From Ignavibacteriales bacterium (GTDB taxonomy: Bacteria > Bacillota > Clostridia > Acetivibrionales > UBA4821): a DNA stretch of 64,000 nucleotides. How positions within the stretch are numbered: position 1 is the first letter of the stretch; each line of letters starts with the position of its first letter. A program made the position numbers and the translations under genes. The notes under the pieces were generated by a model that saw only the letters and a program-made list of their open reading frames with translations, was not told the DNA's origin and did no database searches. The stretch spans positions 38,629-102,628 of the forward strand of contig JBLNBO010000003.1 of assembly GCA_050260055.1 (NCBI GenBank). The letters run 5' to 3'. This document shows, piece by piece, positions 1 through 64,000 of the stretch.

Positions 1-665
1 TTCCTCGGCTCTTAGCAGCTAATTGACCACAATGCTTTCGCACCATGCATTTTTGGCCTCACAGGGGTGGCGATCGATCTAGCGCTAACAAATTGCGCGC
101 TGTTTGCCCTCAAGGCGATTTTTTGCTGCATCCGTAATCCGCAGGAAGCCAATATTCAGTAATCCGGGATTGGCACGAATCGGAATCTTCGCATTTGTCT
201 CCTCTCCCTTTATTTTTTTTAACGTCCTCGCAGCGTTGCTTTCTTCTACCGCCTAGCTTTTGCAAAAGATCGTGCTAAAGCGCATGCAAGCTTGCTGCTT
301 TTTTTATTTGCCCAACCTAAGAACCTGGTTGGGGCAAACACCACATACTTTGCGGCAATATGTTCGGCCCCCTTCGAATTTTTTCCGGCTTGTGTCCCCC
401 AAAAAACGGGAGCAATTCAGGCTTTATAAAATATTTTTTTCGGGGAAGGCATCTTCGCTAAGTATCAGGTATTCTTATTTTCCTCATCGGCACACGTCCT
501 TTCCGGTACATTCGCCGGCGGCATCCAGGGCTATAAGATTAAAATAATCGATAAGTTGGTTTTGCGGCCAACAATCATATAGCTTTCCTCCTTTCAACGT
601 CTGTTTCTTGAATAACTCAATCAACCCACCTTTCCTTTTATTTTTTTTTAGCATTACTGCCTTTC

Positions 666-694
666 ATTTTACCAATAATGGTATCTTCTGTCAA
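666..694 (-). promoter_or_regulatory. sigma-A type promoter (TTGACA-17 nt-TAAAAT) reading toward the window start
   Basis: On the minus strand TTGACA lies at 694-689 and TAAAAT at 671-666, with a 17-nt spacer. AAAGGAGG plus ATG (578) follow about 80 nt downstream. Confidence 0.5.
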
Positions 695-878
695 TATCTT
701 TTATTTCGCTAATGATACTAGGTTTAAAGAATATTATACTTTCTTGTTCTCGCAACTTAGTAATGGGGGTATTATTCTTCAAATTATTAATATGCAAAAA
801 AGTGCCCCCTCAAATATCAGATTGTCTTCTAACATCTGGGGTGCACTTTAAAATTAAATATCCTTTATTATTCTATCT

Positions 879-1343
879 TTATTTAAGTTTTTCTCCACAA
901 GAGCCGCAGAATCCAGCATCAGCAGCCAAATCCGCACTGCATTTCGGACATTTTGGAGCTTCTGCAACAGGCGCTTCTACAACTTCCTGTTTTGCGCCGC
1001 ATTTATTACAGAATTGTACTTCTTTTTCAAGTTCTGCACCACATGCAGAACAAATCTTTACACTTTTTACTTCAAGTATTTTAGCTTTCAATTCTTTGAT
1101 TGTATTAAGACGTTCTGTGATTTCACTAAATGCATCTCTAAAATCCTCAAGTGAAATTTCGGTTCCTGCAATTGAACTGTCATATACTTTCTTGCCGATT
1201 TGTAGGTAAACCTTTTCGATTTTATCTTCTTCAGAACCAATGGACATATTAATTTTTGTGATTTCAACCATTTCTCCTGATTTTTTTGCAGCTGTTTGAG
1301 CAGCACCGCTAATTGTTTTTCCCAAATTTTCTAAGAACGACAT
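879..1343 (-). CDS. double zinc-ribbon domain protein
   Basis: 154-aa ORF with a helical N-terminal part, then CSACG..CNKCG and CPKCS..CGSCG Cys pairs. An RBS-like GGAGGTAGGG precedes the ATG. Confidence 0.7.
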   Translation of the reverse strand: MSFLENLGKTISGAAQTAAKKSGEMVEITKINMSIGSEEDKIEKVYLQIGKKVYDSSIAGTEISLEDFRDAFSEITERLNTIKELKAKILEVKSVKICSACGAELEKEVQFCNKCGAKQEVVEAPVAEAPKCPKCSADLAADAGFCGSCGEKLK

Positions 1344-1372
1344 TTCCCTACCTCCTGAAATTTTAATATTAA

Positions 1373-1813
1373 TTATTGTTGTATTCCATTTCCATTCAAT
1401 GAATGTCTTTTAAATACAAGATATCCTAAATAGCCAAAGATTAAACCCGCAATAAGAGAGCCAAAGTAAGCACTCAAGTATCTTAAGTGCATAATTATTT
1501 CCAATAGCTGAAGACCTGCATAAACAAAGAAACCAATATAAAGAACCTGTTCATGCCTATTTGCGTAAGCAAGCAGTAATCCTAATATAAAACACCAATA
1601 CGCTAAACTTGATACCAAGGAACCTAAACTAATGAAAGCCGATACTACTAACAGACCTACTCCTCCAAAAACCAACGCCATGTCAATAGGTAAAACGATT
1701 TTGAAAAAAGGATGATTGCTGAAAAATGCTTTTAATTCAGCGCTAATATTTTCGTATGTATTCAAAATAACCGCTCCCTTCAATGAATTATTTGCAAAAT
1801 AATAATATAACAA
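1373..1813 (-). CDS. small integral membrane protein (about 4 TM), unknown function
   Basis: 146-aa ORF with four long hydrophobic segments. No recognisable catalytic motif. Confidence 0.55.
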   Translation of the reverse strand: MLYYYFANNSLKGAVILNTYENISAELKAFFSNHPFFKIVLPIDMALVFGGVGLLVVSAFISLGSLVSSLAYWCFILGLLLAYANRHEQVLYIGFFVYAGLQLLEIIMHLRYLSAYFGSLIAGLIFGYLGYLVFKRHSLNGNGIQQ

Positions 1814-2015
1814 TTTTTTTACTCTGTAAATAACCTACAATATAAACAAAATATTTACAAAATTAATTTATTAATATCATTTAGTTTTTATTCTCTTTCC
1901 TAGCAACCTTTTATATTTTATAAAACTCTAATAGTAGCTTGAATAACTAGCTCGGCTTTGATAAACTGTTAATAAATAGTAATATTATATAATTCTAATA
2001 TTTGGAGGAATATTA

Positions 2016-2261
2016 ATGGAAAAAAGCATTTTTGAAAAAAATAATAAAATTATTATTGATGATAAGGAATATGCTATTGAAAAGGACACCCTTACCGGTT
2101 CTGAACTTAGGAGTATGGCTAATCTGGATTCTTCAGCCGAACTATGGCAATCAATACCTGGTGCAAGTAATGATAAATTCATAGAATCCTTTGATATTTT
2201 AAAAATTAAAGATGATATGAAATTTATTTCACTAAAGAAAACTATTGGACCTGCTAAATAA
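2016..2261 (+). CDS. small beta-grasp-like protein resembling the prokaryotic multiubiquitin domain
   Basis: 81-aa ORF with GGAGG 7 nt upstream and a hairpin+T-run terminator at about 2268-2297. The pattern IIIDDKEY..LTGSELRSMANL..LWQSIPG..DKFIE..ILKIKDDMKF matches my memory of the multiubiquitin family profile; this is not verified. Confidence 0.4.
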   Translation: MEKSIFEKNNKIIIDDKEYAIEKDTLTGSELRSMANLDSSAELWQSIPGASNDKFIESFDILKIKDDMKFISLKKTIGPAK

Positions 2262-2296
2262 TATAGAGAAAGCACCTGCTTCTAATCGGTGCTTTT

Positions 2297-2497
2297 TTAA
2301 ATATTGCCTTCTGAAGTTTTAATAACCTTTTTGATTCTCTTTTCAAAGTCAGGTCTTGGCAGCATAACTTGATGATTGCATTTTAAGCATTTTATCCTAA
2401 AATCCATACCGGTTCGCATTATTTCCCACTGTAAACCTCCGCATGGATGCGGTTTTTTCATTTCTACAATATCCCCTACAAACAGCTTCATTGGCAT
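2297..2497 (-). CDS. DUF951 family protein
   Basis: 66 aa. The pattern [25 protein letters not shown] is typical of DUF951. Confidence 0.8.
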
Positions 2498-2571
2498 TAT
2501 GCCAGCCTCCTTTGAAACAATTGAAAATTAATAAATATCCGCCTGCATAGCAGACGGATATTTGATGTTTT

Positions 2572-5031
2572 TTATTGTTCAACCCTTGTTAGTATGGTTT
2601 CCTGCTTTATTTCCGGAGTTACTATTGTTGCTGCAACTTCCTGCTTTGCCTCTCTCTGCATAACTGCTTCCTTGCTATTATGAGAAATATTTTTATGAAT
2701 ATGTTTTGCAAGAGCCGTCCTAATAACCGTATCTATTGAAGAAGCATAAACAAACTTCATTTGAGTTCTTACCGTTTCAGGAATCTCCTCAACATCCTTC
2801 TTGTTTTCCTCAGGAATAATTACAGTCTTAATACCTGCCCTATGAGCAGCAATAACCTTTTCTTTCAGTCCTCCTATCGGAAGCACCCTTCCTCTTAATG
2901 TAATTTCACCTGTCATTGCAACATCCTTGCGTATAGGTATTCCGGTAAGAGCAGATATTATTGCTGTACATATAGTTATGCCTGCAGATGGGCCATCTTT
3001 CGGTATAGCCCCTTCCGGAACATGTATATGAATATCCAATTTATTATGGAAATCCTTATCTATTCCAAGGTCTTCTGCTTTAGACCTGATATAGCTCATT
3101 CCGGCTCTAGCCGACTCTTTCATTACATCGCCAAGATGTCCTGTTAACTCAAGCTTTCCATTGCCGCTCATTAGAGTAACTTCTATATACAGAACTTCTC
3201 CTCCTACAGGAGTCCAAGCCATACCTGTTGCAATACCGACTTCGTCCTTTTCATTTGCTTTATCGTATCTGTATTTAGGAATACCAAGGAAGTTATCTAG
3301 AGTTCTCTCAGTAATCTTAACTGTTTTCTTCTCTTCTGAAAGAAGTTTCTTTGCTGCACGTCTGCATATTGTAGCAATTTCTCTTTCCAGATTTCTGACA
3401 CCAGATTCTCTGGTATAACAATTTATTATCTGTTTTACCGCTTCTTCTGTTATTACAACCTGTTTTGCTGTTAGGCCATGTTTCTCAAGCTGTTTTGGAA
3501 TTAAATACTTTGTACAGATATTAACCTTTTCAACCTCTGTATAGCTTGAGAGGCTGATTATTTCCATTCTGTCAAGAAGAGGCCTTGGTATTGTATCAAG
3601 ATTGTTTGCTGTTGTCAGGAAAAGAACATCTGACAAATCAAATGGGATTTCAAGATAATGGTCTCTAAAGGAATTATTCTGTTCTCCGTCAAGAACTTCC
3701 AGCATGGCAGAGGCAGGATCTCCTCTAAAATCACTATTCATTTTATCAATTTCATCAAGCAGAATCAGTGGGTTTTTAGAACCACCTTGCTTCATTGCCG
3801 TAATTATTCTGCCAGGCATAGCGCCAACGTAGGTGCGTCTGTGTCCTCTGATTTCAGCTTCATCTTTAACACCGCCAAGAGACATTCTTACATAATTTCT
3901 ATTCAATGCCCTTGCAATTGATTTAGCAATTGATGTCTTTCCAACTCCCGGAGGTCCATATAAACAAAGGATAGGTCCTTTTAACTCATTTTTAAGTTTC
4001 CTCACAGCTATGTATTCAATTATTCTTTCTTTAACCTTTTCCATTCCATAATGGTCTTCATCTAAAATATCCTGAGCTCTTTTCAGATCAATTATTTCGT
4101 CTGTTGTTTTATTCCAAGGCAAATCAATAATCCAATCAAGATAAGTTCTTATTACCGAACCTTCAGCAGAACCCTGCTGCATTTTAGCAAGCCTGTCCAA
4201 TTCCTTAACAAATTTCTTTTCAGCCTCTTCAGGAAGATTTGCAGCCTCCATCTTCTGCTTGTATTCTTCTATTTCTCCATTTACTCCGTCTTTGTCCCCA
4301 AGCTCTGTCTGGATTGCTTTCATCTGTTCGCGTAAATAGTATTCCTTCTGCATCTTATCAATTGATTTTTTAACTCTGGAATTAATATTCTTTTCTATTT
4401 CAAGTATTTCCATTTCCTGCAAAAGCATCTCGAGCATGCACTCAAGTCTTCTTCTCGGATGGAATTCGTTTAATATTTCCTGTTTTTGTTCAGCTTTAAG
4501 CATTACACTGGCAGCAATACCATCTGCAAGCTTGCCTGGTTCATCTACTGACATAATGCCCAGCATTGTTTCGGGAGAGACTTTGTTGCTTAGTTTTGCA
4601 TATTCTTCAAAGGTTGTCAAAACCCTTCTCATCAATGCTTCAGTTTCAACCTGATGTGCGTTGTCATCAACGTAGATTTTTTCTACAGTTTCAGCAATAA
4701 AGAATGGTTCTTCTTGAAGTATTTCAGAAATTTCAGCTCTGCTTATCCCTTCCACCAGAACTCTTATTGTATCTCCTGGAAGCTTAAGAAGTTGTTTCAC
4801 TCTTGAGATTGTCCCAACACTAAATACATCTTCCGCACCAGGCGAATCTGTTCTTGCATCTTTTTGCGTAACCAGGAATATAAGCTGGTTGCTAACCATT
4901 GCTTCTTCAAGAGCCTTTATTGATTTCATTCTACCTACATCAAAATGTAAAATCATATCAGGAAAAACTGTAAGACCTCTTAACGGCAGAAGCGGTATTA
5001 TCTGCCTCTTAATTATTTTTTTCTCCCCCAT
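2572..5031 (-). CDS. lon: ATP-dependent Lon protease (LonA)
   Basis: 819 aa with a Lon N-domain, Walker [10 protein letters not shown] and a C-terminal protease domain containing PKDGPSAG with the catalytic Ser. Confidence 0.97.
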
Positions 5032-5332
5032 TTACTCAGCCCCTTTATACTTTTGTAGTAACTAAACTGCTCTTTTTGAAAAAAAGAATTATACCTCATC
5101 ATTCATTTAAGAAATGAAACATTAATAAAAACTTTTTTCATTTGTAATAGAAATGTGAAAATATTGACCGTCTTTTGTGTGAAAAAGATAATATCTAGGT
5201 TTAGTCATTATTAATTATATATTAAATATTCATAAATGAAAAGACCTGGCAAAAAAAAGAAAATCAAGGAATTCCATTAAATGAAGCATTAGGAAGCAAT
5301 TCCTGATGCTTCATTTAGATTTCTTCATTTTG

Positions 5333-7009
5333 TTATATTCCTTGTGCAGTTAAGACTTCGTTTGAAGGATTCTGACTTATTATATTTTTATTGACAGGTG
5401 CATGTCTGCCGAAAACCAGAGTTATAACCTGAAAAATATCATCTACAGGGATTATTTCTATAGGAAAATCTTCAAAGCTTTCCTGCCAGTTGTCTTTGGG
5501 AATTATTATCCTCTCGACCCCTGCTTCTTTTGCTGCCTGTATCTTGGCAGGAACACCCCCAACCGGCTTGACCCTTCCCTGAATTGATATTTCTCCCGTA
5601 AGTGCAATTGTATTTTCTACTGGAATATTTACTGCAGATGAATAAACTGCAGCAGCAATCGCTATTCCTGCAGAAGGGCCATCAATCGGAATTCCCCCTG
5701 GAAAGTTTATGTGTATATCATAATTCTTGCAGTCGATGCCAAGATGTTTTTTCATAACTGTTAAAACATTTTCTATGGATGCTTTTATACAGCTTGTCTT
5801 TTCCAGCCTTCTTCCCTTATTATCAACCTCCTCCTTTTCTATCACTCCGGTAACAACTAACGTCCCCTTTTTGTTAGCAGCAGGCATTACACTGGTTTCA
5901 ATTTCAACAATCATACCTATCTTGGAACCATACACTGCAAGGCCGTTAACATAACCAATCTGCTTTCCCGAACCAACCTTTTTATCAATTCTAAGATTGT
6001 AATTTCCAGTCTCAACAACCCATTCAACATCCTTTGCAGTTATAGTGGTTCTTCCTTCAACCAGCGAAATACTTCCCGCTATCTGAATAATATTTACCGC
6101 ATCTCTTCCATTTGATGCATATTTAGCTACAATTTCGTCGACACCTTCATCTAGGATAAATCCACCTTTTACGCCCGCGTTTGCAGCTATTCTTGCTATT
6201 TCAGTGGAAAACAGCGGCCTGAAATAAATCTCTACACATCTAGAACGAAGTGCTGGTGGTATTTCGTCTGCTGAACAGGTTGTTGCTCCAACAAGCCTAA
6301 AATCAGCCGGAAGCCCATTCTGAAATATTTCATGAATATGAATCGGAATATTAGTATCCTCTGAACTGTAATAAGCACTTTCGAGAAATACTTTCCTGTC
6401 CTCAAGAACTTTTAAAAGCTTATTTATTTGAAGAGAATGAAGCTCTCCAATTTCATCTAAGAAAAGGATTCCTCCATGTGCTTTTGTAACTGCTCCCTGT
6501 TTAGGCTGAGGTATCCCTGCCGCTCCGTAAGCGCCTGCACCTTGATAAATAGGGTCATGGACTGAACCGATAAGTGGATCTGCAATTCCCCTTTCGTCAA
6601 AACGCAGGGTTGTTGCATCTATTTCAACAAACTTGGCATCCCTCCGGAAAGGCGACCATTTCGTTGATTTTGCTTCTTCAAGAATAACCCTTGCCGCTGC
6701 TGTTTTTCCAATCCCAGGAGGGCCATAAATTATAACATGCTGTGGATTAGGACTGCAAAGTGCCGCTCTTAATGCTCTTATTCCTTGCTCTTGACCAATT
6801 ATTTCATCAAAGCTTGATGGCCGTGTTTTCTCGGATAAAGGAACAGAAAGCTTTATCTCTCTCAGTCTTCTAATCTTGTCCAGTTCTTTCCGCGATTCTT
6901 TGTCAATTGCAGATTTGTTGCCCTGCTGGTTTTTTAAAAGGTTAAAAAAATACAACCCAATTACTATTGTAAAAAATAATTGAATAAAAAGTAGAATACC
7001 ATTAATCAT
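5333..7009 (-). CDS. lonB: membrane-anchored LonB-type ATP-dependent protease
   Basis: N-terminal TM helix, Walker A GPPGIGKTA and the Lon protease motif IDGPSAG. I chose the start at 7009 (MINGILLF) because GGAGGA lies 6 nt upstream. The track ORF starts at 7033. Confidence 0.9.
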   Translation of the reverse strand: MINGILLFIQLFFTIVIGLYFFNLLKNQQGNKSAIDKESRKELDKIRRLREIKLSVPLSEKTRPSSFDEIIGQEQGIRALRAALCSPNPQHVIIYGPPGIGKTAAARVILEEAKSTKWSPFRRDAKFVEIDATTLRFDERGIADPLIGSVHDPIYQGAGAYGAAGIPQPKQGAVTKAHGGILFLDEIGELHSLQINKLLKVLEDRKVFLESAYYSSEDTNIPIHIHEIFQNGLPADFRLVGATTCSADEIPPALRSRCVEIYFRPLFSTEIARIAANAGVKGGFILDEGVDEIVAKYASNGRDAVNIIQIAGSISLVEGRTTITAKDVEWVVETGNYNLRIDKKVGSGKQIGYVNGLAVYGSKIGMIVEIETSVMPAANKKGTLVVTGVIEKEEVDNKGRRLEKTSCIKASIENVLTVMKKHLGIDCKNYDIHINFPGGIPIDGPSAGIAIAAAVYSSAVNIPVENTIALTGEISIQGRVKPVGGVPAKIQAAKEAGVERIIIPKDNWQESFEDFPIEIIPVDDIFQVITLVFGRHAPVNKNIISQNPSNEVLTAQGI

Positions 7010-7154
7010 TTGTATCCTCCAAAAATATGTCAAGTTTTAAATATTATTGTCTGAATTGTCATTTTTTATCCCATAAAAAAGGCGAACCTTTTGGTTCGCC
7101 TTGATTTCTTGAAATTGTACTATTTTTTTAATCCATCCCGTAAATAGAGAAGGG

Positions 7155-8450
7155 TTAGGATACCGATTCTCTTTTAATTCTGTTTTTCTTCTGAGACGGC
7201 TTTTTTAATGGCTTTTTATTCTCGTTTATAATCAACTCGGGTTTTTCTTTACCTTCTATAGTCTCCTTCTTGATTATACATTTCTCAATGTTATTTATCG
7301 AAGGAATCTCATACATTATTTCCAGAATCGACTCTTCAATTATTGCCCTTAAGCCCCTTGCCCCGGTGCTTCTCTCAAGAGCTTTATCAGCAATATACCC
7401 CACCGCTTCTTCAGTAAATTCAAGCAATACATCATCCATCTCAAACAGCTTTTGGTATTGTCTTGTAAGCGCATTCTTAGGTTCAAGAAGAATCTTTACA
7501 AGTGCCTGCTTATCAAGCTGGTGAAGAGTTACAATAACCGGAAGCCTCCCGACAAATTCAGGTATCATGCCATACTTAAGAAGATCTTGTGGAAGAATAT
7601 TCTCAAGTATTTCTCCCATATCCTTTTCCTTAGGACTTTCGATTTTAGCACCAAATCCCATGGATTTTTTTCCGGTTCTATTCATTATAATCTTATCTAT
7701 TCCGTCAAATGCTCCTCCGCATATAAACAGAATATTTGTAGTATCAATCTGAATAAACTCCTGATGCGGATGTTTTCTTCCCCCTTGCGGCGGAACAGAA
7801 GCAACCGTACCCTCGAGAATTTTCAATAGTGCCTGTTGAACACCTTCTCCGCTTACATCTCTTGTAATCGAAGGATTCTCTGATTTGCGGGCAATCTTAT
7901 CTATTTCATCAATATAAACTATTCCCTTTTCTGCTTTTTCGACATCATAATCTGCAGCCTGAATAAGCTTGAGAAGTATGTTTTCAACATCTTCACCAAC
8001 ATATCCGGCCTCCGTCAAAGAAGTAGCATCAGCAATAGCAAAAGGTACATTAAGAATACGAGCTAAAGTCTGAGCAAGCAGTGTCTTGCCGCTTCCTGTA
8101 GGACCCATCATTATTATATTGCTCTTTTGAAGTTCAACATCACTGCTTTTATCTTCAGAATTAACTCTTTTGTAGTGGTTATATACTGCAACAGCAAGTG
8201 ATTTTTTAGCTCTTTCCTGTCCAATAACGTATTGGTCAAGAATATCTTTGATTTCCTTTGGCTTAGGAATATCATTTAGCTCATCGACTTCTCTTGTTTC
8301 TTCAAATTCCTCTTCTATTATCTCTGAGCATAACTCAATGCACTCATCGCAAATATAAACCCCTGGCCCTGCTACAAGCCTTTTAACCTGTTCCTGGGTC
8401 TTCCCGCAAAATGAACACTTAAGCTGTTTTCTCTCATCAAATCTTGACAT
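7155..8450 (-). CDS. clpX: ATP-dependent Clp protease ATP-binding subunit ClpX
   Basis: N-terminal C4 zinc finger (CSFCG..CDEC), Walker A GPTGSGKT and an IGF-type loop region. A terminator hairpin lies at about 7079-7104. Confidence 0.97.
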
Positions 8451-8491
8451 AAAGTAATTTCACCCCAGTAATACTTATTATAACCACAAAA

Positions 8492-9082
8492 CTATTTTCT
8501 CCTAATCATTATATCATCTATTAATCCATATGTCTTGGCATCTTCAGCCGACATAAAGAAATCCCTGTCTGTGTCTTTTTCAATCTTCTCCAGCGGCTGC
8601 CCGGTTCTTTCGCTGAGAATTTGGTTCAACCTTGCTTTTATTTTCAATATCTGTTCTGCATGAATCTTTATATCAGCAGCCTGCCCTTTTGCTCCCCCCA
8701 TAGGCTGATGAATCATTATCTCACTATTGGGAAGCGCAAATCTTTTGCCTTTTGCTCCTGCTGCAAGAAGGAATGCTCCCATACTGGCAGCCATACCTAT
8801 ACATATTGTGGAAACATCAGGCTTTACATACTGCATGGTATCATAAATTGCCATTCCGGAAGTAACAGATCCCCCCGGGCTGTTTATATATAAATGTATA
8901 TCCTTTTCCGGATCTTCTGCTTCAAGGAAAAGAAGCTGGGCAACAACCAAGCTGGCAGTAACATCGTTTACTTCATCACTGAGAAAAACAACCCTTTCCT
9001 TTAACAGCCTGGAATATATATCATAAGACCTTTCTCCCCTATTGGTCTGCTCAATTACCATAGGTACCAAATTCATCTCCAA
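8492..9082 (-). CDS. clpP: ATP-dependent Clp protease proteolytic subunit ClpP
   Basis: 196 aa. The [10 protein letters not shown] and [10 protein letters not shown](A)AG motifs carry the catalytic Ser, and MIHQP carries the His. TTG start with AGGAGG 8 nt upstream. Confidence 0.96.
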
Positions 9083-9264
9083 TTAAAACACCTCCTAAGT
9101 TGAAATTACAATTAAAAGTTTAAAATCATTTTTACATATTCAATTCTATCATCAATTGTCAATTTTCATATAATAGCTTATGCTTTTGTATACCCATAAT
9201 TATACAACAATTATGGTATTAATATACACCTTTTAAGTTAAATATAATATTATAATTTTTTTAA

Positions 9265-10554
9265 TTATGATACTACTTTAGCATTTTTCATTAAAAATTC
9301 TATGGTCTTGTCAACCTTAACTTCATCTGTAAGATACTTTATGTCTTCATCTTTCAATTGTTTCTTGAATTCTTCCGGCTGCTGGGAATATGTTTCAGCC
9401 AGCTTTGCAATATGAGCATCTACATCTTCCTGCCCAGGTGCAATCTTTTCTTTATTACCTATTTCTTCAAGCGCAAGCTGGGTTTTAACAGCTTTTTCTG
9501 CCTGGTCCTTAAACATCTGCCTTACCTTGCCCATATCACTGTTGGTATATTTAAGGTAGCTGTTAAGATTTGCTCCCTGCATGCTTAATCTCCAGTCGAA
9601 ATCTCTTACCATATAATCAATTTGTCTCTCAATCATTGCCTGTGGAATTTCAACTTCAGTATTTTCTAAAATTTTATCTATAAGCTGGTTCTCCATATCT
9701 GTTTTTGCTTTATCCTCATTTGTCTTTTCAAACTTTTCTCTGATGCTCTTCTTTAATTCTTTTAATGTGTCAAATTCACTTACATCCTTTGAGAATTCAT
9801 CATCAAGCTCCGGAAGCTCTTTTGCTTTTATACCGTTAAGTTTTACCTTAAAGACAGCTTCTTTACCAGCAAGGTTTGGGGAATGATATTCTTCTGGGAA
9901 TGTAACAGTTATGTCTTTTTCTTCATTTATTTCCATTCCAACAAGTTGTTCTTCAAAGCCTTTAATGAAAGCGCCTGAACCAATTGTAAGTTCATAATTT
10001 GTTCCTTTCCCGCCTTCAAAAGCAACTCCATCAACGAATCCTTCAAAATCAATATTTGAAACATCGCTATCCTGAAGCTTTCTATCTTCAATAGTAATTA
10101 TTCTTGCATTTTTTTCTCTCATTCTATCAAGCTCTTTTTCTATATCTTCTTCAGTAACAACAGTTAATTCTTTCTTTACTTCAATGCCTTTATAACTGCT
10201 GATTTCTACCGGCGGCTTAACCGCAACTTCAGCTGTAAATATCAGGTTCTTATCCGAACCAATTTGCACTATATCTATCTCCGGCCTATCCACTGCCATG
10301 ATATTATTTTCCTCAACTGCTTTATCATATTCTTCTGCAGCAATTATGTTAAATGCATCTTCATATAAAACGCTATCGCCATAGTATTTTTCAACCATGT
10401 TTCTTGGAGCTTTCCCTTTTCTAAAGCCCGGAATGCTAAAATGTTTACTGTTCTTTACAAATGCTTTTTGCATTGCCTGAGCAAACTTTTCAGTTTCAAT
10501 CTCAAATTCCAATTTCACTTTTGCTTTTCCGATTTTCTCGATCTTTACACTCAT
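9265..10554 (-). CDS. tig: trigger factor
   Basis: 429 aa. N-terminal ribosome-binding signature GFRKGKAP, central FKBP-like domain, and conserved position upstream of clpP-clpX. Confidence 0.95.
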   Translation of the reverse strand: MSVKIEKIGKAKVKLEFEIETEKFAQAMQKAFVKNSKHFSIPGFRKGKAPRNMVEKYYGDSVLYEDAFNIIAAEEYDKAVEENNIMAVDRPEIDIVQIGSDKNLIFTAEVAVKPPVEISSYKGIEVKKELTVVTEEDIEKELDRMREKNARIITIEDRKLQDSDVSNIDFEGFVDGVAFEGGKGTNYELTIGSGAFIKGFEEQLVGMEINEEKDITVTFPEEYHSPNLAGKEAVFKVKLNGIKAKELPELDDEFSKDVSEFDTLKELKKSIREKFEKTNEDKAKTDMENQLIDKILENTEVEIPQAMIERQIDYMVRDFDWRLSMQGANLNSYLKYTNSDMGKVRQMFKDQAEKAVKTQLALEEIGNKEKIAPGQEDVDAHIAKLAETYSQQPEEFKKQLKDEDIKYLTDEVKVDKTIEFLMKNAKVVS

Positions 10555-10754
10555 TTCTTAACAAATCCTCCCTGTAATTTACATACGTATAATATTAAAA
10601 TCTATATGACATAAGCCATTATATACAAGGTGTCAACACAAATCAACCATTTAATAATAGTAAACACTAACAGCAAGAGGCTCCTAAAGAAAAAACCCCT
10701 ATTTAATGCGCTTTTGATTATACCGATACAATTATAAAAAGTCAAAGCCAAGTA

Positions 10755-11477
10755 TTATTTTATCTCTTTAACTTTTAAACTGACAGGCAATGCTCCCGAC
10801 TTGATAAGGGCAGCATCATTTCTTGTTGATTCAGCAGTATATTCAGAACCTTCAATAATTGCACTTCCGCCATCGATTTTATCATTAACCATTGGGGAAG
10901 AAAGTTTTTTATCATCAAGATATATGCTTATATAATTCTTGTTTTGCCCTCTCATTTTTGATATTCTTTCAGTTGCATCAGCAAACTTTATTGTTGCTGC
11001 CTCGCTGAACTTTAATACAATAACCCATCCGCCTCTACCGCCGCTAATATATTCACTAGAAGCATCAACTATATCATTTCCTTCAATAATAACATTTCCA
11101 TCAGCATCTTTAAACTGAACTTTAGCTGGTGTTGAAAGTTGTTTTGCAACATCCTGAATATTATCTTTTTTGATGTTTTCAACAACTAACTTTTTATTTT
11201 TATTATCAAATATTACTTTTGCATCAAGCATTCCTAATGCCTGTAATCTTTTTCTTATAACTTCCTTACATATGGATAGTTTATCTTCTCCTGCATTATC
11301 ACTCTCGTATATTATTGACCTATAGGTACTATTATCCTTGCTATCAGTCTTTTCTCTTTTAATCTCTCCTTGTTTTGTTGTATCAGTTTTTCCTATAGTA
11401 GTAGCTTGGCATCCTGAGAAAGTAATAACTAATGCTGTTAAAAGGACTGCCATAATGCTTAATTTTTTCATGCTCAT
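10755..11477 (-). CDS. lipoprotein made of a SecD periplasmic (P1-head)-like domain only
   Basis: Lipobox FSGC. The motifs IRKRLQALG.. and YISIYLDDKKLSSPMVNDKIDGG..I.G..T...........IKSGALPVSLKV resemble the SecD P1 region. No TM bundle is present. Confidence 0.6.
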   Translation of the reverse strand: MSMKKLSIMAVLLTALVITFSGCQATTIGKTDTTKQGEIKREKTDSKDNSTYRSIIYESDNAGEDKLSICKEVIRKRLQALGMLDAKVIFDNKNKKLVVENIKKDNIQDVAKQLSTPAKVQFKDADGNVIIEGNDIVDASSEYISGGRGGWVIVLKFSEAATIKFADATERISKMRGQNKNYISIYLDDKKLSSPMVNDKIDGGSAIIEGSEYTAESTRNDAALIKSGALPVSLKVKEIK

Positions 11478-11560
11478 CCTCTTCGCCTTCCTTTTATAAA
11501 ATATTTTTTATTTTGTCTAAGGTTTTAACTGTCAACTATCAACTGTCAACTTTACACTTG

Positions 11561-12250
11561 CTAAAGTATTCTCTTCGGCATAAAATCCAAATAGTCAGCA
11601 GAAGCAAATCTGAAATCTATTCCTTCTATTATACCTTGCCTTGCAGCGCTAAAATCCCCATGAAGATGCCCATATACACAAATTTTCACCGCATATTTTT
11701 TCATCACTTCAATAAATCCTTTTTCGCCACAGCTAAATGGCGGGAAATGAAGAGCTGCAATAATATCTTTCTTTCCAGCATCCGTAGCAGATTTAATCGA
11801 AAATTCAAGCCTGCTTACCTCACGAAGAAACATCTTTTTGTCGCTTTCTCCCTGGGTCTCTTCACCAGAAGGCCAGCCTCTGGTTCCGCATATAGCCCAA
11901 TCACCATATTCAAAAAAATTATTGTGAAGAAAAAAGATATTATTGAAAGAGTTCTTAGACAGGAATTTATTCATCTTTGATGCAGTTTCCCACCAGTAAT
12001 CATGATTGCCCTTTAAAATAATCTTTCTGCCTGGTAGAGAGTCAATAAATTTGAAATCTTCAAAAGCATCATTAATATATGTAGCCCAGCAAACATCTCC
12101 TGGAATTAATACCGTGTCTGCCTCAGTTACTGTTTTTGCCCAATTTTCCTGTATTTTTTGAGCATGTCCTTCCCATTTGTCACTAAAAATATCCATCGGC
12201 TTATCATTCCCAAGTGACAGATGCATATCAGAAATAGCAAAAAGCGCCAT
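11561..12250 (-). CDS. metallophosphoesterase (calcineurin-like)
   Basis: Motifs SDMHL, GD..W, GNHDYW and GH.H. Start set at MALFAISDMHL (ATG 12250). The track ORF begins 60 nt upstream. Confidence 0.85.
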   Translation of the reverse strand: MALFAISDMHLSLGNDKPMDIFSDKWEGHAQKIQENWAKTVTEADTVLIPGDVCWATYINDAFEDFKFIDSLPGRKIILKGNHDYWWETASKMNKFLSKNSFNNIFFLHNNFFEYGDWAICGTRGWPSGEETQGESDKKMFLREVSRLEFSIKSATDAGKKDIIAALHFPPFSCGEKGFIEVMKKYAVKICVYGHLHGDFSAARQGIIEGIDFRFASADYLDFMPKRIL

Positions 12251-12508
12251 TTTAAACCCCTTAAAAACTGCTAGATTAATGTTCCTGTTTTCCACTTTAT
12301 ATATTAACATCTATATGAATTAATATCAATTCTTTCCAATTAAGTAATATCAACTCTTTTAGAGATATAAACAGGTTTTTACAACTTTTTTAAAGGCATC
12401 TTTTAATAACTGATATCCATCTTTTTTGGTAAAAAATATACTGGTTACTTACCAATAATTATATGCTATACTAGCTCTACAAATATAATATTCTAAGGGG
12501 GAATATCC

Positions 12509-13666
12509 TTGAAACGCAGTTTTTTGTTTTTAGTATTCGCAATACTAATTATATCTCTGCCATTTTGCAGCCTCGCACAAGTCAGCACTGCTAAAACAGC
12601 ACAAATAAGCGGTGATACATATGTAAAATTAAGCGACATAAAAAACATACTCGGTTTTGACTATAAAAAATCTTCTACAAATTCGATAACGGTGACTAAA
12701 AAGGGTTCAAACAAAGATTTAATTGGCAATGTCACTCAATCGGTCGTAGCAATAATCGGTGAAGATAAGCAAATGAACTCTGAAATCGTAAACGATTATT
12801 ACTACAGCAAGATTCCTGCAGGCCTTATGCATGGTTCTGGAGTAATTGTAAGCAAAGACGGGAGAATTATAACCAACAATCATGTTGTTGAAAGCATGAA
12901 GGAAATTTACGTTGTGCTATATAACAACAAATCCTATAAGGCCAAACTCTTGTATAGAAATGAAGATTTGGATTTGGCCCTAATCAAGATAAATTGTACA
13001 AATCTAAAACCTATGGAATTCGAAAAGATGGAAAATATCAACGCAGGTGATGAAGTAGTTGCAATAGGAACTCCATTGTATTTCGGATGGTCAAACAGTG
13101 TTTCTAAAGGCGTAATAAGTGGTCTCAACCGTCCGGTTGATGAAACTTATACCTTCTTACAGACCGATGCAAGCATTAATCCCGGAAACAGCGGCGGACC
13201 GCTGATTAATATGAACGGAAAACTGGTAGGTATAAATACTTTAGGAATAGAATGGTTCCAAGGTATAAATTTTTCAATTCCTGTAGAAAACATTGAATAT
13301 TTTATCAATCATTATAATAAATACGGCAAGGTAAAAAGATGTTATTCCGGCCTTGAATTTGAAGAAAGCTGGCTTGCGCTTGTTGGTATTCCATCCAGCC
13401 AAGGCTTAAAAATAATCGGCATTAAAGATGATAGCATTTTCTCACAAGGGCAGGTTGTAGAAGGAGATGTCCTTGAATCAATAGACAAAGCTCCTATAAC
13501 ATCAATTGCAAGTTATAACGAGCTTCTCAAGAAGAAGCTTCCCGGCCAAACTGTAACCATGTCTTTTTCAAGGGGACTTTCCAAGTTTACTGTAAGTGTA
13601 AAACTAAAGGATTATCCCGAAACTGTAAAAAAACTTGAAGCAGAATCAAAAACAGCTAGCAAATAA
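12509..13666 (+). CDS. secreted trypsin-like serine protease of the HtrA/DegP family with C-terminal PDZ
   Basis: Signal peptide, catalytic triad contexts TNNHVV, DLALIK and GNSGGPL, then a PDZ-like tail. TTG start after GGGGGA. Confidence 0.85.
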   Translation: MKRSFLFLVFAILIISLPFCSLAQVSTAKTAQISGDTYVKLSDIKNILGFDYKKSSTNSITVTKKGSNKDLIGNVTQSVVAIIGEDKQMNSEIVNDYYYSKIPAGLMHGSGVIVSKDGRIITNNHVVESMKEIYVVLYNNKSYKAKLLYRNEDLDLALIKINCTNLKPMEFEKMENINAGDEVVAIGTPLYFGWSNSVSKGVISGLNRPVDETYTFLQTDASINPGNSGGPLINMNGKLVGINTLGIEWFQGINFSIPVENIEYFINHYNKYGKVKRCYSGLEFEESWLALVGIPSSQGLKIIGIKDDSIFSQGQVVEGDVLESIDKAPITSIASYNELLKKKLPGQTVTMSFSRGLSKFTVSVKLKDYPETVKKLEAESKTASK

Positions 13667-13706
13667 TCCGTAGCATCATGCTTTTATGAAAGGAATGATA
13701 ATTATA

Positions 13707-15767
13707 ATGAAAACCTTCAACTTTAAAAAGTTTCTCGTATTATCCCTAACTGTTTGTATGATTTTTTCAATGACCAGCTCAATAACCTTTGCAAAGGATG
13801 ATTCGGGTAAAATTGATTTTTATAAAGCTTTCTCAAAAAGCGAAGAGAACATAGATATGATTGGAAACAGGATATATAATTGGTCAATATATCTTCCAAG
13901 CGATGCAGTCATTGATAAGAATCCGAAAGCAACTTCTTTCAACATGAGTACCAACAGCTTCAAAGGAAACGTAAATATTAATGTATATAAAAATATTCAT
14001 AACCTTTCCTTAGAGCAAATATATGCCGCCTCTTTATCAAAAGACAACTCTGACCCATATTATGACTACTATTCATATGATTATAAATGCTCTGCAAAAA
14101 TCCAGACAGATAAACATAATAACCGCTATATTTCAATTTCCTCTATAACCCCGGAATACTCTTACTATGGGACTTCAGGAGGAGATGAAGAAAAAGGTAC
14201 TTACAGTGAAGAAAGAACATACCTAGGTAAAAACAACGATATTAGTTATATATATAAAGTTAATATTTCAATGGACCTTACTTTTTATAAACAGCACCAA
14301 AACCTTTTTTACAAACTCGCTGATTCTTTTAGAACAACTTTTGATTCTAAAAATCCTAATATTAAGGATTTATCTGATTTAGCTACTTCATACAGAACTT
14401 TCGAGAGTAAAATCTATGGTTGGAAAATTGAACTTGCGCCATACTGGAAGCTTCAAAACCAGGAAACTGCAACAACAGTAACATTTAAGCCTTTATATTC
14501 ATCAGAAGAAATAGGCTCCCAAACAGAATCCTCTGAGCCTGCAGAAAATGGTGAAAACAATAATGTTTCGAATTCGAATCCATCTGAAACCGATACAAAA
14601 GATAGCGGCGCATCCGGGCAAGACCAGAATACAGCATCCGAAGACCAATCCGAATCGGGAGATACCGATTCCGAGTCTGCCCAGCAGCCTTCTACAGAAA
14701 CACCTGCCGATCAGCAAACTTCTGTTAATGATGAAAGCACCGCAAATTCAAAGGTTGAAAAGATAAATGATTCTCTCGCTGTATCATTCATTTCATCCGT
14801 ACCACAAAATGAAACCTTCACGCAGTGGGCTGAAAAGGAATTTAAGAAAATACGCTCCAGTTATAACAAATCCGTATTTTCCGAATATTCTGTATCACAA
14901 GATTCAATTGGTTATAACAATAATAAAAAAGTAATGATTTATAAAATAAAAAATAACAGCCGCGATACTTTTTCAGAAGGTATAATGCTGGTCGAGGGAA
15001 ATGGTTATAGATATAAGGTTGCTCTAAGAATGAGCGATTCGAAATTCAATGAAGGAGCTGGGAAAGAAAGTTTTTACCGTATGCTAAAATCATTTACCCT
15101 TACAGATAAAAAAAGTAGTTTTATAAAGGAAGTAATTCCAGTAGATTCTATTTTGAAAGCTGATTCGCCAAAAACTATATCCTTAAAAGATTTTGATATT
15201 AAGATTCCTGCAGATAATAATTGGATTGAGCCTTTTGACATATACGAAGGACAGCTTGAGGATTACTCATATGGATACGATTCAGAATACTCTTCTGAAG
15301 AAGACCCTTCTTTAGAACAGCTTACTGTAAACAATCCATCCGCCGGTGTAACTCTTGCTATAAACGCAAGCATAATTGACCAAGAAAATGCTGCGTGGAA
15401 AGACTCATACACTTCTTCTCAATATGAATCCACTGACCCAACCCTTAATCGGCAGGCATACATATTTACTTTGAAAGATGATATAGTTTTCAAGTCTATA
15501 GAAAAATATGATATAAGAAAAATGGAAGAAGCATCCGCTGGAGATAAGAGAAAATTCTATAATTTCAAAACACTGCTCAATACTTATACTTATGTTATAA
15601 AATCCGGTAAGGAAGAATATAAACTGGTTTTCACAATTCCTGTACTAAATACGTGTGAAGAAAATGAAAAGCTTATAGAAGATTTATGGAAAAAGGTGGT
15701 CGTAAATAAAACTGCTCTTGGAAATGAAATTAAAGACTGGACGCCAATAGAATTACAAAAGCCATGA
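13707..15767 (+). CDS. secreted protein of unknown function with an acidic S/T/D/E/Q-rich linker
   Basis: Signal peptide MKTFNFKKFLVLSLTVCMIFSMTSSITFA and a low-complexity linker at about 14500-14750. Start is ambiguous (13686 or 13707). Confidence 0.6.
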   Translation: MKTFNFKKFLVLSLTVCMIFSMTSSITFAKDDSGKIDFYKAFSKSEENIDMIGNRIYNWSIYLPSDAVIDKNPKATSFNMSTNSFKGNVNINVYKNIHNLSLEQIYAASLSKDNSDPYYDYYSYDYKCSAKIQTDKHNNRYISISSITPEYSYYGTSGGDEEKGTYSEERTYLGKNNDISYIYKVNISMDLTFYKQHQNLFYKLADSFRTTFDSKNPNIKDLSDLATSYRTFESKIYGWKIELAPYWKLQNQETATTVTFKPLYSSEEIGSQTESSEPAENGENNNVSNSNPSETDTKDSGASGQDQNTASEDQSESGDTDSESAQQPSTETPADQQTSVNDESTANSKVEKINDSLAVSFISSVPQNETFTQWAEKEFKKIRSSYNKSVFSEYSVSQDSIGYNNNKKVMIYKIKNNSRDTFSEGIMLVEGNGYRYKVALRMSDSKFNEGAGKESFYRMLKSFTLTDKKSSFIKEVIPVDSILKADSPKTISLKDFDIKIPADNNWIEPFDIYEGQLEDYSYGYDSEYSSEEDPSLEQLTVNNPSAGVTLAINASIIDQENAAWKDSYTSSQYESTDPTLNRQAYIFTLKDDIVFKSIEKYDIRKMEEASAGDKRKFYNFKTLLNTYTYVIKSGKEEYKLVFTIPVLNTCEENEKLIEDLWKKVVVNKTALGNEIKDWTPIELQKP

Positions 15768-15839
15768 ATCACCTTTCCCCCTCTCTTAAAATGAGAGGGG
15801 GAAAATTTATACCAGAGTTTTAGAAAGGGATGACGTAAT

Positions 15840-16769
15840 CTGCAAAAAAGATATTACTCCTTAAAGCAGTTTTTAACAGAAAAGTTTGGTGAAAAAGTCT
15901 ATAAGATATCTATAGATGCAGGTTTTTCATGCCCTAACCGGAACAGCTCATCAGGAAATACCGGATGTATTTTCTGTAGTCCTAGAGGTTCAGGAGACTT
16001 TGCTGAAAACCCCAGTTTATCTATTTCCGAACAGCTATACGACTCCCAAAAAGGAATCCGTAAATTAGCTGCTGAATATGGAATAAACAAATATATTGCT
16101 TACTTTCAGGCGTACACCAATACTTTTGCCTCTGTTCAAGAACTCAGGAAAAAGTACCTTGAAGCAATATCGGTACCAGGAGTTATTGGCATCGCAATAG
16201 CAACACGGCCTGATTGCTTAGGCCCGGAAGTTCTGGAGCTTTTATCTGAGTTAAGTCGACAAACATATATATGGGTCGAGCTTGGCTTACAAACAATTCA
16301 TGAAAAAACCGCAGTGCTAATCAATCGGGGGTATTCCCTTTCCTGCTTTGAAGAAGCCGTTTCCAATTTAAATACTATTGGAATCGATGTAGTATGCCAT
16401 TTAATCTTTGGCCTTCCGGGAGAAAATAAAGAAGACATGCAAAAGTCAGTTGAATTTATTTCGCATAAAAAACTGCAAGGCGTCAAGCTTCATCTGCTTC
16501 ATGTTTTAGAAGGGACAGTTCTTGCTCAAATGTATAAAGCTGGTGAGTTTAACACTCTATCCATTGATGAATATGTTGAACTTGTCGTTCGCTCTTTGGA
16601 ATTGCTCCCGCCAGATTTCGTAATTCACAGATTAACCGGAGATGGCCCGAAGAATTCTTTGATTGCACCAGAATGGAGCAAAAATAAGCGCGAAGTCCTA
16701 AATCGGATAGAGAAAGAACTTAACTTCAGAAACATATATCAAGGAAGTCTTTGGAACCAGTATATCTAA
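15840..16769 (+). CDS. TIGR01212-family radical SAM protein; start codon uncertain
   Basis: The continuous frame encodes KRYYSLKQFLTEKFGEKVYKISIDAGFSCPNR......GCIFC (the CX..CxxC radical SAM cluster) through to stop 16769. The frame opens after TGA at 15831-15833 and has no ATG, GTG or TTG before the conserved N-terminus. CTG 15840 is the only near-cognate codon after the AAAGGGA RBS. Confidence 0.75.
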   Translation: MQKRYYSLKQFLTEKFGEKVYKISIDAGFSCPNRNSSSGNTGCIFCSPRGSGDFAENPSLSISEQLYDSQKGIRKLAAEYGINKYIAYFQAYTNTFASVQELRKKYLEAISVPGVIGIAIATRPDCLGPEVLELLSELSRQTYIWVELGLQTIHEKTAVLINRGYSLSCFEEAVSNLNTIGIDVVCHLIFGLPGENKEDMQKSVEFISHKKLQGVKLHLLHVLEGTVLAQMYKAGEFNTLSIDEYVELVVRSLELLPPDFVIHRLTGDGPKNSLIAPEWSKNKREVLNRIEKELNFRNIYQGSLWNQYI

Positions 16770-16817
16770 ACAAAAAACGAAGTCAGTTTTCTCTGACTTC
16801 GCCTCATAAATTATGTA

Positions 16818-17060
16818 TTAGTCGTCGCTTCCGCCGGAATCGCTTCCGCTGTCATCCGAGCTGCTATCATCTGAACTACTGTCATCCGAGCCAGCTGCTT
16901 CATCAATGGTAGCATCAGCAGTATTCTGAACCTCATTTGTTGTATTATCTACTGGCGCTGTATTATCAACTGTGTCAGTGTTGTCTGTTTCATTTCCTTT
17001 TCTCATTAAAAAGAATAAAATAATAACTACTACAACTACTCCAATAATTAATGGTACCAT
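16818..17060 (-). CDS. small membrane-anchored protein with an acidic D/S-rich tail
   Basis: 80 aa: one N-terminal TM segment, then a T/N/D-rich stretch and SSDD repeats. Confidence 0.45.
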   Translation of the reverse strand: MVPLIIGVVVVVIILFFLMRKGNETDNTDTVDNTAPVDNTTNEVQNTADATIDEAAGSDDSSSDDSSSDDSGSDSGGSDD

Positions 17061-17094
17061 ACTCTACATCTCCTGTTCGTTAAAAATTTTCTTT

Positions 17095-18963
17095 TTACAT
17101 TATATTCTTTTTGAAGGATTTCCAGAAGTATCCTTCTTTATCAATTATATCATTTATTTTTGAGAATGGAATATCAAATGTGGGAAATCCTGCCGCATAT
17201 GCTGCAATTTCATATGGCTGGAAAAACAACTGTATTTTATCATCACTAATTATAAAGCTTTGCTCTGGTTTTATTTTCTCAAATGCATCAGGGAAAAACA
17301 TATTATCAGGCCCTTTGCTCTTTTCTGAAATTTGTTCTTTTACAATAGCGCTTAATTTTTCAATATACTTACTATCTTTTTTGAACAAATCTCCAAGCTT
17401 ATAGAACGTTCCAGTATTGATATTTATATGATAGCACTCCATATAAGGCATTCCATGCGCCGCTCCAAAAGGATAGTAATATTGATTTTTTGTTACTATA
17501 ATAAGCTCTTCAGTACTTGTTATATCATAGCTTATATCAACATCTTCCACATAATTGCCATTTTCTTTTCTCGAACCACTGTTATTGCCTACAAATATCT
17601 CTTTTAGCTTTTTATTAAGCCCTTCTTCTATCTTTTTATCTGGGTGGTTTGAAAACTGTGGATAACGTATAAGCATATGAATATCCGGCCTAAATTTAGT
17701 TTCTTTAACAGCCGCGCCATTCTTAAGGTTATAAGTGTTCTCGCTCTGCCAAATCAGCTTCCCTTCTTTGGAATAATATTTAAGCCCTTCATCAATCTCA
17801 GCTTTTATAAGATTGCCAACAACCGTAAGCCTTCCTCTTCCATTAACCACAGGAAATCCTTGCGCTTTTTTGCCATAAATATCAATCAAGAAGGTTGAGT
17901 TATCATCGCTTACAGAAATATAACCGTTTTTTACTTCTGCCACATCATAGTAATTAAATCCTGTCAGGAAGGTTCCTTTAGAAGAAACAACAGCCTTTTT
18001 TACAAATGCTTCGGCACCAGGTATGGCTCCCTTTTGTCCAACATAGTATAATCCCTCTCCTATGGAAAAAATATCTGAGTACTCAGGCTTGATTGCAAAC
18101 TCGCCTTTGGTATTTATTACTCCTACTTTTTCATCAGAAAAACTTTCACCTTCATTTACAATTGCATAACCTTTTTCGAATTTGTCTGCACGGCTGAACT
18201 TAGGTTCAATAAGAATCTTCCCATCCACTTTTAGGTATCCGAATTTTTCGTTATTATCATCACTAAAAACCAAAATACCTTCTGAAAGCTCGCGAACATT
18301 ATTGTAATTTAAGAGTGAAATAATTTTACCAGCTTTATCAACTACTATGTATTCTTTATCTTTAATCTTAGCCAAGGCTTTCCCCCCGGCAAAGTCATAA
18401 GCAAATACAAACTGGGGCTTAAATAGAAGATTCCCGTTTTTATCAATATAACCATATACCCGTTTTCCTTCTCCGGCATCTTTTACACAAACCGCAAGCC
18501 CTTCATGAAAAGTATTTATTTCGTAAGGTGATAAAAATACCGTTTTTCCCTTTTCATCAATTACTTGATACTCATTTCCGTTATAAGTAACTGCACGACC
18601 CTCGGAAAAGTCAGAAATATATTGAAACTCCGGGTTAAGCACCATCCTCCCGCTTCTATCAATCAACCCAACCTTTTCCCCTGAATAAATCCTTGCCATG
18701 CCATTTTCCATGAAATCTTCGGCCTTATCGAATTGAGGATTAATTACAAAATTGCCGTTTTCATCTATATAACCCCATTTATATTCATTCTGAACCCTGT
18801 TATATGCTGGGTAAATGAAATTCTCCTGTTTATTTGTTTCTGGTTGCCCGGGAGTATTCGGGTTTTGCATATCTTTTGGTGTTAAGAACGCTTTTATAAT
18901 AAAAAACGCTATTAATACTGCCACCGCTAGAATAATTCCAATTAAAACAAGTTTCTTTTTCAT
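17095..18963 (-). CDS. WG-repeat protein with C-terminal DUF4163/DUF3298 (RsiV-like) module
   Basis: Signal anchor, multiple WGYID.NG..VI.P.F repeats, and a C-terminal GAAHGM...PYE(I)AAYA(A)G signature. Confidence 0.8.
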   Translation of the reverse strand: MKKKLVLIGIILAVAVLIAFFIIKAFLTPKDMQNPNTPGQPETNKQENFIYPAYNRVQNEYKWGYIDENGNFVINPQFDKAEDFMENGMARIYSGEKVGLIDRSGRMVLNPEFQYISDFSEGRAVTYNGNEYQVIDEKGKTVFLSPYEINTFHEGLAVCVKDAGEGKRVYGYIDKNGNLLFKPQFVFAYDFAGGKALAKIKDKEYIVVDKAGKIISLLNYNNVRELSEGILVFSDDNNEKFGYLKVDGKILIEPKFSRADKFEKGYAIVNEGESFSDEKVGVINTKGEFAIKPEYSDIFSIGEGLYYVGQKGAIPGAEAFVKKAVVSSKGTFLTGFNYYDVAEVKNGYISVSDDNSTFLIDIYGKKAQGFPVVNGRGRLTVVGNLIKAEIDEGLKYYSKEGKLIWQSENTYNLKNGAAVKETKFRPDIHMLIRYPQFSNHPDKKIEEGLNKKLKEIFVGNNSGSRKENGNYVEDVDISYDITSTEELIIVTKNQYYYPFGAAHGMPYMECYHININTGTFYKLGDLFKKDSKYIEKLSAIVKEQISEKSKGPDNMFFPDAFEKIKPEQSFIISDDKIQLFFQPYEIAAYAAGFPTFDIPFSKINDIIDKEGYFWKSFKKNIM

Positions 18964-19046
18964 AAACCCTCCAAAAAAATTAGATTGCCAGTTTTTTATT
19001 CTGGCAACCCAATTATATCAAAAATTTCCCTGATTTCTTTAAAAAT

Positions 19047-19994
19047 TTATTCCTCTTTTTTATTTTTTCTCATTATTCTAACTACAATAATTACTATTAC
19101 TACGATTACGATAACAGGAGATAGTGTAACCAAAGCAATCAATACCCAGATTATGACTGAGAAAATTGCATTAATTGTCCATATAAAGCCATTCTTCATT
19201 GCTTTCCAAATATTTGCCGGAGAGGAAAAATCCCATTTAATTTCTTCTGTTGGCTTAACAGGGTCTTTTTGCTCAAACATTGAAATGTTTACTGTTGCTT
19301 CACCTGTAAGCTTATCCCACATCTTTATACTTCCTTCAAGTGATTCAATTTGCCCAGTTATGGTATTCAACTCATTTTGAACCTTTAATATATCAGTAAT
19401 GGTAACCGCTTTCTTCTGAACTTCTAAAAGCTGATTCCTTCCATTTTTTAAATTTTCAAGCCTTGCAGCTGTATCATAATACTGGTCTGTAATATCATTG
19501 CTTGATATTGATGAATTTGAGAGCTTCCCAATACTTGCAAGAAAATCTATAAAAGCATTAAGCTTTTGGGGTGGAACCTTGAAAACAACTCTGATTTGCT
19601 TGAATTCACCGTTAAAGTTAACATCTCGGCTGAATTCATACCCGCCATTTTTTTCAACCCACGAAACAACTTTGTTAAAATCATTATCAATGACCTTTGT
19701 CTCTAAAGTTATATTAGCATCTTTAATAATTTTCTTTATGCTGAGATTATCCTTTATTCCATTATCGTTTTTCCCTTTTTCTGTTGATTCTAACGCTTCC
19801 ACAGTCATATTTGAAGACTGATTCTCATAATTTGATGCTTTCACATCCATGGCCATATTGTCCATCTGAGTGCCTGCCATACTAGATAGTTCTTGATTTT
19901 TCTGGAATGCCGGAATACTAATGACGATAATAACTGCAATAATTACAAGCATAATTATTCCTGTAATAATAAAGGCAAGGTTTTTCTTAAACAT
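19047..19994 (-). CDS. DUF4349 domain membrane protein
   Basis: N-terminal TM, central coiled coil (YYDTAARLENLK..L..I..L) and two C-terminal TM helices. This is the DUF4349 architecture. Confidence 0.7.
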   Translation of the reverse strand: MFKKNLAFIITGIIMLVIIAVIIVISIPAFQKNQELSSMAGTQMDNMAMDVKASNYENQSSNMTVEALESTEKGKNDNGIKDNLSIKKIIKDANITLETKVIDNDFNKVVSWVEKNGGYEFSRDVNFNGEFKQIRVVFKVPPQKLNAFIDFLASIGKLSNSSISSNDITDQYYDTAARLENLKNGRNQLLEVQKKAVTITDILKVQNELNTITGQIESLEGSIKMWDKLTGEATVNISMFEQKDPVKPTEEIKWDFSSPANIWKAMKNGFIWTINAIFSVIIWVLIALVTLSPVIVIVVIVIIVVRIMRKNKKEE

Positions 19995-20138
19995 AAAAGT
20001 CCCCCCATTTTCTTTTTTTATTTTAGACCACCAAGAAATATAAAAAGTTCCATGAAAGACAAAAACAAAGAGCAGGTTAAACCCGCTCTTTTAAATACTA
20101 TAAAATAAATTTTTATGCATTGAAACCATTTGAAGAAC

Positions 20139-20468
20139 TTATAAATACTTATTCAAAGTAGTTTCGAGCGCTTCCTTATTCCTCAATCCCACCATCTTTT
20201 CAATCATTTCTCCATTTTTAAACACAATAATTGCTGGAATACTCATTATCTGAAATTTTAAAGCAAGGTCTTTTTGCTCATCTACATTAACCTTTGCAAC
20301 TTTTGCTTTCCCTTCAAAATCTTCAGCTAGTTCATCAATTATCGGTCCAAGCATTCTGCACGGTCCGCACCAAGGCGCCCAGAAATCAACCAGAACAGGC
20401 ACCTCAGATTTATATACCTCGCTTTCAAAATTATCTTTTGCTAATTGTAGAACTTTTTCGCTTGCCAT
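20139..20468 (-). CDS. trxA: thioredoxin
   Basis: 109 aa with the WCGPC active site. Confidence 0.95.
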   Translation of the reverse strand: MASEKVLQLAKDNFESEVYKSEVPVLVDFWAPWCGPCRMLGPIIDELAEDFEGKAKVAKVNVDEQKDLALKFQIMSIPAIIVFKNGEMIEKMVGLRNKEALETTLNKYL

Positions 20469-20515
20469 AATTATTCCTCCTTCTTATCTTAAACTTACTT
20501 ATCTTAACTTTAAGA

Positions 20516-20785
20516 TTAATCAATAACAGCTTCCATCATCTTTAAAACTTCGCAGAGAATATCCTGAGAATTTTTTTCCTTATCAGTATTTATGCAATTT
20601 TCACAGTATTTTTTTATAAGAAGATTGCCTGTATTTTTTAATGCAGAGCGTGCGGCTGATATCTGGACAAGTATTTCTGTACATGCCTTTCCCTCTTCAA
20701 CCATACGGGCAACACCTTTTATCTGTCCTTCTATCCTGTTTAGCCTGTTTATTATTTCTTTCTTATTATCGCATACGTTATTCAT
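20516..20785 (-). CDS. CsoR/RcnR-family metal-sensing transcriptional repressor
   Basis: 89 aa with the RL.RIEGQ..G..RM helix and conserved Cys/His positions (C35, and C at YCENC). Confidence 0.8.
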   Translation of the reverse strand: MNNVCDNKKEIINRLNRIEGQIKGVARMVEEGKACTEILVQISAARSALKNTGNLLIKKYCENCINTDKEKNSQDILCEVLKMMEAVID

Positions 20786-20933
20786 AAAATCACCCCGTAT
20801 TTATAGCTAAACTATAAACTTTTTATATATTAGTCTTAATATACCCCCCTAGGGTATATTGTATCATCAAAAAATACCTCTGTCAATATTAAAGAAAAAA
20901 GCTCTGGTAAAAAATTACCAGAGCTTTTTAGAG

Positions 20934-21581
20934 TTAATTCATAATATTATGATCGGTTGACCTTTCTTCTGCTGATAAAACTAGCCCTATCAGTTCACCT
21001 AATCCTGCCACAATATCCGGCTGCATTTCACAGGCTTGAAGCAATCCTAACGCGGCAACGAAGATTCGCAGGAGACCTTCAACCTCTGCAATTTCATAGC
21101 TTATCAAGTCCCGCTCGTCCCGCATTTCAGATGTACCCGCCTTAATTTTTCTACGCGCCTCTGCGCTAGTAAGGTTTCCTATCTTCTCTTGCCTTTTCTC
21201 TATAACATCAAGTTCTTTTTCCAATGCCTGGATAAGTTTGCCTGCGGCCGACAGAATAGCCTCATAGCCTTTTTCTTCCTCATTTTCGGTCAATTCAGGT
21301 TGGCTTTCAATACTGTTCAGAACCTCCAGACCAATTTTGTCAAAGCAATACTCAAACAGGGCAACTACTCCTACATTAAGTCTGTCGGTTATGTCGGCAC
21401 CATACCTTTCTGCTACTCTGAAGGCCTTGGCCAGATGCCTAATCAGTATTCTTTCAGAGAATTCGCCGTTGAGTATGTCCTTGAAACGATTATTTTCAGG
21501 GATTCTTCCTTTCTCTCTTTGGGTTACCAACAAAACTCTTTTCAGTTCAACCAAATAGTCCTTTTCAATCTTACTTTCCAT
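20934..21581 (-). CDS. hypothetical helical protein
   Basis: 215-aa ORF with a hairpin+T-run terminator at about 20899-20930. No motif recognised. Confidence 0.5.
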   Translation of the reverse strand: MESKIEKDYLVELKRVLLVTQREKGRIPENNRFKDILNGEFSERILIRHLAKAFRVAERYGADITDRLNVGVVALFEYCFDKIGLEVLNSIESQPELTENEEEKGYEAILSAAGKLIQALEKELDVIEKRQEKIGNLTSAEARRKIKAGTSEMRDERDLISYEIAEVEGLLRIFVAALGLLQACEMQPDIVAGLGELIGLVLSAEERSTDHNIMN

Positions 21582-21829
21582 TATTTTCCCACTCCTTCCT
21601 TTTTTACGACAGCACCTAAAAAATTTTTTGGGGCACTAACTGAACTACCTGCAACAAGCATAATAATAAAATGGGACACATTATTATGAAATTTTATCAC
21701 AACTAATTATTCTTGTAAATAAAAAAACATTTATCAATAAAATAAATCGCATTTTGGCTGATAAATGTTTTAATACTTCCCTATGAACAAAATTGAGCTA
21801 TTAAGAGAAGAGAATTAAAACTCTCTTCT

Positions 21830-23023
21830 TTAATATAATTCCCTATAAATTTTACCGATATCTATTCCCTCAAAAACTGAGTCCTGATAAATCTTGAAAA
21901 GATGCTCTCTTCCATCCTCCAAATGATGTGAGCTTATTCCATGGTTTATTGACAGTACCGCTTCCATAAATGCGGCAAGATGATCACATACCCGTATCAT
22001 TTTGCCATCAACAGGCGAAAATTCTTCCTTGTTGAATTCTTCAGTAATCTTCTCCATCTTTTCCGGCTGTCCATTTCGCATTATTTTATTCTCAAATTCC
22101 TCTTTTATGAGATACTCTATCTCTTTTTGAATTTCATCTGAAACAAGAGGCATTATTTTTTCTTGCATCTGCATATTCTCGTATTCTTTTATTATCTCTT
22201 CAAGCCCTTGCACTGAACGTTTTATAGGTGAAACAATATCTCTTGTCAAAACCTCGGGCAAATCATGAAACAATCCAGCAAAAAAGTTATTATAGATTCT
22301 TTTATCGCATGCATTCATTTCTTTAGCCATAAAATAAGAAAGAATAGCAACAATGAACATATGCCCAAGCACTGATGTTTCAGGAACTCTTGGAGACTGC
22401 GCCCATCTCCTTTGAAATCTTAATTGCCCGCAAATATCAATAAATCCGAAGGTCTTTTTCTTGAGAGCTATCTTTTGAACCCCGGCAAGGTCATAGTAAT
22501 CTTCTATCTTATTTTCTATTTCTTCTTTTGTTTTTTCTATTCCATAAAGAAACGGAGCCGAATTATATATCAAATTAAACTCCCAGCTGGTAGCCAAATA
22601 ATGAGCCGCTCCAAGAATCCTTTTTTCAAGTTTTGAATACTCAGGTTCAGACAAATAACTTTCAAATTTATTTCCAAATTCGTCCGGCAAATCTTTTATA
22701 TAGCTTTCCAACTGCGTCAAAACCCATGCATTCAGCTTATCCCCTTTTTCGGCCATCATTCTATGAAAAACCGGAGGCTTTATATCTGTAAGCACAATCC
22801 TATGAAGGAATTCAAAGATTGCCCCTTCAATAAGCTTTACCCAGTCCACTTTAACACCTTTTCCATCTTCTTCTGATTTTGCAAGTACATAAGCAATTAT
22901 CATCTTGTGCGCCTGTTTGTCCAGCTCAGTGAAATCAAAAGGCCTCGGCAGATCATTCCACCTAAAAATGCTTGCTGATTCATAAATCTTTTTTATTATT
23001 CCAGTAGTAAGCATTATTTTCAC
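21830..23023 (-). CDS. HD-domain phosphohydrolase with a tandem YfbR-like fold and a degenerate N-terminal copy
   Basis: 397 aa. The C-terminal half has RW...PR..E.SVLGH and FHDLPEVLTRDI (an HD motif). The N-terminal half has RWNDLPRP but lacks HD. Confidence 0.75.
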   Translation of the reverse strand: MKIMLTTGIIKKIYESASIFRWNDLPRPFDFTELDKQAHKMIIAYVLAKSEEDGKGVKVDWVKLIEGAIFEFLHRIVLTDIKPPVFHRMMAEKGDKLNAWVLTQLESYIKDLPDEFGNKFESYLSEPEYSKLEKRILGAAHYLATSWEFNLIYNSAPFLYGIEKTKEEIENKIEDYYDLAGVQKIALKKKTFGFIDICGQLRFQRRWAQSPRVPETSVLGHMFIVAILSYFMAKEMNACDKRIYNNFFAGLFHDLPEVLTRDIVSPIKRSVQGLEEIIKEYENMQMQEKIMPLVSDEIQKEIEYLIKEEFENKIMRNGQPEKMEKITEEFNKEEFSPVDGKMIRVCDHLAAFMEAVLSINHGISSHHLEDGREHLFKIYQDSVFEGIDIGKIYRELY

Positions 23024-23025
23024 TC

Positions 23026-24087
23026 CTAAACAAATATATTTTTAAGAAATTCATTATTATCAATAATTTCTTTTGCCTTCTCCCTGTTTTCCGGAATATG
23101 CAGGAATGTTACCCTGTCAGGCTTTATCGAAGGTGCTGTATCAATTGCCTTCTTAAAATCTTCTGCTTTCATTCCAAGTTCTTTTACATAGTTTGTAAAA
23201 CCAGTTTCATTAAAAATCTTAAGTATTTTCTCATGCCTATTATCTTGAATAACACTCATAATGTATGTTGCTATTCCCACTTGCACTCCATGAAGCTGCG
23301 GAATATCAAGGATTTCATCAAGCGCATGGGAAATAAGATGCTCACTTCCGCTTGCAGGTGCACTATTTCCTGCTATCTCCATTGAAACTCCGCTCATCAC
23401 AAGCGATTCAACAAGCTCTTCTAAGAAAAATTCATTTTTTATATCACTACAATCCATACGTACAAAGCTGTTAACCGATTTTTCAGCAATTATTGATGCA
23501 AAGCCATCAGTTACAGTTTTGCCTTTTTCTTCTTCAAAATCCCAATCACGCAGAGCTGTAATCTTTGAAAGCAAATCGCCGATTCCGGAATATATGAATT
23601 TTTCAGGAGAACTCTTTAAAATATCAATATCAACAATAATTCCATATGGCATTTTAGCCGGAACCGATTTCCTTTTTCCATTAATAAAGAAAGAACAGGT
23701 AGAGCTTGCAAATCCATCATTTGAAGCAGAAGTAGGAATACTTATGAACTGGATATTATTCAAAAAACTCATATACTTTGCAGTATCAAGAGCCTTTCCT
23801 CCGCCAATTCCGAGCACTGCTTGTGTCCTTGAAGGAACTTGAAAAGCCATATGAGTAACATTTTCTATTTCAATATTATCATTATCAAAAGTATTAAGAA
23901 TATTAATCTCATTTTGTTTTATTGAGTTTACAATTACATCACCAAAAAGGTTTCTTATTCCCTCTCCAAAAACCAAAACAACATTTAAAATGCCCACTCT
24001 TTTTAGCATTCCGCCTATATTATAAAACGTACCCCTTCCTATTTCGAGAAGAGAAGGAATAGAAATTCTGTGCGATGGAACTTTCAT
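23026..24087 (-). CDS. sn-glycerol-1-phosphate dehydrogenase-like (AraM/EgsA family, iron-ADH superfamily)
   Basis: GIGGGKALDTAKY and IPTSASNDGFAS resemble the G1PDH signature, with His ligands later (SEHLISHAL). Start set at 24087 (GGGGGA 9 nt upstream). It ends 2 nt before the HD gene start. Confidence 0.7.
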   Translation of the reverse strand: MKVPSHRISIPSLLEIGRGTFYNIGGMLKRVGILNVVLVFGEGIRNLFGDVIVNSIKQNEINILNTFDNDNIEIENVTHMAFQVPSRTQAVLGIGGGKALDTAKYMSFLNNIQFISIPTSASNDGFASSTCSFFINGKRKSVPAKMPYGIIVDIDILKSSPEKFIYSGIGDLLSKITALRDWDFEEEKGKTVTDGFASIIAEKSVNSFVRMDCSDIKNEFFLEELVESLVMSGVSMEIAGNSAPASGSEHLISHALDEILDIPQLHGVQVGIATYIMSVIQDNRHEKILKIFNETGFTNYVKELGMKAEDFKKAIDTAPSIKPDRVTFLHIPENREKAKEIIDNNEFLKNIFV

Positions 24088-24180
24088 TTTAATCATTCCC
24101 CCGTTCACTTTATTTGTTCTATCTTTAGGATTATATCAGACAGATAGGTTATTCTTCGGAACAGGTATATCTGTTCCCTG

Positions 24181-24834
24181 CTACTGCAAAACCCCTTGGC
24201 TAATAAAATACTCTTCTATTTCTTTGAAAGAACCAATTGGGACGAATGAATATCCTTCATTTGCCAACAGATTTTGAAGCTGCCCCTTGGCAAAAATAAC
24301 ATCTGCTTGTTCTGCCGCCTTCAAATCAGGTCCGCTGTCGCCTGTATAAAAAATTTTCTTTGCCTTGTCCTTAAAATCCTTTACAACAAGCTCCTTGTCC
24401 ACTCCGTATATATCAGAATAATAAGGGCTGGTATAATCCGGCATAATATGAATCCCTCCATCACGGTATTCACTGGGATTTGAAATGACTTTAACTCCTT
24501 CTATGCTATAGTGTTCAAATATTTTTTTTATATAATAATCAGCACCTGCACTAATAATAATAAAATCTCCGCCAGCCTGTCTTATTTTTTCTATAAGTGA
24601 AGGCGCATTCATATCAAAAGGGATAGTGAGAATATCTTGGATTACTTCTTCTTCCGAACTGTTCATTGAGGAAAAGACTATATTTAAAAAGTCGACATCC
24701 TTCATTTTTTTTGCCTTCCAGTCATTATAAAGCTGAACCCCTTTATCCTGAAGGTGCTTTTCTATGACAATATTATAAAAATCTTTGTTGGTAATTGTAT
24801 TATCAAAATCGGAAAAAAATATAAATTCTTTCAC
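24181..24834 (-). CDS. HAD-superfamily phosphatase (MtnX / PSPase-like subfamily)
   Basis: Motif I is FSDFDNTIT, motif II is IISAG, and motifs III/IV are K....YTGDSGPD. Confidence 0.8.
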   Translation of the reverse strand: MKEFIFFSDFDNTITNKDFYNIVIEKHLQDKGVQLYNDWKAKKMKDVDFLNIVFSSMNSSEEEVIQDILTIPFDMNAPSLIEKIRQAGGDFIIISAGADYYIKKIFEHYSIEGVKVISNPSEYRDGGIHIMPDYTSPYYSDIYGVDKELVVKDFKDKAKKIFYTGDSGPDLKAAEQADVIFAKGQLQNLLANEGYSFVPIGSFKEIEEYFISQGVLQ

Positions 24835-24962
24835 ATATCTCTCCTTATATAAAATTAATAAATTGTTTCTCTTTATTGAAGCATTATTGCTTTATCTATT
24901 TCATATTATACTAAAAAAAAGAAAGAACTGCTGACTTTTTTTGTCAGCAGTTCTGGTCTTGG

Positions 24963-25589
24963 TTACCTGAAAATTGCTTCGAGCAAGATTTTTGCTTTAC
25001 TTTTTTTTACCTCTTCTTCAATCAAATCTTCAACTTGGTTTCCTGCTACGGCCTTGTTCTCCGCCGCAAAAAACAATAATTCTTTAAGATTCTCAGACTC
25101 CTTTTCAACCAGCTCGCCATTGTTATTCATATACAACACATATACGTTCATCACACACTTGATGCTCTTTTGCACTTTCTTGCCAATTATGACATGTGCT
25201 CCAGGAGAGAGAGAAAACATTATTTCTTGAAACCTCTGGAGAGGGCCGTCTCCTTTTGCCCAGATGCAGATTCCCCCCGGGAAGATAATGGTTTCCTTGT
25301 TAATGTTATACTCGCCAATGTAAGCCGCAGTGACCTTTCTTTCTTCCCCGCCCTGTTCTACAATGCTATTAAAGCATTTTTGCACTTCCATAGCTTGTGT
25401 TACAATACGGGAATCCCTTTCTGTCTTTTCTCTGGCATACACCCTGCCGGCTTTCCTGTATAGGATAAAGTTTTCTATGCTGTCTATAGTTCCTTTGAAA
25501 TTATGCCCGAAAGGAATTACTGCATAACCAAGGCCTACGCAGCCACGTGCTATAAGTATAATCTTATTATTTTTAACTTCTATCGCCAT
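24963..25589 (-). CDS. uncharacterised protein, paralog of 25795-26352
   Basis: 208 aa. Shared blocks with the paralog include GC.G.GYA.IP, G(R/K)VYAR(E/K)K, IVEQ, ETI(I/L)FP.G(I/V)C, G.GPL.R(F/Y).EIMF(S/T)L.PGA..I and YVLYMN.NG(E/K)L(V/I)E.ES. Confidence 0.6.
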   Translation of the reverse strand: MAIEVKNNKIILIARGCVGLGYAVIPFGHNFKGTIDSIENFILYRKAGRVYAREKTERDSRIVTQAMEVQKCFNSIVEQGGEERKVTAAYIGEYNINKETIIFPGGICIWAKGDGPLQRFQEIMFSLSPGAHVIIGKKVQKSIKCVMNVYVLYMNNNGELVEKESENLKELLFFAAENKAVAGNQVEDLIEEEVKKSKAKILLEAIFR

Positions 25590-25794
25590 TAAACATCCCT
25601 CCTGTTTAATCCTGCACTTTTACCATAAGTAAAGAACAATTCTTCGTCCTACTTTTTCCCCCTTTGTTTCAAATAAGAAACTCGCTAATATTATGAAATT
25701 GTCTAAACTAGAAAATTGTATCACAAAAAGAAGTTTTTTACAAGAAAGAACTGCTGACAAAATCAGCAGTTCTTTGGGCTTTTACTTGCCTGGT

Positions 25795-26352
25795 TTAATT
25801 AAAAAACCTTGATAACATTCCTCCTTTGCTTTGGGGACTCTTGGCCATTTTCTCGAGCCTATCCATATCTCTGGACTCTTGCTCAATCAGTTTCCCGTTT
25901 TTGTTCATATATAATACGTACTCTTGGGCTCCTCCGCCTCTCTTATTTACGATGATATATGCTCCAGGCAAGAGAGTAAACATAATCTCTCTATACCTGC
26001 GCAGAGGACCTTCTCCTTCAGCCGAGACACATACTCCCTCAGGAAACAAAATCGTTTCCATGATAATTTGGTATCCGTTCCTTCTGCTATTATCCTCCAC
26101 TCTTTTCTCTTCGGCTTGCTCAACAATTTCGCTGTAACGAGAATCAATATATACCACTTTGGTTAGTGCTTGATCGCCGCGATTCTTTTTCCTGGCATAT
26201 ACTTTACCGGATTCCTGGCATAGGACAAAATCCTCCGGCCGATCCGCTTCTTCCCCGTTCGAATCTCTGAGTGGAATAAGTGCATAACCATATCCCCAAC
26301 AGCCGCTGGCTTTCAATAGAATCTTCCTTTCTTCAACGTCCACCATTGCCAT
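25795..26352 (-). CDS. uncharacterised protein, paralog of 24963-25589, co-transcribed with the cysteine desulfurase
   Basis: 185 aa. It starts 12 nt after the desulfurase stop, and its RBS context AGGAGGGATGTTTAATGGC is shared with the paralog. Confidence 0.6.
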   Translation of the reverse strand: MAMVDVEERKILLKASGCWGYGYALIPLRDSNGEEADRPEDFVLCQESGKVYARKKNRGDQALTKVVYIDSRYSEIVEQAEEKRVEDNSRRNGYQIIMETILFPEGVCVSAEGEGPLRRYREIMFTLLPGAYIIVNKRGGGAQEYVLYMNKNGKLIEQESRDMDRLEKMAKSPQSKGGMLSRFFN

Positions 26353-26364
26353 TAAACATCCCTC

Positions 26365-27543
26365 CTATTTAATTTTAATCCTTCTGTTTTCTGCTTGATA
26401 CTGGCTAACCCCAGCAAGTTCGGTAATAACCTTAAGGAAATATTCCACATCTTTTGATGTGTTGAAACGGCCGAACGTTAAACGGAGTGTGCTGTTTGCC
26501 ATCTCCGGCGTAAGCCCCATTGCTATAAGCACATGGGAGGGAATAACCGATTCTCCTCTACAGGCAGAGCCGGTTGAAACCGCAATGTTCCTTTCGCTAA
26601 GCTCTTCCAGCAGCTCTCGTGCATCTGCTCCGGGGAAGGTCACATTTAGGTTGCCAGGAAGCCTCCGAACTTGATCCCCATTGAAAATGACTGAAGGAAT
26701 ATTTTTCTTTAACCCTATAGTCATTTGGCTTCTAAGAGAAAGAAGCTTTTCCGCATATGCTTCCTGTTCCTTAACTGCCAGCTCAATGGCGGTTGCCATT
26801 CCTACAATTCCAGGCACATTTTCAGTTCCGGCACGCATACCATCTTCCTGTCCTCCTCCACGGATAATAGGCTCGATTTCAGTACCTTCTCTTACATAAA
26901 GAGCCCCTATACCCTTCGGCCCATAGAACTTATGGCCTGAGATGGAGAGCATATCGACATTCATGGCTTTGACATTCACCGGAATACTGCCGACCGCCTG
27001 AACTGCATCAGTATGGAAAAGGATTCCTCTTTCCCGGGCAATACTTCCAATTTCGGAGATTGGTTGTAAGGTTCCTACTTCATTATTTGCAGTCATTATC
27101 GAAATAAGGGTTGTCTGATCCTTTATGGCCTCTATAAGTGCCCGGTATGAAACAACTCCTTTTGCATCGACTGGTAAATAAGTAACCTCAAAACCTTCCA
27201 GCTCAAGCTGGTGGCAAGACTCTAAAATTGCTTTATGCTCAATTGCACTGGTTATTATATGATTCCCTTTATCCCTGTTAGCACGGGCTGCGCCCTTGAT
27301 GGCCCAGTTATCTGACTCTGTTCCGCCAGAAGTAAAGAAGATTTCTTCATCCCTGGATGCACCCAGAGCATTGGCTACACGCTCTCTTGCTCTTCTGATA
27401 GACTCTTTGGCGCGCACACCAACTTTATGAAGAGAAGAAGGATTTCCAAAGTCTTCTTTAAAACACGATGCCATAGCATCAACAACACGCTTCCTTGGGG
27501 CTGTAGTAGCTGAATGATCAAAATAAACTATTTTTCCCACCAT
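26365..27543 (-). CDS. cysteine desulfurase (NifS/IscS class V aminotransferase)
   Basis: SATTAP, the PLP-Lys context SGHKFYGPKG and the active-site loop STGSAC. Start set at MVGKIVYFD (ATG 27543, AAAGGAGG upstream). Confidence 0.93.
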   Translation of the reverse strand: MVGKIVYFDHSATTAPRKRVVDAMASCFKEDFGNPSSLHKVGVRAKESIRRARERVANALGASRDEEIFFTSGGTESDNWAIKGAARANRDKGNHIITSAIEHKAILESCHQLELEGFEVTYLPVDAKGVVSYRALIEAIKDQTTLISIMTANNEVGTLQPISEIGSIARERGILFHTDAVQAVGSIPVNVKAMNVDMLSISGHKFYGPKGIGALYVREGTEIEPIIRGGGQEDGMRAGTENVPGIVGMATAIELAVKEQEAYAEKLLSLRSQMTIGLKKNIPSVIFNGDQVRRLPGNLNVTFPGADARELLEELSERNIAVSTGSACRGESVIPSHVLIAMGLTPEMANSTLRLTFGRFNTSKDVEYFLKVITELAGVSQYQAENRRIKIK

Positions 27544-27845
27544 TTTAACCTCCTTTGTCCCAAATAAGGAACTCATTAATATTATTGAATTGTCTAAACC
27601 ACAAAAGTGTATCATCAAATGGAATTTTTTGCAACAAAAAACAGGCATAACGCCTGTTTTTATATATGGTAATTATTTTGTCCTTTGTTTATCTAGCTTT
27701 TCTTCTTTTGAAAGCATAACCAACTTTTTTGTTGGTGCAGTATATATTCTATATTAATTTTATTTTTCCTTCTAAAATTCTAAAAATTTTTACAATATTT
27801 TGAGCCGTTGTGGCACAAGGCTTCTACATGTTGTGTGATTTTCTT

Positions 27846-29345
27846 CTATAAATCAGCAAGCATTGCATATTTATTAAGCTCTTTTGCAAGATTCCCTATT
27901 TTCTGAGTAACCTCCATAGACCTCCTAGCACATGCTGCATTCTGTTTATAAATACTATTTAATTCTTCTATAAGGTCGGAAATATTTTTTGCCTTTGCCG
28001 CTCCTCTCTTTGCTGTTGTAAATACCACCTCTCCGCTGCTCCCTATGGTTTTCTCAATACTGCTTACAAAAACATTTATATCTTCATTCGTCCTATCTAT
28101 TACTTCTATAACTTCTTTTGATAAATCCAGACTTTTTTCTGCCAGCTTTTTTATTTCATCTGCAACAATAGAAAACCCTCTCCCTTGTTCGCCTGCTTTT
28201 GCCGCTTCAATAGCAGCATTTACAGACAGCAGATTTGCCTGCTCCATTACAATTTCCATAACTTCTTTAATGATGTTAAGTTTTTTTGCATCAGCAGAAA
28301 TTATTTTTACATATTTAAAAACATCCTGCATGCCTTTTATGGCATGCTTTGTGTAAACACTATCATCTGGATTTACATCTTCTATAAGATTTTCAATTTC
28401 CTTTGTCTGCTGTTGGAATATTTCATCTATTGTTCTGATTGCAGCTGTATGCTCTGAGCTATTTGACACAATCTGCTTTACCTGATCATCAACATATGTG
28501 GTTTCTTCCATTATTACTGAAACAATCTTAGTTACATGCTTAAAAAGACTTCTATAATCAGAAATAACACCATTTATTATTCTGCTGAGTTCATGAAATT
28601 CCTGGAACTTTGAAGCTGCTTCCCCCGGAAGCTTTTCAGCTGCTTCAGGGTTCATTATTCTTGATTTAATATAATCAGTCATTGATAGGATACTTTTTGT
28701 AATAATCCTAGAAAAATAAAATGAGATTGCTATACTCGCAATAAAAGCAACGCAAACTACTATTATAAGCATTTTGGTTCTGTCAAAGAGCTGTTTATTT
28801 AATACCGAACCATTAACTGCTTGAAACCACAATCCAAAAGCTTCATCTTTGTCATTTTTTAAAACCGAATAAACTCCCCAATAATTTTTATTGTTCAATG
28901 ATAGTGTTCCTGCATATGGAGCATTTTTTTGTATAGCCTGATTATAAATGGTATCAGGCAAAAATGATCCTCTTAGTACATTCTTATCCTGGCCTGAAAA
29001 TGATGAAGCTACGGGCTTCTGTTTACAAAATATTATTACTTCTTCATTTGTTAAATCTTTTATCTTCAACAGGAACTCTTCAATTTCGATCTTTCCTGAA
29101 GTTATATCTGCCGAAGCCTTGCTCCAATTCCCTTTATAATTGTCAGCAAGATACTCTATCTCCAGTTTGCTGTTTAAAATGACTTTTTCATTGCTCTCTG
29201 CTATATTATTCTGCCATATAACCAGAAACGCCGCTTGAGCCATAAGAAAGATTATCACAATACTTATAACTATGTTATAAAGAATTATATTTTTCTTAAG
29301 GCTTCCCCTTGATTTATAATGGCTTTTTTTGCTTGAGCTTTCCAT
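27846..29345 (-). CDS. methyl-accepting chemotaxis protein
   Basis: Two TM segments flank a sensor of about 170 aa. The highly conserved signalling hairpin is [35 protein letters not shown]. Confidence 0.85.
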
Positions 29346-29368
29346 ACATATTCCTTCTCTTAAAATAT

Positions 29369-31027
29369 TTAGATAACAAAACTGCTCTTTACTATGTCGG
29401 CAACATCCATTACCAGCGCAACCCTGCCATCCTCAAGGATTGCTGTTCCTGCAATATTTCTCACCTTGCCCACAATTTTGCTCATTGGCTTTATAATTAC
29501 CTTCTGGCTCCCAAGGAGTCTGTCAACTACTAATGCGACTCTCTTCTCGGCAAGACCGCAAACAACCGCATATGTTTTTCTGTTATTCTTTTTTGCCGAG
29601 GCTCCAAATTTATCATATAGCTTTACCACAGCAATATCCATATCATTTACATCTATGGTTTCCCCCTGCTCTCTTTTAGCTATAAGTTCAGACTGCATAC
29701 TAAGAACCACATCAACATTAATTGCAGGTATACATAGGATTCTTTTATTTATCTCAAACACTATACAAGGTATTACAGACAACGTTGACGGAATTTTTAA
29801 CGTAATTTTTGTGCCGCGACCTTTTTCTGATTCGACATCTATTGTTCCATTAACCTTTTTTATACTGTTTAATACAACATCCATTCCGACTCCTCTGCCT
29901 GATATATCGGTAATCTTCTCGGCAGTAGAAAAACTCGGAGAAAATATAAGATTGTATATTTCTCTTTTTGTCAGAAGCTTTGCCTGTTCTTCATTAACGA
30001 TTCCTTTTTTAATGGCTGTTGCCAAAACTTTTTGGTCATCTATTCCCTTTCCATCATCCTCTATTGTTATAATTATCTGCTCGCCTTTTTGCAGGGTAGA
30101 AATTCTTATAACTCCCCTTTCCGGCTTTCCCGCAATTAATCTTTCCTGCGGCATCTCAATACCATGGTCAGCAGAATTTCGAAGTATATGTATAAGAGGC
30201 CTTACTATTTCCTCTGCTATGTTTTTATCCAATCTGGAGTTTACGTTTTCTATAACAAGATTTATACTCTTTCCTAATGCAATTTCCAAATCCCTTATCA
30301 TTCTTGGGAAATTTCTAAAGACAGTTTCAATCGGCGTCATGCTTAATTGGATAAACTCATCAAAAAGCCTCTTTATCTCCTTGTCCATATGCTCCAGCAT
30401 TCCAAATGATTCTATAAACTTTGAATCTTTATTGTACTGTCTTTTTAAGTTTTTATTGAGGCTGAATACATGAGATTGAATCATGACGATTTCACTAATA
30501 TGATTCATGATATTTTCTATAGAATTTAGATTAACCTTTACAGTTTGAATGGAATCCGCTTTTTGTACTGCTTGTACAGCAATTTGTGCTTGGGTTGGTA
30601 CAGGCTGTTTTTGAACTGCTTCTTCTCTTTGGGAAACCTGCAAATCTCGCGCCATTTGATTGTCTTTTAATTTTTCAACAAGATCGTCAATCTCAACATT
30701 AGTATCCCCTAAAACAAATTTGTCTCTCAACAGCTTGACTCTATCCATGCATTTTAATAGAAGAGTTACTAACTCTGGGGTTATCATCGTTTTGCCATTT
30801 TTAATATCTATCATTACGTTTTCTACTGCATGAGTTATTTTTTTCATTCTGTCAAAACCAACCATGGCAGATGAGCCTTTAATATTATGCGCCGCCCTCA
30901 TTATCTCATTTATAACCCCAATTTCCTGCCCGGTTTTTTCAATCTCTAAAAGGCCTTTATCTATTCTTTCAATATCCTCTTCTAAATCTTCGGCAAACAG
31001 GCTTAACGATTCCTGGTCCAGTTCCAT
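29369..31027 (-). CDS. cheA: chemotaxis histidine kinase CheA (short, no obvious P2 domain)
   Basis: HPt motif AAHNIKGSS, a dimerisation domain, HATPase N/G boxes (NSADHG, DDGKGID, GRGVGMD) and a C-terminal CheW-like domain. Confidence 0.92.
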
Positions 31028-31055
31028 GCGAACACTTCCCCTTTACCCTTATAGA

Positions 31056-31430
31056 TTATCCGATTATTTTGTTAAGCTCTATCAATTCCGGAGCTCCTCT
31101 AGCCTCAAGGTTAATTTCTTCAGAATTTTTAACACCCACTAAGCAGTCAATCAGTATTCCAACTTTTTCTTCTTTATATCTAACAACCATGATTTTTGCC
31201 CTCTTATTAAGCCCATTATCCTGCAATCCCAACCGTTCTTTTATATCTATAATAGGAATTACCTGTGTTCTAAAACGGGTAACCCCTTTAATATGCTTAG
31301 GTGTATCCGGCAGTTGGATTATCTCATCAAGACTAATGACTTCTTCCATTGATGCTATATCAAGCAAAAAATCCTGTGAACTCATTTTGAATTGTATATA
31401 ACGGTTTATAAGGCTCTTTTCTTCTTCCAT
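31056..31430 (-). CDS. cheW: chemotaxis coupling protein CheW
   Basis: 124 aa forming a single CheW-like domain (V..LP..P..IKG....R....PIIDI..RLG). Confidence 0.85.
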   Translation of the reverse strand: MEEEKSLINRYIQFKMSSQDFLLDIASMEEVISLDEIIQLPDTPKHIKGVTRFRTQVIPIIDIKERLGLQDNGLNKRAKIMVVRYKEEKVGILIDCLVGVKNSEEINLEARGAPELIELNKIIG

Positions 31431-31713
31431 TAATAGTTACACTCCACAAAGGTTCCTAAATAAATTTTAAAGCAGCAGCCTTTTATATGTTAATTATTCC
31501 ATATTTGTATAAATAAAGCAACAAGGCTAAAAATAAAAGACCCAAGCTTACTGCTTGAGCCCCTTAAGATTGTAATCTCTTAAATCCGTATCCCAACCTT
31601 TTCAATTACTTATTTTAATTCATACAATCTCTTTTGTTATAGCTTCCACAGAAGCCGTATCTTTTCGTCCTTCTTTTTGCTCCGATAAGGAGATAATCAG
31701 CCTTTCCTCTTTT

Positions 31714-32106
31714 TTAAACACTCCTTATACTAGCTTCAAACCCTGTCCATTTAATAATCGTCCTCACTAAATTGCCGACACTTATCGGCTTTTCCACAAG
31801 AGCATCAAAGCCCTTTTCCTTATAATCCGGCATAAATGCAAAAGTTACAACAATTATCGGAACTTTTGAACCGGTTTCCCGCACGCCTTTTGCCAGCTGA
31901 TCGCCTCTAAACGGCATATTAAAATCGGTTAAAATCAAGCCGATTTTCTCAGGCTCAGCCGTGAATATATCCAGTGCAATATCACCATTTTCTGCTTCCA
32001 TGTAACAATACTCCGGCTCCCTAAAAACTTTTTTTAAAAAATTTTGTAGAACCTCCCTATTTGTTTTTTCGTCATCCACAATCAAAATCGTCTTCTGCTT
32101 TTCCAT
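31714..32106 (-). CDS. single-domain response regulator (CheY-like)
   Basis: ILIVDDE, the phospho-acceptor context LILTDFNMP, and a conserved T/K later in the sequence. Confidence 0.85.
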   Translation of the reverse strand: MEKQKTILIVDDEKTNREVLQNFLKKVFREPEYCYMEAENGDIALDIFTAEPEKIGLILTDFNMPFRGDQLAKGVRETGSKVPIIVVTFAFMPDYKEKGFDALVEKPISVGNLVRTIIKWTGFEASIRSV

Positions 32107-32367
32107 CCTAACACCTCCATTTCAACATCCAAAAACTGAGATACAACAGCTTTCACGTTCCTTTAATTATATTTTTCATTATTATTTAAAAAGTATTATA
32201 CCATCCATTTACAGATATAAGCAAGAGAATCATTATTCGCCATTTTATTATGTAATATTACTTTTCTTGCAGCTATCCAGCTCCCATAATTAAGAAGCTT
32301 GAACAAAAGCAATAACTCCTGTAAAATTTATAGATAGATGATACACCTTTAAAAGGAGGATATACTA

Positions 32368-33417
32368 ATGGCCGTAACCCGCTTTGAACCTAAACCAGTA
32401 AAAAATAAAATTATTGCACTTTTAGTAGTAGGCTTATTAATTTTCGGGATTACAAAGCTGTTTCCCGATACTCCGCCCGCTTTCCTTAAAAAAACTTTAA
32501 ATAAAGCCGAATCTAAAGAGAGCGCAGCTTCTAATAAAATTAAAAACCTTAATGAGCTGTCTGCTAACCCAATAGTTCTTAACAACAGTTTTGAGGTTAG
32601 TGAAGTAAAAATAACCTCTGATAATTCTTGGCCTCATATTACAGGAACAGTTAAAAATATATCCAATAAGAATTATAAAGATGTCTCTCTGAAGATTGAT
32701 ACATACAATTCAAAAAATAAATACCTTCAATCACATTATGATGATGCTTTTTTCCTAGAAGCAGGTCAATCATGGAAATTCGATGTGTTAATACTTGATG
32801 AAGGCACGACAACTTATAAAATAGCAGAAATACAAGCGTCTGATATAACCGGCAAGGATACTTCTACCCCTGGCCTTAAAATTGTGAGCTCTCGTTTAAT
32901 AAGTGAGGGATCTACCCAGTATATAACCGGAATAATAGAAAACACATCAAAAAAACACTTTGATGAAGCTTCAGTAACCTTGTCCATAATGGATAAAAAC
33001 GGAATACTTGTGAAGTCATCTATTCCTGATATACTTTGCTTTGAGCCAAGGCAAAAGTGGAAATTCAAAGAAGATATCTATGATCTCACAGCCGGCAGTT
33101 ATAAAATTATGGAGGTTAAAGGTTCTGAAGACAGTAACACTGAGCATTTTGCTCCTGGCCTTAAGGTAATAAATTCTAATCTTTCTGCAAATGAATATAG
33201 TAAAAACATAAAGGGAATTGTAAAAAACAATTCCTCAAGTTATTATTCTTTTGTGTCTCTCACTATAAATGTTTTTGATAAAGATGGATATGTCTTAGAA
33301 AGCCTTATAGAAAATCGCAGCGGCCTATTTCCAAACGGTTCATGGAAATTTGATCTTGATACCTTTGTTAAAGATATAGAAAGTTTCAAAGTAGTTGAGA
33401 TACGTGCAAACAAATAA
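32368..33417 (+). CDS. membrane-anchored protein with three tandem domains of about 90 aa each (FxLYD-like)
   Basis: N-terminal TM, then three repeats each containing I(T/K)G.(V/I).N.S.K.......(L/I)....(D/N)K.G......W(K)F......Y(K)I.E(I/V). Confidence 0.6.
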   Translation: MAVTRFEPKPVKNKIIALLVVGLLIFGITKLFPDTPPAFLKKTLNKAESKESAASNKIKNLNELSANPIVLNNSFEVSEVKITSDNSWPHITGTVKNISNKNYKDVSLKIDTYNSKNKYLQSHYDDAFFLEAGQSWKFDVLILDEGTTTYKIAEIQASDITGKDTSTPGLKIVSSRLISEGSTQYITGIIENTSKKHFDEASVTLSIMDKNGILVKSSIPDILCFEPRQKWKFKEDIYDLTAGSYKIMEVKGSEDSNTEHFAPGLKVINSNLSANEYSKNIKGIVKNNSSSYYSFVSLTINVFDKDGYVLESLIENRSGLFPNGSWKFDLDTFVKDIESFKVVEIRANK

Positions 33418-33488
33418 ATAGCAAGGGTTCGAATCCCACATTCTAATAAAAAATGAGCTCTGTCCTTTCGGACGAACTCATTTTTTAT

Positions 33489-33565
<77 letters not shown>

Positions 33566-33629
33566 ATATTAAATTGCGCAAGAAATATAATAGCATGAAC
33601 ACAAGTATTAGTCAACCTATACATAATAA

Positions 33630-33743
33630 AAGTTGCTTGGCAAAAACGTAATTGAAAAGCACAATGGAACCATCCGTGCAGAAAATTCAGAAGCAGGTAC
33701 GGTTTTTAAGATTATCCTAAAAATAAACAAGCCTATTTTGTAA
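33630..33743 (+). pseudogene. 3' remnant of a histidine kinase gene (last ~37 codons of the HATPase_c domain)
   Basis: The frame reads KLLGKNVIEKHNGTIRAENSEAGTVFKIILKINKPIL-stop. This is the G2-box-distal end of a sensor kinase. TAA lies immediately upstream in frame, and there is no upstream kinase body. Confidence 0.65.
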
Positions 33744-33838
33744 GCTGGCAGAGCATTATTAACAAATAATTTTAATATTAATTGCATAGACTACCAAAAT
33801 GCCATATGATTATTTATATTTATTTTTCGGAGATTAAT

Positions 33839-34717
33839 ATGAATAATTTATTTATAGAAAATTGGTTTCTGATTTTAATAGTTTCAGGCATGTTTTCTGG
33901 CTTGAGTTCTTTATATCAGAAGATTTCCCTCAAAGATAAACAGATTGACCCTATTACATTCTGCATATATTTTCAGCTTCTTGTTGGGCTTCTTTCAATC
34001 CCTACAGCCTTTTCTCAGCCAATAAAGATTGATTTGAACTGCTTTTCATTCTTAACTATATCTTTAATGGGAATTGTTTATGCCGCTGCAAGCTATCTCT
34101 ATTTTTACACCTTAAAAAAACTTGAAATGTCTGAATTTAATATATTAATAAGCTCAAGCTTGCTTTTATTGGTCTTTGGCGCATACTTTTTTCTTGGTGA
34201 AAAAATAACAAGTTTAAAATTAATTGGTGTATGTTTAATTATCTTAGGTATATCTTTAATATATATAAAGAAAACCGGTTTTTCTAGGTTGGGGAAAGAG
34301 CATGCTTTGGTTATTCTATGTGCATTAATCTCTACGGTTGCATCAATCCTTGATAAAATAAATATTAATTACTTCTCAAGCGCTCCTTTATATATGATTT
34401 TTTCTTATTTCCTTCCAGCCTTTATATTAATAATGCTAAATCCTATAAAGTCAGTTAAGCAGTTGCTTAACATTCAATTTTTCAAGCTTTCTTTGATATT
34501 AAGCATAGTTTTTAATTTCCTTTCAAGTGTATTATTTTTCAAAGTACTACAGATAGGCAGCCAAATCTCCTTGGTTTCGCCAATTCATCATATATCTATA
34601 GTCTTCTCCGTATTCTTCGGTATTGTTTTTCTAAAAGAATCTTCCGGCTGGCAAAAGAAAATAGCCGGTTCAATAATAATATTTATTGGAGCCTTCTTCT
34701 TAAAATCCTCCATATAA
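33839..34717 (+). CDS. EamA/DMT-family transporter
   Basis: About 10 TM segments in two EamA-like halves. Start set at MNNLFIENW (GGAGA upstream). The track ORF starts at 33782. Confidence 0.75.
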   Translation: MNNLFIENWFLILIVSGMFSGLSSLYQKISLKDKQIDPITFCIYFQLLVGLLSIPTAFSQPIKIDLNCFSFLTISLMGIVYAAASYLYFYTLKKLEMSEFNILISSSLLLLVFGAYFFLGEKITSLKLIGVCLIILGISLIYIKKTGFSRLGKEHALVILCALISTVASILDKININYFSSAPLYMIFSYFLPAFILIMLNPIKSVKQLLNIQFFKLSLILSIVFNFLSSVLFFKVLQIGSQISLVSPIHHISIVFSVFFGIVFLKESSGWQKKIAGSIIIFIGAFFLKSSI

Positions 34718-34784
34718 TTCATTTTTGCCCGCTCTATTAAAATAATCATAAAAAAGAATAAAAGCGAAAGGTTGAGGAAGACCC

Positions 34785-35585
34785 TCAACCTTTCGCTTTT
34801 ATAGCATTTGCAAATATTTCGATAATTTCTACTGTTTCTTCGGGAGTATAATGGACTCTTTTTCTATCATTTTTAACATACTTCTCTAATTCCTCAATGA
34901 CTATGCTATTGTATTCACCTTGTTTATGGTAGTGAAAAGCCACTCTCCTCAGGAAATTCTTAAGTTTTCCAGAATCCGGCTTTTTAAGGGATTGGGAATT
35001 AGCTAGATCCTCGAATATTGTTTTTGGGTCAAAGATTCTGCCTTTTATAACTTCCAGAACAGCCCACTGGAAAGCTCTTCTTGCTTCAAAATTGCTAAGT
35101 GTAAATACAGCATCCTTCCTAAATATTTGCTCAGCCTGTTCAATAATAAGTTTAACGTCTTTGTTTTTTATTTCTTCATCATTTTTGAATATATCATTCA
35201 AATATTGTATGCAAGCCTTACCTTTATATTTAATATATTTGATGTTTTCCCCAGGCTGATTATGCTCGCCAGCATCAGTTTGGTTTGATTTGATAGAATC
35301 AGTAATCAAGGATGGTTCTATAAGTATTGTTACTTTGTCAGGGAAGCAGTATATTCTTTCAACTACTTTTCCTTTTATTGAAACCACTCTTCTTATCTCA
35401 GCCATTTTTTTATCTGATTTAACAATTATTGCTTCTGGAAAAACCACAGTATCCCCAATTTGAGGAATAAAGCTTAGATGGCGGCCTTCTTCAATAATCA
35501 TATTTTTTAATCCAGAAAAGCCAAAAAAAGTTTTGATTAAGCCTTGAAACGAGCTTTCATTTAAAGGGTCTTTTTTGCTGTCCAT
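34785..35585 (-). CDS. hypothetical protein
   Basis: 266-aa ORF with GGAGG upstream. No recognisable motif. Confidence 0.5.
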   Translation of the reverse strand: MDSKKDPLNESSFQGLIKTFFGFSGLKNMIIEEGRHLSFIPQIGDTVVFPEAIIVKSDKKMAEIRRVVSIKGKVVERIYCFPDKVTILIEPSLITDSIKSNQTDAGEHNQPGENIKYIKYKGKACIQYLNDIFKNDEEIKNKDVKLIIEQAEQIFRKDAVFTLSNFEARRAFQWAVLEVIKGRIFDPKTIFEDLANSQSLKKPDSGKLKNFLRRVAFHYHKQGEYNSIVIEELEKYVKNDRKRVHYTPEETVEIIEIFANAIKAKG

Positions 35586-35753
35586 TCTATTGATACCTCC
35601 AAGTTACTATTTCAGCTTTCACCCGTCCTATAAGCAAATTTTTCTGCTTATTCCTTCAACTTCACTCCTTCCAATATTAAATCGAGTATTATAATAAATG
35701 TATAATAGTCTATATTTTGACAGATTTTGTATAAAAAGTCAACCAAGTTATCG

Positions 35754-35826
35754 GGTCCGTCTGTGGGTTCGAATCCCCCTAAACAAGAAAAGACACTTTC
35801 GTGTCTTTTCTTATGGCGGAGAGGGT
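35754..35826. repeat. 73-bp direct repeat copy 1 (T-arm-like fragment + terminator hairpin + last 15 nt of tRNA-Ser)
   Basis: 70/73 identical to 35933-36005 at an offset of 179 bp. Two of the three differences are a compensatory pair in the hairpin stem. Confidence 0.85.
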
Positions 35827-35932
35827 TCGGTCCACTCGTAGGGAGCATCCTCCCTTACGACGGGCCAAAACCGAACCCTGTCACCCTCCTCTGATGTATT
35901 CCTTTGAGGAATACTCTCGGGTAATTAAAACT

Positions 35933-36005
35933 GGTCCATCTGTGGGTTCGAATCCCCCTAAACAAAAAAAGACACTTTCGTGTCTTTTTTTATGGCGGAG
36001 AGGGT
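35933..36005. repeat. 73-bp direct repeat copy 2, overlapping the 3' end of the intact tRNA-Ser
   Basis: See copy 1. It contains GGTCCATCTGTGGGTTCGAATCCCCC, the hairpin AAAAAGACACtttcGTGTCTTTTT and TGGCGGAGAGGGT. Confidence 0.85.
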
Positions 36006-36081
36006 GGGATTCGAACCCACGTGACGTTGCCGCCAAACTGATTTCGAGTCAGCCCCGTTATGACCACTTCGATACCTCTCC
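35993..36081 (-). tRNA. tRNA-Ser (anticodon CGA), long variable arm
   Basis: The reverse complement reads GGAGAGGTATCGAAGTGGTCATAACGGGGCTGACTCGAAATCAGTTTGGCGGCAACGTCACGTGGGTTCGAATCCCACCCTCTCCGCCA. Anticodon loop is CTCGAAA. Confidence 0.9.
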
Positions 36082-36092
36082 ATAATTAATAT

Positions 36093-36539
36093 TTACTTTT
36101 TACGCAGTTCTTTGAAAAACTTCTTTAGAACTCCCGCGCACTCTTCTTCCATTATCCCTGTATAAACTTCAACCTTATGATTAAAACCTTTTTCAAAAAC
36201 ATTGATTACCGAACCTGCCGCCCCTGCCTTTATATCATCCGCTCCATAATAAAGTCTTCTTATCCTTGATTGTATTATTGCCCCAGCACACATAGGACAT
36301 GGCTCAAGTGTAACATATAAATCACAGTCCAAAAGCCTCCATTCTCCAAGCTTCTTTGAAGCCTTCTGAATTGCAAGGATTTCAGCGTGAGCAGTAGTAT
36401 CTTTTCTTGTTTCCCTAAGATTATGCGCACGGGCAATTATTCTATCATTCTGTACAATCACAGCCCCTATCGGCGCCTCACCTTTTTTATATGCTTTCTC
36501 AGCTTCCTGCAAAGCTGCTTTCATATATTTATTATCCAT
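36093..36539 (-). CDS. tadA: tRNA-specific adenosine deaminase TadA
   Basis: The CDA zinc motifs HAE and PCPMCAGA, in a protein of 148 aa. Confidence 0.93.
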   Translation of the reverse strand: MDNKYMKAALQEAEKAYKKGEAPIGAVIVQNDRIIARAHNLRETRKDTTAHAEILAIQKASKKLGEWRLLDCDLYVTLEPCPMCAGAIIQSRIRRLYYGADDIKAGAAGSVINVFEKGFNHKVEVYTGIMEEECAGVLKKFFKELRKK

Positions 36540-36668
36540 AACTCATCCTTAAGGATTTCATTCCTACAGCAAAGTTAATTCTACAACACTACTATTTAAG
36601 CTGTCAAGACCATAGGAAAACTCGCTTATTATAATATAACAAGCGAGTTTTCCTATGCTAATCTTACA

Positions 36669-37457
36669 CTATTGAATTGTATTTGCCATTTCTTCTACTT
36701 CGGTTGCTATGGTTTCATAGTCGCTAACCTTTATATCTTTACTTGATTCATAGCCATACTTTTCAGAAACATTCCTTATTATATCTGTATTGGCATTAGC
36801 AAGAGCATATAGCCGCTTTCTTTGCGGTTCAGTTATTGTTTTTTCTTCTTTCCCTTCCCCCGAAGAAGCATCTCCTTTTGGCTCGCCGTCTGCCTGCTGC
36901 ATTTCCTCATTTGTGTATATCCCGCTAAGATCATTTGGAAATGCCTTTCTTAGCGCTAATGCCTCTGCACATTTTCCAAGCATAAGATATGGCATCTTCT
37001 GCCACATAAATCCGTGGGTTTCCCCAGGGTAATATTCCTTCCATCTTGCAGTTGCCGTAAATGGGCATCTTTGATTGCTTATCATTTTATAAACTGTAAC
37101 TGTAGCTTTGTTTGGCGCAATAGCATCCTCCGTATCATAAACCGGGTCATCAATTCCGGCAAGCTGGCCTGTTCTTTCTGCTATTGCCCTATATCCATCA
37201 ATTCCGGTTTGGACAGTGATTGTGCTTTTAAAACTTCCGTCATTTTGCCTTGTCTTTCTTTTTACAAAATGAATTTGCTTGGTAAGCGGGTCTAATCCAG
37301 TTCTTTGGGCTATAAATAAAAACAGTTTAAGCTCATCATCTGTTGCATCTTTAGCCGAAGACGCCCTGATTAACTCAATCTGCTCCGGGTTGAACCCATA
37401 AGGAACTTCAATATTGCTTATGCTTATATTTTTATTATTCAAAACTTTCTCCTCCAA
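36669..37457 (-). CDS. recT: RecT-family single-strand annealing recombinase (phage-type), orphan
   Basis: GIDGYRAIAERTG, W(K)EY and MPYLMLGKCAEALALRKAFP are typical RecT blocks, followed by an acidic C-terminal tail. Confidence 0.85.
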   Translation of the reverse strand: MEEKVLNNKNISISNIEVPYGFNPEQIELIRASSAKDATDDELKLFLFIAQRTGLDPLTKQIHFVKRKTRQNDGSFKSTITVQTGIDGYRAIAERTGQLAGIDDPVYDTEDAIAPNKATVTVYKMISNQRCPFTATARWKEYYPGETHGFMWQKMPYLMLGKCAEALALRKAFPNDLSGIYTNEEMQQADGEPKGDASSGEGKEEKTITEPQRKRLYALANANTDIIRNVSEKYGYESSKDIKVSDYETIATEVEEMANTIQ

Positions 37458-37791
37458 TTTATTGTTTCAGTATTTACTAACTAATATTAGTTTCTACATA
37501 ATTTTTAAAAAAATGACACATTTAGAGTAAAAATGAAAGTAAATAAATTGAAAAGAGAAGTCTTATTAATAATTTAAATTTTAACGTATTGGAAAGATTA
37601 TCTAAAAGATGTATAATATTTATATATGTCTTTATATTATTTTTATCGTACAGCTCACACTTCACAAAATTTTGTAATGTTTTTCATCTTCATACGATTA
37701 AAGCTAGCTTTATTAAGATGGCCTTTATAGGTTCTTAGAACTTATAGTCGTTATATAAAAAAGATTCCCCAAAAAGAAAGGAGATAATAAA

Positions 37792-38145
37792 ATGTCAGAC
37801 AGTATCAAAATGATTAAGGAAACCAAAAAAGGGCTGAACCTATCTGAAGTTACCATTCCACGAGAATTAATTCCTCTCCAGGAACTTCTTGCAGCCAGAG
37901 CTCATGATGAATGGGTTTTAGAAATGCTCAAGCAGGAATGGAAGTTTGGGCCGGTCCATGATGAAAGTAAAAAGCAAAGCCCTCTTTTGATGAACTATAT
38001 CAGTCTTTCTGATGGAGAAAAACAAATCGCGCGGGATAAAGTTCATGATACCATTGCCGTAATGATAGTATATGGTTATGAAATTACTTCTGCGCCAGTT
38101 ACTTTTCTTGGCCCTCGGAGCTTGTATCCTTATCCGAAGAGCTGA
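37792..38145 (+). CDS. RyR-domain protein
   Basis: 117 aa. LAARAHDEWV....Q.W.FGP..DE..K..PLL..Y..LS..EK..(A)RD resembles the bacterial RyR repeat. Terminator hairpin at about 38151-38178. Confidence 0.6.
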   Translation: MSDSIKMIKETKKGLNLSEVTIPRELIPLQELLAARAHDEWVLEMLKQEWKFGPVHDESKKQSPLLMNYISLSDGEKQIARDKVHDTIAVMIVYGYEITSAPVTFLGPRSLYPYPKS

Positions 38146-38182
38146 AAAACAAAAACACCTTGCATCGCAAGGTGTTTTTGTT

Positions 38183-38258
38183 TGGTGCGCCTGAGACGAC
38201 TCGAACGTCCGGCCTGCGGTTTAGGAAACCGTTGCTCTATCCACTGAGCTACAGGCGC
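38183..38258 (-). tRNA. tRNA-Arg (anticodon CCT)
   Basis: The reverse complement reads GCGCCTGTAGCTCAGTGGATAGAGCAACGGTTTCCTAAACCGCAGGCCGGACGTTCGAGTCGTCTCAGGCGCACCA. Confidence 0.9.
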
Positions 38259-38413
38259 ATAGTTTAGCAAAAATTATTTTACATGGCTAGCCGCATTTTG
38301 TCAATCCTAACGCATTCGGTAAGCCCTTTTAAGTTTTAAGAATTAATTCTTGTCGACATTCTCCCGCTTTTATGGTAATATCTCTTATCATAATAACTTG
38401 ACAGGAGAAGAAA

Positions 38414-39004
38414 ATGCCATTTATTCCAGCATACATCTATAATAATAAGCTGTATCTTAATATAACAAACCTGTGTTCAAATAATTGCTCTTTCTGTATC
38501 AGGAACAGCTCTCAAGGTGTTGGCCATGATCTTGTGCTGGATAGGGAGCCGAGTTCAAGCGAAGTTCTGGAAGCAATTGAGAAGCTTCCGGTCTCTGAAG
38601 AGGTAACCTTTTGCGGCTTCGGCGAGCCCCTATTAAGACCAGAAACACTTATAGAGGTAGCAAAGGAAATAAAAAAGAGATACGGCTCAAAAATTAGAAT
38701 TAATACAAACGGCCTGGCTGAAAAAACCTTAAATAAAAAAATAATCCCTTCTCTTGAAGGAATCATTGATACTATATCTATTAGCCTTAATGCACATGAT
38801 GCAGAATCCTACTTTGAGGTTTGCAAGCCTAAAACCGGAACAGCTTCATATCAAGCAGTTATCGATTTCGCGCGTGAGAGCAAGAAATATATCCCTAATG
38901 TAGCGCTTTCGGTAGTAGATATTCCCGAAATTGATATAGAAAAGTGCAAGCAAATCGCACAAGAACTTGGCATTGAGCTTAGAATACGCCATCTTATTCC
39001 TTAA
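38414..39004 (+). CDS. small radical SAM protein (TatD-associated type)
   Basis: CSNNCSFC cluster motif near the N-terminus, a GFGEPL glycine-rich SAM motif, 196 aa. Confidence 0.75.
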   Translation: MPFIPAYIYNNKLYLNITNLCSNNCSFCIRNSSQGVGHDLVLDREPSSSEVLEAIEKLPVSEEVTFCGFGEPLLRPETLIEVAKEIKKRYGSKIRINTNGLAEKTLNKKIIPSLEGIIDTISISLNAHDAESYFEVCKPKTGTASYQAVIDFARESKKYIPNVALSVVDIPEIDIEKCKQIAQELGIELRIRHLIP

Positions 39005-39464
39005 TTATTCTTCCATTATGCCATTTAAAATGAGCAAGCAGGCTAGTTAAGCCAATTCCAATAAATCCTCCAAAAGTATCTATCAAAACATCTGTTACCT
39101 TAGCCGCTCTTCCCGGCACAAACGCCTGATGAATCTCGTCTGTTACTGCATAAATCAAGCAAATCAGTATGGAATATAGGAATAACTTCTTATCTTTAAT
39201 TCCAGTTGAAGATAAAGCTAAACATAATAACATCCCCAACACTGCATATTCCAAAGTATGCGCAATCTTTCTAATAAAGTAATTCCAACCGTTATTCAAA
39301 AATTCTCCCTTAAAGCCAAAGTTGTTAGCAATTCTGTTTATTTCTTGAATTACAAAAAGGCTTTGTGTATCTGACTGTATTGCAGGCTTACTGGAGAATT
39401 GAAATATTATGCTCATCCAGATTATTGCTAAAAACCAATAAATTATTACTCTTTTTAAGTCCAT
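38994..39464 (-). CDS. VanZ-family membrane protein
   Basis: 156 aa with 4 TM segments. The K..H..EY..LG and TDE.HQ.FVPGR motifs are present. Confidence 0.75.
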   Translation of the reverse strand: MDLKRVIIYWFLAIIWMSIIFQFSSKPAIQSDTQSLFVIQEINRIANNFGFKGEFLNNGWNYFIRKIAHTLEYAVLGMLLCLALSSTGIKDKKLFLYSILICLIYAVTDEIHQAFVPGRAAKVTDVLIDTFGGFIGIGLTSLLAHFKWHNGRIIKE

Positions 39465-39489
39465 TAAAAACTCTCCGTCTTTTTTAAGC

Positions 39490-40308
39490 TTAATTCTTTT
39501 TAAACAGCTTTTTGAAGAAACTATCTTTCACTTCTGTCTTTGATTTTTCGCCTTCTTGAGTATTAAGAGCTATTTCAGTATTAGCAAGATACGCAACCCT
39601 CTTTATTAGGTTCTGTATGGATGAATTGTATTTATTTTTTTGCTTTACAAATTCATTCGTCTTTTTTTGATTATAATAATCTCTCATGCTTGAAGAATAA
39701 ACAACACTTATGTGTTCTATCTGGTACATCTTTTTAATTTCGCCGGAATCCGGAAAAACATTATCTTCAAACATATTTATAACATTTATTTCTTTTACAT
39801 CCTTATGCTGATTGTAGGATTTGTACCATTCTAGTATGTAAGGATTCTGCGTCATAACATTTAGAAACACATCACAGTTAGAGTAAATAAGCCTGCTCAA
39901 TTCGCTCTGCGTTCCTGCTGTAGTATCCACAATTACAATATCAAAGGTTTTACGCGCAACCTCTATTATTTTTAAAACCTCTTCAGTATTCTTTTTAAGA
40001 TAATCTGAATTGTCTATACGGCTAGGATTTACAAGTCTTAAATTAGGCTTTAAAACTTCTGTATTTTCAATTAGAAGTTCTGATGTAAGCTCTCTGTTTC
40101 GCACTATAGAAATCAAATCATCAATACAATTTGAAGTTTTTCGGTCAACTAAGAACTCCATTTCTCCAAATAAATAATTAAAATCAAATATAAGTATGCT
40201 CAATTCCGTGTAATTAGCGAGAGTATATCCGATATTGTAAACAAGAGATGTTATTCCTTGTCCATGTTTGACACTGCCGACTCCAATAAACTTTCCCGTT
40301 TTCTCCAT
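39490..40308 (-). CDS. ParA/MinD-like P-loop protein with a degenerate Walker A
   Basis: The N-terminus GVGSVKHGQGITS aligns to the deviant Walker A xKGGxGK(T/S), but the GK Lys is replaced (G-I-T). A Walker B-like FDIVIVDT is present. Confidence 0.45.
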   Translation of the reverse strand: MEKTGKFIGVGSVKHGQGITSLVYNIGYTLANYTELSILIFDFNYLFGEMEFLVDRKTSNCIDDLISIVRNRELTSELLIENTEVLKPNLRLVNPSRIDNSDYLKKNTEEVLKIIEVARKTFDIVIVDTTAGTQSELSRLIYSNCDVFLNVMTQNPYILEWYKSYNQHKDVKEINVINMFEDNVFPDSGEIKKMYQIEHISVVYSSSMRDYYNQKKTNEFVKQKNKYNSSIQNLIKRVAYLANTEIALNTQEGEKSKTEVKDSFFKKLFKKN

Positions 40309-40436
40309 CTTGTACCTCCAGATTTTTTATACAAACTAATTATACCAAAAAATCAGATGTAAAGAACCTTTTTTTCAAATTCCCAAGGCTTTACTTATGG
40401 CTCTGCTTGTTGTATAATATGGTTTCAGTAAGCATA

Positions 40437-40513
40437 TGCGCCCATAGCTCAGCTGGATAGAGTGTTTGGCTACGAACCAAAAGGTCGGGGGTTCGAATCC
40501 CTCTGGGCGTGCC
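40437..40513 (+). tRNA. tRNA-Arg (anticodon ACG)
   Basis: GCGCCCATAGCTCAGCTGGATAGAGTGTTTGGCTACGAACCAAAAGGTCGGGGGTTCGAATCCCTCTGGGCGTGCCA. A hairpin+T-run terminator follows at about 40520-40562. Confidence 0.92.
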
Positions 40514-40573
40514 AAAGCAAAAAGGAAAGTACATTCTACAAATGATGTACTTTCCTTTTTCGTTTTAAGTCAA

Positions 40574-41176
40574 TTATCCAATCATTTCTCCATTGAGAAC
40601 TTTCATGTCTCTTTCTGTAGATTTTATCGCTTCTGCTAATATTCTCTCAGATATATACCGAATATTCTCAAGTATTGCTATTAATTCGTTCTTTTCTTTA
40701 GGATATAAATTCAAACTGTTTTGGCTAACGATTTTTAAAATAACCCCCAAAAGAATACCAGTTAGATTTTGGTTTATCTTTTCTTTTTTAGATACTCCTT
40801 TAAAAAACATAACCAGCGACACAAGTGGTTTCATTGCCTTTTTGTAAATAGGAAGCAATCCTAACGGTACAAATTGAAAATTTGTTTCTAATTGGCTTAA
40901 TGCCGCATTAATTTCTACGTTGTCTTTAAATAGGTTATCCCGGTGACTAGCTAGCAAATCCTTAAACAAACTTAAATCTTCGAGTTTTGGGACTTCACTG
41001 GAAGTTAGTCTAATGCAAACGTCCCTTTTTGGTAACTCAATTTTTGTTTCTGTTTTGTTTGAATTAAAAATAAACATTTCATCTTCTAATGTTACAGTTA
41101 TTTTTTCAATTACACCTGTTCTTTTGATTTCTTCAAGGTACGTACTTAAATCAATTTTTTTAACTTCCTTTTTCAT
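40574..41176 (-). CDS. hypothetical protein (only ORF between tRNA-Arg and its 3' fragment)
   Basis: Start set at MKKEVKK (AGGAGG 7 nt upstream). The track ORF extends to 41296. Confidence 0.5.
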   Translation of the reverse strand: MKKEVKKIDLSTYLEEIKRTGVIEKITVTLEDEMFIFNSNKTETKIELPKRDVCIRLTSSEVPKLEDLSLFKDLLASHRDNLFKDNVEINAALSQLETNFQFVPLGLLPIYKKAMKPLVSLVMFFKGVSKKEKINQNLTGILLGVILKIVSQNSLNLYPKEKNELIAILENIRYISERILAEAIKSTERDMKVLNGEMIG

Positions 41177-41416
41177 AAACATCCTCCTTATTTCTTTTTT
41201 ATCCTTAAAAACAGATATTAAATTTTTCAAATAACTTATTGACATTCTTATTACCCATCTATGCAAAGACCTTGCTTTGATGCAGACTACAGTCATATAT
41301 TTTAAAAGCTTATTTCATAAAATTATATCATGATTTTAATATATATGCTAGTATGAATTGGTGTTTTTAGGGATTCAATTTCTAATTTTTCAACATATAA
41401 AATAACGTTCCATTAT

Positions 41417-41461
41417 GCCTACGAACCAAAAGGTCGGGGATTCGAACCCTGAGAGGGCGTG
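41417..41461 (+). repeat. partial duplicate of the 3' half of tRNA-Arg(ACG) (att-like remnant)
   Basis: GCCTACGAACCAAAAGGTCGGGGATTCGAACCCTGAGAGGGCGTG. A 21-nt exact match to the tRNA begins in the anticodon loop, then the T-arm and acceptor diverge. It is followed by its own terminator, GAACGTCCtaaacGGACGTTTTT. Confidence 0.8.
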
Positions 41462-41587
41462 AAGCGTTAATGGAACGTCCTAAACGGACGTTTTTAGCTT
41501 CGCGTAAGGAGCCGGGACCCGTTCGCGGGTGGCGACGTAGGCAAATGCGAGCTTGCCGAAGCATTTGATAATCCCTCTGACCTGCCA

Positions 41588-41627
41588 TAAAAAACTGCTG
41601 ACATTATATAATGTCAGCAGTTTTTTT
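41588..41627. terminator. bidirectional intrinsic terminator
   Basis: An A-run, then the stem CTGCTGACAT / ATGTCAGCAG, then a T-run. Confidence 0.7.
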
Positions 41628-41647
41628 ACCTGATTAATAACCCTATG

Positions 41648-41899
41648 TTAAAAATTGACCCACCAGTTTATAAATCCGAATCTATACCTTCTTTTTTTCA
41701 ATCTTTTTATCTCCATACTTAATCCTATAATTCTTCCCATTTGAACCCTTGGACTATAAACCAAGCCTTCTTTTTCTCTTTCTTGTTTCTTTTCTCTTAG
41801 CTCATCTACCATGCCTTCTAATTCTTCAATCCTCCGAATCACGTTCTTGTCTAATGCCCACTCGTTGATTTTTCTCATTAATTCCGATATTTTTCCCAT
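41648..41899 (-). CDS. hypothetical small coiled-coil protein
   Basis: 83-aa ORF with GGAGG upstream. Confidence 0.45.
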   Translation of the reverse strand: MGKISELMRKINEWALDKNVIRRIEELEGMVDELREKKQEREKEGLVYSPRVQMGRIIGLSMEIKRLKKRRYRFGFINWWVNF

Positions 41900-41985
41900 T
41901 ATTATTCTACCTCCTTCATTAAATAACGTCTTTTCTTTATCAAATCCTTTATTGTTGTTAACCCTAAATGGTTCCTTTTGTTTAA

Positions 41986-42408
41986 CTACAAATGTGTTTT
42001 CCGGAAATAATCCATAAATTCAGGCAGGTCCATTTCTTGTCCGTTTCCACAATCAACACATTGACAAAGTCCGCACTCATCACAATTGCCGAGAATAGCA
42101 TCTTCATCGAAAGTAAAACATTTGTCTTGAATTTCCTCATAAAGTTTTTTCATATGGTTGAAAACTTCTTCTTTTAAATTGCCTTGTGTCGTTTGAGGCT
42201 TAAATTCTTGCCCGGTATAAAACTTACTTTCGAATCCAGCCAATAAATCGGCGAAATTGATTTTTCCACTTATTCCACACTGGAGTGTAATAAAATCAAT
42301 TAGTTCTTGGTCTTTAAGATTTGCAGAATTGAGTAATGTTTTGATTTCCATAGCGTGGGTAATAATAAGATTTTTCTTTGCAATCTGCGCTGCCGATACC
42401 ATTTCCAT
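41986..42408 (-). CDS. hypothetical protein with a C-terminal Cys cluster
   Basis: Start set at MEMVSAAQ (AAAGGAGG upstream). C-terminal CDECGLCQCVDCG. Confidence 0.5.
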   Translation of the reverse strand: MEMVSAAQIAKKNLIITHAMEIKTLLNSANLKDQELIDFITLQCGISGKINFADLLAGFESKFYTGQEFKPQTTQGNLKEEVFNHMKKLYEEIQDKCFTFDEDAILGNCDECGLCQCVDCGNGQEMDLPEFMDYFRKTHL

Positions 42409-42588
42409 TTTGTTTCCTCCTTTAAAATTTACAACCCTCACCTTTATTAAGGTTTAATCAAGCTTCCGACCTGTCCGCAATATAACATTTTGAACAATTA
42501 GGCATATTTTTTCATAAAATATAGATACTTATAGTTTACCAAGAGACAAGTTCTCTGTCAATTTAGAAAACCATAAATTACTTTTTAA

Positions 42589-42954
42589 TTAAGCCGAACA
42601 TAGCGACTTTAAAGCCTCCGCTTCAGTACTTTTAAATATTATTTTGTTGCCCTTATTAGATTCATAAATCAAAGCCTTTAAGCTCTTACTATTGTATTTT
42701 TCGAAATCGCCAATAATTGCAAGAGCCATTCCATAATTCATGTATTTCTGCATTATCTCGCCAGCAATACATGTTTTTAATTCAAAAAAGTCTTCCGTAA
42801 TGTTTTTCTTATTGATGACTACTTTATCACAATCATAGTTATGCCTAACAGTTGCCATCAAATCTAAAGAGTCTTGCACATTGTTGATGATGATATCTTC
42901 ACTTGATACAACTGCGATATTTTGACTTTCCATTTTTATTACTTTGATTTCCAT
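42589..42954 (-). CDS. DUF4180 domain protein
   Basis: 121 aa. The core F(F)ELKT.IAGEI.QKY.NY....AI.GDF..Y.SKSL...IYESN.G matches DUF4180 as I remember it. Confidence 0.7.
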   Translation of the reverse strand: MEIKVIKMESQNIAVVSSEDIIINNVQDSLDLMATVRHNYDCDKVVINKKNITEDFFELKTCIAGEIMQKYMNYGMALAIIGDFEKYNSKSLKALIYESNKGNKIIFKSTEAEALKSLCSA

Positions 42955-42984
42955 GCTTTTCCTCCTTGCACTTTTATGATTATC

Positions 42985-43050
42985 TGCATTCTCGTTGATT
43001 GGGCTGCGGTGCAGTCCTTGTGAGAGTGCATTGTTATATGTAGTAGCGAC
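42985..43050. repeat. GC-rich intergenic element, short copy (E)
   Basis: It shares TTGATTGGGCTGCGG and GAGAGTGCATTGTTATATG..GCGAC with elements A and B. An internal inverted repeat TGCATTCTC / GAGAGTGCA is present. Confidence 0.7.
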
Positions 43051-43051
43051 A

Positions 43052-43780
43052 TTAAATATTCCTTGTAAATTTGCATGCTGGGTATCCAGAACAACCTAAG
43101 AACTTACCAAATTTACCTTTTTTCATTGATAAGGCACGGCCACATTTTGGGCAAACTTCGTCATTCTGAACTTCTTCCCCCTTACTTCGTTTTTCTTTTA
43201 CTACGTTTTCAACAATTTCCTTACCCTTTGATTTGCTCATAATTTCTATAAGTTTTTTTCTATCCCAGAGCTCAATTCCGTTTGAATTTGCTAAATCATA
43301 TGCGTTTTCTGTAAATGAACTATTGGTAACTACCATTCCTTTATTAGCATCATAGTACTTAATAGCTCCTATTACTTGTTGAATAGCATCAACACCAACA
43401 TTCATCTTCCATCTTTTTGCCTGAACAACAACTTTTCTGCCGGCCTTCTTCAAAACTAAATCTGCTCCATAATCATCAGTTTTTGGAGTTAAATGTCCAC
43501 TATAACCTAAATTCTTAAAATGTTCTAATAAGTAGTCTTCAAATACCTCTCCCCGCATATTATCAATTTCATCAATCCCACTTTCAAAAAGCTTCTTCCT
43601 TTTATTCTTTTTATATTTACTAATTGCTAGGTATAATAGTCCTAAACTTCCGAGAAAGGTTAACGCTCCTAACCAAATATTAGCTGTCTTCCCCCAAACA
43701 AATATGGATAAAATTATTGAGGCACTATAAAAAGTGTCAACAATATCCTCAAATACTGTGGTTTTTTTCCCTCTGCTCAC
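43052..43780 (-). CDS. membrane-anchored Mrr-type restriction endonuclease-fold protein with a C-terminal topoisomerase-type zinc ribbon
   Basis: Two N-terminal TM segments, the Mrr_cat blocks FE.....F...GY........DYGADL and VVVQAKRW...VG, and a C-terminal CPKCG....GCSGYPACKF. GTG start after GGGAGG. Confidence 0.8.
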   Translation of the reverse strand: MSRGKKTTVFEDIVDTFYSASIILSIFVWGKTANIWLGALTFLGSLGLLYLAISKYKKNKRKKLFESGIDEIDNMRGEVFEDYLLEHFKNLGYSGHLTPKTDDYGADLVLKKAGRKVVVQAKRWKMNVGVDAIQQVIGAIKYYDANKGMVVTNSSFTENAYDLANSNGIELWDRKKLIEIMSKSKGKEIVENVVKEKRSKGEEVQNDEVCPKCGRALSMKKGKFGKFLGCSGYPACKFTRNI

Positions 43781-43820
43781 AAAGATTCCTCCCTAAAAAA
43801 TATGTCGCTATTGCATATAG

Positions 43821-44040
43821 CATCCCACACTCTCGGCGTCACAGAGTTGGACTTGCAAAGCCCTTCTTCCTCGGTGGCGGCTTGTCCGCCCAGCGATTGG
43901 GATGCGGCACAAGCTTCCCGTTGTTGATCGCTCGGTATTGGGGCTGCTCCTCAAATAATGCCAGCAAACCTATACGAGAGTGAATTGTTAAGTGATGTCG
44001 GACGTCTAATAATTCAGAAGCAACCATGGATGGGTGCTCC
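43821..44040. repeat. GC-rich intergenic element, long copy (A)
   Basis: About 55-60% GC against an AT-rich background. It aligns by eye with 44806-44998 (block CACTCTC.GC.TCACAGAG.TGGAC..GCAA.GCC.TTCT.C.T.GG.GGCGGCTTGTCC.CCCAGCGATTGGG) and contains several short hairpins. Confidence 0.75.
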
Positions 44041-44052
44041 TAATAATTAGTA

Positions 44053-44727
44053 TTAGTTATCGTTTATACAATCAATAAATTTGACACCCAAAGCTGTAAG
44101 TTTATGTATTATAGTTGACGGAGTGACACCAAAAACCATCCCATGTACAATTTTCATTTCTACAAAATTAAACTGTAGTAACTTATTCGCATTCCCTTCC
44201 AATTCTTTATGTTCTGAAGTATTGATACAATAACCATTGACTAAGTTAGTATTTAAGAAATTTAATAGCTTAATATCATCATTTGTAAGAAAATCTACAT
44301 ATTTTGAAAACATTGAAAATTCATCCCAAGAAATCTTACTCTCAACAAATCCTTTAATTAACTTTGAAATAATATTAGTCCTATTCAATTCTTCAAGCCT
44401 ATCGAGAATAATTATTATTCTTTCAGTAACCTTATCTTGGAATTTCGGATCCCGCATTTTGTATTTAAATTCATTATATTTTATAGTATCGATACTCTCA
44501 TTTTTAAACTCACATATAAATTTTATTAGTTTTTTAGTAAAAAATCGTTCTTTAATATTTAAACCTGTCTTGCAGACTGCAACTATTGATTTTATTACAG
44601 GTATTTCTTTTGCTACTCCTTCATTAAATAATGAGTCTAGCCCAACTTCAGTTATATCAATTGCAACATCTTTTGTTCCACTAGTTAATTCCTCTGCTAA
44701 TCCTTTTTGTAAATTTTCAATCTTCAT
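44053..44727 (-). CDS. hypothetical helical protein (Abi-like flavour, unverified)
   Basis: 224 aa from ATG 44727 (the track ORF uses TTG 44736). No catalytic motif recognised. Confidence 0.5.
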   Translation of the reverse strand: MKIENLQKGLAEELTSGTKDVAIDITEVGLDSLFNEGVAKEIPVIKSIVAVCKTGLNIKERFFTKKLIKFICEFKNESIDTIKYNEFKYKMRDPKFQDKVTERIIIILDRLEELNRTNIISKLIKGFVESKISWDEFSMFSKYVDFLTNDDIKLLNFLNTNLVNGYCINTSEHKELEGNANKLLQFNFVEMKIVHGMVFGVTPSTIIHKLTALGVKFIDCINDN

Positions 44728-44805
44728 AATTCTCAACCCCTTAAAATATATCCAATTTTTAGAGCAATCGCATATATACGCGTCCCTTTTACGACCAAAT
44801 TCATC

Positions 44806-44998
44806 TAACGTCCTGCACTCTCAGCATCACAGAGCTGGACCAGCAAGGCCATTCTCCTTGGCGGCGGCTTGTCCTCCCAGCGATTGGGGTGTGGAGCGGA
44901 GCCTTCTTCCTTGCTTTTCTCACCGCGACTTTACGGTAGCGCATTGTTATAAGACGTGTGCCGGGCTCCAAAGCTTAGCGGTCACGGATGGCCGCTTC
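44806..44998. repeat. GC-rich intergenic element, long copy (B), abutting the stop codon of the 483-aa gene
   Basis: Direct repeat of element A. Its terminal 58 nt are repeated in inverted orientation at 46493-46556. Confidence 0.75.
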
Positions 44999-46450
44999 TT
45001 AATCTTTACACCTTACTTTTTTCAGCTTTTCTTTAGTTGCCTCTTCATCATTCACAGATATCTCAGGAAAATTCACAATCTCTCCAGAGGTATTTTTAAT
45101 CGCTTTTCTACATTCCTTTGAGAATTTAGAATCTTTTGTATCTTTTATATATTTAGCAACATTGAACAAATCAATTGTTCTGATTAGTGCTATATTTGAT
45201 CGTTTTGCCCCACTAAAGCACTTTTCAGTAAAAAACTCAGTTCTTTCCTCTGGTGACAAGAGCCTGTAGGCATTACCAAAAAGTACCCCTTTAGCATACT
45301 CATTAACTTCATCGCGCGCAAAATCTTCTTGAATATTTCTTTCAAGTTGGCTTAATTTTTCTATGTTTATAGCTTTATTATCCCTTCCCTCAGCTTCTCC
45401 AATGAATCGCCCTTCATCACCTACAAAAACCACATCAAATTCAGATTCATCATTTTGAAATCCTTCTGCTTTAAAACCCAATATTTCGAGTGCATGAATA
45501 ATTGATAGTTCAAGAGGTTTTCCCTGTTCATACAATAATCCCCGAAGTAAACCTTCCTTTTCAATCTCTACTTCGATATTAGTTTTTTGTTCCTTAAGCT
45601 TTTCAATTTTGTCATTAATAATAGATATCTTTTCAGTTAGCTTATTTTCAATACCAAGCCTAAATTTTCTGTCTTTTGCCCAGGCTGGTAATGGTGATAC
45701 TGCTGCTCCTTTTTTTATTGCCTTATCAATTTCAATAAGGCAAGATATATACTTTTTGCCAAAAGCTTTTCCTTCCTTCGTCCACTCCCACTCATCTTCA
45801 TCTTCATCAATATATTTAATGAATTTATTCTCGTCGTATTTAATGGGTGGAATAATTAAAATGGCCCCTTTTGAATTTGTAAATTTCGCTGCAACAGTTT
45901 TATTTCCTGATTTGGTAGTTAATAAACTGCTATTAAAATCTCCTTCAAGATAAATTTCAAACGGAGAATATTTCGAGAACCCACCCCAATATGTGGATAG
46001 AACACCAATATCTTTTGTAGCCCTAATTTCTTCTCCAGATACCGGAATAACTTTTCCAATTTTAACAGGAAATACATCATAACTATTCAAAGGTCGAACA
46101 ATATTTGTGTATACTGTTGATTTCCCCGTTCCAGAAGATTGTTTTTCTCCAGTGTAAACACAAACTTCCTCAGGTTTACTTAAAAATATGAATATAGTCT
46201 TCCCAGAATCAAAAGCCTCCTTCAACTCTCTTTGCCAGTGCAAAATAACTTCAGAACTTCTAAAAGAATATGTCTGATCTAACACAGGTTTTCCATTATA
46301 CCTTTCATTATAATGATAATTATAGGGAATACCCGGATTAAATATTATTATGTCCGCATCTAATAATGAACGATCAGATTCTAATGGAATGTATTCATCA
46401 TCATCACCTGGCAAAGAATAATTTACGCAAAAAATCTTTTTTTCTGACAC
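44999..46450 (-). CDS. hypothetical 483-aa protein: unknown N-domain, central coiled coil, C-terminal nuclease-like block
   Basis: Coiled coil KLTEKISIINDKIEKLKEQKTNIEVEIEKE. It is followed by GKPLELSIIHALEILGF......SEFDVVF....GRFIGEAEGRDNK, which resembles a PD-(D/E)xK-type core. That assignment is an inference. Confidence 0.55.
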   Translation of the reverse strand: MSEKKIFCVNYSLPGDDDEYIPLESDRSLLDADIIIFNPGIPYNYHYNERYNGKPVLDQTYSFRSSEVILHWQRELKEAFDSGKTIFIFLSKPEEVCVYTGEKQSSGTGKSTVYTNIVRPLNSYDVFPVKIGKVIPVSGEEIRATKDIGVLSTYWGGFSKYSPFEIYLEGDFNSSLLTTKSGNKTVAAKFTNSKGAILIIPPIKYDENKFIKYIDEDEDEWEWTKEGKAFGKKYISCLIEIDKAIKKGAAVSPLPAWAKDRKFRLGIENKLTEKISIINDKIEKLKEQKTNIEVEIEKEGLLRGLLYEQGKPLELSIIHALEILGFKAEGFQNDESEFDVVFVGDEGRFIGEAEGRDNKAINIEKLSQLERNIQEDFARDEVNEYAKGVLFGNAYRLLSPEERTEFFTEKCFSGAKRSNIALIRTIDLFNVAKYIKDTKDSKFSKECRKAIKNTSGEIVNFPEISVNDEEATKEKLKKVRCKD

Positions 46451-46492
46451 AAATCATACTCCTCTCCAAAATGTTTTTTGCTACCCCAATAA

Positions 46493-46556
46493 ATGCCATC
46501 CGCATGCCACGAGCATGGCTGCGAACACAAATATCCGGCACATGTCCTTATAGCTA
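46493..46556. repeat. inverted partial copy (C) of the end of element B
   Basis: GCCATCCG...CCGGCACATGTCCTTATAGC matches the reverse complement of 44941-44996 (GCCATCCG...CCGGCACACGTCTTATAAC). Confidence 0.65.
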
Positions 46557-46707
46557 TTAAATCATCAAACTATGTCGGGTTAAGTTCTTGTACAGCCTGT
46601 TAACCGACACATAATCTTTCTTTGTTAATTTCCTAAACTATACCAAAATTCACTATATTTTGCAATCCGTAAAAGTTGTCTTTATGCCTTAGTAAGAGGC
46701 AAATCAC

Positions 46708-46747
46708 TCTTCTGCAAAAACTGCTTTTTGGTGTCGCTCTAAAACTT
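46708..46747. repeat. 40-nt direct repeat, copy 1 (flanks the 271-aa gene)
   Basis: TCTTCTGCAAAAACTGCTT is a 19-nt exact core, with about 34/40 identity overall to 47861-47900. Confidence 0.7.
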
Positions 46748-46805
46748 CTCCTAAAAGAAAAACCGTCCTTGAAGGACGGTTTTAAATTAATTTTCATAAG
46801 ATTGG

Positions 46806-47621
46806 CTAAGCAATCCCCAGCTCTCTATGCATTCTTTCTATAAGCAGCTTACTTAAATAAGCATACCGTTGGGGAGTCAGATATTCCTCTATCTTCCCAA
46901 GAGCTTCTGCGAAACTCTTCCCCTGGACTTCGGCGACATAGCCGTATTCCGAATCCGTGAGCCTGAAAAAGACTCGGCCGTTTTCCATTCTCACCTTGAA
47001 CTTTTTGCCAGATAATACCCAGGCATCAAGGTAGCTTTCTGCCGCGGATGTTCCAGTAAGGTATACACATTCATACGGAAGCCCGCCTGCGAGATAATCG
47101 TTATTAGCTTCTACCAAAGCAGGACGAGCGCTGTAGGACTCGCCGTAACCGACCAGCGTTCCCCGGGAATTCTCAATTCGAATAACACGGAGGCCTCCTC
47201 CAGAGCGAAAAGCCCTGATGGTATTGCCATCTCGAAGGCTATCATTCAAGCCTTTGAATCCTCCCGCTTTCTTTCTCAGGGGAATAATCGACAGCAGATA
47301 CGATACGGTTTCAGAAGCAGAGAATTTTGTAATAATAGCTAAATTCCCTCCGGAGAAACTGATAATATCGCCTTGTGATAAGTCCACTGATAAATCCCCG
47401 CCGAAGCTGATTTGGATTAGGGCCTTTTCTTGAGATTCAGGCCGTAAGATTACTTCTCCGTTGTAATAAGTTTCGCAATCGCACTCTTTGTTCCACCAGT
47501 TTGCTTTGGTTTTGGCGTTAACTTTGCTGCGAATCTCGACTTCTCTACCAATAACCTGGTTTAGCAAATATCCTACCTGAGGCGCATTTTCTGGGGTCAA
47601 GATAACCTTTCTTAATTTCAT
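46806..47621 (-). CDS. hypothetical 271-aa protein, GC-rich relative to its neighbours
   Basis: Start set at MKLRKVIL (AGGAGGG upstream). Terminator hairpin AAAACCGTCCttgaaGGACGGTTTT at 46758-46786. Confidence 0.55.
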   Translation of the reverse strand: MKLRKVILTPENAPQVGYLLNQVIGREVEIRSKVNAKTKANWWNKECDCETYYNGEVILRPESQEKALIQISFGGDLSVDLSQGDIISFSGGNLAIITKFSASETVSYLLSIIPLRKKAGGFKGLNDSLRDGNTIRAFRSGGGLRVIRIENSRGTLVGYGESYSARPALVEANNDYLAGGLPYECVYLTGTSAAESYLDAWVLSGKKFKVRMENGRVFFRLTDSEYGYVAEVQGKSFAEALGKIEEYLTPQRYAYLSKLLIERMHRELGIA

Positions 47622-47860
47622 CCAAGAAACCCTCCTTTTTTTATCCTTTTTTATGAATATCCTGTTTGAGCAATAAGCACACAAAAGAAATTTTATATCT
47701 GACAATACTCAGCATCACTTCCTGCATGCACTAATATGAGCTGTTTGCTCTGGCAGCATATTTCATAAATTAAAAAAGAAAACTATTTATATGATACTAC
47801 GGCTGGAATAAGATTACAATAACTATTTCTATAGCCCAAAAAGCCCGGAAAGTCTAATCT

Positions 47861-47900
47861 TCTTCTGCAAAAACTGCTTATTGATATTGCTTTAAAGCTT
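47861..47900. repeat. 40-nt direct repeat, copy 2
   Basis: See 46708-46747. Spacing between the copies is 1153 bp. Confidence 0.7.
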
Positions 47901-48046
47901 TATCCCAATTCGAGCAATCCAGAAATATATTTAATTTATCCTGTTAAAAAAACCTTCCTAATGATAAAATTTTTTTTAGAAAAGCTGCAACCTTTTTGTA
48001 AGTCAACTGTTTTACTTTATGAAAGGGCTAACGGGGGGGTGAAAAA

Positions 48047-48607
48047 TTGGATGAGAGAAAGCTTATAAATGATGCGCGGGCTGGAGACAAGTCTGCTTTT
48101 GAAGAACTGATAAAAAGATATTATTTCCCTCTGCAGAAGTTTTTTATAAACCACGACTTGAACCTTTCTACCGCACAGGATTTAACACACGATACAATAA
48201 TAAAGATAATTGAAAATATAGAAAACTTCATACCTTTTAGGGAATCCAGTTTTTCATGCTGGGTATTCAGAATTGCATACAACAATATGATGAATTATTT
48301 CAGCAATCATTCAAACAAAATGATGCCCGAAGATATTGAAGAATACCAGGAAATCAAATCTCCCCTTAAAAGCGTAGAAGAAGAAATTATAGAAAATGAA
48401 AACCATTATTTAATAAATGAAGGCCTTAATTTATTAACAAAAGAAGATAAGACAATAATAGTGCTTCACTACATAAATGAACTAAGTTACAAAGAAATTG
48501 GAGAAATATTAAGTATAAACGAAAAAAAGGTTAAATGGAAACTTCATAATGCCCTTGAACGTTTAAGAAAGCTCATGAAAAAGGAGGCTTTAATCAATGA
48601 AATGTGA
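48047..48607 (+). CDS. ECF-type sigma-70 family RNA polymerase sigma factor
   Basis: Region 2 (F..L...Y...L..F) and a region 4 helix-turn-helix (LSYKEIGEILSINEKKVKWKLHNALERLR). TTG start after GGGGGGTG. Confidence 0.88.
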   Translation: MDERKLINDARAGDKSAFEELIKRYYFPLQKFFINHDLNLSTAQDLTHDTIIKIIENIENFIPFRESSFSCWVFRIAYNNMMNYFSNHSNKMMPEDIEEYQEIKSPLKSVEEEIIENENHYLINEGLNLLTKEDKTIIVLHYINELSYKEIGEILSINEKKVKWKLHNALERLRKLMKKEALINEM

Positions 48608-49046
48608 TGAATTTAAACAAAAAGTTATAGAATTCCTTTCTGAAGATGCGGTTTTGCCTAATGACCTTAAGTCTCATGTAAATGAATGTAAAACATGTAA
48701 AGAATTTTTGGTAGACTCAAAATTATTGCTTAAATCCTTTAAGGATAAAAGCTGCGATGTAAGTAATGATATGCAAGAAGTAGAAACCTTTATTACATCA
48801 ATTAATCCTTTATTAAATAAGAAATCTCTTCAAATAAAGGAAACAAGGCAAACCAGGAAAGAAAGTATTGCTTTAGCTTTGATAACAATCTTCTTCATCG
48901 GATTAATCCTCTTTGCACTTTATTCATACTTAATAAATGGCAGCTTATTTTTGATAGCCCTTTTAGCAGTATACACACTTTTCTCATCAATAATATCTTT
49001 AATTTTTTTACCAACAATAAGAAAGTATAGGAGGAATGTTTTATGA
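48597..49046 (+). CDS. anti-sigma factor (zf-HC2) with C-terminal TM segments
   Basis: It overlaps the sigma gene by 11 nt. N-terminal H-x3-C-x2-C (HVNECKTCKEF) and two TM segments. Confidence 0.7.
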   Translation: MKCDEFKQKVIEFLSEDAVLPNDLKSHVNECKTCKEFLVDSKLLLKSFKDKSCDVSNDMQEVETFITSINPLLNKKSLQIKETRQTRKESIALALITIFFIGLILFALYSYLINGSLFLIALLAVYTLFSSIISLIFLPTIRKYRRNVL

Positions 49047-50059
49047 TTAAAAAGATAGGTTCATTCTTTGGAAAAGCCTCTAAAATAATAAGTATAATTT
49101 TTTTGGTAATTGCTCTGGTTGGGCTTGCAGGAATGCTGAAAATGAATGCTCTGATTAATGAAGAAATGCCCCAAGAAAACAGTCAGGTTTATAAGACCCT
49201 GATTAAATATCTTGATAATGCAGAAACAAACGGATTTGAAAAGATTAAGCCAATTCCTCTTTTAAGTCAACTGGATTCCGTAGGAATAGTAATTACCGAT
49301 CAGGCAGGCAATATTGTACATAAAACATTTCCGGATAAACCTGACTCTTTGTTTTCAGGAATGACTAAGTTTAATGTCTTTTCAGATTTAGGGGGATTTA
49401 CCTATATTCTTGATCAGAATGATAATTTAAAATGCTTATTCTTTGGGAAATTCGGAAAAAGCAACATACGGAATCAGCAGAAATTATATGAACTTGGGAA
49501 CCCTGAATGGAATAACTTTGTTCTTTCTTCTCCAAATAATATTGGAATGAAGCTAACACGTTTAAATAAAGCCTATGTTAATTCGGACGGCAGTTTTTCC
49601 CTCTCCCGCGATGAAAAAATGAAAAATCCAGTTGCTTATCCATGCGAAACTATAATAGTGAAGTCAAGCGCAGGAAAGTTCAATCTCTACTTTTTCCGGA
49701 TGCCGCATTTTGGCTTGTTTGAGATGATAAACGAAGGTTATTTTGCAGAATTTATTATTGACCCATTTTCATTCTTCCAAGAAAATGAATTTAGAGAAAT
49801 TGTTCTTTCAGACCATGTCAGCATCGTAACAAAACACCAGGTGTATAGAGATATCTTTTTCATAGCTATGATAATTGCTTTACTTATATCCTTAATCTTT
49901 GTTGTAGTATGGGTATTCATAGATGCAAAAACAAGAAGTCTCCCCAGGCTTCCATGGGCATTACTGGTTCTTCTTACAAATCTAATCGGCATAATAATCT
50001 ATCTGATCATAAGACATCCGGGAAGCTCTTCGGCCATTCCTGAAACAAAAAATGTTTAA
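49043..50059 (+). CDS. membrane protein with a C-terminal PLD-nuclease-N-like (PLDc_N) TM hairpin
   Basis: ATGA overlap with the anti-sigma gene. C-terminal WVFIDAKTRSLPRLPWALLVLLTNLIGIIIYLIIR. Confidence 0.55.
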   Translation: MIKKIGSFFGKASKIISIIFLVIALVGLAGMLKMNALINEEMPQENSQVYKTLIKYLDNAETNGFEKIKPIPLLSQLDSVGIVITDQAGNIVHKTFPDKPDSLFSGMTKFNVFSDLGGFTYILDQNDNLKCLFFGKFGKSNIRNQQKLYELGNPEWNNFVLSSPNNIGMKLTRLNKAYVNSDGSFSLSRDEKMKNPVAYPCETIIVKSSAGKFNLYFFRMPHFGLFEMINEGYFAEFIIDPFSFFQENEFREIVLSDHVSIVTKHQVYRDIFFIAMIIALLISLIFVVVWVFIDAKTRSLPRLPWALLVLLTNLIGIIIYLIIRHPGSSSAIPETKNV

Positions 50060-50110
50060 GTATATCTTTAAAGAAAAAGCTTCGCTGACGCGAAGCTTTT
50101 TCTTTAAGCT

Positions 50111-50770
50111 TTATTCTTCTTCCGGCAAGAGCAGTTCCATTTGTTTAATAAATTCAGCGGCCTCGATGAATTTTTCATCCAACTGGGTGCTTCCGGTGAG
50201 TTCTTTGTAATGGCGGCGAATTATTACGACTGTCTGCATAATAAGCTTTATTGAATTGAGCAGCCCTTTTTTGGACTCAACAACATAATACTCTATGCCG
50301 CATTCGTCAAGGATTCTTCTGAAGCCCTGGCCCTGCTCTTCAGCAACGTCCCTGTCCCCCTGGGTACGGCCTTCCATCTCAAAGTCAAGGTCTCCGCGGT
50401 TTACAAAGATATTAACATTGTTGTACTGCTTGCTATATTCAAGAATAAGGTTCTTGTATGCTTCTGCATAACTTGCCTTCGGATCAAGATAGAACAAGCT
50501 TACCAGCGGTGAAGCCTCACTAACAACAATTTCAACCTCTCCATCCAGATTTTCAAGTATCTTGGTATGTTTTCCAAAGATATAAATCTGCCGCTTTAGG
50601 GTCCAATACCGTTTTTCCCAGACCAGGCTTTTGGGAAACTCGATTGCAGCTTCAACAACCATTCCGAAGACTTTAAGTATCCACATCAATCCGTACAGCA
50701 GAGTACTTTTGCCAGTTCCGGCCCCTCCAAACAGATTTACAACCAACGTCTTTTTGCCCTCATTTTCCAT
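50111..50770 (-). CDS. P-loop NTPase (AAA_28 / kinase-like), GC-rich
   Basis: Walker A FGGAGTGKST. Start set at MENEGKK (GGAG 9 nt upstream). A bidirectional terminator lies at about 50069-50098. Confidence 0.6.
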   Translation of the reverse strand: MENEGKKTLVVNLFGGAGTGKSTLLYGLMWILKVFGMVVEAAIEFPKSLVWEKRYWTLKRQIYIFGKHTKILENLDGEVEIVVSEASPLVSLFYLDPKASYAEAYKNLILEYSKQYNNVNIFVNRGDLDFEMEGRTQGDRDVAEEQGQGFRRILDECGIEYYVVESKKGLLNSIKLIMQTVVIIRRHYKELTGSTQLDEKFIEAAEFIKQMELLLPEEE

Positions 50771-51070
50771 TCCAACCATCTCCTTTTTTACTGTCCTTTG
50801 CTTTCTTCGCAACCTTTCTCCCATTTCGGCAGAGCCTTTTTGATAAACCTTAGCAACAAGTGTTTCAGCTAATATAATTTAATATTGGTATATATCTTTA
50901 AAATAATATCACACTCTCTTTTAGCGGTCAATGTATAACAGCTATTATCTTCTTTAATTTTCCATTTTCTTCATTGATTTATTACTGTGTATTTTTTGCG
51001 TAAAAATATGTAGAAATACTGGAGTAGACTATTTCTCTGTGGTATAATACGTAAGTTGTTTAAATATTAA

Positions 51071-52684
<1,614 letters not shown>

Positions 52685-52696
52685 GGAGAACAAACT

Positions 52697-52942
52697 ATGG
52701 AGATAAAAAGCGGTAAATATAAGCATTACAAGGGCGGACTATATCAAGTAATCGGAGTTGCAAAACATAGTGAAACCCTAGAAGATTATGTCGTTTATAT
52801 GTCTCTTCATGAATGCCGTACCGGAGGCATAGGCTCTTTTTGGATAAGACCAAGATCAATGTTTGAGGAAGTAATCAATCACGAAGGAAAAGACGTTTTT
52901 AGATTTGAATATATTGGAGAAAATAATATTCAAGACTCTTAA
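52697..52942 (+). CDS. DUF1653 domain protein
   Basis: 81 aa. YKHYKGGLYQV.G.A.HSET.E..VVY pattern. Confidence 0.75.
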   Translation: MEIKSGKYKHYKGGLYQVIGVAKHSETLEDYVVYMSLHECRTGGIGSFWIRPRSMFEEVINHEGKDVFRFEYIGENNIQDS

Positions 52943-53053
52943 ATAAATAATATCTTTTATACCCATAGGGCGCCAACCCACTAAGTCTATTATTGTATAT
53001 TTTAAATCACTCTTGGAGAAACTTTTAAGAATTATTATCCAGGAGTGATTTTT

Positions 53054-53611
53054 TTGAATTATGAATTAGTTGATGAATTCAGGCTTAACTGGGTTATTAC
53101 AGTAATTTTGAATATTGCCGCAGGTATAGTATTTGCAGCCGGCTTTTACGGTTTTTTGTATTTATATTTTACATTTTCAACAGATATTCTCGGTGAGAAA
53201 CTGCTAGCAAATTCTAATCTGTGGATAGCATATGCGGCAGTGCTTTTTCAGGCAGTGCTTCATGAATACAGTCATGGAATCGGTTATAGGCTAAGCGGCG
53301 GCAAGGTAAAATACGGAATCAAATGGTTGTGCCCTTATTGTATGGAAAAGTCGGGCCTGTATTATCCAACAAACAATTTTATTTTAACCCTCATACTTCC
53401 ATTGATAACCGGAACAATTGCGGCAGTATTGGCTTTCATTGCTTTCCCCCAATATCTTTACTATATCGTCATCTGTGTATTAACAAACATCTCCGGTGCG
53501 GCCGGAGATATTATGATGCTGTTTTTTATAATATTAAAAAGGAACAGAGGCCAGTATATTAAAGATGAGCCTTACGGGTTCAGTATGTATAGAAGGGTTA
53601 TCCTTGAATAA
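53054..53611 (+). CDS. DUF3267-type putative membrane zincin peptidase
   Basis: TM segments and an HEYSH (HExxH) motif. Start is uncertain: TTG 53054 lies 8 nt after AGGAG, while the track uses GTG 53045. Confidence 0.6.
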   Translation: MNYELVDEFRLNWVITVILNIAAGIVFAAGFYGFLYLYFTFSTDILGEKLLANSNLWIAYAAVLFQAVLHEYSHGIGYRLSGGKVKYGIKWLCPYCMEKSGLYYPTNNFILTLILPLITGTIAAVLAFIAFPQYLYYIVICVLTNISGAAGDIMMLFFIILKRNRGQYIKDEPYGFSMYRRVILE

Positions 53612-53644
53612 CCTGCGAATTTTACCTAACAAAAAAGAAGGGTT

Positions 53645-54217
53645 CTATTTTTCTCCCTTCTCTTTCATATAGTATGTTTCAACCTTCATGTTCAGCGACC
53701 ATTCTTCAACGCTAATTATCCTTAGTTCTCCCTGTGTTATTTTCATTTTAATTGGACTTGCCTTTAAGTAATTTATAAAATCAATTATATCCTGTTTTTT
53801 TCCTGTAACATTAACTCTTATAGGTTGCTTGCCATATTTCTTGCCGGCCTCTGTTTCCTTACCCTGAGCTTCCAGATTTGAGATTTGTAAATTGTGAGCT
53901 TTTACATAGTAGTAGAGCTCCAGATTTAATTGATTTATTTGATTTGCATTGGGAATTTGTTTGCCAATATCCTTTAACTCATTTTCCATCTTTGATAGTT
54001 TATCAGTGTTTCCTTTAATGTCTTTTCTTATCATATCAAGCTCTGAAAGCTTTTTTGCCTTTTCTTCGATTTTTACTTGAAAGGTATCTATTTTAATAAC
54101 CTGATTGCTAAAGACATAGGTAAAGTATGCGTACCCGATTCCAGATACGACAAGAATACCAAATATTAATTTTTGCACCCTATTCTTGTCCAATATACTT
54201 CCCCCAAATTCCTTCAA
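53645..54217 (-). CDS. PilO-like type IV pilus assembly protein (second copy)
   Basis: N-terminal TM, a coiled coil and a C-terminal alpha/beta domain, located after pilM-pilN. Confidence 0.55.
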   Translation of the reverse strand: MKEFGGSILDKNRVQKLIFGILVVSGIGYAYFTYVFSNQVIKIDTFQVKIEEKAKKLSELDMIRKDIKGNTDKLSKMENELKDIGKQIPNANQINQLNLELYYYVKAHNLQISNLEAQGKETEAGKKYGKQPIRVNVTGKKQDIIDFINYLKASPIKMKITQGELRIISVEEWSLNMKVETYYMKEKGEK

Positions 54218-54234
54218 AGCTAATTCTTTAAAGC

Positions 54235-54762
54235 TTAATCTTTCATACTGTACAAGTCTACTTCTATTCTCCCTGAGTAATTTTTTGGATTTGCCTGAAT
54301 ATAAAAGCTCTTGATTACAAGCTTTCTATCAAACCCTTTAAAATAATTTATTGCTGATTTAATCTCATCAAGAGTACCGCTTAACTGAATTGAGAATCTA
54401 GTAATATTAAATTTTTCATTTTCAGTAGGGAAGCTCATATCAACATTTTCAGCCTTGATATTGCCTTCTTTTATCAGCTTATACATTTCCATAGTGATAT
54501 TCCCGCTTTCACTTTTGGAAGGGATTATCTGATTAAGCTGTTTTATCTGCTTCTCATAATCATTAATCATTCTTTTTGCTTCTGTTTTCTTTTCGCTCCA
54601 GACTTCTAACTTTTTGGCCTGCTCATATTTGAATTTATATTCATGGTTAAGAACCTCTATCCTCTCATTTGAAATAGAAAGGTAGTATTCATAAACTCCA
54701 TAGCCGACTCCCAAAAAAACTATTACGGCAAAAATTATCTTCTGGATTTTTTCCTTATTCAT
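54235..54762 (-). CDS. pilO: PilO-like type IV pilus assembly protein
   Basis: Same architecture as the neighbouring copy, directly downstream of pilN. Confidence 0.6.
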   Translation of the reverse strand: MNKEKIQKIIFAVIVFLGVGYGVYEYYLSISNERIEVLNHEYKFKYEQAKKLEVWSEKKTEAKRMINDYEKQIKQLNQIIPSKSESGNITMEMYKLIKEGNIKAENVDMSFPTENEKFNITRFSIQLSGTLDEIKSAINYFKGFDRKLVIKSFYIQANPKNYSGRIEVDLYSMKD

Positions 54763-54789
54763 ATCCTAAGCACCTTTCTTTCCTGTTGT

Positions 54790-55359
54790 CTAGTTACTGC
54801 TAAGCTTTAATTTCCTAAGCTTGAGTTTAAAACTAATCTCTGTTTTCTTATCAGCAATAGGAATGGTAGGCATATCAACCTGCTCAAAAATATTAAGCTT
54901 ATTTAAGTTGTCGACAAGTGCATTTGCTTCAATAGGATTATTGATAATATAAGACACCGATACCTCGAGTTTGTCATTAAATCCGATGTATGTTATTTCG
55001 ACTCCTTGAGGTACTGCCGAAGTTAGTTTATCTATAAGGGGAACTATATCAAATTCATTCTTGCTTATTTCCTCAATTATTTTCTTTTTGTTTTCAAGTT
55101 TTTCTTTTGCGGCATTTAGATTATTATAAAGGTCTTGAATATCTTTGAAGAATTCAATTTCTCTATCCAGATTATCGATTCTCTCTTGAAGAGAAAATAT
55201 TTTGAGTTCTGGAACATAATAAATACCAAAAGAAGTAAGGGTAAAGATAGCTGTTGCAAATGCAACTAAAAACATTCTTTGTACAGCCTTCCTTTGTTTA
55301 ATCACAAAATCAGGCACAAAATTTATATTCTTATTAACTTGCTTCTTTTTCTGCTTCAT
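54790..55359 (-). CDS. pilN: PilN-like type IV pilus assembly protein
   Basis: The N-terminal INF(V)P motif precedes a TM segment and coiled coil. ATG 55359 forms an ATGA overlap with the pilM stop. Confidence 0.7.
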   Translation of the reverse strand: MKQKKKQVNKNINFVPDFVIKQRKAVQRMFLVAFATAIFTLTSFGIYYVPELKIFSLQERIDNLDREIEFFKDIQDLYNNLNAAKEKLENKKKIIEEISKNEFDIVPLIDKLTSAVPQGVEITYIGFNDKLEVSVSYIINNPIEANALVDNLNKLNIFEQVDMPTIPIADKKTEISFKLKLRKLKLSSN

Positions 55360-56348
55360 TTGTCCGACCCTCCCATCAGCAAACCAAAACAACCGAAGTA
55401 TCTTTCAGGATGGAACTTGCTTTTCATCTTAAGAGGCATTGTAGTTGTCAAAAAGCTCTTAGAAAACTCTGTATTGCCGGGCCTAACCTTTATACCAAGA
55501 TTGTCTTGTATATACTCTGCGGCTTGGCTTAACATAGCCCCTCTTCCAATAATATATACCTCTTCCAGGCTTTTCCCGTGATGCCTTGTAGAAAAGAAGT
55601 TAAGATAGTTTTTCAATGTATCAACGGCAGATGTAAAATCTTCTCCAAGCTCTTCTATCTGAAGATTATTTAAGTGCACTTGCTCATCTATGCCGTCTTC
55701 CGGCTTTGGTATGGCAAAGCTGATTATTGAGTTTATAAACAAACTTTTACCTTCAAGCATCAAAAATTCAGTCTGATCATATGTCATATCCATTATTGCA
55801 CAATCATTGCCAACCAGCTTTATAAATAAATCGCTTACTGCATCAGAGTATATGCTTATAATTTTGGGCTTTAGCTTGCATTTTAAAAATATCTCTGCGT
55901 AATATTCTACAGTGCTCTTTGGAATTGCCACCAACAAAACAATGTAGTATGCCTTCTCATCCTTTTCGTTAATTTCCTGAATTTTATAATCAAAAAGATA
56001 TTCCTCTGGCTTAATTGGGAAATACTGTTTTATGCTAAGCTTCATAAAATTTTTCAAATCTTTAAATTCCATATTAGGGAGTTTGACCACACGGGTAATG
56101 ATTCCTTTGTCTGAAATGCAAAGCTTGTACTTGTTTTCTTTAAGACCGTTGTTTTTTAAAGCTTTACGAACAAGACCCGCCACAGCTTCCCTGCCTGCAG
56201 GGTCCTTGGACCTTGCAAATTCTTCAGGCACATCCAGCTGTACAGCTTTTGCTACTTCTATCTTATTTTTCTTTTTGTTATATCTGCATTCAGTAAACTT
56301 ATATGTGTTTTCCTGTATACTGATGCACAATTCCCATGAACCTGACAT
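55356..56348 (-). CDS. pilM: type IV pilus assembly ATPase-fold protein PilM
   Basis: 330 aa with an actin-like ATPase fold pattern, located upstream of pilN. Confidence 0.85.
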   Translation of the reverse strand: MSGSWELCISIQENTYKFTECRYNKKKNKIEVAKAVQLDVPEEFARSKDPAGREAVAGLVRKALKNNGLKENKYKLCISDKGIITRVVKLPNMEFKDLKNFMKLSIKQYFPIKPEEYLFDYKIQEINEKDEKAYYIVLLVAIPKSTVEYYAEIFLKCKLKPKIISIYSDAVSDLFIKLVGNDCAIMDMTYDQTEFLMLEGKSLFINSIISFAIPKPEDGIDEQVHLNNLQIEELGEDFTSAVDTLKNYLNFFSTRHHGKSLEEVYIIGRGAMLSQAAEYIQDNLGIKVRPGNTEFSKSFLTTTMPLKMKSKFHPERYFGCFGLLMGGSDK

Positions 56349-56363
56349 AAGTATCTCCTCTTT

Positions 56364-56780
56364 TTAGTTGATTTCCTTCCAGTATTGTATGTTAAAGTTA
56401 GTATCTTGTTTGATTACCTCTGCTTCAATTTTTCTTTTTGTAGCCCTAAATTTTCCCTCTGATGTTATTTTGTAAGAAGGAACATTTTTTTCTATGACAA
56501 CAGTAATACTGTGTTCTTCAGGATATTGCGTTTCAAAAGGCTTATTCAAGGTAAAACCCTCGGGAATATGGTCTGGATCGCTTGCCTTTATTATGGCTTC
56601 TGCTCTTTCAATTCCACTTTCAGCAATATAATAAGCCTTCATGCGGTTTTCAACTGATTGATGGATTTTTCTCTCAGAGCTGATAAGGGCATATACAGAA
56701 GAATACAGTATGCCAATAATGGCTACGATTATTACGACAAATAAAATTATTGCCCCTTCTTGCCCTTTCTTTTCTTTCAC
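56364..56780 (-). CDS. PilX-like minor pilin / pilus assembly protein
   Basis: An N-terminal hydrophobic helix lacks the canonical G-F-T-L-x-E motif. The A.Y(I)AE.GIE motif is common in PilX-like proteins. Confidence 0.5.
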   Translation of the reverse strand: MKEKKGQEGAIILFVVIIVAIIGILYSSVYALISSERKIHQSVENRMKAYYIAESGIERAEAIIKASDPDHIPEGFTLNKPFETQYPEEHSITVVIEKNVPSYKITSEGKFRATKRKIEAEVIKQDTNFNIQYWKEIN

Positions 56781-56844
56781 TTTTATTCCTCCATATATTT
56801 GTCTTTCCTTCCCTCGCCTGATGTGAGAGAAGGAAACAGATGGG

Positions 56845-57342
56845 TTAGTGAAGCCTTACTGCAGTTGAATATGTTTTATTCTCGCCGCTTCTTTGATTCC
56901 CACAAGAAATTGTAATTATTAGGATTTGGTCATTGTCATTATCTCTTTTAATTGAAAATTCTTTTATATTTCCAATAATTTTGTTGCCTTGGATATCTCT
57001 TAGCTCTCCATTATTCTTTGAATTATCATAGTAATAGTTTATCTCTCCATCTGAATCAGCCTGATTGGTATTGATTATTACTGCATCATTTTCATTCCTG
57101 ATTTTAGTTACTGTTCCTTCTGCTCCTATCTCTACAACCAGGCCTGTATTGCTCCTTATTTTTGTAACAATACGGTCTAATGCAATCCTTGCGTCCTGTT
57201 TAATTTCAATATCATTCTCTTTTGAATAATACTGCTTAATTTCATGGGTAAAGTATATCATAAAATATCCTATAACCAAACTGAAAATACCAATAGTTAC
57301 TATTACTTCCAGTAAAGTGAACCCGTTTCTAGAATTTCTCAT
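56845..57342 (-). CDS. prepilin-type N-terminal cleavage/methylation domain minor pilin (PilW-like)
   Basis: MRNSRNGFTLLEVIVTIGIF. Start set at ATG 57342 after GGAGGA. Confidence 0.7.
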   Translation of the reverse strand: MRNSRNGFTLLEVIVTIGIFSLVIGYFMIYFTHEIKQYYSKENDIEIKQDARIALDRIVTKIRSNTGLVVEIGAEGTVTKIRNENDAVIINTNQADSDGEINYYYDNSKNNGELRDIQGNKIIGNIKEFSIKRDNDNDQILIITISCGNQRSGENKTYSTAVRLH

Positions 57343-57387
57343 TTTATCCTCCGGAAAACACAACTATAATTGGTTGCTATAGTATTT

Positions 57388-60300
57388 TTAATAAGTCACT
57401 TTCAACATTGGAATATCCGGTCCTTCCTTACTGCTAAACATAACAATCTTGTTTGATGTCCTGGAATAAATATTTAGACTGAGAGTTTTATCAGAATACT
57501 CCTGCTGAGCATATGATGTCACATCTGCAGTACATTGAGCATATGTCGAGGTAACCGAAAATGTGTTTTGAACCCACCAATCGCTAGACGGAGAGTTGCT
57601 TTGGGTTATTGTATATTCGCTCCATGAATCATCAGTTACTTTATAAACATACATGGTTATGTTATTGCCGCCAGCGGTATTTTTTCCTTTTAATATCAGC
57701 TGAGCGCTCACCGGAGAAGAAGGCAGCCCTGTCATGTCAAACTTTATATATGTTTCTCTAAGTTTGTCTGAAGTTGTTGAAAAAGAGTAACAATCATAAA
57801 GGTTCGGGTCTGTTCCATAATTTATGTCCACATACGCGCCGCCTCTAAAGTATGCATCATCAGTAGGGTAAAATATCCTGGTTGTACGAGAAGCAGCCGG
57901 GATTACACAGACTTCATTTGAATTAGTACTCTCTCCTTTTGCATTTACTGCACTAACTACATAGTAATACTTTGTATCATTTATAAGATTAATATCCTGA
58001 TAGGATGTTGATGTTATCCCCGAAACCCTTGTAGTATAAGGCCCTTTAGGATAACTGCTTACTTTGAGCTTGTAGCTTACCGCCCCATCTGAAGCAGTCC
58101 AGGTCAGATTTGCCTTTGTATTAATACCTGTACCGACAAGATTCTGCGGCACCTTAGGCACTCCTTCAACCATCTTGACTATTAACTCCGGCTTGTTTGA
58201 TGCGGCTTCTTTACTGTTGATTGAAACTGTATTCGAAGAGACATTAAGCCCAATACTTATCAGGCCTCCTGCTGTATCTATCTGCTCGGCAATATAATTT
58301 GAAACATCAATCTCGTAATACTGCTGGGTAGTATTCATATTGACGGTACCAACTTCACTTTCAAGGATAGGCGCATTGTTCCATGTAATTGACCCCATGC
58401 CGCTTTCAATCCAAGTTGTATTTGAAACCTTATATGCCTTTAAATCTATGGAACTTGCAGAGGTCTTTCCATATACTCTTAATTTCGCAGAAACCGGAGT
58501 ATTATTTGTATAGCCTGCTAGGCTGAACCTTAGATATGTCTTTTTATTATTCACTCCGTCATTAACAACCCCAAGAACTGTATTGGTTCCATAGTTGGTA
58601 CTTGGATAATAACTTTCAACTCTGGCATCTGCCGCAGGATTTTTGGTTACGGTTATAGCTGTGTTAGGTGTCGCAGATGCCTGATTGGAATCGGCACTTT
58701 CTCCGGCAGCATTTATAGCAGAAACAACATAATAATATTCAGTTCCATTTGTCACACTGTTATCAACATAAGCTGCTGACGTTAGTCCTGAAGCCAGAAC
58801 AGCATATGGCCCTCCATCAGTTGTGCTTCTCTTGATTGTATAACTATCCACCTGCGAAGATGCACTCCATGATAATGTTACTTGTGCATTATCAGGAACA
58901 GCTTTTAGGTCCAGCGGAGCATCTGGCTTTTGCAGAGTCTTTAAAATAATAAGCTCCGGCTTATTTGATATACTCTCTTTACTGTTAAAAGAGAGCAGCT
59001 TGGCTGAATCTTTGCCTGCATATGCAACGCTCGCAATTTTAGTTCCAGCCATTATAGTTTTAATATAATCAGTTACATTTATCTCTTTATACGATTGAGT
59101 ATTATCAACTTGTACAGAACCAATTTCTTCTCCTAATGCAGGCGCATTGCTGTAAGTCATTGTGTTTTCTTCCCAATCTGAATCATCAACTTGATATAAA
59201 CCCATATTAACTGTAGTTGAATCGTCCAGATTGCTTCCATAAACTCTTAAGCGTGCACTTATAATTTCTCCATTCAGATTTGAAAGGTTATATCTTAAAT
59301 AGGCGATTCTTCTTTCGTTCGAGCCTTCAATATCATTTTTAATTTCCAACTTTGCATTACTGCCATAATTATTTGCCGAATATGTTCCTCCGCGGATATA
59401 AGTATCTGCATTCGAGTTTAACGTAACTGTCACACGTTTGTCCGGCGTTGTACTTGCTTCGTTTGAATCGAGGCCTTCTCCTGTAGAGCTTAAAGCAGAA
59501 ACCACATAATAATAGGTTGTCCCATTAGTCACTGTAGAATCTGTATAGCTTACACTTGTAACATTTGCTATTGTTGTATACGGCCCGCCTGATGTTAGGC
59601 TTCTTTTTACATTATAAGTCTCAGCACCTATAACCGTATCCCAGCTAAGTATTGCTTTGCAGTCATCAGGCTCAGCTATAAGATTTTGCGGCGCTGGCGG
59701 AGCAGCAGCCGGTGTCCAGACGACTTCGAGCAGAGGCCTGTTGCTTGAAGGATGACGGCTAACTGCTGTAACTGTTGTGCTGTTTGGAGAAGTAAATAAA
59801 AATCCGGCAGTCTGATCCCCTGCAAGCTCTGTTTTACAGTAGTTTGTTACATTCAGCTCTACATATCTATTAGTTGAATTGAAAGACAATGTTCCAAGAC
59901 TGCTTCCTGCTGCTGGAGCATCTGACCATGTAATCCCGGTTTCGGTCCAACCATCATCGGGAACCGTAGATACTTCAGAACTCAGCGTTCCATTAGCAGA
60001 ACCATATATCCTGAGTTTTGCAGAAATAAGCGTTCCTTGAATTGATGAAAGATCAAACTTTAGGTAAGAGTTATATTTTTGACTGCTGTTATTTCCATTT
60101 CTAGCAATAAGTTCATTTGCTGTTCCATAATTGGAAAAAGAATAAAACAGTCCTCCTCTGACATAAGCATCTGCAGTAGGCTCCAGTCCTGTTGTGTTTA
60201 TTATTATAATTGCATTTGCCTCATTGGATTCAGGCCCGCTGCCATTATCGTTTACTGCCCAGACAATATAGTAATAGCGGATTCCGGCCTCAACATCTGT

Positions 60301-60849
60301 ATCTGTATACATATCAGAGGTGATTCCGCTTGCTATCGCGGTAAAATTGGTTTCGCTTTCTGCTCTTCTTTTTACGCTGTATGAACTTGCATTAATTGCC
60401 CTTGACCAATTAAGGGTGATATTCTGAGCCGAAGGTACAGCAGTTAAATTCGTAGTCTCACTTGGAACATCATTTGATAATAAAAGAATATATGTAACAA
60501 AAACAAGGTCCTGCATCCCAAGCCGGGTATTTTTGGGATGAACCGTTACTGTTACCTTTTTTAGATTGGTTGTAAGGTAAGGGTCTTCTCCCGAATCATC
60601 AACCTCAACAGAATAGCCATTTATGCTGCTGCTTATAAGGCCTGTTTTGTATCTTTCAATGGCTTCCTGCGCAGCATAAAGCATCTTGTCTTTTTCATTC
60701 ATTTCATTTATGGTTTTTGTAGTAAGGCTTGAATCATAGGCAATATATGCCATACAAATACCAAGGATGGAGATTGAAATCATTATCTCCACCAATGAAA
60801 TACCGTTATTCTTTTTAAAAAACTTTCTAATACGTGCAGCTAATTCCAA
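57388..60849 (-). CDS. giant pseudopilin: prepilin-like N-terminus + 4 x (FN3 + DNRLRE-type beta-sandwich) modules
   Basis: The N-terminus NNGISLVEIMISISILGI is a class III signal-like helix. It is followed by four alternating FN3 domains (L.W....A.SY.(V/I)KR......Y..(I/L)......Y.D..V.NGT.YYYVVSA(V/I)N..GES..SN) and domains of about 170 aa (AD(A/T)Y(V/I)RGG....NYG....L........(R/K).(S/A/T)YL(K/R)F.L........A.LR(I/V)YG ... W.E..(I/M)T(W/Y)(S/N)NAP ... NKPELI). Confidence 0.8.
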   Translation of the reverse strand: MELAARIRKFFKKNNGISLVEIMISISILGICMAYIAYDSSLTTKTINEMNEKDKMLYAAQEAIERYKTGLISSSINGYSVEVDDSGEDPYLTTNLKKVTVTVHPKNTRLGMQDLVFVTYILLLSNDVPSETTNLTAVPSAQNITLNWSRAINASSYSVKRRAESETNFTAIASGITSDMYTDTDVEAGIRYYYIVWAVNDNGSGPESNEANAIIIINTTGLEPTADAYVRGGLFYSFSNYGTANELIARNGNNSSQKYNSYLKFDLSSIQGTLISAKLRIYGSANGTLSSEVSTVPDDGWTETGITWSDAPAAGSSLGTLSFNSTNRYVELNVTNYCKTELAGDQTAGFLFTSPNSTTVTAVSRHPSSNRPLLEVVWTPAAAPPAPQNLIAEPDDCKAILSWDTVIGAETYNVKRSLTSGGPYTTIANVTSVSYTDSTVTNGTTYYYVVSALSSTGEGLDSNEASTTPDKRVTVTLNSNADTYIRGGTYSANNYGSNAKLEIKNDIEGSNERRIAYLRYNLSNLNGEIISARLRVYGSNLDDSTTVNMGLYQVDDSDWEENTMTYSNAPALGEEIGSVQVDNTQSYKEINVTDYIKTIMAGTKIASVAYAGKDSAKLLSFNSKESISNKPELIILKTLQKPDAPLDLKAVPDNAQVTLSWSASSQVDSYTIKRSTTDGGPYAVLASGLTSAAYVDNSVTNGTEYYYVVSAINAAGESADSNQASATPNTAITVTKNPAADARVESYYPSTNYGTNTVLGVVNDGVNNKKTYLRFSLAGYTNNTPVSAKLRVYGKTSASSIDLKAYKVSNTTWIESGMGSITWNNAPILESEVGTVNMNTTQQYYEIDVSNYIAEQIDTAGGLISIGLNVSSNTVSINSKEAASNKPELIVKMVEGVPKVPQNLVGTGINTKANLTWTASDGAVSYKLKVSSYPKGPYTTRVSGITSTSYQDINLINDTKYYYVVSAVNAKGESTNSNEVCVIPAASRTTRIFYPTDDAYFRGGAYVDINYGTDPNLYDCYSFSTTSDKLRETYIKFDMTGLPSSPVSAQLILKGKNTAGGNNITMYVYKVTDDSWSEYTITQSNSPSSDWWVQNTFSVTSTYAQCTADVTSYAQQEYSDKTLSLNIYSRTSNKIVMFSSKEGPDIPMLKVTY

Positions 60850-61349
60850 CCAAATGACACCTCTCCCGTTTGAGGAGTAATCTTTATATAAATATATACG
60901 TTTGATGCCTTAAGATAAATTGTTGTCAAATCAGTAAAAGCAGTTGTCTCATCTGGCTCAAACGGCTTACCTGTACTGTCAAAAACAAATCCTTCTCCTA
61001 CAGAATTTCCTGATGCATCAACTATTTTTTCACAGGTAATTCCTCCGCTGAAATCAACTCTTTTTATCGTTTTTAAGGTTCTTCCCGTTTCTGAAACTAT
61101 TATTTGTCTGATTTCATACCAGTTTTCATCAAAATTAAAAAATACTATGTGGTTATCTTTTGTGCTTATGCTAAGCTCCTGGGCATAACGGATATCAGAA
61201 ACAAGGTTTCTTGCTGATGTGTATAATTTAAAGTCGTTTTTTGAGCCTCCCATCCTTGGTGCGGCAACAACAATAACAATTCCCAAGATGGCTATAACTA
61301 TCATTATTTCCAGAAGCGTAAAACCTTTATTTTTCATATTGCCCCTCAC
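60840..61349 (-). CDS. GspH/FimT-like minor pilin
   Basis: KGFTLLEIMIVIAILGI prepilin motif, then the ...L..D(I)R.A(Q)..(S)I pattern of GspH/FimT. Confidence 0.75.
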   Translation of the reverse strand: MRGNMKNKGFTLLEIMIVIAILGIVIVVAAPRMGGSKNDFKLYTSARNLVSDIRYAQELSISTKDNHIVFFNFDENWYEIRQIIVSETGRTLKTIKRVDFSGGITCEKIVDASGNSVGEGFVFDSTGKPFEPDETTAFTDLTTIYLKASNVYIYIKITPQTGEVSFGWN

Positions 61350-61351
61350 AT

Positions 61352-62569
61352 TTACTTACCTCCCGATAAAGACCCAATCATATTAAACATTGGAAGCATT
61401 ACCGAAAGAAGGATTGCCGCAATAACTCCACCCATTATAAGAGTAAACATCGGTTCAAGCAAAGAAATTGCTTTTGCTATTCCCGAATCAAATTTTTCAT
61501 CATAATAATCCGCTAAATCATTCATAGAATCTGCCAGAGTTCCTGTTTCTTCGCTGATTGAAATAATATTTGTTACCATATTGTCAAAAAACCCGATTTG
61601 CTCAAAGCTTGCCGAAAGGGACTCACCCTTATTTATTCTGTCTTTTGCTTCAGAAATTCCTTTGCTGAGCTTCTCATTCCCTACTACCTTTTCAAGCGTA
61701 TCCATAATTATAAGCATAGGCAAACCCGTGTTTATGAGCATGCCCATTGTTCTTGCCACCCTTGCAGTTAAAAAGTCGACTGCAACCCTTGAAATCATAG
61801 GGGTTTTAAACATAAGGTATGTTTTACATCGCACCTTGAATTGATAAGGAACAGCTTTAATGTATAAAACAACTAAAGCCGCAATAGAAAGTAATACTGC
61901 AGCCAGATTGTTTGCCACAAAATGCGCGGTTCCCATAAGAATTTTTGTAAGAAGCGGGAGTTCTACCCCATTCTCAGAAATTATTCCAACAAGCTCCGGA
62001 AGAACGAAAAAAGTGAAGATGATAATTACAGCAGTAGCGATACATACAAGGATGCATGGATAAATAAGTGCCGAAGAAATCTTCTTTTTGGTTCTGGTTT
62101 CTTTCTCATAATACTCAGCCATTTTCTTAAAAATAGAATCAAGATTTCCGCTGACTTCTCCAACCTGAACCATGTTGACAAGAAGCATCGGAAGCCTAAA
62201 CCCGCAGTTTTTGAATGCATCCGTAAGGGAGCTTCCTTTCTGGATGCTTATATTTAGGCTGTCGGCAAGCTCTTTTACCTTCTTACTGTCTGTCTGGTCT
62301 CTAACCATTTGGAGCCCTTTTAATATGCTGATTCCAGACTTTGTTATTATGCTGAGCTGATTGCAAAATGCCGCTATCTCAGATGATGAAATATTCCTGA
62401 TTTCCTGTTTGCTTGATCTGCTTTTTGCAAATAGGTCTGCCTTTATTTTTATCAGCTTTTGTCCTTCTGCTGCAATCAATTGTCTTACCTCTTCAGGACT
62501 TTCTGCATCAATACTGTCGTTTATTATCTCATTATGCTCGTTCAATGCCGAATACTTGTATACTGGCAT
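61352..62569 (-). CDS. pilC: type IV pilus platform protein PilC (GspF family)
   Basis: 405 aa with two GspF repeats and three TM segments. Confidence 0.93.
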   Translation of the reverse strand: MPVYKYSALNEHNEIINDSIDAESPEEVRQLIAAEGQKLIKIKADLFAKSRSSKQEIRNISSSEIAAFCNQLSIITKSGISILKGLQMVRDQTDSKKVKELADSLNISIQKGSSLTDAFKNCGFRLPMLLVNMVQVGEVSGNLDSIFKKMAEYYEKETRTKKKISSALIYPCILVCIATAVIIIFTFFVLPELVGIISENGVELPLLTKILMGTAHFVANNLAAVLLSIAALVVLYIKAVPYQFKVRCKTYLMFKTPMISRVAVDFLTARVARTMGMLINTGLPMLIIMDTLEKVVGNEKLSKGISEAKDRINKGESLSASFEQIGFFDNMVTNIISISEETGTLADSMNDLADYYDEKFDSGIAKAISLLEPMFTLIMGGVIAAILLSVMLPMFNMIGSLSGGK

Positions 62570-62603
62570 AGCTTTATCCTTTCTTTTGTATAAACTTCAA
62601 TCG

Positions 62604-62640
62604 GTAAAATGCACGGGTAAATGTAAAGGAGTACGGGTAA
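62604..62640. repeat. left arm of the 37-bp inverted repeat bracketing pilA
   Basis: The reverse complement TTACCCGTACTCCTTTACATTTACCCGTGCATTTTAC matches 63236-63271 at 34 of 37 positions, with one indel. Confidence 0.8.
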
Positions 62641-62660
62641 GGAAATTTTCTCTTTAGGTA

Positions 62661-63206
62661 TTAGTTTGTTGTTACTGCTTTATTTGCAAGTACAGTTCCA
62701 TTAACATCATGCGGAGTAAATGTGACTCTTAGCTTGCCACTAGCATCAACAAAAGCATCATACTCAACTACTCCTGAGAAATTAGGATCAGTTGTACCAG
62801 CCATTGTTATTAACTGTACTGCAGCAGTCATATCAGCTGTTGCGTCTGATTCATAAAGAAAAGCTCTGTTACCTGCTGTAAAAGCTGGAGTATCAGGGTC
62901 TGTAGCAGTATCAGCTGCAGCTGTTCCAACAAATGCCACCTTGGTTAATGGATTTTTCATTCCATTTGCACGTAATCTTGAAACAAGTGCGAGTTCAATA
63001 TCGTCACATCCTGCTTCAGTTCCCTCATATGATTCAATCAATGCTTCTGCTATAGAAGCTGCCATTCTAACGTTTGTATCAAGACCTGCTTCTCTTGCCT
63101 GGTTCTTTACTCCTGCAACTCTTGGTATAAGCACGAGTGCAAGAATCCCGATAATAGCTATAGCTATCATTAATTCAATAAGTGTAAAACCTTTATTATT
63201 CTTCAA
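62661..63206 (-). CDS. pilA: major type IV pilin PilA
   Basis: MKNNKGFTLIELMIAIAIIGILA prepilin signal with Gly-1/Phe+1/Glu+5. TTG start 8 nt after AAAGGAGG. Confidence 0.9.
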   Translation of the reverse strand: MKNNKGFTLIELMIAIAIIGILALVLIPRVAGVKNQAREAGLDTNVRMAASIAEALIESYEGTEAGCDDIELALVSRLRANGMKNPLTKVAFVGTAAADTATDPDTPAFTAGNRAFLYESDATADMTAAVQLITMAGTTDPNFSGVVEYDAFVDASGKLRVTFTPHDVNGTVLANKAVTTN

Positions 63207-63235
63207 CCTTACCCATCCTCCTTTGATTTTTTTAT

Positions 63236-63271
63236 TTACCGTACTCCTTTACAATTACCACTGCATTTTAC
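63236..63271. repeat. right arm of the inverted repeat bracketing pilA
   Basis: TTACCGTACTCCTTTACAATTACCACTGCATTTTAC, 30 nt upstream of the pilA start on the minus strand. Confidence 0.8.
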
Positions 63272-63452
63272 TTAACTTTCTGTTGTTCTGTTTCATCTCC
63301 TTTCCAAATCTTTTTACATAGGCGGATTTCCCCTATAACTCACCTCTATCCCCTCTCTTAAAATAGAGGGGTATTAGACCTTCTTCGAAGAATTTACCCT
63401 TTCTTCCCTCTATCTTGAGAGAGGGAAGGTAGATGGGTGAGTTGTCAACTAA

Positions 63453-64000
63453 TTAAGCATAAGTTATCCTTATCATTTCTTCAATCGTGGTTACTCCCTC
63501 GAGTATCATATGTTTACAGCTTTCTCTCAAGGTAACCATCCCCTCTGTTACCGCTTGGTCTCTGAGGTTCTCTGTAGGCGTCCTCTGGTCAATAAGAAGC
63601 CTCAAATCCTTGGTTATTTCCATAATTTCAAATATGGCCGTCCTGCCTTTATATCCGGAATGTCCGCATAATCTGCATCCTGCTCCTTTATAAATCTTTC
63701 TTTCATCATTCAATTCTATACCTAAAAGAGCTAAATCCCTGTCATCAGGAATGTGCTCTTTTTTACAGTGGGGGCAAATCTTTCTGACCAACCTTTGTGC
63801 AATTATTCCGATTAAGCTTGAAGATACCAAAAACGGCTCAATGCCCATATCTGTAAGCCTTGAGATTACACCTGGAGCATCGTTTGTGTGGAGGGTGCTC
63901 AAAACAAGGTGTCCTGTTAAAGCCGCACGTATTGAAATCTCGGCGGTTTCCGAGTCTCTTATTTCTCCCACCATTACTATATCAGGGTCTTGCCTTAGTA
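63453..64000 (-). CDS. pilB: type IV pilus assembly ATPase PilB (GspE family), C-terminal part; continues beyond the window
   Basis: The His box region [11 protein letters not shown], the tetracysteine motif CPHCK...[12 protein letters not shown], and a frame that stays open to base 64000. Confidence 0.9.

Follow-up and report, generated by a model that had tools for sequence, protein, structure and literature searches.

Introduction

Integrons are the textbook case of gene capture in bacteria. Their attC sites range from 57 to 141 bp, have an R box of 7 nt and boxes of the form RYYYAAC (inverse core) and GTTRRRY (core), cross over at G|TT, and are acted on by IntI as the bottom strand. Single-strand transposition systems (IS91/ISCR, IS200/IS605, and REP-RAYT) are marked by a tetranucleotide at the insertion point, end hairpins, single-stranded DNA circles, and strict orientation, and IS91 elements insert beside GTTC/CTTG tetranucleotides. 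The most conserved attC positions are AAC/GTT, and both CALIN, clusters of attC sites that have no integron integrase, and insertion at secondary sites are documented (PMC4889954, PMC3053210); a CALIN is defined as at least two co-oriented attC-type sites within a few kb with no nearby intI (PMC4889954). IntI enzymes require extrahelical bases (PMC3053210), and recent work describes defence reservoirs in integron cassettes (bioRxiv 10.1101/2024.07.02.601686). From Clostridia there are essentially no reports of complete integrons, and why Firmicutes nearly lack integrons is a recognised puzzle (PMC4889954, PMC9024848).

The window described here (the whole stretch of DNA analysed, 64 kb) comes from a spore-forming Clostridia bacterium near Acetivibrio, Pseudobacteroides, and Ruminiclostridium, a lineage with hardly any known integrons. 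We consider it probable that 42.97-46.55 kb holds three cassettes, with a 483-aa gene, a 224-aa gene, and an Mrr nuclease gene, in a short and decaying array that lacks an integrase and belongs to an integron-like system. The CALIN definition describes the locus, with sites that are attC-type by analogy only: two full copies and one shortened copy of a repeat lie on the minus strand within 2 kb, and the window has no tyrosine recombinase.

Results

A repeated element organises the locus

A sequence-only reading of this DNA had described eight minus-strand ORFs as a same-strand array of accessory genes without an integrase. ORF calls and tblastn agree: the minus strand carries every ORF from 41648 to 47621, and the 64-kb window contains no tyrosine recombinase (tblastn with IntI1 and the IntI-like protein of locus L036, described below, as queries) and no HUH gene. 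The GC-rich regions it reported are also present, with GC up to 0.62 in the spacers at 43.8-44.0 kb and 44.8-45.0 kb and 0.49-0.59 at 46.8-47.3 kb, against a window mean of 0.36. It took patchy GC as a sign of foreign DNA, but the peaks in the spacers are nothing other than a repeat with a GC content of 0.53-0.55. A single repeat, unnoticed in that reading, makes up one short and two long spacers; it belongs to a family of folded repeats 130-190 bases in length. The array and its surroundings read as follows.

46806..47621, minus strand: 271-aa GC-rich gene, upstream of the array
46783-46759, minus strand: terminator of the gene upstream of the array (consensus scan only)
46665-46637, minus strand: promoter-like site TTGCAA-17-TG-TATAGT pointing into the array (consensus scan only)
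46535..46554, minus strand: start of cassette 1, GCTA at 46554-46551 and then arm TAAGGACATGTGCCGG
44999..46450, minus strand: cassette 1 cargo, 483-aa gene (homologue search, fold comparison)
44800..44958, minus strand: boundary element 1, short interior (covariance model, 152.7 bits, E 1e-36)
44053..44727, minus strand: cassette 2 cargo, 224-aa gene of a large uncharacterised family
43812..43999, minus strand: boundary element 2, long interior (covariance model, 149.9 bits, E 5e-36)
43052..43780, minus strand: cassette 3 cargo, 242-aa Mrr-type nuclease (Pfam)
42971..43045, minus strand: shortened boundary element 3 (covariance model, 17.3 bits; E 0.0013 with filters off)
42589-42954, minus strand: DUF4180 ORF (Pfam E 7.5e-39), no recognisable boundary elements around it
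41986-42441, minus strand: Cys-rich 151-aa ORF, likewise without recognisable boundary elements
41648-41899, minus strand: 83-aa ORF, likewise without recognisable boundary elements

The boxes of element 1 are TAAC (44949-44946) and GTTA (44809-44806), and its 5' hairpin, with an AUCCGU loop (44998-44977), lies immediately past the stop codon of the 483-aa gene. Element 2 has TAAC at 43990-43987, GCTA as its 3' box (43821-43818), and a 5' hairpin with a UCCA loop (44043-44014), while element 3 keeps its 5' half (TAAC at 43036-43033) and is deleted past a CCCAATC block. Arm TAAGGACATGTGCCGG matches the reverse complement of the sequence before the TAAC of element 1; the covariance-model search finds no element core upstream of this cassette start, which would thus be an attI-like or secondary insertion site. 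In cassette 3, 12 of the first 15 nt (from 43817 down) can pair with the 15-nt stretch that precedes TAAC in element 3, and the TAT/ATA triplet is perfect. In cassette 2 the arms are complementary at only 9 of 15 positions, which suggests decay. With mismatched arms in one cassette, GCTA at two junctions, and one shortened element, the array in the window is probably inactive.

The promoter-like site at 46665-46637 is a candidate array promoter. The 271-aa gene beyond it is flanked by 40-nt direct repeats (46708-46747 and 47861-47900), shows no linkage to arrays, and has homologues, aligned over half its length only, in CPR bacteria and Nanoarchaeia. On the other side, the covariance model with filters off detects zero elements in 41648-42954, and the three ORFs there may be decayed cassettes or ordinary genes. 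The DUF4180 and Mrr assignments of the earlier reading are confirmed by Pfam; all other ORFs have zero Pfam, PADLOC, or PHROG matches.

The tRNA-Arg gene and the cargo

The sequence-only reading had placed the array in an island anchored at a tRNA gene, with two features on the plus strand:

40438..40514, plus strand: intact tRNA-Arg(ACG), CCA encoded (ARAGORN; Rfam tRNA, 65.5 bits)
41416..41461, plus strand: diverged copy of the tRNA 3' half with its own terminator hairpin (91% identity over 34 nt)

Both features are real, and an intact tRNA-Arg with a displaced 3'-half copy is what tRNA-targeting genomic islands show; past the 34 similar nucleotides the copy has a diverged acceptor and then its own hairpin and T-run. 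Unlike such islands, the duplication spans one ORF: the copy lies 949 bp downstream of the tRNA, and the pair brackets a 0.95-kb remnant (40515-41415) with a single ORF at 40574-41296 on the minus strand. A tRNA-integrated genomic island was rejected because the repeat bounds only this remnant, no integrase is encoded in the window, and the cassette array lies outside. Repeat comparison and the covariance-model search find no further tRNA-derived repeat at the far end of the array. The tRNA does not organise the locus; a different, repeated element does.

The cargo bears on the same question. The Mrr nuclease combines Mrr_cat (9e-34) and Zn_ribbon_Top1 (7e-14) domains with a hydrophobic N-terminus. 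The 483-aa protein has a flavodoxin/GATase1-like N-domain, a coiled coil, and a PD-(D/E)xK-like C-domain whose fold resembles HindIII and NucS/EndoMS (Foldseek probability ~1, with weak E-values of 0.008-0.04), in support of the nuclease-like C-terminus claimed for it. Neither it nor the 224-aa protein is an orphan, as both had been called: the first has more than 1336 homologues at ~50% identity, in a widespread family that occurs as a stand-alone gene, and the second has 2216 cluster representatives. In PADLOC 2.0 only the Mrr domain is matched (ZorD-like nuclease domain, type IV restriction enzymes); the search yields no complete defence system in the cargo and no match to the 483-aa and 224-aa proteins. 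The neighbourhoods of the 483-aa protein's homologues are variable and include adjoining GmrSD, ParE, HicB, and Mrr genes, which makes it plausible that the cargo acts in defence.

It is very unlikely that the locus is a tRNA-Arg-anchored island, formed by integrase insertion into the tRNA 3' end and holding novel defence genes that include a 224-aa plus 483-aa system. The tRNA duplication, the nuclease domains, and the defence-type neighbours of the 483-aa homologues speak for that explanation, but the repeat pair ends short of the array and cassette-boundary elements separate the genes. One such element stands between the 483-aa and 224-aa genes, proposed earlier as a pair, and among the neighbours of the 483-aa homologue in three further genomes, none is related to the 224-aa protein. 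What stands of the defence-island reading is two nuclease-type proteins in an integrase-less same-strand array; the tRNA anchoring and the pair do not.

Structure and distribution of the repeat family

In 15 low-GC contigs from metagenomes or MAGs the covariance model recovers 61 copies, with none in chance loci, and Logan contigs end at repeat copies. The densest array (L012) has 17 copies within 13.2 kb, all on the plus strand. In Rfam 15 nothing at E <= 5 overlaps the elements, and only tRNAs reach the gathering score. The element consensus is ACATC-N'N'N'-TAAC-AA-[10-bp helix]-variable interior-[helix]-GRGAC-GTTA-NNN-GAAAT. The outer boxes TAAC and GTTA are present in 50-53 of the 53-54 copies with letters at those columns (from a total of 58 distinct copies); R predominates at the first base of the 5' box and Y at the 7th base after G, with no R/Y restriction at the middle positions. 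From TAAC to GTTA full copies measure 102-181 nt, many exceeding 141 nt, and with flanking hairpins the site extends up to ~300 nt.

Pairing holds in 88.5% of cells, against 30-41% with slid partners, and 15 pairs are changed on both sides, a number reached in 0 of 500 shuffles. The inner 10-bp helix, which resembles the L box of attC, is 90% paired, with six pairs changed on both sides, and occurs as CTCTCG/CGAGAG, CTCCCG/CGGGAG, ATCTCCG/CGGAGAT, CTTGCG/CGCAAG, and GTGTCTCCG/CGGAGACAC; it has no conserved single-base bulge, and a 2x2 mismatch appears in one subfamily only. The spacer between outer box and helix is asymmetric (AA vs GRGAC, 2 vs 5 nt). Folded as single-stranded DNA, the top and bottom strands have similar energies (-32.3 and -32.2 kcal/mol). 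Between the conserved boxes the interior consists of at least four unrelated modules, and this replaceability gives the element the look of a recombination site rather than of a ribozyme or riboswitch core. Hairpins with a conserved RTCCNT loop keep a fixed spacing from the boxes (39-44 nt upstream of TAAC, 26-29 nt downstream of GTTA); they favour the sense strand (28 vs 6 antisense) and are optional, being absent from about half of the copies.

Elements are co-oriented with genes throughout. Genes within arrays are co-oriented as well, with the exception of an inverted HicAB-like cassette in L036, and promoter-like sites are at chance level. Cargo across loci includes toxin-antitoxin-like pairs, GNAT, APH, Fic, a methyltransferase, and DUFs, and 11 of 20 sampled cargo proteins have no Pfam match.

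Cassette starts complement their own ends

The first 15 nt downstream of GTTA complement those that precede TAAC in the next element downstream, which is the cassette's own end, and not those of the adjacent element. The triplet complements perfectly at the cassette's own end in 28 of 42 cassettes, compared with 4 of 52 within the same element (shuffled triplets: mean 4.4, maximum 12 in 10,000). Over positions 1-5 and 8-15, complementarity is 68-98% with the own end (80-98% with position 5 excepted) and 17-96% with the neighbour; at positions 4-5, a conserved GA, own end and neighbour do not differ. Across 36 cassettes the arms are 91% Watson-Crick. In 36-37 of 39 cassettes, the fold of the joined site is ~8 kcal/mol more favourable than that of the site in the array. 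Two loci, L012 and L018, have 1328 bp in common at 99.85% identity and diverge exactly after ...GACGTTA, a breakpoint that homologous recombination or a metagenome mis-join within the repeat could also explain.

The complementarity could instead serve RNA alone: the gene flanks would close the mRNA with a ~19-bp stem (for RNase III processing or stabilisation), the cores would be spacer RNAs, and shuffling would be homologous recombination, which would give the same repeat-end breakpoint. The constant co-orientation of elements with genes is in line with such a role, as are a sense-strand excess of G.U over A.C in the interior helices outside the P1 extension (111 vs 33) and the upstream GTTA and downstream TAAC, which lengthen the gene-enclosing stem in the linear array. 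We nevertheless regard it as distinctly improbable. The arms have no G.U excess (G.T 10 vs A.C 13 among 468 positions), the L-like helix outside its first pair has more A.C than G.U (22 vs 12), and single elements as RNA fold no better than shuffles (z -0.8 and +1.5). The inverted HicAB-like cassette and the modular, replaceable interior also count against it, invariant AAC/GTT boxes with a fixed asymmetric spacer point to a protein-recognised recombination site, and the restriction to accessory and orphan genes would be left unexplained.

Candidate recombinases and a possible mechanism

Under the integron-like reading, a cassette would be made up of one or a few genes and, after them, a site of 130-190 nt. 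The R-like outer box of this site (N'N'N'TAAC ... GTTANNN) is followed inwards by an unpaired, asymmetric spacer, then by the L-like helix of 10 bp with its covarying sequence, and by the modular, variable interior. We infer that recombination would cut at or within the invariant GTTA. Excision would join the cassette's 3' GTTA to its own first bases, creating in the folded single-stranded site a helix of ~19 bp (4 + 5 + 8 bp around a conserved 2x2 mismatch). This joined folded form would be the substrate for re-insertion beside another GTTA, giving head-to-tail, co-oriented arrays. The enzyme, which the window does not encode, may be of the HUH type or a tyrosine recombinase resembling IntI.

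Locus L036 offers candidates for both. Its IntI-like recombinase, which forms a pair with an IS91 transposase, has no IntI insertion and scores 211 bits against TIGR02249 in two stretches, under the cutoff of 265. The first cassette there begins at GTTA|, 270 nt downstream of the same-oriented gene of an IS91-family transposase (427 bits), and a RAYT gene lies 5 kb upstream. The same cassettes could thus be moved by an HUH single-strand enzyme (IS91-type Y2 or RAYT/IS200-type Y1) in place of a tyrosine recombinase, by a nick after GTTA and a stop at the next GTTA that would release a one-cassette single-stranded circle for re-insertion 3' of another GTTA. The GTTC/CTTG preference of IS91 favours this route, as do the strand-biased RTCCNT hairpins, whose fixed distances are typical of strand-specific single-stranded DNA recognition, and the sense-strand wobble pairs of the interior. 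We think it unlikely all the same: L036 is a single locus dense in unrelated insertion sequences (IS4, IS91 plus integrase), where adjacency may reflect chance insertion, the window has no HUH gene, the hairpins are missing from about half of the copies, and the TAAC/GTTA box, spacer, and second helix fit the attC geometry of tyrosine recombinases better.

Discussion

The arrays described here resemble integron arrays, in particular CALIN and those of sedentary chromosomal integrons, in being head-to-tail and co-oriented, with mostly promoterless accessory or orphan genes that are each followed by an imperfect palindromic site. As in attC, the outermost conserved boxes are AAC...GTT (TAAC/GTTA here), an inner L-like helix lies past an unpaired spacer, and the centre is variable. 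Sites within a lineage are more alike than their cargo, the cassette start complements its own site's inverse core and not that of the upstream site, and the crossover would fall at or near GTT, as in integrons. The cargo, with toxin-antitoxin pairs, acetyltransferases, and nucleases, is also integron-like, and short integrase-less clusters at secondary sites recall CALIN.

There are also differences. The private complementarity covers 15 nt (plus TAAC/GTTA), compared with ~7 nt in attC, and the sites exceed the attC range, at 102-181 nt from TAAC to GTTA compared with 57-141 bp. Unlike attC, they have no consistent extrahelical bases, the asymmetry lying in the spacer, and they have conserved covarying interior modules and flanking RTCCNT-loop hairpins. 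The conserved sense-strand G.U wobbles hint at RNA or top-strand folding, whereas IntI uses the bottom strand. Unlike a complete integron, the window has no intI with the IntI-specific insertion, and its promoter-like site and attI-like junction are recognisable at consensus level only. With IS91/ISCR, IS200/IS605, and REP-RAYT the arrays share a tetranucleotide beside the insertion point, hairpins at the ends, and strict orientation, and one array adjoins an IS91 transposase and a RAYT gene. However, IS91/ISCR and IS200/IS605 carry their own transposase, REP are short hairpins, and none of these systems has arrays of unrelated genes ending in 150-nt two-helix sites or unit-specific terminal complementarity.

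A bolder possibility, which we advance tentatively and do not consider the likelier outcome, is that Clostridia of the Acetivibrio/Ruminiclostridium group carry a gene-capture system of their own, analogous to integrons and mechanistically distinct, with a recombinase other than classical IntI (IntI-less Xer-like, IS91/RAYT-type HUH, or other). Its features would be large structured sites, a 15-nt private complementarity completed only in the excised circle, and RTCCNT-loop hairpins.

Cassette-type gene storage exists in uncultured Clostridia, as arrays from paddy soil and other metagenomes with as many as 17 cassettes in 13 kb show, and the sites that it uses are probably missed by standard tools. 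The covariance model and the own-end complementarity test provide a means of finding such arrays, the sites a defined substrate for identifying the recombinase, and the cassettes a stock of compact accessory genes, some of them nuclease-type candidates for a part in phage defence. If these Clostridia do have a system of their own, it would be a second and independent way of capturing cassettes, and would help to explain the missing integrons of Firmicutes.

A repeated element in the spacers of the array

All ORFs from 41648 to 47621 lie on the minus strand, as the sequence-only reading had stated, and the GC-rich spacers it remarked on stand out at 43.8-44.0 and 44.8-45.0 kb, where GC reaches 0.62 against a window mean of 0.36. 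What it overlooked is that the spacers before the Mrr nuclease gene and the gene for a 224-aa protein are copies of one element: they share a 94-nt core that is 81% identical, and a third, truncated copy precedes the DUF4180 gene. A coding remnant is rejected because short ORFs over the spacers fall in different frames in the two copies, so the similarity is non-coding. Rfam 15 holds no family for the element, neither at the gathering score nor at E <= 5. Public short-read contigs with the same genes stop exactly at the elements, as expected of a multi-copy repeat.

A 25-nt core pattern led to one MAG contig (L005) with three copies, and a 19-nt pattern to 32 metagenome stretches, 14 of which (GC 0.31-0.38) show the remaining conserved blocks as well. 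The others are chance matches; the 17 loci with GC >0.43 lack these blocks and are missed by a covariance model built from 20 element copies. This model gives 61 matches in the window and the element-bearing loci together, and none in the loci matched by chance. By its count, the element occurs 17 times in 13.2 kb of metagenome contig L012, 8 times in 10.1 kb of L019, and 7-8 times in 6.7 kb of L018, with all copies of a contig on a single strand; with filters off, it finds no copies in the window beyond the three already seen. The element has no match among IMG/VR viral contigs, PLSDB plasmids, and GenBank phages, and searches of the literature turned up no account of such arrays.

Structure of the element

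Every copy has the layout ACATC-N'N'N'-TAAC-AA-[10 nt]-interior-[10 nt complementary]-GRGAC-GTTA-NNN-GA(A/C)AT. RNAalifold on the raw alignment returned only the invariant helices; the structure was therefore drawn up manually before testing. Across 58 distinct copies, 88.5% of cells are paired, compared with 30-41% when the partners are slid, and both sides have changed in 15 pairs, a number reached in 0 of 500 shuffles. Free covariation is seen in the 10-bp inner helix (CTCTCG/CGAGAG, CTCCCG/CGGGAG, ATCTCCG/CGGAGAT, CTTGCG/CGCAAG, and GTGTCTCCG/CGGAGACAC), and the interior consists of at least four unrelated modules. Conserved boxes around a replaceable centre are more in keeping with a recombination site than with a riboswitch or ribozyme. 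A riboswitch, ribozyme, or other known RNA is rejected: there is no Rfam match, single copies fold no better than shuffles, and the interior is modular; a passing resemblance to the twister motif was dropped. A MITE with target-site duplication is rejected because the flanks of the same element are unrelated (4/52), and folding of the top strand only because DNA energies are equal on both strands.

The interior helices have conserved sense-strand wobbles (111 G.U vs 33 A.C), a bias absent in the arms (10 G.T vs 13 A.C) and in the inner helix (12 vs 22). These counts bear on an explanation in which the stems act at the RNA level and cassette shuffling is homologous recombination; the interior speaks for it, the arms and inner helix against it, and we regard it as quite unlikely.

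GC-rich hairpins with a conserved RTCCNT loop flank many copies at fixed distances, which are 39-44 nt on the side before TAAC and 26-29 nt on the side after GTTA (for example, L012 7580-7605 and 6598-6615; window 44998-44977 and 44043-44014). The loop resembles the anti-Shine-Dalgarno sequence. The stems covary, with 28 hairpins on the sense strand vs 6 antisense, and they may be a candidate protein binding site or a translational or stability signal. A promoter after the 3' hairpin (a TGnTAnnnT look-alike) is rejected because promoter-like sites in L012 occur at chance level.

Complementarity of cassette ends

In 28 of 42 cassettes, the triplet after GTTA is the reverse complement of the triplet before the TAAC of the next downstream element; shuffles average 4.4 and peak at 12 over 10,000 trials, and the triplet complements the bases before its own element's TAAC in only 4 of 52. 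The end complementarity spans 15 nt. A cassette's own end is matched with 80-95% identity at the variable positions (1-3 and 8-15), the neighbour's with 17-56%; at positions 4-5, a conserved GA, own and neighbour are equal (98 vs 96% and 68 vs 67%), and at positions 6-7 a mismatch is conserved (AxA/CxA and AxC). Since the ends complement their own cassette and not its neighbour, the unit is NNNGAAAT... gene(s) ...N'N'N'TAAC-core-GTTA, with two ends that pair mutually. For 36-37 of 39 cassettes, and whichever strand is folded, the site made by joining these ends gains ~8 kcal/mol in stability over the in-array site.

The complementarity signature is independent of cassette order, and assembly errors at repeats therefore cannot produce it. 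A stretch of 1328 bp is common to L012 and L018 (99.85% identity), and the two part right after ...GACGTTA; this breakpoint fits a junction there, though homologous recombination or a mis-join inside the repeat could also account for it. Hall, Brookes and Stokes are said to have deduced the integron crossover point in 1991 from the match of a cassette's first bases to the inverse core of its own site, and that reasoning applies to the present arrays too.

The array in the window

Features of the array in minus-strand order
46783-46759, minus: terminator of the 271-aa gene
46665-46637, minus: promoter-like site
46551/46550, minus: junction of GCTA with TAAGGACATGTGCCGG; the arm matches the end of cassette 1, no element core upstream
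46450-44999, minus: cassette 1, the 483-aa gene, then element 1 (44958-44800)
44727-44053, minus: cassette 2, the 224-aa gene, arms complementary at only 9/15, then element 2 (43999-43812) with 3' box GCTA
43780-43052, minus: cassette 3, the Mrr gene, triplet perfect, arms 12/15, then truncated element 3 (43045-42971)
Beyond element 3, minus: DUF4180 gene, Cys-rich ORF, and 83-aa ORF; boundaries not recognisable

By appearance, the array is a small cluster in decay that lacks an integrase and occupies a secondary site. GCTA replaces GTTA at two of its three junctions (46554-46551 and 43821-43818) and at 0 of ~55 junctions in other loci; decay, or conversion from one junction to another, may be the cause. 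Two direct 40-nt repeats with 85% identity (46708-46747 and 47861-47900) bracket the GC-rich 271-aa gene, and each copy lies ~45 nt upstream of a promoter-like site (46665-46637 and 47819-47791, minus strand); it looks as if the promoter region had been duplicated around an inserted 271-aa gene.

The tRNA-Arg(ACG) gene is present at 40438-40514, and from 41416 onwards its 3' half recurs as a diverged copy (91% identity over 34 nt) with its own terminator hairpin, much as the sequence-only reading had described them. That reading anchored the array in this tRNA, as an island integrated at its 3' end; however, the repeat encloses only 40515-41415, and the array lies outside. A tRNA island is thus a very improbable account of the array, and the tRNA repeat is a separate, older footprint, distinct from the cassette cluster. 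Right after the tRNA fragment, a GC-rich 120-nt stretch (41461-41626) ends in a perfect 19+19-nt palindromic terminator (41589-41626) and folds far better than shuffles (z -5.2); it is distinct from the cassette element and has no counterpart in Rfam. The 7 kb at 33489-40514 contain four tRNA genes with small genes between them; three are arginine isoacceptors (TCT, CCT, and ACG).

The window also carries tig-clpX-lonB-lon. Its LonB (5333-7033) passes the sporulation-LonB equivalog cutoff (857 vs 723 bits), with the nearest named relatives, at 68-70% identity, in Pseudobacteroides, Acetivibrio, Ruminiclostridium, and Clostridium. A sporulation-type LonB with these relatives places the host in the Clostridia, so the labels that the MAGs bear at NCBI, 'Ignavibacteriales bacterium' and 'Deltaproteobacteria bacterium', are wrong. 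The sample is paddy soil (PRJNA951521; PMC11660960).

Cassette cargo

What the sequence-only reading observed is confirmed. Of its interpretation, an integrase-less accessory array with nucleases stands; its tRNA anchoring, a 224-aa + 483-aa pair, and the orphan status of both proteins do not. Pfam confirms DUF4180 and an Mrr_cat domain with a Top1-type zinc ribbon, and the remaining products have no Pfam, PADLOC, or PHROG match. A 224-aa + 483-aa system is rejected because the families do not co-occur in the three contexts examined, the 224-aa protein being unrelated to the neighbours of 483-aa homologues. The 224-aa protein has 2216 cluster representatives, with no Pfam domain, and the 483-aa protein has >1336 homologues at ~50% identity, spanning bacteria and Methanosarcina.

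The 483-aa gene occurs as a single gene in surroundings that include GmrSD, ParE, HicB, and Mrr genes. In the AlphaFold model of its product (from 30 sequences, pLDDT 87), a long helix follows a flavodoxin/GATase1-like N-domain, and the C-domain matches HindIII and NucS/EndoMS with probability ~1 and weak E-values; D339, E352, E354, and K365 are invariant. On a Methanosarcina sp. contig (L039, JJOZ01000022.1, 6001-10638), an Mrr_cat nuclease gene, 39% identical to the window Mrr domain, lies <2 kb after a 483-aa homologue, a gene order that mirrors the window, where both are separate cassettes. For the nuclease cassettes, a putative role in defence is plausible.

Among 20 array cargo proteins sampled, 11 have no Pfam match; matched cargo includes GNAT, APH, Fic, methyltransferase, OsmC, queuosine salvage, M24 peptidase, and DUFs. 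Elements adjoin housekeeping-looking genes too: by eye, an argininosuccinate-lyase-like ORF follows the last element of contig L029 (1143-2694), and RsgA-like and LOG-family genes form cassettes in L033 (47-2050).

Recombinase and relation to integrons

The absence of an integrase is borne out: tblastn with IntI1 and an IntI-like protein finds no tyrosine recombinase in the whole window. The 271-aa gene as a hidden recombinase is rejected, since its homologues cover half its length, in proteins of CPR bacteria and Nanoarchaeia, with no array linkage. Recombinases were seen near an array only in contig L036 (1191-6405), where an IntI-like tyrosine recombinase without the IntI insertion (TIGR02249, 211 bits vs cutoff 265, in two separate stretches) is paired with an IS91-family transposase whose gene stops 270 nt before the first cassette's GTTA boundary; IS4 transposase and RAYT (REP-associated tyrosine transposase) genes lie farther upstream. 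Since L036 is a single, IS-rich locus, this adjacency is a lead, not a result. An HUH-driven version of the same cassette system, to which the transposases of this one locus could point, is unlikely.

The attC site of integrons is an imperfect palindrome between RYYYAAC and GTTRRRY, with a second repeat pair, a spacer that stays unpaired, two extrahelical bases, and 20-100 nt of variable centre; it is bound as the folded bottom strand, and AAC/GTT are its most conserved positions (PMC3053210, PMC4889954). Like integrons, the arrays have co-oriented genes, miscellaneous cargo, internal promoter-like sites at chance level (56 vs 53.9 ± 7.8), and one toxin-antitoxin-like cassette inverted. Unlike integrons, they have private arms of 15 nt vs 7, a TAAC-to-GTTA distance of 102-181 nt, an asymmetric spacer (2 vs 5 nt), no consistent extrahelical bases, conserved sense-strand wobbles in the interior helices, and no IntI gene found (64-kb window tblastn; L036 protein below cutoff). 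From Firmicutes there are essentially no reports of complete integrons (PMC4889954, PMC9024848). The array in the window is probably an integron-like cassette system with an atypically large site and no recombinase found in the window.

Follow-up and report, generated by a model that had tools for sequence, protein, structure and literature searches.

A probable integron-type gene cassette array with divergent attC-like sites in an Ignavibacteriales genome

Background

The closest described systems are the cassette arrays of integrons. Canonical attC sites, quoted as 57–141 bp in length (PMC5371416), show a strand bias, with a purine-rich bottom strand whose fold is more stable than that of the top strand, and in 25 of 30 sedentary integrons this bottom strand lies on the leading-strand template (PMC5371416). 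Some attC sites still recombined after deletion of their extrahelical (bulged) bases (PMC5027507). Clusters of attC sites that lack an integron-integrase are termed CALIN (Cury 2016; Neron 2022; PMC9024848) and have been proposed to be degraded integrons. Integrons have already been reported in Ignavibacteriae.

Here, a 64-kb stretch of an Ignavibacteriales metagenome-assembled genome (MAG) was analysed, henceforth called the window. An initial annotation had described a family of GC-rich repeats between the genes of one region and could assign them to no known class. With a probability of roughly 0.8, this region is an integron-type gene cassette array on the minus strand, and its GC-rich spacers are attC-like sites: the layout is that of integron attC sites, and the array fits the published category CALIN. 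The array is thus a known kind of element, and its site family is a divergent variant of the textbook form. A repeat that had seemed unclassifiable thereby becomes an interpretable platform for mobile genes in a poorly studied soil lineage.

Results

Gene content of the array

Four co-oriented genes are encoded on the minus strand (42589-42954, 43052-43780, 44053-44736, and 44999-46450), with the elements located in the spacers between them. The genes have short 5' leaders with ribosome-binding sites and, apart from one Mrr nuclease, are mostly of unknown function. The elements are indeed GC-rich and placed between genes, as first described, but the contrast in base composition had been overstated (55–60% against about 30%): GC content was 0.44–0.52 in the spacers, 0.45–0.55 in the elements proper, 0.27–0.34 in the cassette genes, and 0.36 in the window.

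Cassette 1 (44809..46553, minus strand) encodes a 483-aa protein of unknown function (gene 44999-46450) without a match in Pfam, NCBIfam or PADLOC. Its 5' end, CTATAAGGACATGTGCCGG, follows a G at 46554 and is the inverted complement of the stretch before its own R'' in site B. Cassette 2 (43821..44808, minus strand), delimited by its cognate 5'/3' pairing, encodes a 224/227-aa protein of unknown function (gene 44053-44736). It was also recovered from four samples as a separate 1028-bp Logan contig (L005), both ends of which lie inside sites B and A; short-read contigs break inside these two sites, and similar attC sites are known to cause such assembly breaks (PMC9024848). Cassette 3 (42984..43820, minus strand) carries an Mrr-type restriction endonuclease with a C-terminal zinc ribbon (gene 43052-43780; Pfam Mrr_cat, 9e-34; Zn_ribbon_Top1, 7e-14; PADLOC models matched: type IV restriction enzyme and ZorD nuclease), and its cognate ends pair at 18 of 26 positions. 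Cassette 4 (42486..42983, minus strand) encodes a DUF4180 protein (gene 42589-42954). Its own attC has decayed, and it terminates at an R'-plus-extension block, GTTATATTGCGGACAGGTCGG (42466-42486), which by its sequence looks like the 5' end of another cassette.

The gene upstream of cassette 1 (46806-47705) had no match in Pfam, NCBIfam or PADLOC. Between a terminator at 46759-46783 and cassette 1, a promoter-like site was located on the minus strand (46637..46665; TTGCAA, 17 nt, TATAGT, extended TG). It is a candidate array promoter only, as promoter-like sites in the region were no more numerous than expected from shuffled sequences.

Architecture and relatives of the sites

Read on the gene-sense (minus) strand, each site consists of R'' (RYWTAAC), AAT, GCACTCTCG (L''), a branched GC-rich middle, CGAGAGTGC (L'), GGGAC, and R' (GTTAyry). 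This architecture is shared by sites A, B, and E of the window and about 20 further copies, which stand between unrelated AT-rich genes on seven unrelated public contigs (L006-L012), all of them short (1.3–4.8 kb) and broken at repeats. The recurrence of the family is far beyond chance. Inverted core sites R'' and R' form the ends (family consensus RYWTAAC ... GTTAyry across about 20 sites), and an L''/L' pair with an unpaired central spacer (AAT versus GGGAC) closes a variable terminal structure. The GCACTCTCG/CGAGAGTGC arms are 85% paired over nine pairs. A-type sites have an L stem of 9 uninterrupted base pairs, and in B-type sites a 2 × 2 internal mismatch interrupts it; the L stem closes A and E in DNA folds, and consensus folds show the terminal structure to be branched.

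Site B (44803..44952, minus strand, 150 bp), downstream of the 483-aa gene, comprises R'' TTATAAC (44946-44952), a mutated L'' GCGCTACCG (44934-44942), L' TGAGAGTGC (44815-44823), and R' GTTAGAT (44803-44809), which is a canonical GTTRRRY; it shares 77–82% identity with sites on L007, L008, L010, and L012 across about 150 bp. Because its L'' is mutated, the closing L stem does not form in the DNA fold of site B. Site A (43815..43993, minus strand, 179 bp), downstream of the 224/227-aa gene, comprises R'' ACTTAAC (43987-43993), L'' TCACTCTCG (43975-43983), L' CGAGAGTGT (43827-43835), and R' GCTATAT (43815-43821), in which GTT is mutated to GCT. It is about 80% identical over 176–189 bp to sites on L006 and L012, and is closed by the L stem in the minimum-free-energy folds of both strands. 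Site E (42978..43039, minus strand, 62 bp) begins 12 nt past the stop codon of the Mrr-like gene and comprises R'' ATATAAC (43033-43039), L'' GCACTCTC (43022-43029), L' GAGAATGC (42986-42993), and a degenerate R' GATAATC (42978-42984). A and E thus retain R'' next to a mutated R' (GCTATAT and GATAATC, respectively). Relatives of the three sites measure 122–182 bp.

A search of the spacers against the window by blastn aligned A and B over 94 bp (43814-43907 versus 44802-44894; 81% identity, E=2e-19), in agreement with the direct repeats described initially, and returned no other copies within the 64 kb. E had been counted as a third repeat; it is indeed a short version, but gave only short blastn matches, and "internally deleted" is no more than a description of what is a minimal site with a short terminal hairpin. 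GATTGGG is common to all three elements (42997-43003, 43895-43901, and 44882-44888), as is the terminal block (A/C)ATTGTTAWWR, whereas the TGCGG ascribed to all three reads TGTGG in B. The proposed long-range closing stem was recovered in DNA minimum-free-energy folds as CACTCTCG/CGAGAGTG in A and, imperfectly, as TGCATTCTC/GAGAGTGCA in E.

Smaller hairpins accompany the sites. An internal one, GGCGG-ACAA-GCCGCC, covaries (GGTGG/CCACC, AGTG/CACT). A GC-rich hairpin, AGCGGCCA-TCCG-TGACCGCT (44977..44996, minus strand), lies between the stop codon and the R'' of B, has a counterpart at site A (44014-44043), and is the only one in the 64 kb above a 60% GC stem cut-off. In the family, 12 such GC-rich hairpins with TCCR loops were found, all on the gene-sense strand and directly after stop codons or R'.

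Pairing of the two ends of each cassette

The cassette boundary lies at G↓TT (the arrow marking the expected cut), and what follows the G is part of the downstream cassette and complements the R'' of that cassette. Across 15 complete cassettes, the first approximately 20 nt after G↓TT pair with the 3' end of the same cassette just before R''. With these cassettes set in circular form, 84.5% of cells were paired, compared to 27–39% when partners were slid; both partners are changed in 17 pairs, covariation extends to 15 of the 19 pairs of the outer stem, and at most 1 of 500 shuffles reached any of the observed measures. Beyond the R box, cognate ends match at 10.3 of 19 positions and non-cognate ends at 6.1. 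The variable bases of R' and the next approximately 13 nt fit the R''/3' end of their own cassette and not the adjacent site (16 cassettes), and this locates the exchange point at the junction of the constant GGGAC-GTTA with the variable R' bases. This pairing is the circular-permutation signature of integron cassettes. In control cassettes of Vibrio sp. HDW18, the R-box match was 6.9/7 for cognate and 5.5/7 for non-cognate ends.

The pairing also accounts for the inverted partial copies of the terminal block noted at the array's margins: they are real (42466-42486 and 46535-46554), but are cassette 5' ends and not degraded copies of a spacer element. Likewise, the suggestion that each gene and its downstream element form a cassette, with the elements as recombination sites for a trans-acting recombinase, is backed by the cassette-specific 5'/3' pairing.

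Departures from canonical attC sites

When all ORFs of ≥60 aa from the window and the related loci were searched with a verified IntI1 (phmmer), none gave a hit; together with Pfam on neighbouring genes, this search revealed no tyrosine recombinase within the 64 kb, which belong to a 250-kb contig, or on any related contig. The window holds no complete integron, in which intI, encoding a tyrosine recombinase with the IntI-specific insertion, would stand beside attI and the first cassette; on the related contigs a missing intI says little, since they are short and broken at repeats. Verified aadA1 and VCR sites show bulged bases, whereas none were present on the R''-L'' arm of A-type or B-type sites. 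Opposite to canonical attC sites, the bottom strand has no purine bias (gene-sense strand GC skew +0.07, AT skew +0.16), and bottom-minus-top folding energy averaged +0.3 kcal/mol, with only E favouring the bottom strand (by 2.8 kcal/mol). For the hairpin of E, folding gave z=-3.3 on the plus (bottom) strand, against z=-1.6 on the minus strand. Folded as whole elements, A and B were energetically no better than shuffles (z -0.7 to +1.0). Most sites of the family exceed 57–141 bp and E lies inside this range, length being a descriptive and not a defining property.

A covariance model built from 33 Vibrio VCRs, which is separate from the broader model of IntegronFinder, detected both class 1 attC sites (26.6 and 20.4 bits) but no element of the window (best 6.3 bits) and none of the relatives on L006-L012. 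At the gathering score, the elements had no match in Rfam; up to E=10, only mir-33 overlapped E at chance level (E 7.9; 16.6 bits, with the gathering score at 50). To our knowledge, Rfam contains no attC model, so this result is no argument against attC sites.

Discussion

Under the integron interpretation, each cassette would consist of a promoterless gene and, downstream of it, an attC-like recombination site. Of the two strands of this site, one, most likely the plus strand of the window ("bottom"), would fold into two stems, R''/R' and L''/L', separated by a short unpaired spacer, and the branched GC-rich structure would follow beyond them. An integron-type tyrosine recombinase encoded elsewhere, presumably an IntI-type enzyme, would cut beside the invariant G↓TT of R', and cassettes would exit as circles and re-enter at another site. 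GC skew of the plus strand is negative throughout the window and most genes lie on the minus strand, which suggests that the proposed bottom strand is on the leading-strand template. The array could still be active; in three of the four R' sites of the window, the T that adjoins the expected cut is mutated (GCT, GCT, and GAT), and judging from these sequences the cassettes are therefore probably immobilised or decaying.

The same cassette logic could be served by a non-IntI recombinase whose site recognition evolved differently, with the long outer stem, the lack of extrahelical bases, and the conserved CCCAATCGC motif forming an architecture of its own. Such an enzyme would fit the absent or reversed strand bias, the missing bulges, the lack of an IntI near any of the eight loci, and the failure on this family of a model that generalises from VCRs to class 1 attC sites. 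However, the family closely matches integron sites in its R''/R' consensus, its AAC-AA and GGG(A)C-GTTA arms, and its exchange point, some attC sites recombine without extrahelical bases (PMC5027507), and contigs of 1.3–4.8 kb broken at repeats are uninformative about intI, and we regard this explanation as unlikely. Least probable is an origin as transposon- or MITE-like units with terminal inverted repeats of about 20 bp, inserted into a repeated GC-rich scaffold. An imperfect, unit-specific inverted repeat of about that length does surround each gene, but the array in the window has no transposase and no target-site duplication: the flanks are the constant, non-identical L' (GGGAC) and L'' (AATGCAC) arms, in every repeat, the integron core and inverse-core sites make up the inner 7 nt, and extended cognate repeats, though shorter (9–14 nt), also occur in Vibrio integron cassettes.

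The elements had also been proposed to be a structured non-coding RNA or processing module, and they might act in RNA as 3'-UTR or intercistronic terminators, processing sites or stabilisers. The restriction of the TCCR-loop hairpins to the gene-sense strand, just past stop codons and R', and the covarying internal hairpin point in this direction. Yet the strongest covariation joins sequences a whole gene apart, which fits permutation of a DNA cassette but no locally folded RNA; A and B lack any excess of folding energy, no Rfam family was matched even at E up to 10, and the sole hairpin that scores as terminator-like is on the wrong strand for the cassette genes, all of which makes an RNA function of the elements very improbable. 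The accessory hairpins could act in RNA alongside the function that the sites have as DNA.

If the integron interpretation is correct, the family might, somewhat speculatively, constitute a distinct structural class of integron site, possibly with a divergent integrase clade, in which features other than bulges would determine which strand is used and how the integrase binds. These may include the cassette-specific outer stem of about 20 bp, complete only in the excised circle, its fixed 2-nt internal mismatch, the conserved single-stranded CCCAATCGC motif, and the flanking gene-sense-strand hairpins with TCCR loops. Current attC models could then miss such arrays. Should the departures be functional and not the result of decay, attC detectors may under-count integron cassettes in non-proteobacterial metagenomes, and integron integrases would follow wider rules of strand selection than Vibrio and class 1 sites had suggested. 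Because the two ends of each cassette pair with each other, the cassette logic of integrons can be recognised with nothing but the sequence.

Comparison with known systems

Like a CALIN, in which at least two attC-type sites stand close together without intI, the array has three sites within 2 kb and no integrase within 64 kb, an assignment that rests on accepting the sites as attC. With regard to the proposed origin of CALINs by degradation, mutations here affect three of four R' and one L'', and one site has decayed.

Vibrio VCR arrays (control: Vibrio sp. HDW18, NZ_CP049914.1) likewise consist of co-oriented promoterless genes, each followed by a long (>120 bp) lineage-specific site with RYYYAAC/GTTRRRY ends, an unpaired spacer, an L stem, and a branched terminal structure, and there, too, the cassette 5' end complements its own R'' and a few bases beyond. 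The VCR arms (TAAC-AAAC-GCCT.../...AGGC-GGGC-GTTA) resemble those of the family, as do the aadA1 and dfrA1 sites, and the UCS/R' arm is very similar (GGGC-GTTA versus GGGAC-GTTA). Unlike in Vibrio, the sites here reach 182 bp, have an unrelated L-box sequence, no bulged extrahelical bases and no bottom-strand purine bias, and escape the VCR-derived model; the outer cognate stem spans about 20 nt with a fixed 2-nt mismatch instead of 9–14 nt, and the array holds only three to four cassettes with no integrase nearby.

The class 1 integron (dfrA1-aadA1, pSE08-00436-1, L013) differs in its adjacent intI1 and attI1 and in its shorter sites (60–95 bp) with bulged bases and a simple terminal loop; beyond the R box, dfrA1 shows no complementarity and aadA1 about 5 bp. 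It shares with the present array the G↓TT boundary, an R' cognate to its own R'', and AAC-AA after R''.

Array genes, spacers and composition

The GC-rich elements A, B and E are recombination sites belonging to an array of integron-type cassettes that has no integrase beside it. They occupy the spacers between minus-strand genes, i.e., a 483-aa gene (44999-46450), spacer B (44737-44998), a 224/227-aa gene (44053-44736), spacer A (43781-44052), a gene for an Mrr-type nuclease with a zinc ribbon (43052-43780), spacer E (42955-43051), and a DUF4180 gene (42589-42954). A and B were 81% identical across 94 bp (E = 2e-19), E had only short motifs in common with both, and no additional copies were found elsewhere in the 64-kb window. 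GC content was 45–55% in the elements proper, 27–34% in the cassette genes, and 36% in the window; the initial annotation had described the elements accurately apart from GC figures that were too high and a few motif details. Its reading of the A/B similarity as non-coding was borne out, and a coding origin was ruled out, by family alignments that require gaps not divisible by three and by the exchange of whole modules. The known Rfam family for which it had proposed to search did not emerge, as the scan of the elements returned no match at the gathering score and none above chance level up to E = 10. Likewise, element A had no match among plasmids (blastn), and the site-family patterns gave 0 matches in viral contigs in two pattern scans. 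For Xer/dif-type modules, another candidate class, no CATAA-6-TTATG core was visible.

Related sites and site architecture

Relatives were recovered by two exact-pattern scans using conserved stretches of the sites and comprised one MAG contig (L006, 'Deltaproteobacteria bacterium MAG225', paddy-soil project PRJNA951521) and six JGI metagenome contigs (L007–L012). On these contigs, AT-rich genes that are unrelated and differ between contigs are spaced by GC-rich elements of 122–182 bp. Read on the gene-sense strand, the element consensus starts with ...CATC-RYWTAAC-AAT-GCACTCTCG, continues with a variable middle containing CCCAATCGC and covarying hairpins, and ends with CGAGAGTGC-GGGAC-GTTAyry-GAmAT.... 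This is the layout of an integron attC, with R'' (RYYYAAC), an unpaired spacer, L'', a variable terminal structure, L', and R' (GTTRRRY). The reverse orientation, with the window + strand as top strand and the genes antisense, was rejected, since the arms lose their likeness to verified attCs (AAC-AA... / ...GGGC-GTTA) and every gene would be inverted relative to its site.

The sites are modular: the 5' half is either 'A-type' or 'B-type', the 3' half is either long or short, and these halves recombine with one another. Over its full length, A was about 80% identical to sites on L006 and L012, and B was 78–82% identical to sites on L007, L008, and L010. Within the otherwise modular middle, CCCAATCGC (GCGATTGGG on the + strand) hardly varies and is present at 42997-43003, 43895-43901, and 44882-44888 in the window and in nearly all sites of L006–L012; because the sequence with which it would pair is not conserved, it resembles a signal read by sequence rather than by structure. 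Short-read Logan contigs end inside A (43878-43905) and B (44880-44905), which is expected because many sites share k-mers (e.g., a 35-nt stretch common to A and L006). These contig breaks coincide with the CCCAATCGC motif.

GC-rich hairpins with a TCCR tetraloop were found on the gene-sense strand only, in the window (44977-44996, 44014-44043) and on L006 (4521-4546), L008 (1083-1098), L010 (377-408, 600-615, 1251-1282, 1471-1486), and L012 (887-908, 1980-1999, 2904-2923). One type is situated between the stop codon and R'', often followed by TCTGAA, and the other in the cassette leader, 20–40 nt past R', often followed by GGAT. As the two types are not mutually complementary, they do not further extend the outer stem; they might define RNA ends or bind protein.

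Pairing of cassette ends

Integron exchange takes place at G|TT of R', which assigns the bases past the G to the following cassette and makes them complementary to the R'' of that cassette rather than to the site in which they lie. In the 16 cassettes that are complete, the 5' end (G|TTAyry and subsequent bases) was an inverted complement of the same cassette's 3' end. The cognate match takes in the variable R-box positions (e.g., GTTAGAT/GTTAGAT, GTTATGT/GTTATGT), beyond which a constant 2-nt mismatch is followed by a cassette-specific block of 8–9 bp, with matches beyond the R box at 10.3 of 19 positions for cognate versus 6.1 +/- 1.8 for non-cognate ends. Pair counts were made on 15 'circular-form' constructs, in which 84.5% of cells were paired (27–39% with partners slid) and 15 of the 19 outer-stem pairs had changes on both sides. 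The covariation score was 0.41 versus 0.14 in shuffles (0.41 reached in 0 of 500), and pairing ended abruptly past the 8th extension pair. This pairing explains the 'inverted partial copies' of the initial annotation, which are inverted as described and represent cassette 5' ends: 46535-46554 opens the 483-aa cassette and is cognate to the sequence flanking R'' in B, and 42466-42486 is an R'-plus-extension block with which another, degraded cassette probably starts.

Probable decay of the array

Of the four R' cores in the window, three carry a change at the T that directly follows the expected cleavage point (46554-46552 GCT, 43821-43819 GCT, 42984-42982 GAT), and the GTT of R' is kept in 17 of 18 distinct sites of the relatives. 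Furthermore, a mutated L'' prevents B from forming its closing stem, and the DUF4180 cassette is now without a site of its own. Together, these features are consistent with decay; the R' changes at the T could also stem from selection that favours immobilised cassettes, or be a footprint left by mutation during recombination. A matching R''-side change (AGC for AAC) was seen in two relatives (L008 at 1653, L011 at 3559).

Beyond the array, two more small minus-strand ORFs (41986-42441 and 41648-41899) are separated by an AT-rich stretch (41921-41963; GGTTAAC ... GAC-GTTATTT) that could be what is left of a mini attC after heavy decay, a reading made uncertain by its non-cognate ends. Past the small ORFs, a strong bidirectional terminator hairpin (41587-41627) closes the region.

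Integrase, promoter and host context

A search of the ORFs of the window and of the related contigs detected no tyrosine recombinase. The gene upstream of cassette 1 (46806-47705) had no family match and ends at a strong terminator (46759-46783). Also upstream of cassette 1, a promoter-like site (46637-46665) is a candidate that could drive the array, such sites not being enriched in the region. An imperfect inverted repeat (46565-46606; stem TGTCGG(G)TTAA, 16-nt loop, including GTTAAGT and GTTAAC) lies directly upstream of the first cassette's 5' end; it might belong to an attI-like junction or represent the remains of a site. To judge by GC skew and the direction of the genes, the proposed bottom strand would lie on the leading-strand template, as is usual for sedentary integrons (PMC5371416).

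Four tRNA genes (Arg-TCT, Ser-CGA, Arg-CCT, Arg-ACG) are located at 33489-40514, and among them are genes for a RecT-family protein (36669-37457), a dCMP/tRNA-adenosine-type deaminase (36093-36539), a RyR-domain protein, and a radical SAM protein. The array starts about 2 kb past tRNA-Arg(ACG) (40438-40514), and the 40.5–46.7 kb stretch could therefore be an island inserted at a tRNA. A near-identical strain was present in a second sample (contigs L001/L002, 20 mismatches in 11 kb against window 44880-55994). The window belongs to an MAG that NCBI labels Ignavibacteriales bacterium. Its Lon protease is >90% identical to the one encoded by a 'Deltaproteobacteria bacterium' MAG, so that one label or both must be doubted.

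Comparison with known integrons

Reference sites came from sequence searches, in which an aadA1 attC query matched 1,962 plasmids at >=99% identity and a VCR query (Vibrio attC) was 97.6% identical to its match on a replicon of Vibrio sp. HDW18. An IntI1 homologue search returned class-1-like sequences for all of its best 120 matches. A class 1 integron (intI1-dfrA1-aadA1) followed the same cassette boundary logic, with little or no extension. In 34 cassettes of Vibrio sp. HDW18, R-box identity was 6.9/7 for cognate versus 5.5/7 for non-cognate ends, and cognate complementarity mostly extended to 9–14 nt. This site family is therefore not alone in having an extended outer stem; its own stem, at about 20 nt, is only longer than that in Vibrio and contains an internal mismatch that is fixed.

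A covariance model trained on 33 VCRs gave no match with default filters, positive controls included. With filters off, it placed the two class 1 attCs exactly where they lie (26.6 and 20.4 bits), 0 window elements (best 6.3 bits, the model being trained on Vibrio VCRs only), and 0 of roughly 20 relatives. A 48-position mini model (R box, L box, artificial GAAA loop) gave only spurious partial matches and was dropped, as the 100-nt terminal structures were beyond its span.

In A-type sites the L stem pairs perfectly over 9 bp, and in B-type sites it contains a 2x2 mismatch, in both cases without the bulged extrahelical bases present in verified aadA1 and VCR sites. Top and bottom strands fold equally well, and the gene-sense strand is slightly purine-rich while the bottom strand is not, which is opposite to the strand asymmetry described for attCs (PMC5371416); most sites also exceed the 57–141 bp given for attC (PMC5371416). 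Extrahelical bases are dispensable for recombination in some attCs (PMC5027507), and the departures are thus compatible with IntI-mediated recombination. The kind of system is already known and its presence in the host lineage unsurprising: integrons have been reported in Chlorobi and Ignavibacteriae, and CALINs (clusters of attC sites without an integron integrase) are frequent and regarded as degraded integrons (PMC9024848). Compared with these systems, the site family is a divergent variant without extrahelical bases and with a long cassette-specific outer stem, further marked by the conserved CCCAATCGC motif and the flanking gene-sense-strand hairpins.

Follow-up and report, generated by a model that had tools for sequence, protein, structure and literature searches.

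The integron integrase, IntI, is a tyrosine recombinase with an extra domain of about 35 amino acids. Sedentary chromosomal integrons carry homogeneous families of attC sites, of which the Vibrio cholerae repeats are an example, and pdif modules, known from Acinetobacter plasmids, are bounded by conserved 28-bp XerC/XerD sites that are complete on both sides. [quoted passage not shown] Published attC lengths range from 53 to 152 nt (PMC7439510), and integrons have previously been found in Ignavibacteriae (PMC9024848).

Here, we describe a gene for a 483-aa protein in a 64-kb stretch of DNA that was analysed as a whole (the window). A sequence-only reading had noticed that this gene is bracketed by inverted repeats of about 60 nt and had proposed a transposable or invertible module, or a pdif-like one. 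Our analysis points elsewhere: the inverted repeats are probably both ends of a single gene cassette of the integron type, and by pairing they would complete its one attC. We also hold, with good confidence, that the window contains a CALIN-like cluster of three such cassettes without an integrase.

The proposed cassette cluster at the locus

The genes at this locus lie on the minus strand, and each of the three cassettes consists of one ORF followed by an attC site. Three repeats between the genes, e2, e1 and e0, are rich in GC and, on the gene strand, are built like an integron attC: an RYYYAAC-like R'' comes first, then AAT and a 9-bp L box, and beyond a variable core follow L', a 5-nt spacer and R' (GTTRRRY).

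44809–46553, minus strand: cassette of the 483-aa gene (483 cassette), 1,745 nt, beginning one base inside the junction G (46554) and ending at the G (44809) of its own R' core
44999–46450, minus strand: cargo CDS, 483 aa
46459–46467, minus strand: GGAGAGGAG, by direct reading the ribosome-binding site, 8 nt ahead of the GTG start codon
44803–44952, minus strand: attC of the 483 cassette (e2), 150 nt, nhmmer score 155.7 bits
44934–44942, minus strand: L'' GCGCTACCG of e2, preceded by R'' TTATAAC and AAT
44815–44823, minus strand: L' TGAGAGTGC of e2, between the conserved GC-rich core and the spacer AGGAC
44803–44809, minus strand: R' of e2, GTTAGAT
43815–43993, minus strand: attC of the next cassette (e1), which carries a 227-aa gene, 179 nt, 177.8 bits
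42975–43039, minus strand: short, decayed attC of the third cassette (e0), whose cargo is a 242-aa Mrr_cat plus Zn-ribbon gene
46571–46680, no strand assigned: segment 5' of the 483 cassette, not an attC, with a hairpin TGTCGGTTAA...TTAACCCGACA and a further ~70 nt

In e1, R'' reads ACTTAAC and R' reads GCTATAT, with C at position 2. The third site, e0, has an intact R'' (ATATAAC), AAT and L'' (GCACTCTC), its L' reads GAGAATGC and its R' core is lost. The array in this Ignavibacteriales genome is small and apparently decaying.

The limits of the 483 cassette were set by a rule drawn from 40 cassettes of the wider family together with the point, right after GTTA, at which two related sequences (L023 and L026, see below) diverge. 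At its 5' junction, position 2 is C (GCT) versus T in 40 of 40 other cassette starts. Since the junction reads GCT and no attC lies upstream, the 483 cassette is probably immobilised, and no second context was found for the cassette itself. For the segment at 46571–46680, homologous sequence lies ahead of a tyrosine-recombinase/IS91-transposase pair on a related contig (L036) and also at the end of L037; the segment stands in place of the former upstream neighbour of the cassette. A promoter-like match at 46665–46637 is directed into the 483 cassette.

The window shares its attC type with a family of 62 sites on 21 sequences (20 AT-rich contigs and the window), at densities of up to ~14 co-oriented copies per 13 kb and with 4 copies on L015. 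The sites are ~80% alike, and assemblies break at these repeats. Their lengths vary from 90 to 191 nt, with indels only in the centre, and the cassettes measure 590–2846 nt (median 1049). The L box forms a 9-bp helix (GCACTCTCG/CGAGAGTGC) with covariation, T-A in 21 sites and C-G in 25; it has no bulged bases and carries one A.G mismatch in 27 of 59 sites. In the spacer, AAT lies opposite GGGAC. No extrahelical bases of the kind typical of attC, where they set the choice of strand, were identified in the stems. The R'' triplet (GTT in reverse complement) is intact in 38 of 40 distinct cassettes, the other two having T changed to C at position 2, and GTT stands at the cassette start in all 40; GCT occurs at the 5' junction of the 483 cassette and in R' of e1.

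A scan of genome contigs with an 18-base core, in a collection that does not contain the source MAG, gave one true match, L015. Another 17 matches to the core in GC-rich genomes were rejected as chance, and viral contigs gave either no match or one chance match inside a 1,570-aa ORF. Rfam holds no family for the elements, at the gathering threshold or at E <= 10. Two readings of the repeats were dropped: that of a structured-RNA gene, because the RNA folds of three intergenic regions were no better than those of shuffles, and that of a coding remnant, because e1 and e2 differ by frame-breaking indels.

Cassette-specific pairing covaries across the family

In 40 distinct cassettes, the start of the cassette complements the sequence upstream of its own R''. 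Position by position, 1–9 are paired, 10–11 form a conserved mismatch and 12–19 are paired again, the pairing ending at 19. Positions 12–19 have no consensus and covary cassette by cassette, being paired in 78–90% of cognate versus 25–47% of non-cognate pairs, with all four bases in use. The stem reaches 12 nt past the canonical 7-bp R box, through a 2-nt mismatch and an 8-bp cassette-specific helix. The partners in this outer helix flank the same gene (6.7 of 8 positions) and not the same repeat (2.8 of 8); the latter value led us to reject the repeat as a MITE with TIRs of its own. Closing the attC with its cognate start gives a predicted DNA folding energy lower by ~9.5 kcal/mol in 37 of the 40 cassettes, and by 10–15 kcal/mol for the 483 cassette. 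No bias of predicted energy towards a stable bottom strand was found, that strand being the more stable in 15 of 40 cassettes.

At the 483 cassette, the elements of this pairing and the neighbouring hairpins are the following.

46535–46554, minus strand: cassette 5' end, the outer part of the previously described right arm, reading GCTATAAG (R' core, GCT not GTT), GACA (internal loop) and TGTGCCGG (8-bp outer helix strand)
44946–44964, minus strand: outer block of the left arm, with outer helix strand CCGGCACA, internal loop CGTC and R'' core TTATAAC
46495–46527, minus strand: irregular GC-rich hairpin region near the cassette start, holding the inner block (46495–46502) and corresponding to the 5' hairpin of many family members
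44978–44995, minus strand: 3' hairpin just past the stop codon, GCGGCC-ATCCGTG-ACCGC, with the family loop motif RTCCRTG and the left-arm copy of the inner block

The arm sequences of the sequence-only reading lie where it had placed them, and of the two matching blocks it saw in them, the outer one is real. On the plus strand, GTTATAAGACGTGTGCCGG (44946–44964) is an inverted match of CCGGCACATGTCCTTATAGC (46535–46554), in which 8 + 8 matched bases flank an internal loop with a 1-nt asymmetry. The exact inner match between GCCATCCG (46495–46502) and CGGATGGC (44985–44992) is at chance level. Over positions 21–100 in 41 cassettes (40 from arrays plus the 483 cassette), cognate and non-cognate inverted scores were 14.0 and 13.9, the 483 cassette ranking 9th of 41, and this equality ruled out the inner block as a second paired region. 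The hairpin that contains the inner 8-mer has a loop motif, RTCCRTG, that recurs among the family members.

Could the whole inverted match be a chance likeness of two GC-rich intergenic hairpin regions? The inner 8-mer would fit such an explanation, as would the modest significance of the whole regions, whose local inverted alignment scored 24 against 17.5 +/- 2.0 for shuffles, a value reached by 2 of 200 shuffles. The outer block does not: its degenerate pattern occurs in the 64 kb at these two places only, two or more matches appeared in 0 of 100 shuffles, and the positional rule is shared by 40 independent cassettes. This family-wide analysis already contradicts coincidence, which we consider extremely improbable.

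The arms do enclose one CDS and its ribosome-binding site, as had been claimed, but the unit does not end with them. The outermost base of the right arm, G46554, is the 5' junction, and the cassette starts at 46553; on the other side, the left arm is followed by another 135 nt of the cassette, which lead through the attC to G44809. The left arm corresponds to the R'' end of the cassette's own attC, and the right arm to the initial 20 nt of the same cassette. It had also been considered that the arms might be mere parts of a larger repeat family without a boundary function. The left arm does overlap that family, because its R'' box is the first attC element, yet the arms carry boundary information, because the right arm begins at the recombination junction.

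The position of this junction is suggested by L023 and L026, which are 99.85% identical over 1,328 nt and then split directly after ...GGGACGTTA; we infer that their divergence marks a crossover at the GTTA of R'. The arms would accordingly be two stem halves of one folded site, the cassette's own attC, split by a crossover at G/TT of R'. With recombination at this point, the last ~19 nt of the attC stem (TTAnnnG, the 2-nt mismatch and the 8-bp outer helix) would travel at the 5' end of the cassette, and their partner would stay upstream of R'' at its 3' end. In the array, the two halves would then sit on either side of the gene and resemble inverted repeats; they would meet only in the excised circle, where their pairing would close the folded attC. 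The circle junction of the 483 cassette would read ...GAGAGTGCAGGACG joined directly to CTATAAGGACATG, and the empty site would join 46554 to 44808.

A single gene bracketed by inverted repeats is also what a miniature TIR transposon, a pdif-like Xer module or an invertible segment would look like, and it was for this reason that such modules came to mind. We regard all of these as very improbable. Direct reading of the sequence revealed no target-site duplication outside the arms, and the left arm runs on into the attC where an element should end. The outer 8 nt of the arms cannot be sequence-specific binding sites, because they change from cassette to cassette in step with their partner, which speaks against transposon TIRs and against two inverted pdif-type sites alike; the repeat element itself has no matching flanking arms (the 2.8 of 8 given above). 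Neither a dif-like 11-6-11 site nor a Xer-type recombinase, invertase or transposase lies nearby; the arms show no conserved XerC-6 nt-XerD sites, and the search for a Xer-like gene gave none. There is no sign of inversion either: in 39 of 40 cassettes, the longest ORF follows the top strand of the attC. Moreover, homologues of the 483-aa gene elsewhere have no flanking inverted repeats. What stands from the original proposal is a mobile one-gene module handled by site-specific recombination, for which the integron-type cassette provides the form.

The start/end complementarity might instead, or in addition, be kept for RNA: in a polycistronic transcript of the array, the flanks of each ORF would form a 9 + 8 bp stem that, with the RTCCRTG hairpins, serves in processing or stabilisation. 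In the array, only pairing across the gene could bring cognate halves together, which is feasible for RNA; the covariation conserves pairing, and hairpins with the conserved loop occur on the coding strand at both ends of many cassettes. However, the pairing starts exactly at the recombination core, as the DNA model predicts without extra assumptions, and the 5' and 3' regions folded as RNA are no more stable than shuffles (z = -0.8, +1.5 and -0.8). A role in RNA therefore seems quite unlikely. Within the cassette model, one further idea is more tentative than the rest and has a low, though appreciable, probability: the enlarged attC, with its 8-bp outer helix, 2-nt mismatch and RTCCRTG hairpins, may form a three-way structure that is complete only in the circle, serving as a switch by which free cassettes become better substrates than resident ones, or as an RNA-processing or stabilising stem around each ORF.

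Cargo and recombinase

The sequence-only reading saw no transposase or recombinase motif in the cargo, and profile searches agree: the 483-aa protein has no match in Pfam, NCBIfam or PADLOC, and a PDB sequence search was likewise empty. Its structure model comprises a GATase1-like N-terminal domain, a long helical linker and a PD-(D/E)xK nuclease-like C-terminal domain. The cargo is thus predicted to be a GATase-like plus PD-(D/E)xK nuclease protein and not a transposase or recombinase. Together with the Mrr-type nuclease of the third cassette, it agrees with the notion that defence-type functions are frequent among the cargoes of chromosomal cassettes.

The recombination, we infer, is carried out by an integrase of the IntI type that acts on the folded strand. 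Neither an integron integrase nor an attI was found in the 64-kb window or the 20 related contigs. For the integrase, 24 ORFs of the window and 6 of the locus were compared with Pfam/NCBIfam, and a phmmer search with an IntI/Xer-like query covered 166 stop-to-stop ORFs. Given this outcome, the locus is filed as CALIN-like and does not count as a complete integron. A single tyrosine recombinase was seen; it lies on L036, scores 211 bits against TIGR02249 (cutoff 265), is devoid of the ~35-aa insertion and is paired with an IS91 transposase.

This gene makes it worth asking whether the same array architecture could serve a recombinase other than IntI, for example the Xer/IntI-like tyrosine recombinase of L036 or the IS91-type rolling-circle transposase beside it. 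Beyond the failure to find IntI, such a scheme could draw on the fact that the recombinase/IS91 pair adjoins an array in L036 and that ~110 nt of its upstream region abut the 5' side of the 483 cassette. The sites are also atypically long, with an extra outer helix and no clear extrahelical bases. Against this, AAC/GTT triplets, R-spacer-L geometry and a crossover at GTT are the exact IntI/attC signature, and genes of this kind are missing from the remaining 19 array contigs. L036 itself resembles an IS pile-up and not a dedicated platform, because IS4 and REP-type transposases are also present. We therefore judge a recombinase other than IntI unlikely and retain the IntI-type reading.

Comparison with integrons, pdif modules and transposons

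What appeared to be a new 'TIR module' becomes a recognisable integron cassette. The resemblance to pdif modules lies in small gene modules, inverted recombination-site sequences at the edges and tyrosine recombination; unlike these, the 483 cassette has half of one structure-specific site on each side, and its outer 8 nt are unique to the cassette. MITEs and TIR transposons likewise have short inverted termini around a small unit. Here, however, there is no target duplication, the termini vary between copies, the true 3' end of the unit lies 135 nt past the left 'TIR', and it is the gene and not the repeat that defines the pairing partner.

The outer helix, the mismatch and the hairpins could help in testing how, in bacteria other than Proteobacteria, the folding of attC governs excision as against integration. 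The family covariation is unusually clean for a stem 12 nt beyond the canonical R box, and conserved-loop hairpins recur at the cassette ends.

When comparing the family with typical attC sites, several differences emerge. The sites of the window and arrays are long (90–191 nt), they have a conserved, GC-rich core within an AT-rich host, their stem goes on for 12 nt past the 7-bp R box with a conserved 2-nt mismatch and an 8-bp cassette-specific helix, and there are no clear extrahelical bases. RTCCRTG-loop hairpins at both ends of many cassettes are likewise unlike typical integron cassettes, and, unlike in a complete integron, IntI and attI were found in neither the window nor the related contigs.

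The overall organisation is nevertheless that of integron cassettes and CALIN: one mostly promoterless ORF with an imperfect-palindrome site, AAC/GTT triplets, R and L boxes, an unpaired spacer and a variable core. The arrays are co-oriented, the crossover would lie at G/TT with the first cassette bases complementing their own R'', and, as in CALIN, the integrase is absent nearby. A single long attC type, ~80% alike throughout large arrays of diverse ORFan cassettes, is reminiscent of sedentary chromosomal integrons. The Vibrio cholerae repeats differ from it in both sequence and host lineage; the type described here belongs to Ignavibacteriales and unassigned AT-rich metagenome contigs, and represents a highly homogeneous, previously uncharacterised attC family of AT-rich Ignavibacteriales-like genomes.

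Repeats between the minus-strand genes

The minus-strand genes are separated by GC-rich islands (55-61% GC, against ~36% in the window overall and roughly 30% in the surrounding genes).

Genes of the row
46806-47705, minus strand: 299-aa ORF upstream of the cluster, probable ATG at 47621
44999-46450, minus strand: 483-aa ORF, GTG start, RBS GGAGAGGAG at 46459-46467
44053-44736, minus strand: 227-aa ORF
43052-43780, minus strand: 242-aa ORF of the third cassette, predicted Mrr_cat plus Zn ribbon
Minus strand: 121-aa ORF, DUF4180

The islands e2 and e1, which follow the 483-aa and 227-aa genes, are related along their full length (about 80% identity over 94 nt), and e0, 3' of the 242-aa gene, is a short copy of the same repeat. 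On the gene strand the elements run R'', AAT, L'', variable core, L', 5 nt and R'. R'' reads TTATAAC, ACTTAAC or ATATAAC (e2, e1, e0) and the L'' consensus is GCRCTMYCG. L' is YGAGAGTGY in e2 and e1 and has decayed to GAGAATGC in e0, which has lost R'; in e2, R' is GTTAGAT. Judged by sequence, this layout fits integron attC sites as published, which combine R and L boxes and conserved AAC/GTT triplets with a central spacer that stays unpaired and a terminal structure that varies (PMC4889954); cleavage falls between A and C within 5'-RYYYAAC-3' (PMC7439510). No Rfam family matched the repeat elements, and RNA folding of the intergenic regions was no better than that of shuffles. Neither extrahelical bases nor a strand bias in predicted stability were seen in the attC family.

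The sequence-only reading described inverted arms around the 483-aa gene (44941-44996 and 46493-46556), and both are present as it gave them. The left arm is part of the attC-like repeat. Inverted alignment of the outer block sets GCTATAAG-GACA-TGTGCCGG (46554 to 46535, minus) against GTTATAAG-ACG-TGTGCCGG (44946-44964, plus). Its degenerate pattern occurs in only two places in 64 kb, the two arms, and no shuffle contained two matches; 2/200 shuffles reached the inverted local score obtained for the intergenic regions on either side of the gene. The outer match thus withstands shuffled controls. The inner 8-mer, also proposed to pair, is exact, yet inner-region scores did not distinguish cognate from non-cognate pairs (14.0 vs 13.9) among 41 cassettes (40 from arrays and the 483 cassette, which ranked 9th), and this half of the claim falls. 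Inspection of the sequence around the arms found no target-site duplication.

Pairing of cassette ends and the exchange point

For every cassette, we set the opening 32 nt (numbered so that the G of the preceding R' is position 1) against the 32 nt up to and including its own R'' AAC, read as the reverse complement. Start and end match at positions 1-9 (GTTAnnnGA), carry a conserved mismatch at positions 10-11 (AA in the start, CA on the R'' side) and match again at positions 12-19, in 78-90% of cognate versus 25-47% of non-cognate pairs. All four bases occur in this last stretch, and the match ends at position 19. Across the outer helix, the 8-bp pairing beyond the R box, sequences flanking the same gene agree at 6.7/8 positions, against 2.8/8 for those of the same repeat. 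Pairing therefore follows the gene and not the repeat, as predicted by crossover at the R' core. Such a crossover would put the distal part of the stem on the cassette 5' end, where it would meet its partner again only in the excised circle.

The family rule holds for the 483 cassette (44809..46553, minus strand): its R helix and its outer helix each span 8 bp, the outer one perfectly paired, and the loop between them is slightly asymmetric. Attaching the cognate start improved predicted DNA folding energy by about 9.5 kcal/mol in 37/40 cassettes; the 483 cassette went from -33.3/-30.2 kcal/mol without it to -43.7/-44.8 kcal/mol with it.

Two related contigs, L023 and L026, share 99.85% identity over 1,328 nt and diverge directly after ...GAGTGCGRGACGTTA, with different cassettes beyond. 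L'' and L' covary (T-A in 21 sites, C-G in 25), so both sides of the core stay with the upstream cassette. Together, these observations place the exchange point between L' and position 5, consistent with a G/TT crossover. The one-gene mobile module of the sequence-only reading stands, with a different mechanism: a TIR element, a pdif-type module and an inverton were each rejected in favour of one folded site split by crossover. The 483 unit is best read as an integron cassette.

Cargo proteins and related arrays

The 483-aa protein, of which an identical entry is annotated in an Ignavibacteriales MAG, has >1,300 homologues spread across phyla (Methanosarcina included), none of them named and none more than 53% identical, and no matches in Pfam, NCBIfam, PADLOC or a PDB sequence search. 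Its AlphaFold model (pLDDT 86) suggests a C-terminal part similar to the FokI, HindIII and EndoMS nuclease domains and an N-terminal part similar to class-I glutamine-amidotransferase-like folds. Homologues elsewhere neighbour housekeeping or IS/TIR-domain genes and have no flanking inverted repeats, so the arms are a feature of the cassette system, not of the gene. The 242-aa protein is predicted to be a membrane-anchored restriction endonuclease in which Mrr_cat is joined to a topoisomerase-type C4 zinc ribbon, with PADLOC matches to ZorD/type IV restriction profiles. It gives the cluster a predicted defence-type cargo in addition to the nuclease-like 483-aa protein.

A scan of species-representative genomes recovered a 4.75 kb contig (34% GC) with four co-oriented copies and single genes between them. 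This contig, JBLMYQ010000069.1, carries cassettes of this attC family only and is binned in a MAG labelled Deltaproteobacteria, which may reflect mis-binning of a repeat-bounded contig. Scanning metagenomes with the L'-R' pattern yielded 19 AT-rich contigs, and nhmmer with the family profile revealed arrays holding as many as about 14 copies within 13 kb. In all, we located 62 sites (90-191 nt) and 41 complete cassettes (40 distinct), 590-2846 nt long (median 1,049); the longest ORF lies on the attC top strand in 39/40.

The window (44978-44995, 44012-44037) and many cassettes of the related contigs contain GC-rich hairpins whose stems covary and whose loop, RTCCRTG, is conserved. In about half of the 41 cassettes examined, this hairpin, with TCTGAA after it, lies upstream of the outer helix at a constant spacing; a smaller share have a similar one after CAAAAGG near the cassette 5' end, in the same orientation. 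The background is about 4% of coding windows of equal size.

State and class of the locus

No attC lies upstream of the 483 cassette. The segment directly upstream (46571-46680) is homologous to the region 5' of a recombinase/IS91 pair on contig L036 (74% identity to L036:3296-3401) and to the end of contig L037 (90% to L037:4370-4421), and looks like the solo end of another mobile element in place of the preceding attC. A sigma-70-like match within it (46665-46637, TTGCAA-17-TATAGT with TG) is aimed into the cassette. The junction (46553-46554) reads GCT instead of GTT, as does R' of e1 (43820-43821), so that the change affects two of the window's three R' cores; GTT opens 40/40 other cassette starts, with T at position 2 in all. 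This T-to-C change leaves a G.T wobble on the bottom strand and no mismatch; its recurrence may be coincidence or selection for immobilisation. From the missing attC and the GCT junction, we infer that the 483 cassette is fixed in place.

Two independent Logan assemblies (L043, SRR24085899; L044, SRR24085898) span window 55994..44880 in the same arrangement, one 100% and the other 99.82% identical. Both end at 44880, inside the e2 attC core, as is typical of repeat-induced breaks, suggesting further near-identical attC copies in both samples.

The 299-aa ORF (48-54% GC, against roughly 30% in adjoining genes) has its own strong terminator (46759-46783) and no match in Pfam, NCBIfam or PADLOC, and is probably foreign DNA. 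A RecT-family gene (36669-37457) amid four tRNA genes (33489-40514) upstream of the cluster may be what is left of a prophage or island. The 3' half of tRNA-Arg(ACG) (40438-40514) recurs as a diverged direct copy 0.9 kb downstream (41416-41460), which resembles the att-like scar of an integrative element around one 240-aa ORF. The 120-nt GC-rich stretch that follows (41460-41627 region) has no Rfam match; a strong bidirectional terminator (41587-41627) lies there, and the cassette cluster lies just past it.

Integrons are already known in Ignavibacteriae (PMC9024848). Searches of the window and the related contigs turned up no integron integrase and no attI, and we therefore file the cluster as CALIN-like, an attC cluster lacking integrase, in the sense of PMC9024848. 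The sole tyrosine recombinase seen, on L036, scores below the cutoff for integron integrases and forms a pair with an IS91 transposase. That contig (Ga0074197_1004757) carries the pair beside one attC, together with an IS4 transposase and a REP-associated tyrosine transposase; on L037, an ISLre2 transposase follows the last attC. The family is atypical in its extended stem with a conserved mismatch, its long conserved cores and its terminal hairpins. These traits could mark it as a distinct variant.

Follow-up and report, generated by a model that had tools for sequence, protein, structure and literature searches.

In the type IV pili (T4P) of cellulolytic bacteria, the major pilin or separate proteins are credited with polysaccharide binding. 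The T4P of Ruminococcus, Fibrobacter and Caldicellulosiruptor have been proposed to mediate attachment to insoluble polysaccharide (PMC3672088; bioRxiv 10.1101/614800). In Streptococcus sanguinis, PilB, which carries a vWA module, and PilC, which carries Ig-like and ConA-like lectin modules, are modular pilins located at the tip; PilC, modeled there with a GspI-like partner, has been demonstrated to bind glycans (PMC8179133; PMC9934059). The text of the InterPro catalogue of modular pilins (Raynaud 2021, Dataset S1, PMC8179133) gives more than 1,200 proteins in 264 architectures, including FN3-bearing pilins (IPR012902-IPR003961, 12 proteins) and pilins with carbohydrate-binding domains (PF13385, PF13620, PA14). 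Among binding modules, the founding CBM96, TM6-N4 of the alginate lyase Dp0100 of Defluviitalea phaphyphila (PDB 7VBO), binds alginate in a groove, and this sole characterized member of the family recognizes internal chains of alginate, a dietary polysaccharide (PMC9971899). DNRLRE domains do not guarantee glycan binding, being present as well in S-layer proteins, disaggregatases and a PHB depolymerase (PMC9971899; PMC12278694).

The locus described here encodes a large protein in which these two themes meet, a minor pilin extended by FN3 and CBM96/DNRLRE domains. Its T4P operon lies within the window (the whole 64-kb stretch of DNA analyzed) and comprises:

63453..63974, minus strand: C-terminal part of the assembly ATPase PilB, a gene that extends towards or past the window end
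62661..63206, minus strand: major pilin candidate, 181 aa, KNNKG/FTLIE (Pfam, NCBIfam)
61352..62569, minus strand: platform protein PilC, T2SSF, 405 aa (Pfam)
60840..61349, minus strand: H-type minor pilin, GspH/ComGD-like, 169 aa (Pfam, NCBIfam)
57388..60849, minus strand: whole gene of the 1153-aa modular minor pilin (prepilin signal, pilin module and four FN3 + CBM96 units)
56845..57363, minus strand: J-type minor pilin, PilW/ComGF/PRK10557-like, 172 aa as listed (Pfam, NCBIfam)
56364..56780, minus strand: K-type minor pilin, weak GspK/ComGG match, 138 aa, without Glu at +5 (NCBIfam)
55356-56348, minus strand: PilM (Pfam)
54790-55392, minus strand: PilN (Pfam)
54235-54762 and 53645-54217, minus strand: two PilO paralogs (Pfam)

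The operon order is PilB, major pilin, PilC, H-like pilin, large pilin, J-like, K-like, PilM, PilN, PilO, PilO. The stop of the H-type gene overlaps the start of the large pilin gene by 10 nt, and the J-type gene begins 24 nt downstream of it; the large pilin gene is translationally coupled within the operon. It has a TTG start with the ribosome-binding site GGAGAGGTG 8 nt 5′ of the start. No secretin gene follows PilM/PilN/PilO/PilO (53645..56348). Neither a prepilin peptidase (Peptidase_A24/PilD) nor a PilT gene was found in the 64-kb window by tblastn; in the relatives L006 and L007, a Peptidase_A24 gene lies ~6.6 kb downstream. The initial annotation had given the coordinates of the large gene correctly, leaving out the strand, which is minus, and had set it between FimT/GspH-like and PilW-like genes with a 10-nt overlap, a placement borne out by ORF positions and family matches. 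The T4P operon context that it proposed agrees with the minor-pilin block conserved in the window and relatives. Its term “pseudopilin” is wrong, because a locus with PilM/N/O genes and a major pilin encodes a type IV pilus and not a type II secretion system.

The source metagenome-assembled genome is labeled “Ignavibacteriales,” a label that we reject. Two features speak for Bacillota, a spore_lonB match above cutoff and a pilus operon of the Gram-positive type without a secretin, and the host would appear to be a spore-forming, Clostridia-like member of this phylum, an uncultured soil anaerobe. The window neighborhood includes housekeeping genes (Lon, LonB, ClpX, trigger factor), chemotaxis genes, RecT and tRNAs.

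At about 120 kDa, the protein is ten times normal pilin size, with an extension of ~1000 aa made up of eight cargo domains. Its parts are:

60802..60849, minus strand: leader peptide, aa 1-16 (MELAARIRKFFKKNNG), last residue Gly-1 (Pfam N_methyl, ortholog conservation, ribosome-binding site)
60475..60801, minus strand: pilin module, aa 17-~125 (AF2, ComGE match, alignment to stand-alone pilins)
60214..60459, minus strand: FN3 domain 1, aa 131-212 (internal phmmer and Pfam fn3)
59722..60195, minus strand: CBM96/DNRLRE module 1, aa 219-376 (Pfam, NCBIfam, internal phmmer, inter-module comparison)
59452..59694, minus strand: FN3 domain 2, aa 386-466 (closest solved relative, the Fn3 of 3mpc/5g56)
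58945..59430, minus strand: CBM96/DNRLRE module 2, aa 474-635 (best match to the Pfam model and PDB 7VBO)
58675..58920, minus strand: FN3 domain 3, aa 644-725 (Pfam and internal phmmer)
58177..58653, minus strand: CBM96/DNRLRE module 3, aa 733-891 (Pfam, NCBIfam, internal phmmer, inter-module comparison)
57907..58152, minus strand: FN3 domain 4, aa 900-981 (internal phmmer comparison)
57397..57882, minus strand: CBM96/DNRLRE module 4, aa 990-1151, with the SDKLRETYIKFD motif (Pfam, NCBIfam, inter-module comparison)

This arrangement is that of a modular pilin sensu Raynaud et al. (2021), with an N_methyl motif and pilin module, a short linker of ~6-10 residues (SNDVPSETTN) and domains that are non-specific to pilus biology. 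Pfam recognizes three FN3 stretches and internal phmmer all four (iE 8e-17 to 1e-50); no catalytic domain was found by Pfam in the 1153-aa protein. The repeated domain matches Pfam CBM96 (PF24517) over four stretches with E 7.9e-140 and 462 bits (cutoff 26), and NCBIfam DNRLRE_dom (NF033679), also over four stretches, with E 1.3e-81 and 272 bits (cutoff 34). Module 2 matches the founding CBM96 directly (7vbo_A, E 1.7e-9), and a module match to the DNRLRE protein 8wab_A was also obtained (E 7.3e-8). The four tandem FN3 + DNRLRE units that had been described from the ORF are thus real, their domain E-values lying far beyond chance, and the above-cutoff family matches and the direct 7VBO match confirm the repeated domain (~160 aa) as a DNRLRE/CBM96 member.

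The N-terminus, MELAARIRKFFKKNNG/ISLVEIMISISILGI, carries a class III (prepilin) signal, KKNNG/ISLVE, with a short basic leader, Gly-1, Glu+5 and, after the latter, a hydrophobic alpha1N of ~20 residues, and cleavage by prepilin peptidase is predicted before Ile17. Pfam N_methyl matches it with 22.9 bits (cutoff 21.2). Glu+5 (E21, in ISLVE) is invariant across the 10 aligned orthologs, and Gly-1 is present in nine of them and replaced by Ala in one, all in line with the prepilin-like N-terminus noted before. AF2 models of the pilin module (pLDDT 75-78) show a helix at 17-69 and strands at 79-88, 96-104 and 115-122. In comparisons with the PDB, N-terminus profiles matched only solved pilins (Geobacter PilA-N, M. 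xanthus PilA, MshA, TcpA and GspG). An I-specific match sought with pilin-module profiles was not found, as only the alpha1N of full-length pilins was matched. The fold search of the module likewise gave no significant match: EpsI (2ret_C) reached TM 0.42/0.46 with E 0.8, which is not significant, and a Thermus competence pilin was aligned with a probability of 0.8 over just 48 columns. Beyond the cluster representative of the family itself and a fragment, an exhaustive search of 1.84 billion representatives with the pilin module retrieved mostly stand-alone pilins of 103-141 aa, and those examined align to the module from the leader through the last strand.

These small relatives bear on the class of the module. 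ComGE is the best NCBIfam match in all of the 10 nearest ones tested, with GspI, XpsI or PilV commonly next. T4P_ComGE is also the sole pilin-class match of the large protein (E 1.2e-7, model positions 1-72 of 83); a curated I-type model match above cutoff was not reached, the ComGE score being 31.8 bits against an NCBI cutoff of 49. Like GspI, PilV and ComGE, the module has ~110 aa, a predicted alpha1 plus three-strand topology and a gene between H and J/K, and its close stand-alone relatives match ComGE best and then GspI. It differs from these families in scoring below the curated cutoffs, in giving no significant structural match and in its C-terminal extension, which is absent from known I subunits. 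In five loci (the window, L001, L002, L005 and L006), the large pilin is the single I candidate alongside H, J and K. Taken with the ComGE/GspI-type relatives, this makes it probable that the module belongs to the tip-priming H-I-J-K complex as its I subunit.

About 16 orthologs, all from metagenomes, share 44-81% identity and have lengths of 1131-1168 aa; signal, four-unit architecture and operon link are conserved in them. The order H-[large pilin]-J-K occurs in the window, L001, L002 and L006, whereas the L005 gene is found at the end of the operon, past pilO, instead of between H and J. Identity between modules is 42-53% at the same position across orthologs and 28-35% between positions. 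As same-position modules are closer across orthologs than the modules within one protein, we reject recent tandem amplification as the origin of the four units, and infer that all four modules are old, with separate conservation of each position.

We consider, with moderate confidence, that the protein is a modular minor pilin acting as the I subunit at or near the tip and as a four-unit polysaccharide adhesin. The 16-residue leader would be removed by a prepilin peptidase encoded elsewhere, and within the H-I-J-K priming complex the pilin module would take the “I” role (GspI/PilV/ComGE-type), in which the protein would be incorporated first and end at or near the pilus tip. A string of ~1000 residues, with FN3 spacers and CBM96 beta-sandwiches, four of each, would project off the tip as a tetravalent, avidity-driven adhesin for polysaccharide, e.g., a glycan of plant or microbial cell walls or matrix in anoxic soil. 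Given that the modules appear old and separately conserved, they may recognize different glycan epitopes. Both tip display and glycan binding are what we infer. To a bolder version we give little credence: a retractable, tetravalent “glycan fishing rod,” in which the core I-type priming subunit carries four CBM96 modules of distinct specificities and retraction engages polysaccharide. Every assembled pilus would then necessarily bear a composite polysaccharide-recognition head, and retraction would draw the cell onto complex plant or microbial polysaccharide, or strands off it. If true, a CAZy CBM family would here serve a non-enzymatic function on a pilus, and uncultured anaerobic Clostridia would have in it a route of substrate capture.

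Eight domains and about 1000 aa make a very long extension for a pilin, one that could instead belong to a surface binding protein anchored in the membrane and separate from the pilus. Its class III signal and alpha1 would then provide export and an anchor, or a short stub, and the FN3-CBM96 string would cross the wall to cell-surface glycans. Archaeal sugar-binding proteins with class III signals resemble such an arrangement, and the position of the L005 gene apart from the minor-pilin block and the lack of a significant fold match to a specific minor-pilin class are consistent with it. We nonetheless find it quite improbable, given that the pilin module is complete, extending beyond a helix and matching small minor pilins over its full length, that it is the sole I-type candidate in five loci otherwise equipped with H, J and K, that its gene is coupled to the H gene through the 10-nt overlap, and that modular pilins have been shown experimentally within pili (PMC8179133). 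If the modules are displayed on the pilus, as we favor, they could still bind the cell's own matrix, S-layer or other cells, leading to aggregation, biofilm or matrix-triggered retraction (cf. Myxococcus T4P-EPS), and not nutrient polysaccharide. It was from archaeal disaggregatases and S-layer proteins that DNRLRE was originally described (PMC9971899; PMC2447325). M. xanthus is an established case of EPS recognition by T4P (PMC12691611), and an SLH-domain protein is encoded near the L001 locus. No CAZyme or sugar-uptake gene was found by Pfam among the 20 larger window ORFs scanned, which fits such a target, and so these ORFs give no pointer to a substrate. A target of this kind seems rather unlikely to us, however, as the single characterized family member binds a dietary polysaccharide (PMC9971899) and other CBM96 carriers include GH98-like and galactose-oxidase-like proteins. 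These carriers, which also comprise sortilin/BNR, metallophosphoesterase and disaggregatase-like proteins, are of such mixed context that no ligand can be inferred from them.

An alginate-specific pilus adhesin, with specificity inherited from the founding CBM96, would fit a family whose sole characterized member binds internal alginate chains (PMC9971899). The modules share with TM6-N4 the domain family, direct sequence similarity, the hydrophobic core positions V7, F42 and W84, and Arg36 in modules 2 and 4. Unlike TM6-N4, which is attached to a catalytic lyase, they belong to a protein devoid of catalytic domains, and they do not preserve the lysine-lined alginate groove. When the basic residues of this groove (K10, K22, K25, K27, K31 and R36) were mapped from TM6-N4, four of the six (K10, K22, K25 and K31) were conserved in none of the four module classes, being replaced by Gly, Ala, Glu, Thr, aromatics or gaps. 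K27 is kept in module 2 only, with Arg in 7 of 13 module-1 copies. Modules 2 and 4 retain R36; module 3 mostly has Lys in its place, and module 1 has Tyr. Module pI is 4.6-5.9, and net charge does not settle the matter, since the aligned region of 7VBO also carries a net negative charge. The setting of at least one relative, from a paddy-soil study, is neither marine nor brown-algal. We therefore rejected alginate specificity as most improbable; by the available criteria, the ligand appears not to be alginate-like.

The initial annotation knew of no described example of this architecture. For the FN3/CBM96 combination this stands, and no DNRLRE/CBM96 architecture was found in the text of Raynaud 2021 Dataset S1, but the modular-pilin design, including FN3- and lectin-bearing forms, has been described (PMC8179133; PMC9934059). 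The large pilin is an unusually large, tetravalent instance of that design, not a new kind of system. With PilB and PilC of S. sanguinis it shares a monoderm T4P, a class III signal, a small pilin module, a short linker and adhesive modules. It differs in that its carrier module appears to be I-type, whereas the I-like PilA of S. sanguinis is not modular, in a cargo of eight domains (~1000 aa) against one or two, in the use of CBM96/DNRLRE as the binding family, and in being known from sequence alone. The most extreme multi-domain pilin in the text of the catalogue has 860 residues, compared with 1131-1168 aa here, so that the concept gains an extreme case. Unlike the T4P of cellulolytic bacteria, this one has a dedicated CBM array fused to a minor pilin. 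If our reading holds, an obligatory pilus-priming subunit can be converted into a large multivalent carbohydrate-binding head, and CBM96/DNRLRE modules would function outside enzymes as adhesins. The protein is a concrete candidate for polymer attachment by uncultured anaerobic soil Clostridia.

Most database entries of the family are mis-started at Met23, which hides the pilin motif, and are named just “DNRLRE domain-containing protein,” so surveys based on pilin motifs will miss it. Two parallel cases were identified: P0051, an H-type pilin carrying FN3 repeats and one CBM96, and P0133, an I-like pilin carrying ricin-B lectin domains.

The gene at 57388-60849 on the minus strand encodes 1153 aa and starts at a TTG codon, with GGAGAGGTG located 8 nt upstream. 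At its start it shares 10 nt with the end of the upstream gene, which encodes a 169-aa pilin, and the downstream pilin gene begins 24 nt past its end. Pfam searches identified an N_methyl prepilin motif above the gathering score, three fn3 stretches and four stretches of the DNRLRE module CBM96 (PF24517, E 7.9e-140). The NCBIfam model DNRLRE_dom (NF033679, E 1.3e-81) also matched four stretches. The domain map was fixed by an internal phmmer comparison of the protein, which recovered every copy of FN3 and CBM96 (four each).

Domain map of the 1153-aa protein (internal phmmer map)
Leader, aa 1-16
Pilin module, aa 17 to about 125
FN3 1, aa 131-212
CBM96 1, aa 219-376
FN3 2, aa 386-466
CBM96 2, aa 474-635
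FN3 3, aa 644-725
CBM96 3, aa 733-891
FN3 4, aa 900-981
CBM96 4, aa 990-1151

The initial annotation had described this ORF and its 10-nt overlap, a prepilin-like N-terminus and four tandem FN3 and DNRLRE-like units, all of which are borne out by the ORF coordinates, the prepilin motif and the Pfam, NCBIfam and phmmer results. The HMMER domain check that it proposed identifies the repeated domain as DNRLRE/CBM96. Its placement of the gene between GspH-like and PilW-like pilin genes also held, as a GspH/ComGD-like gene precedes it and a ComGF/PRK10557-like gene follows. The surrounding minus-strand genes are, in operon order:

PilB ATPase, minus strand, extends to the window end
Major pilin, minus strand, 181 aa
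PilC, minus strand
GspH/ComGD-like pilin, minus strand, 169 aa, directly upstream of the large gene
Large gene, 57388-60849, minus strand
ComGF/PRK10557-like pilin, minus strand, directly downstream of the large gene
GspK/ComGG-like pilin, 56364-56780, minus strand, 138 aa, last minor pilin of the block, weak GspK/ComGG matches, without Glu+5
PilM, PilN and two PilO paralogues, minus strand, operon end

These genes make up a Gram-positive-type operon for type IV pili. No secretin gene follows the PilO paralogues, and neither a prepilin peptidase nor a second PilB/PilT-like ATPase was found within the 64-kb window. K-type subunits typically lack Glu+5. The 138-aa pilin is far smaller than GspK (307-position model).

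The LonB encoded in the window scores 857 bits against the curated spore_lonB equivalog model (cutoff 723), so the source label “Ignavibacteriales bacterium” is doubtful and looks wrong. Together with the secretin-less, Gram-positive-type operon, this points to a spore-forming member of the Bacillota. The remark on the label applies to the whole window (1-64000), for example to 5333-7033 and 7155-8450. Among the loci of relatives, L004 carries the label “Clostridia bacterium” and L003 comes from a paddy-soil methanogenesis study (project PRJNA951521). The label “Deltaproteobacteria bacterium” of a related MAG is probably also wrong.

The pilin module was used in an exhaustive HMM search against 1.84 billion cluster representatives, which yielded 79 proteins with E no higher than 0.001. 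Of these, only a single full-length cluster representative and a fragment come from the family of the large protein, and the majority of the other matches are stand-alone pilins of 103-141 aa. Alignments of 19 of these extend from leader through last strand and stop where the module stops. The FN3-CBM96 string is thus a C-terminal graft on an intact pilin. Another match, P0133 (345 aa), joins a similar small pilin module to ricin-B (beta-trefoil) lectin domains; this is an independent case, so lectin cargo on this type of carrier arose more than once.

The AF2 model of the module consists of an alpha1 helix of 53 residues followed by three strands (pLDDT 75-78). ComGE was the best NCBIfam match in 10 of 10 nearest stand-alone relatives tested, commonly followed by GspI, XpsI or PilV, and the large protein matches 72 of the 83 ComGE model positions; none of these scores reaches its curated cutoff. 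A Foldseek search of the PDB produced no significant match (EpsI, TM 0.42/0.46, E 0.8). In five loci with H, J and K minor pilins, the large gene is the sole candidate for the I subunit (the GspI/PilV/ComGE class). Based on the best sequence match, the predicted topology and this sole candidacy, the module, a complete small minor pilin, is probably of the I type.

Protein searches identified about 14 full-length orthologs (1131-1168 aa, 44-100% identity), all of them metagenomic, and a JGI scan added two loci, each cut by a contig end. The family is small and conserved. Glu+5 is invariant wherever the N-terminus is present, and Gly-1 occurs in 9 of 10 sequences. Four ortholog entries (P0001, P0002, P0004 and P0014) start at an internal Met23 (MISISILG...) and so lack the prepilin motif; because this start removes the leader and Glu+5, they carry no pilin annotation. 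The corresponding region of the window is 60781-60849. The sole named ortholog entry is a “DNRLRE domain-containing protein.”

Four loci (L001, L002, L006 and L007) share the same gene order around the large gene, and in L006 and L007 a Peptidase_A24 gene lies ~6.6 kb downstream. In the variant locus L005 the large gene is placed after pilO, at the operon end. The H-type (GspH-like) pilin of this locus (P0051, 1306-3375, 689 aa) is itself modular, with an N_methyl motif, FN3 repeats (about five, counted by eye) and one CBM96. As predicted from these genes, the L005 pilus would carry two CBM96-bearing pilins.

The four CBM96 modules of the large protein share 29-38% identity. Across orthologs, modules at the same position are 42-53% identical vs 28-35% across positions, which rules out recent amplification of the four units. 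The four-unit layout thus predates the family, and selection maintains each position.

Module 2 has a match (E 1.7e-9) to the structurally solved founding CBM96 member, TM6-N4 from alginate lyase Dp0100 (7VBO). TM6-N4 binds alginate via K10, K22, K25, K27, K31, R36 and Y159 (PMC9971899). We mapped these residues with a chain offset of 16, verified on twelve residues. Equivalents of K10, K22, K25 and K31 are conserved in none of the four module classes. Module 2 retains K27, for which 7 of 13 module-1 copies have Arg. Modules 2 and 4 retain R36, which is replaced by Tyr in module 1 and mostly by Lys in module 3. Given this poor retention of binding residues, alginate specificity is not supported. 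Lyases, S-layer proteins, disaggregatases and a PHB depolymerase carry DNRLRE domains (PMC9971899, PMC12278694), and among our matches the domains also sit in GH98-like, galactose-oxidase-like, sortilin/BNR and phosphoesterase contexts. A scan of the 20 larger window ORFs turned up no CAZymes.

The initial annotation knew of no described example of the architecture. The design itself is that of the “modular pilin,” catalogued in >1,200 proteins with 264 architectures, FN3 and carbohydrate-binding cargo among them, the most extreme multi-domain example having 860 residues (Raynaud et al., 2021, PMC8179133). No DNRLRE architecture appears in the portion of that dataset text available to us. Glycan binding by a modular pilin was shown experimentally for PilC of S. 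sanguinis, whose partner PilA is GspI-like (PMC9934059). Compared with known modular pilins, the CBM96 cargo, the tetravalent eight-domain array (about 120 kDa) and the use of the apparent I subunit itself as carrier are new.

The protein combines a class III signal, an intact pilin module, eight cargo domains and conserved linkage to a pilus operon. We propose that prepilin peptidase would remove the leader and that the module would enter the priming complex together with H, J and K; it would therefore be built in first and sit at or near the pilus tip. The FN3 domains may act as spacers, and the four CBM96 modules could provide avidity for a polysaccharide surface. Fully extended, the string might span a few tens of nanometres (a rough estimate from typical domain sizes). 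Taken together, we consider this scheme somewhat probable. Of the two main rival readings, a pilus-borne adhesin that targets other cells or the matrix of the organism itself seems unlikely, and a membrane-anchored binding protein outside any filament slightly more so.

The remaining window content includes Lon, LonB, ClpX, trigger factor, chemotaxis genes, a RecT gene and four tRNAs. The tRNA genes (33492-33565, 35996-36081, 38186-38258 and 40438-40511) are interspersed with the RecT-family gene (36669-37457) and several small ORFs, and the region 33492-40511 may be an integrated phage-like element. Four ORFs (13686-15767, 44999-46450, 46806-47705 and 49043-50059; 693, 483, 299 and 338 aa) matched no family of Pfam or NCBIfam at E <= 1e-5. 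Two probable envelope-associated proteins are encoded at 32368-33417 (three FxLYD stretches) and at 17095-18963 (622 aa, with WG-repeats and DUF3298). The pilus operon is followed immediately by an oppositely oriented 188-aa gene (53045-53611), for which no family reached E <= 1e-5. In L002 this place is taken by a 181-aa DUF3267 gene (17112-17657), assumed here to be its counterpart.
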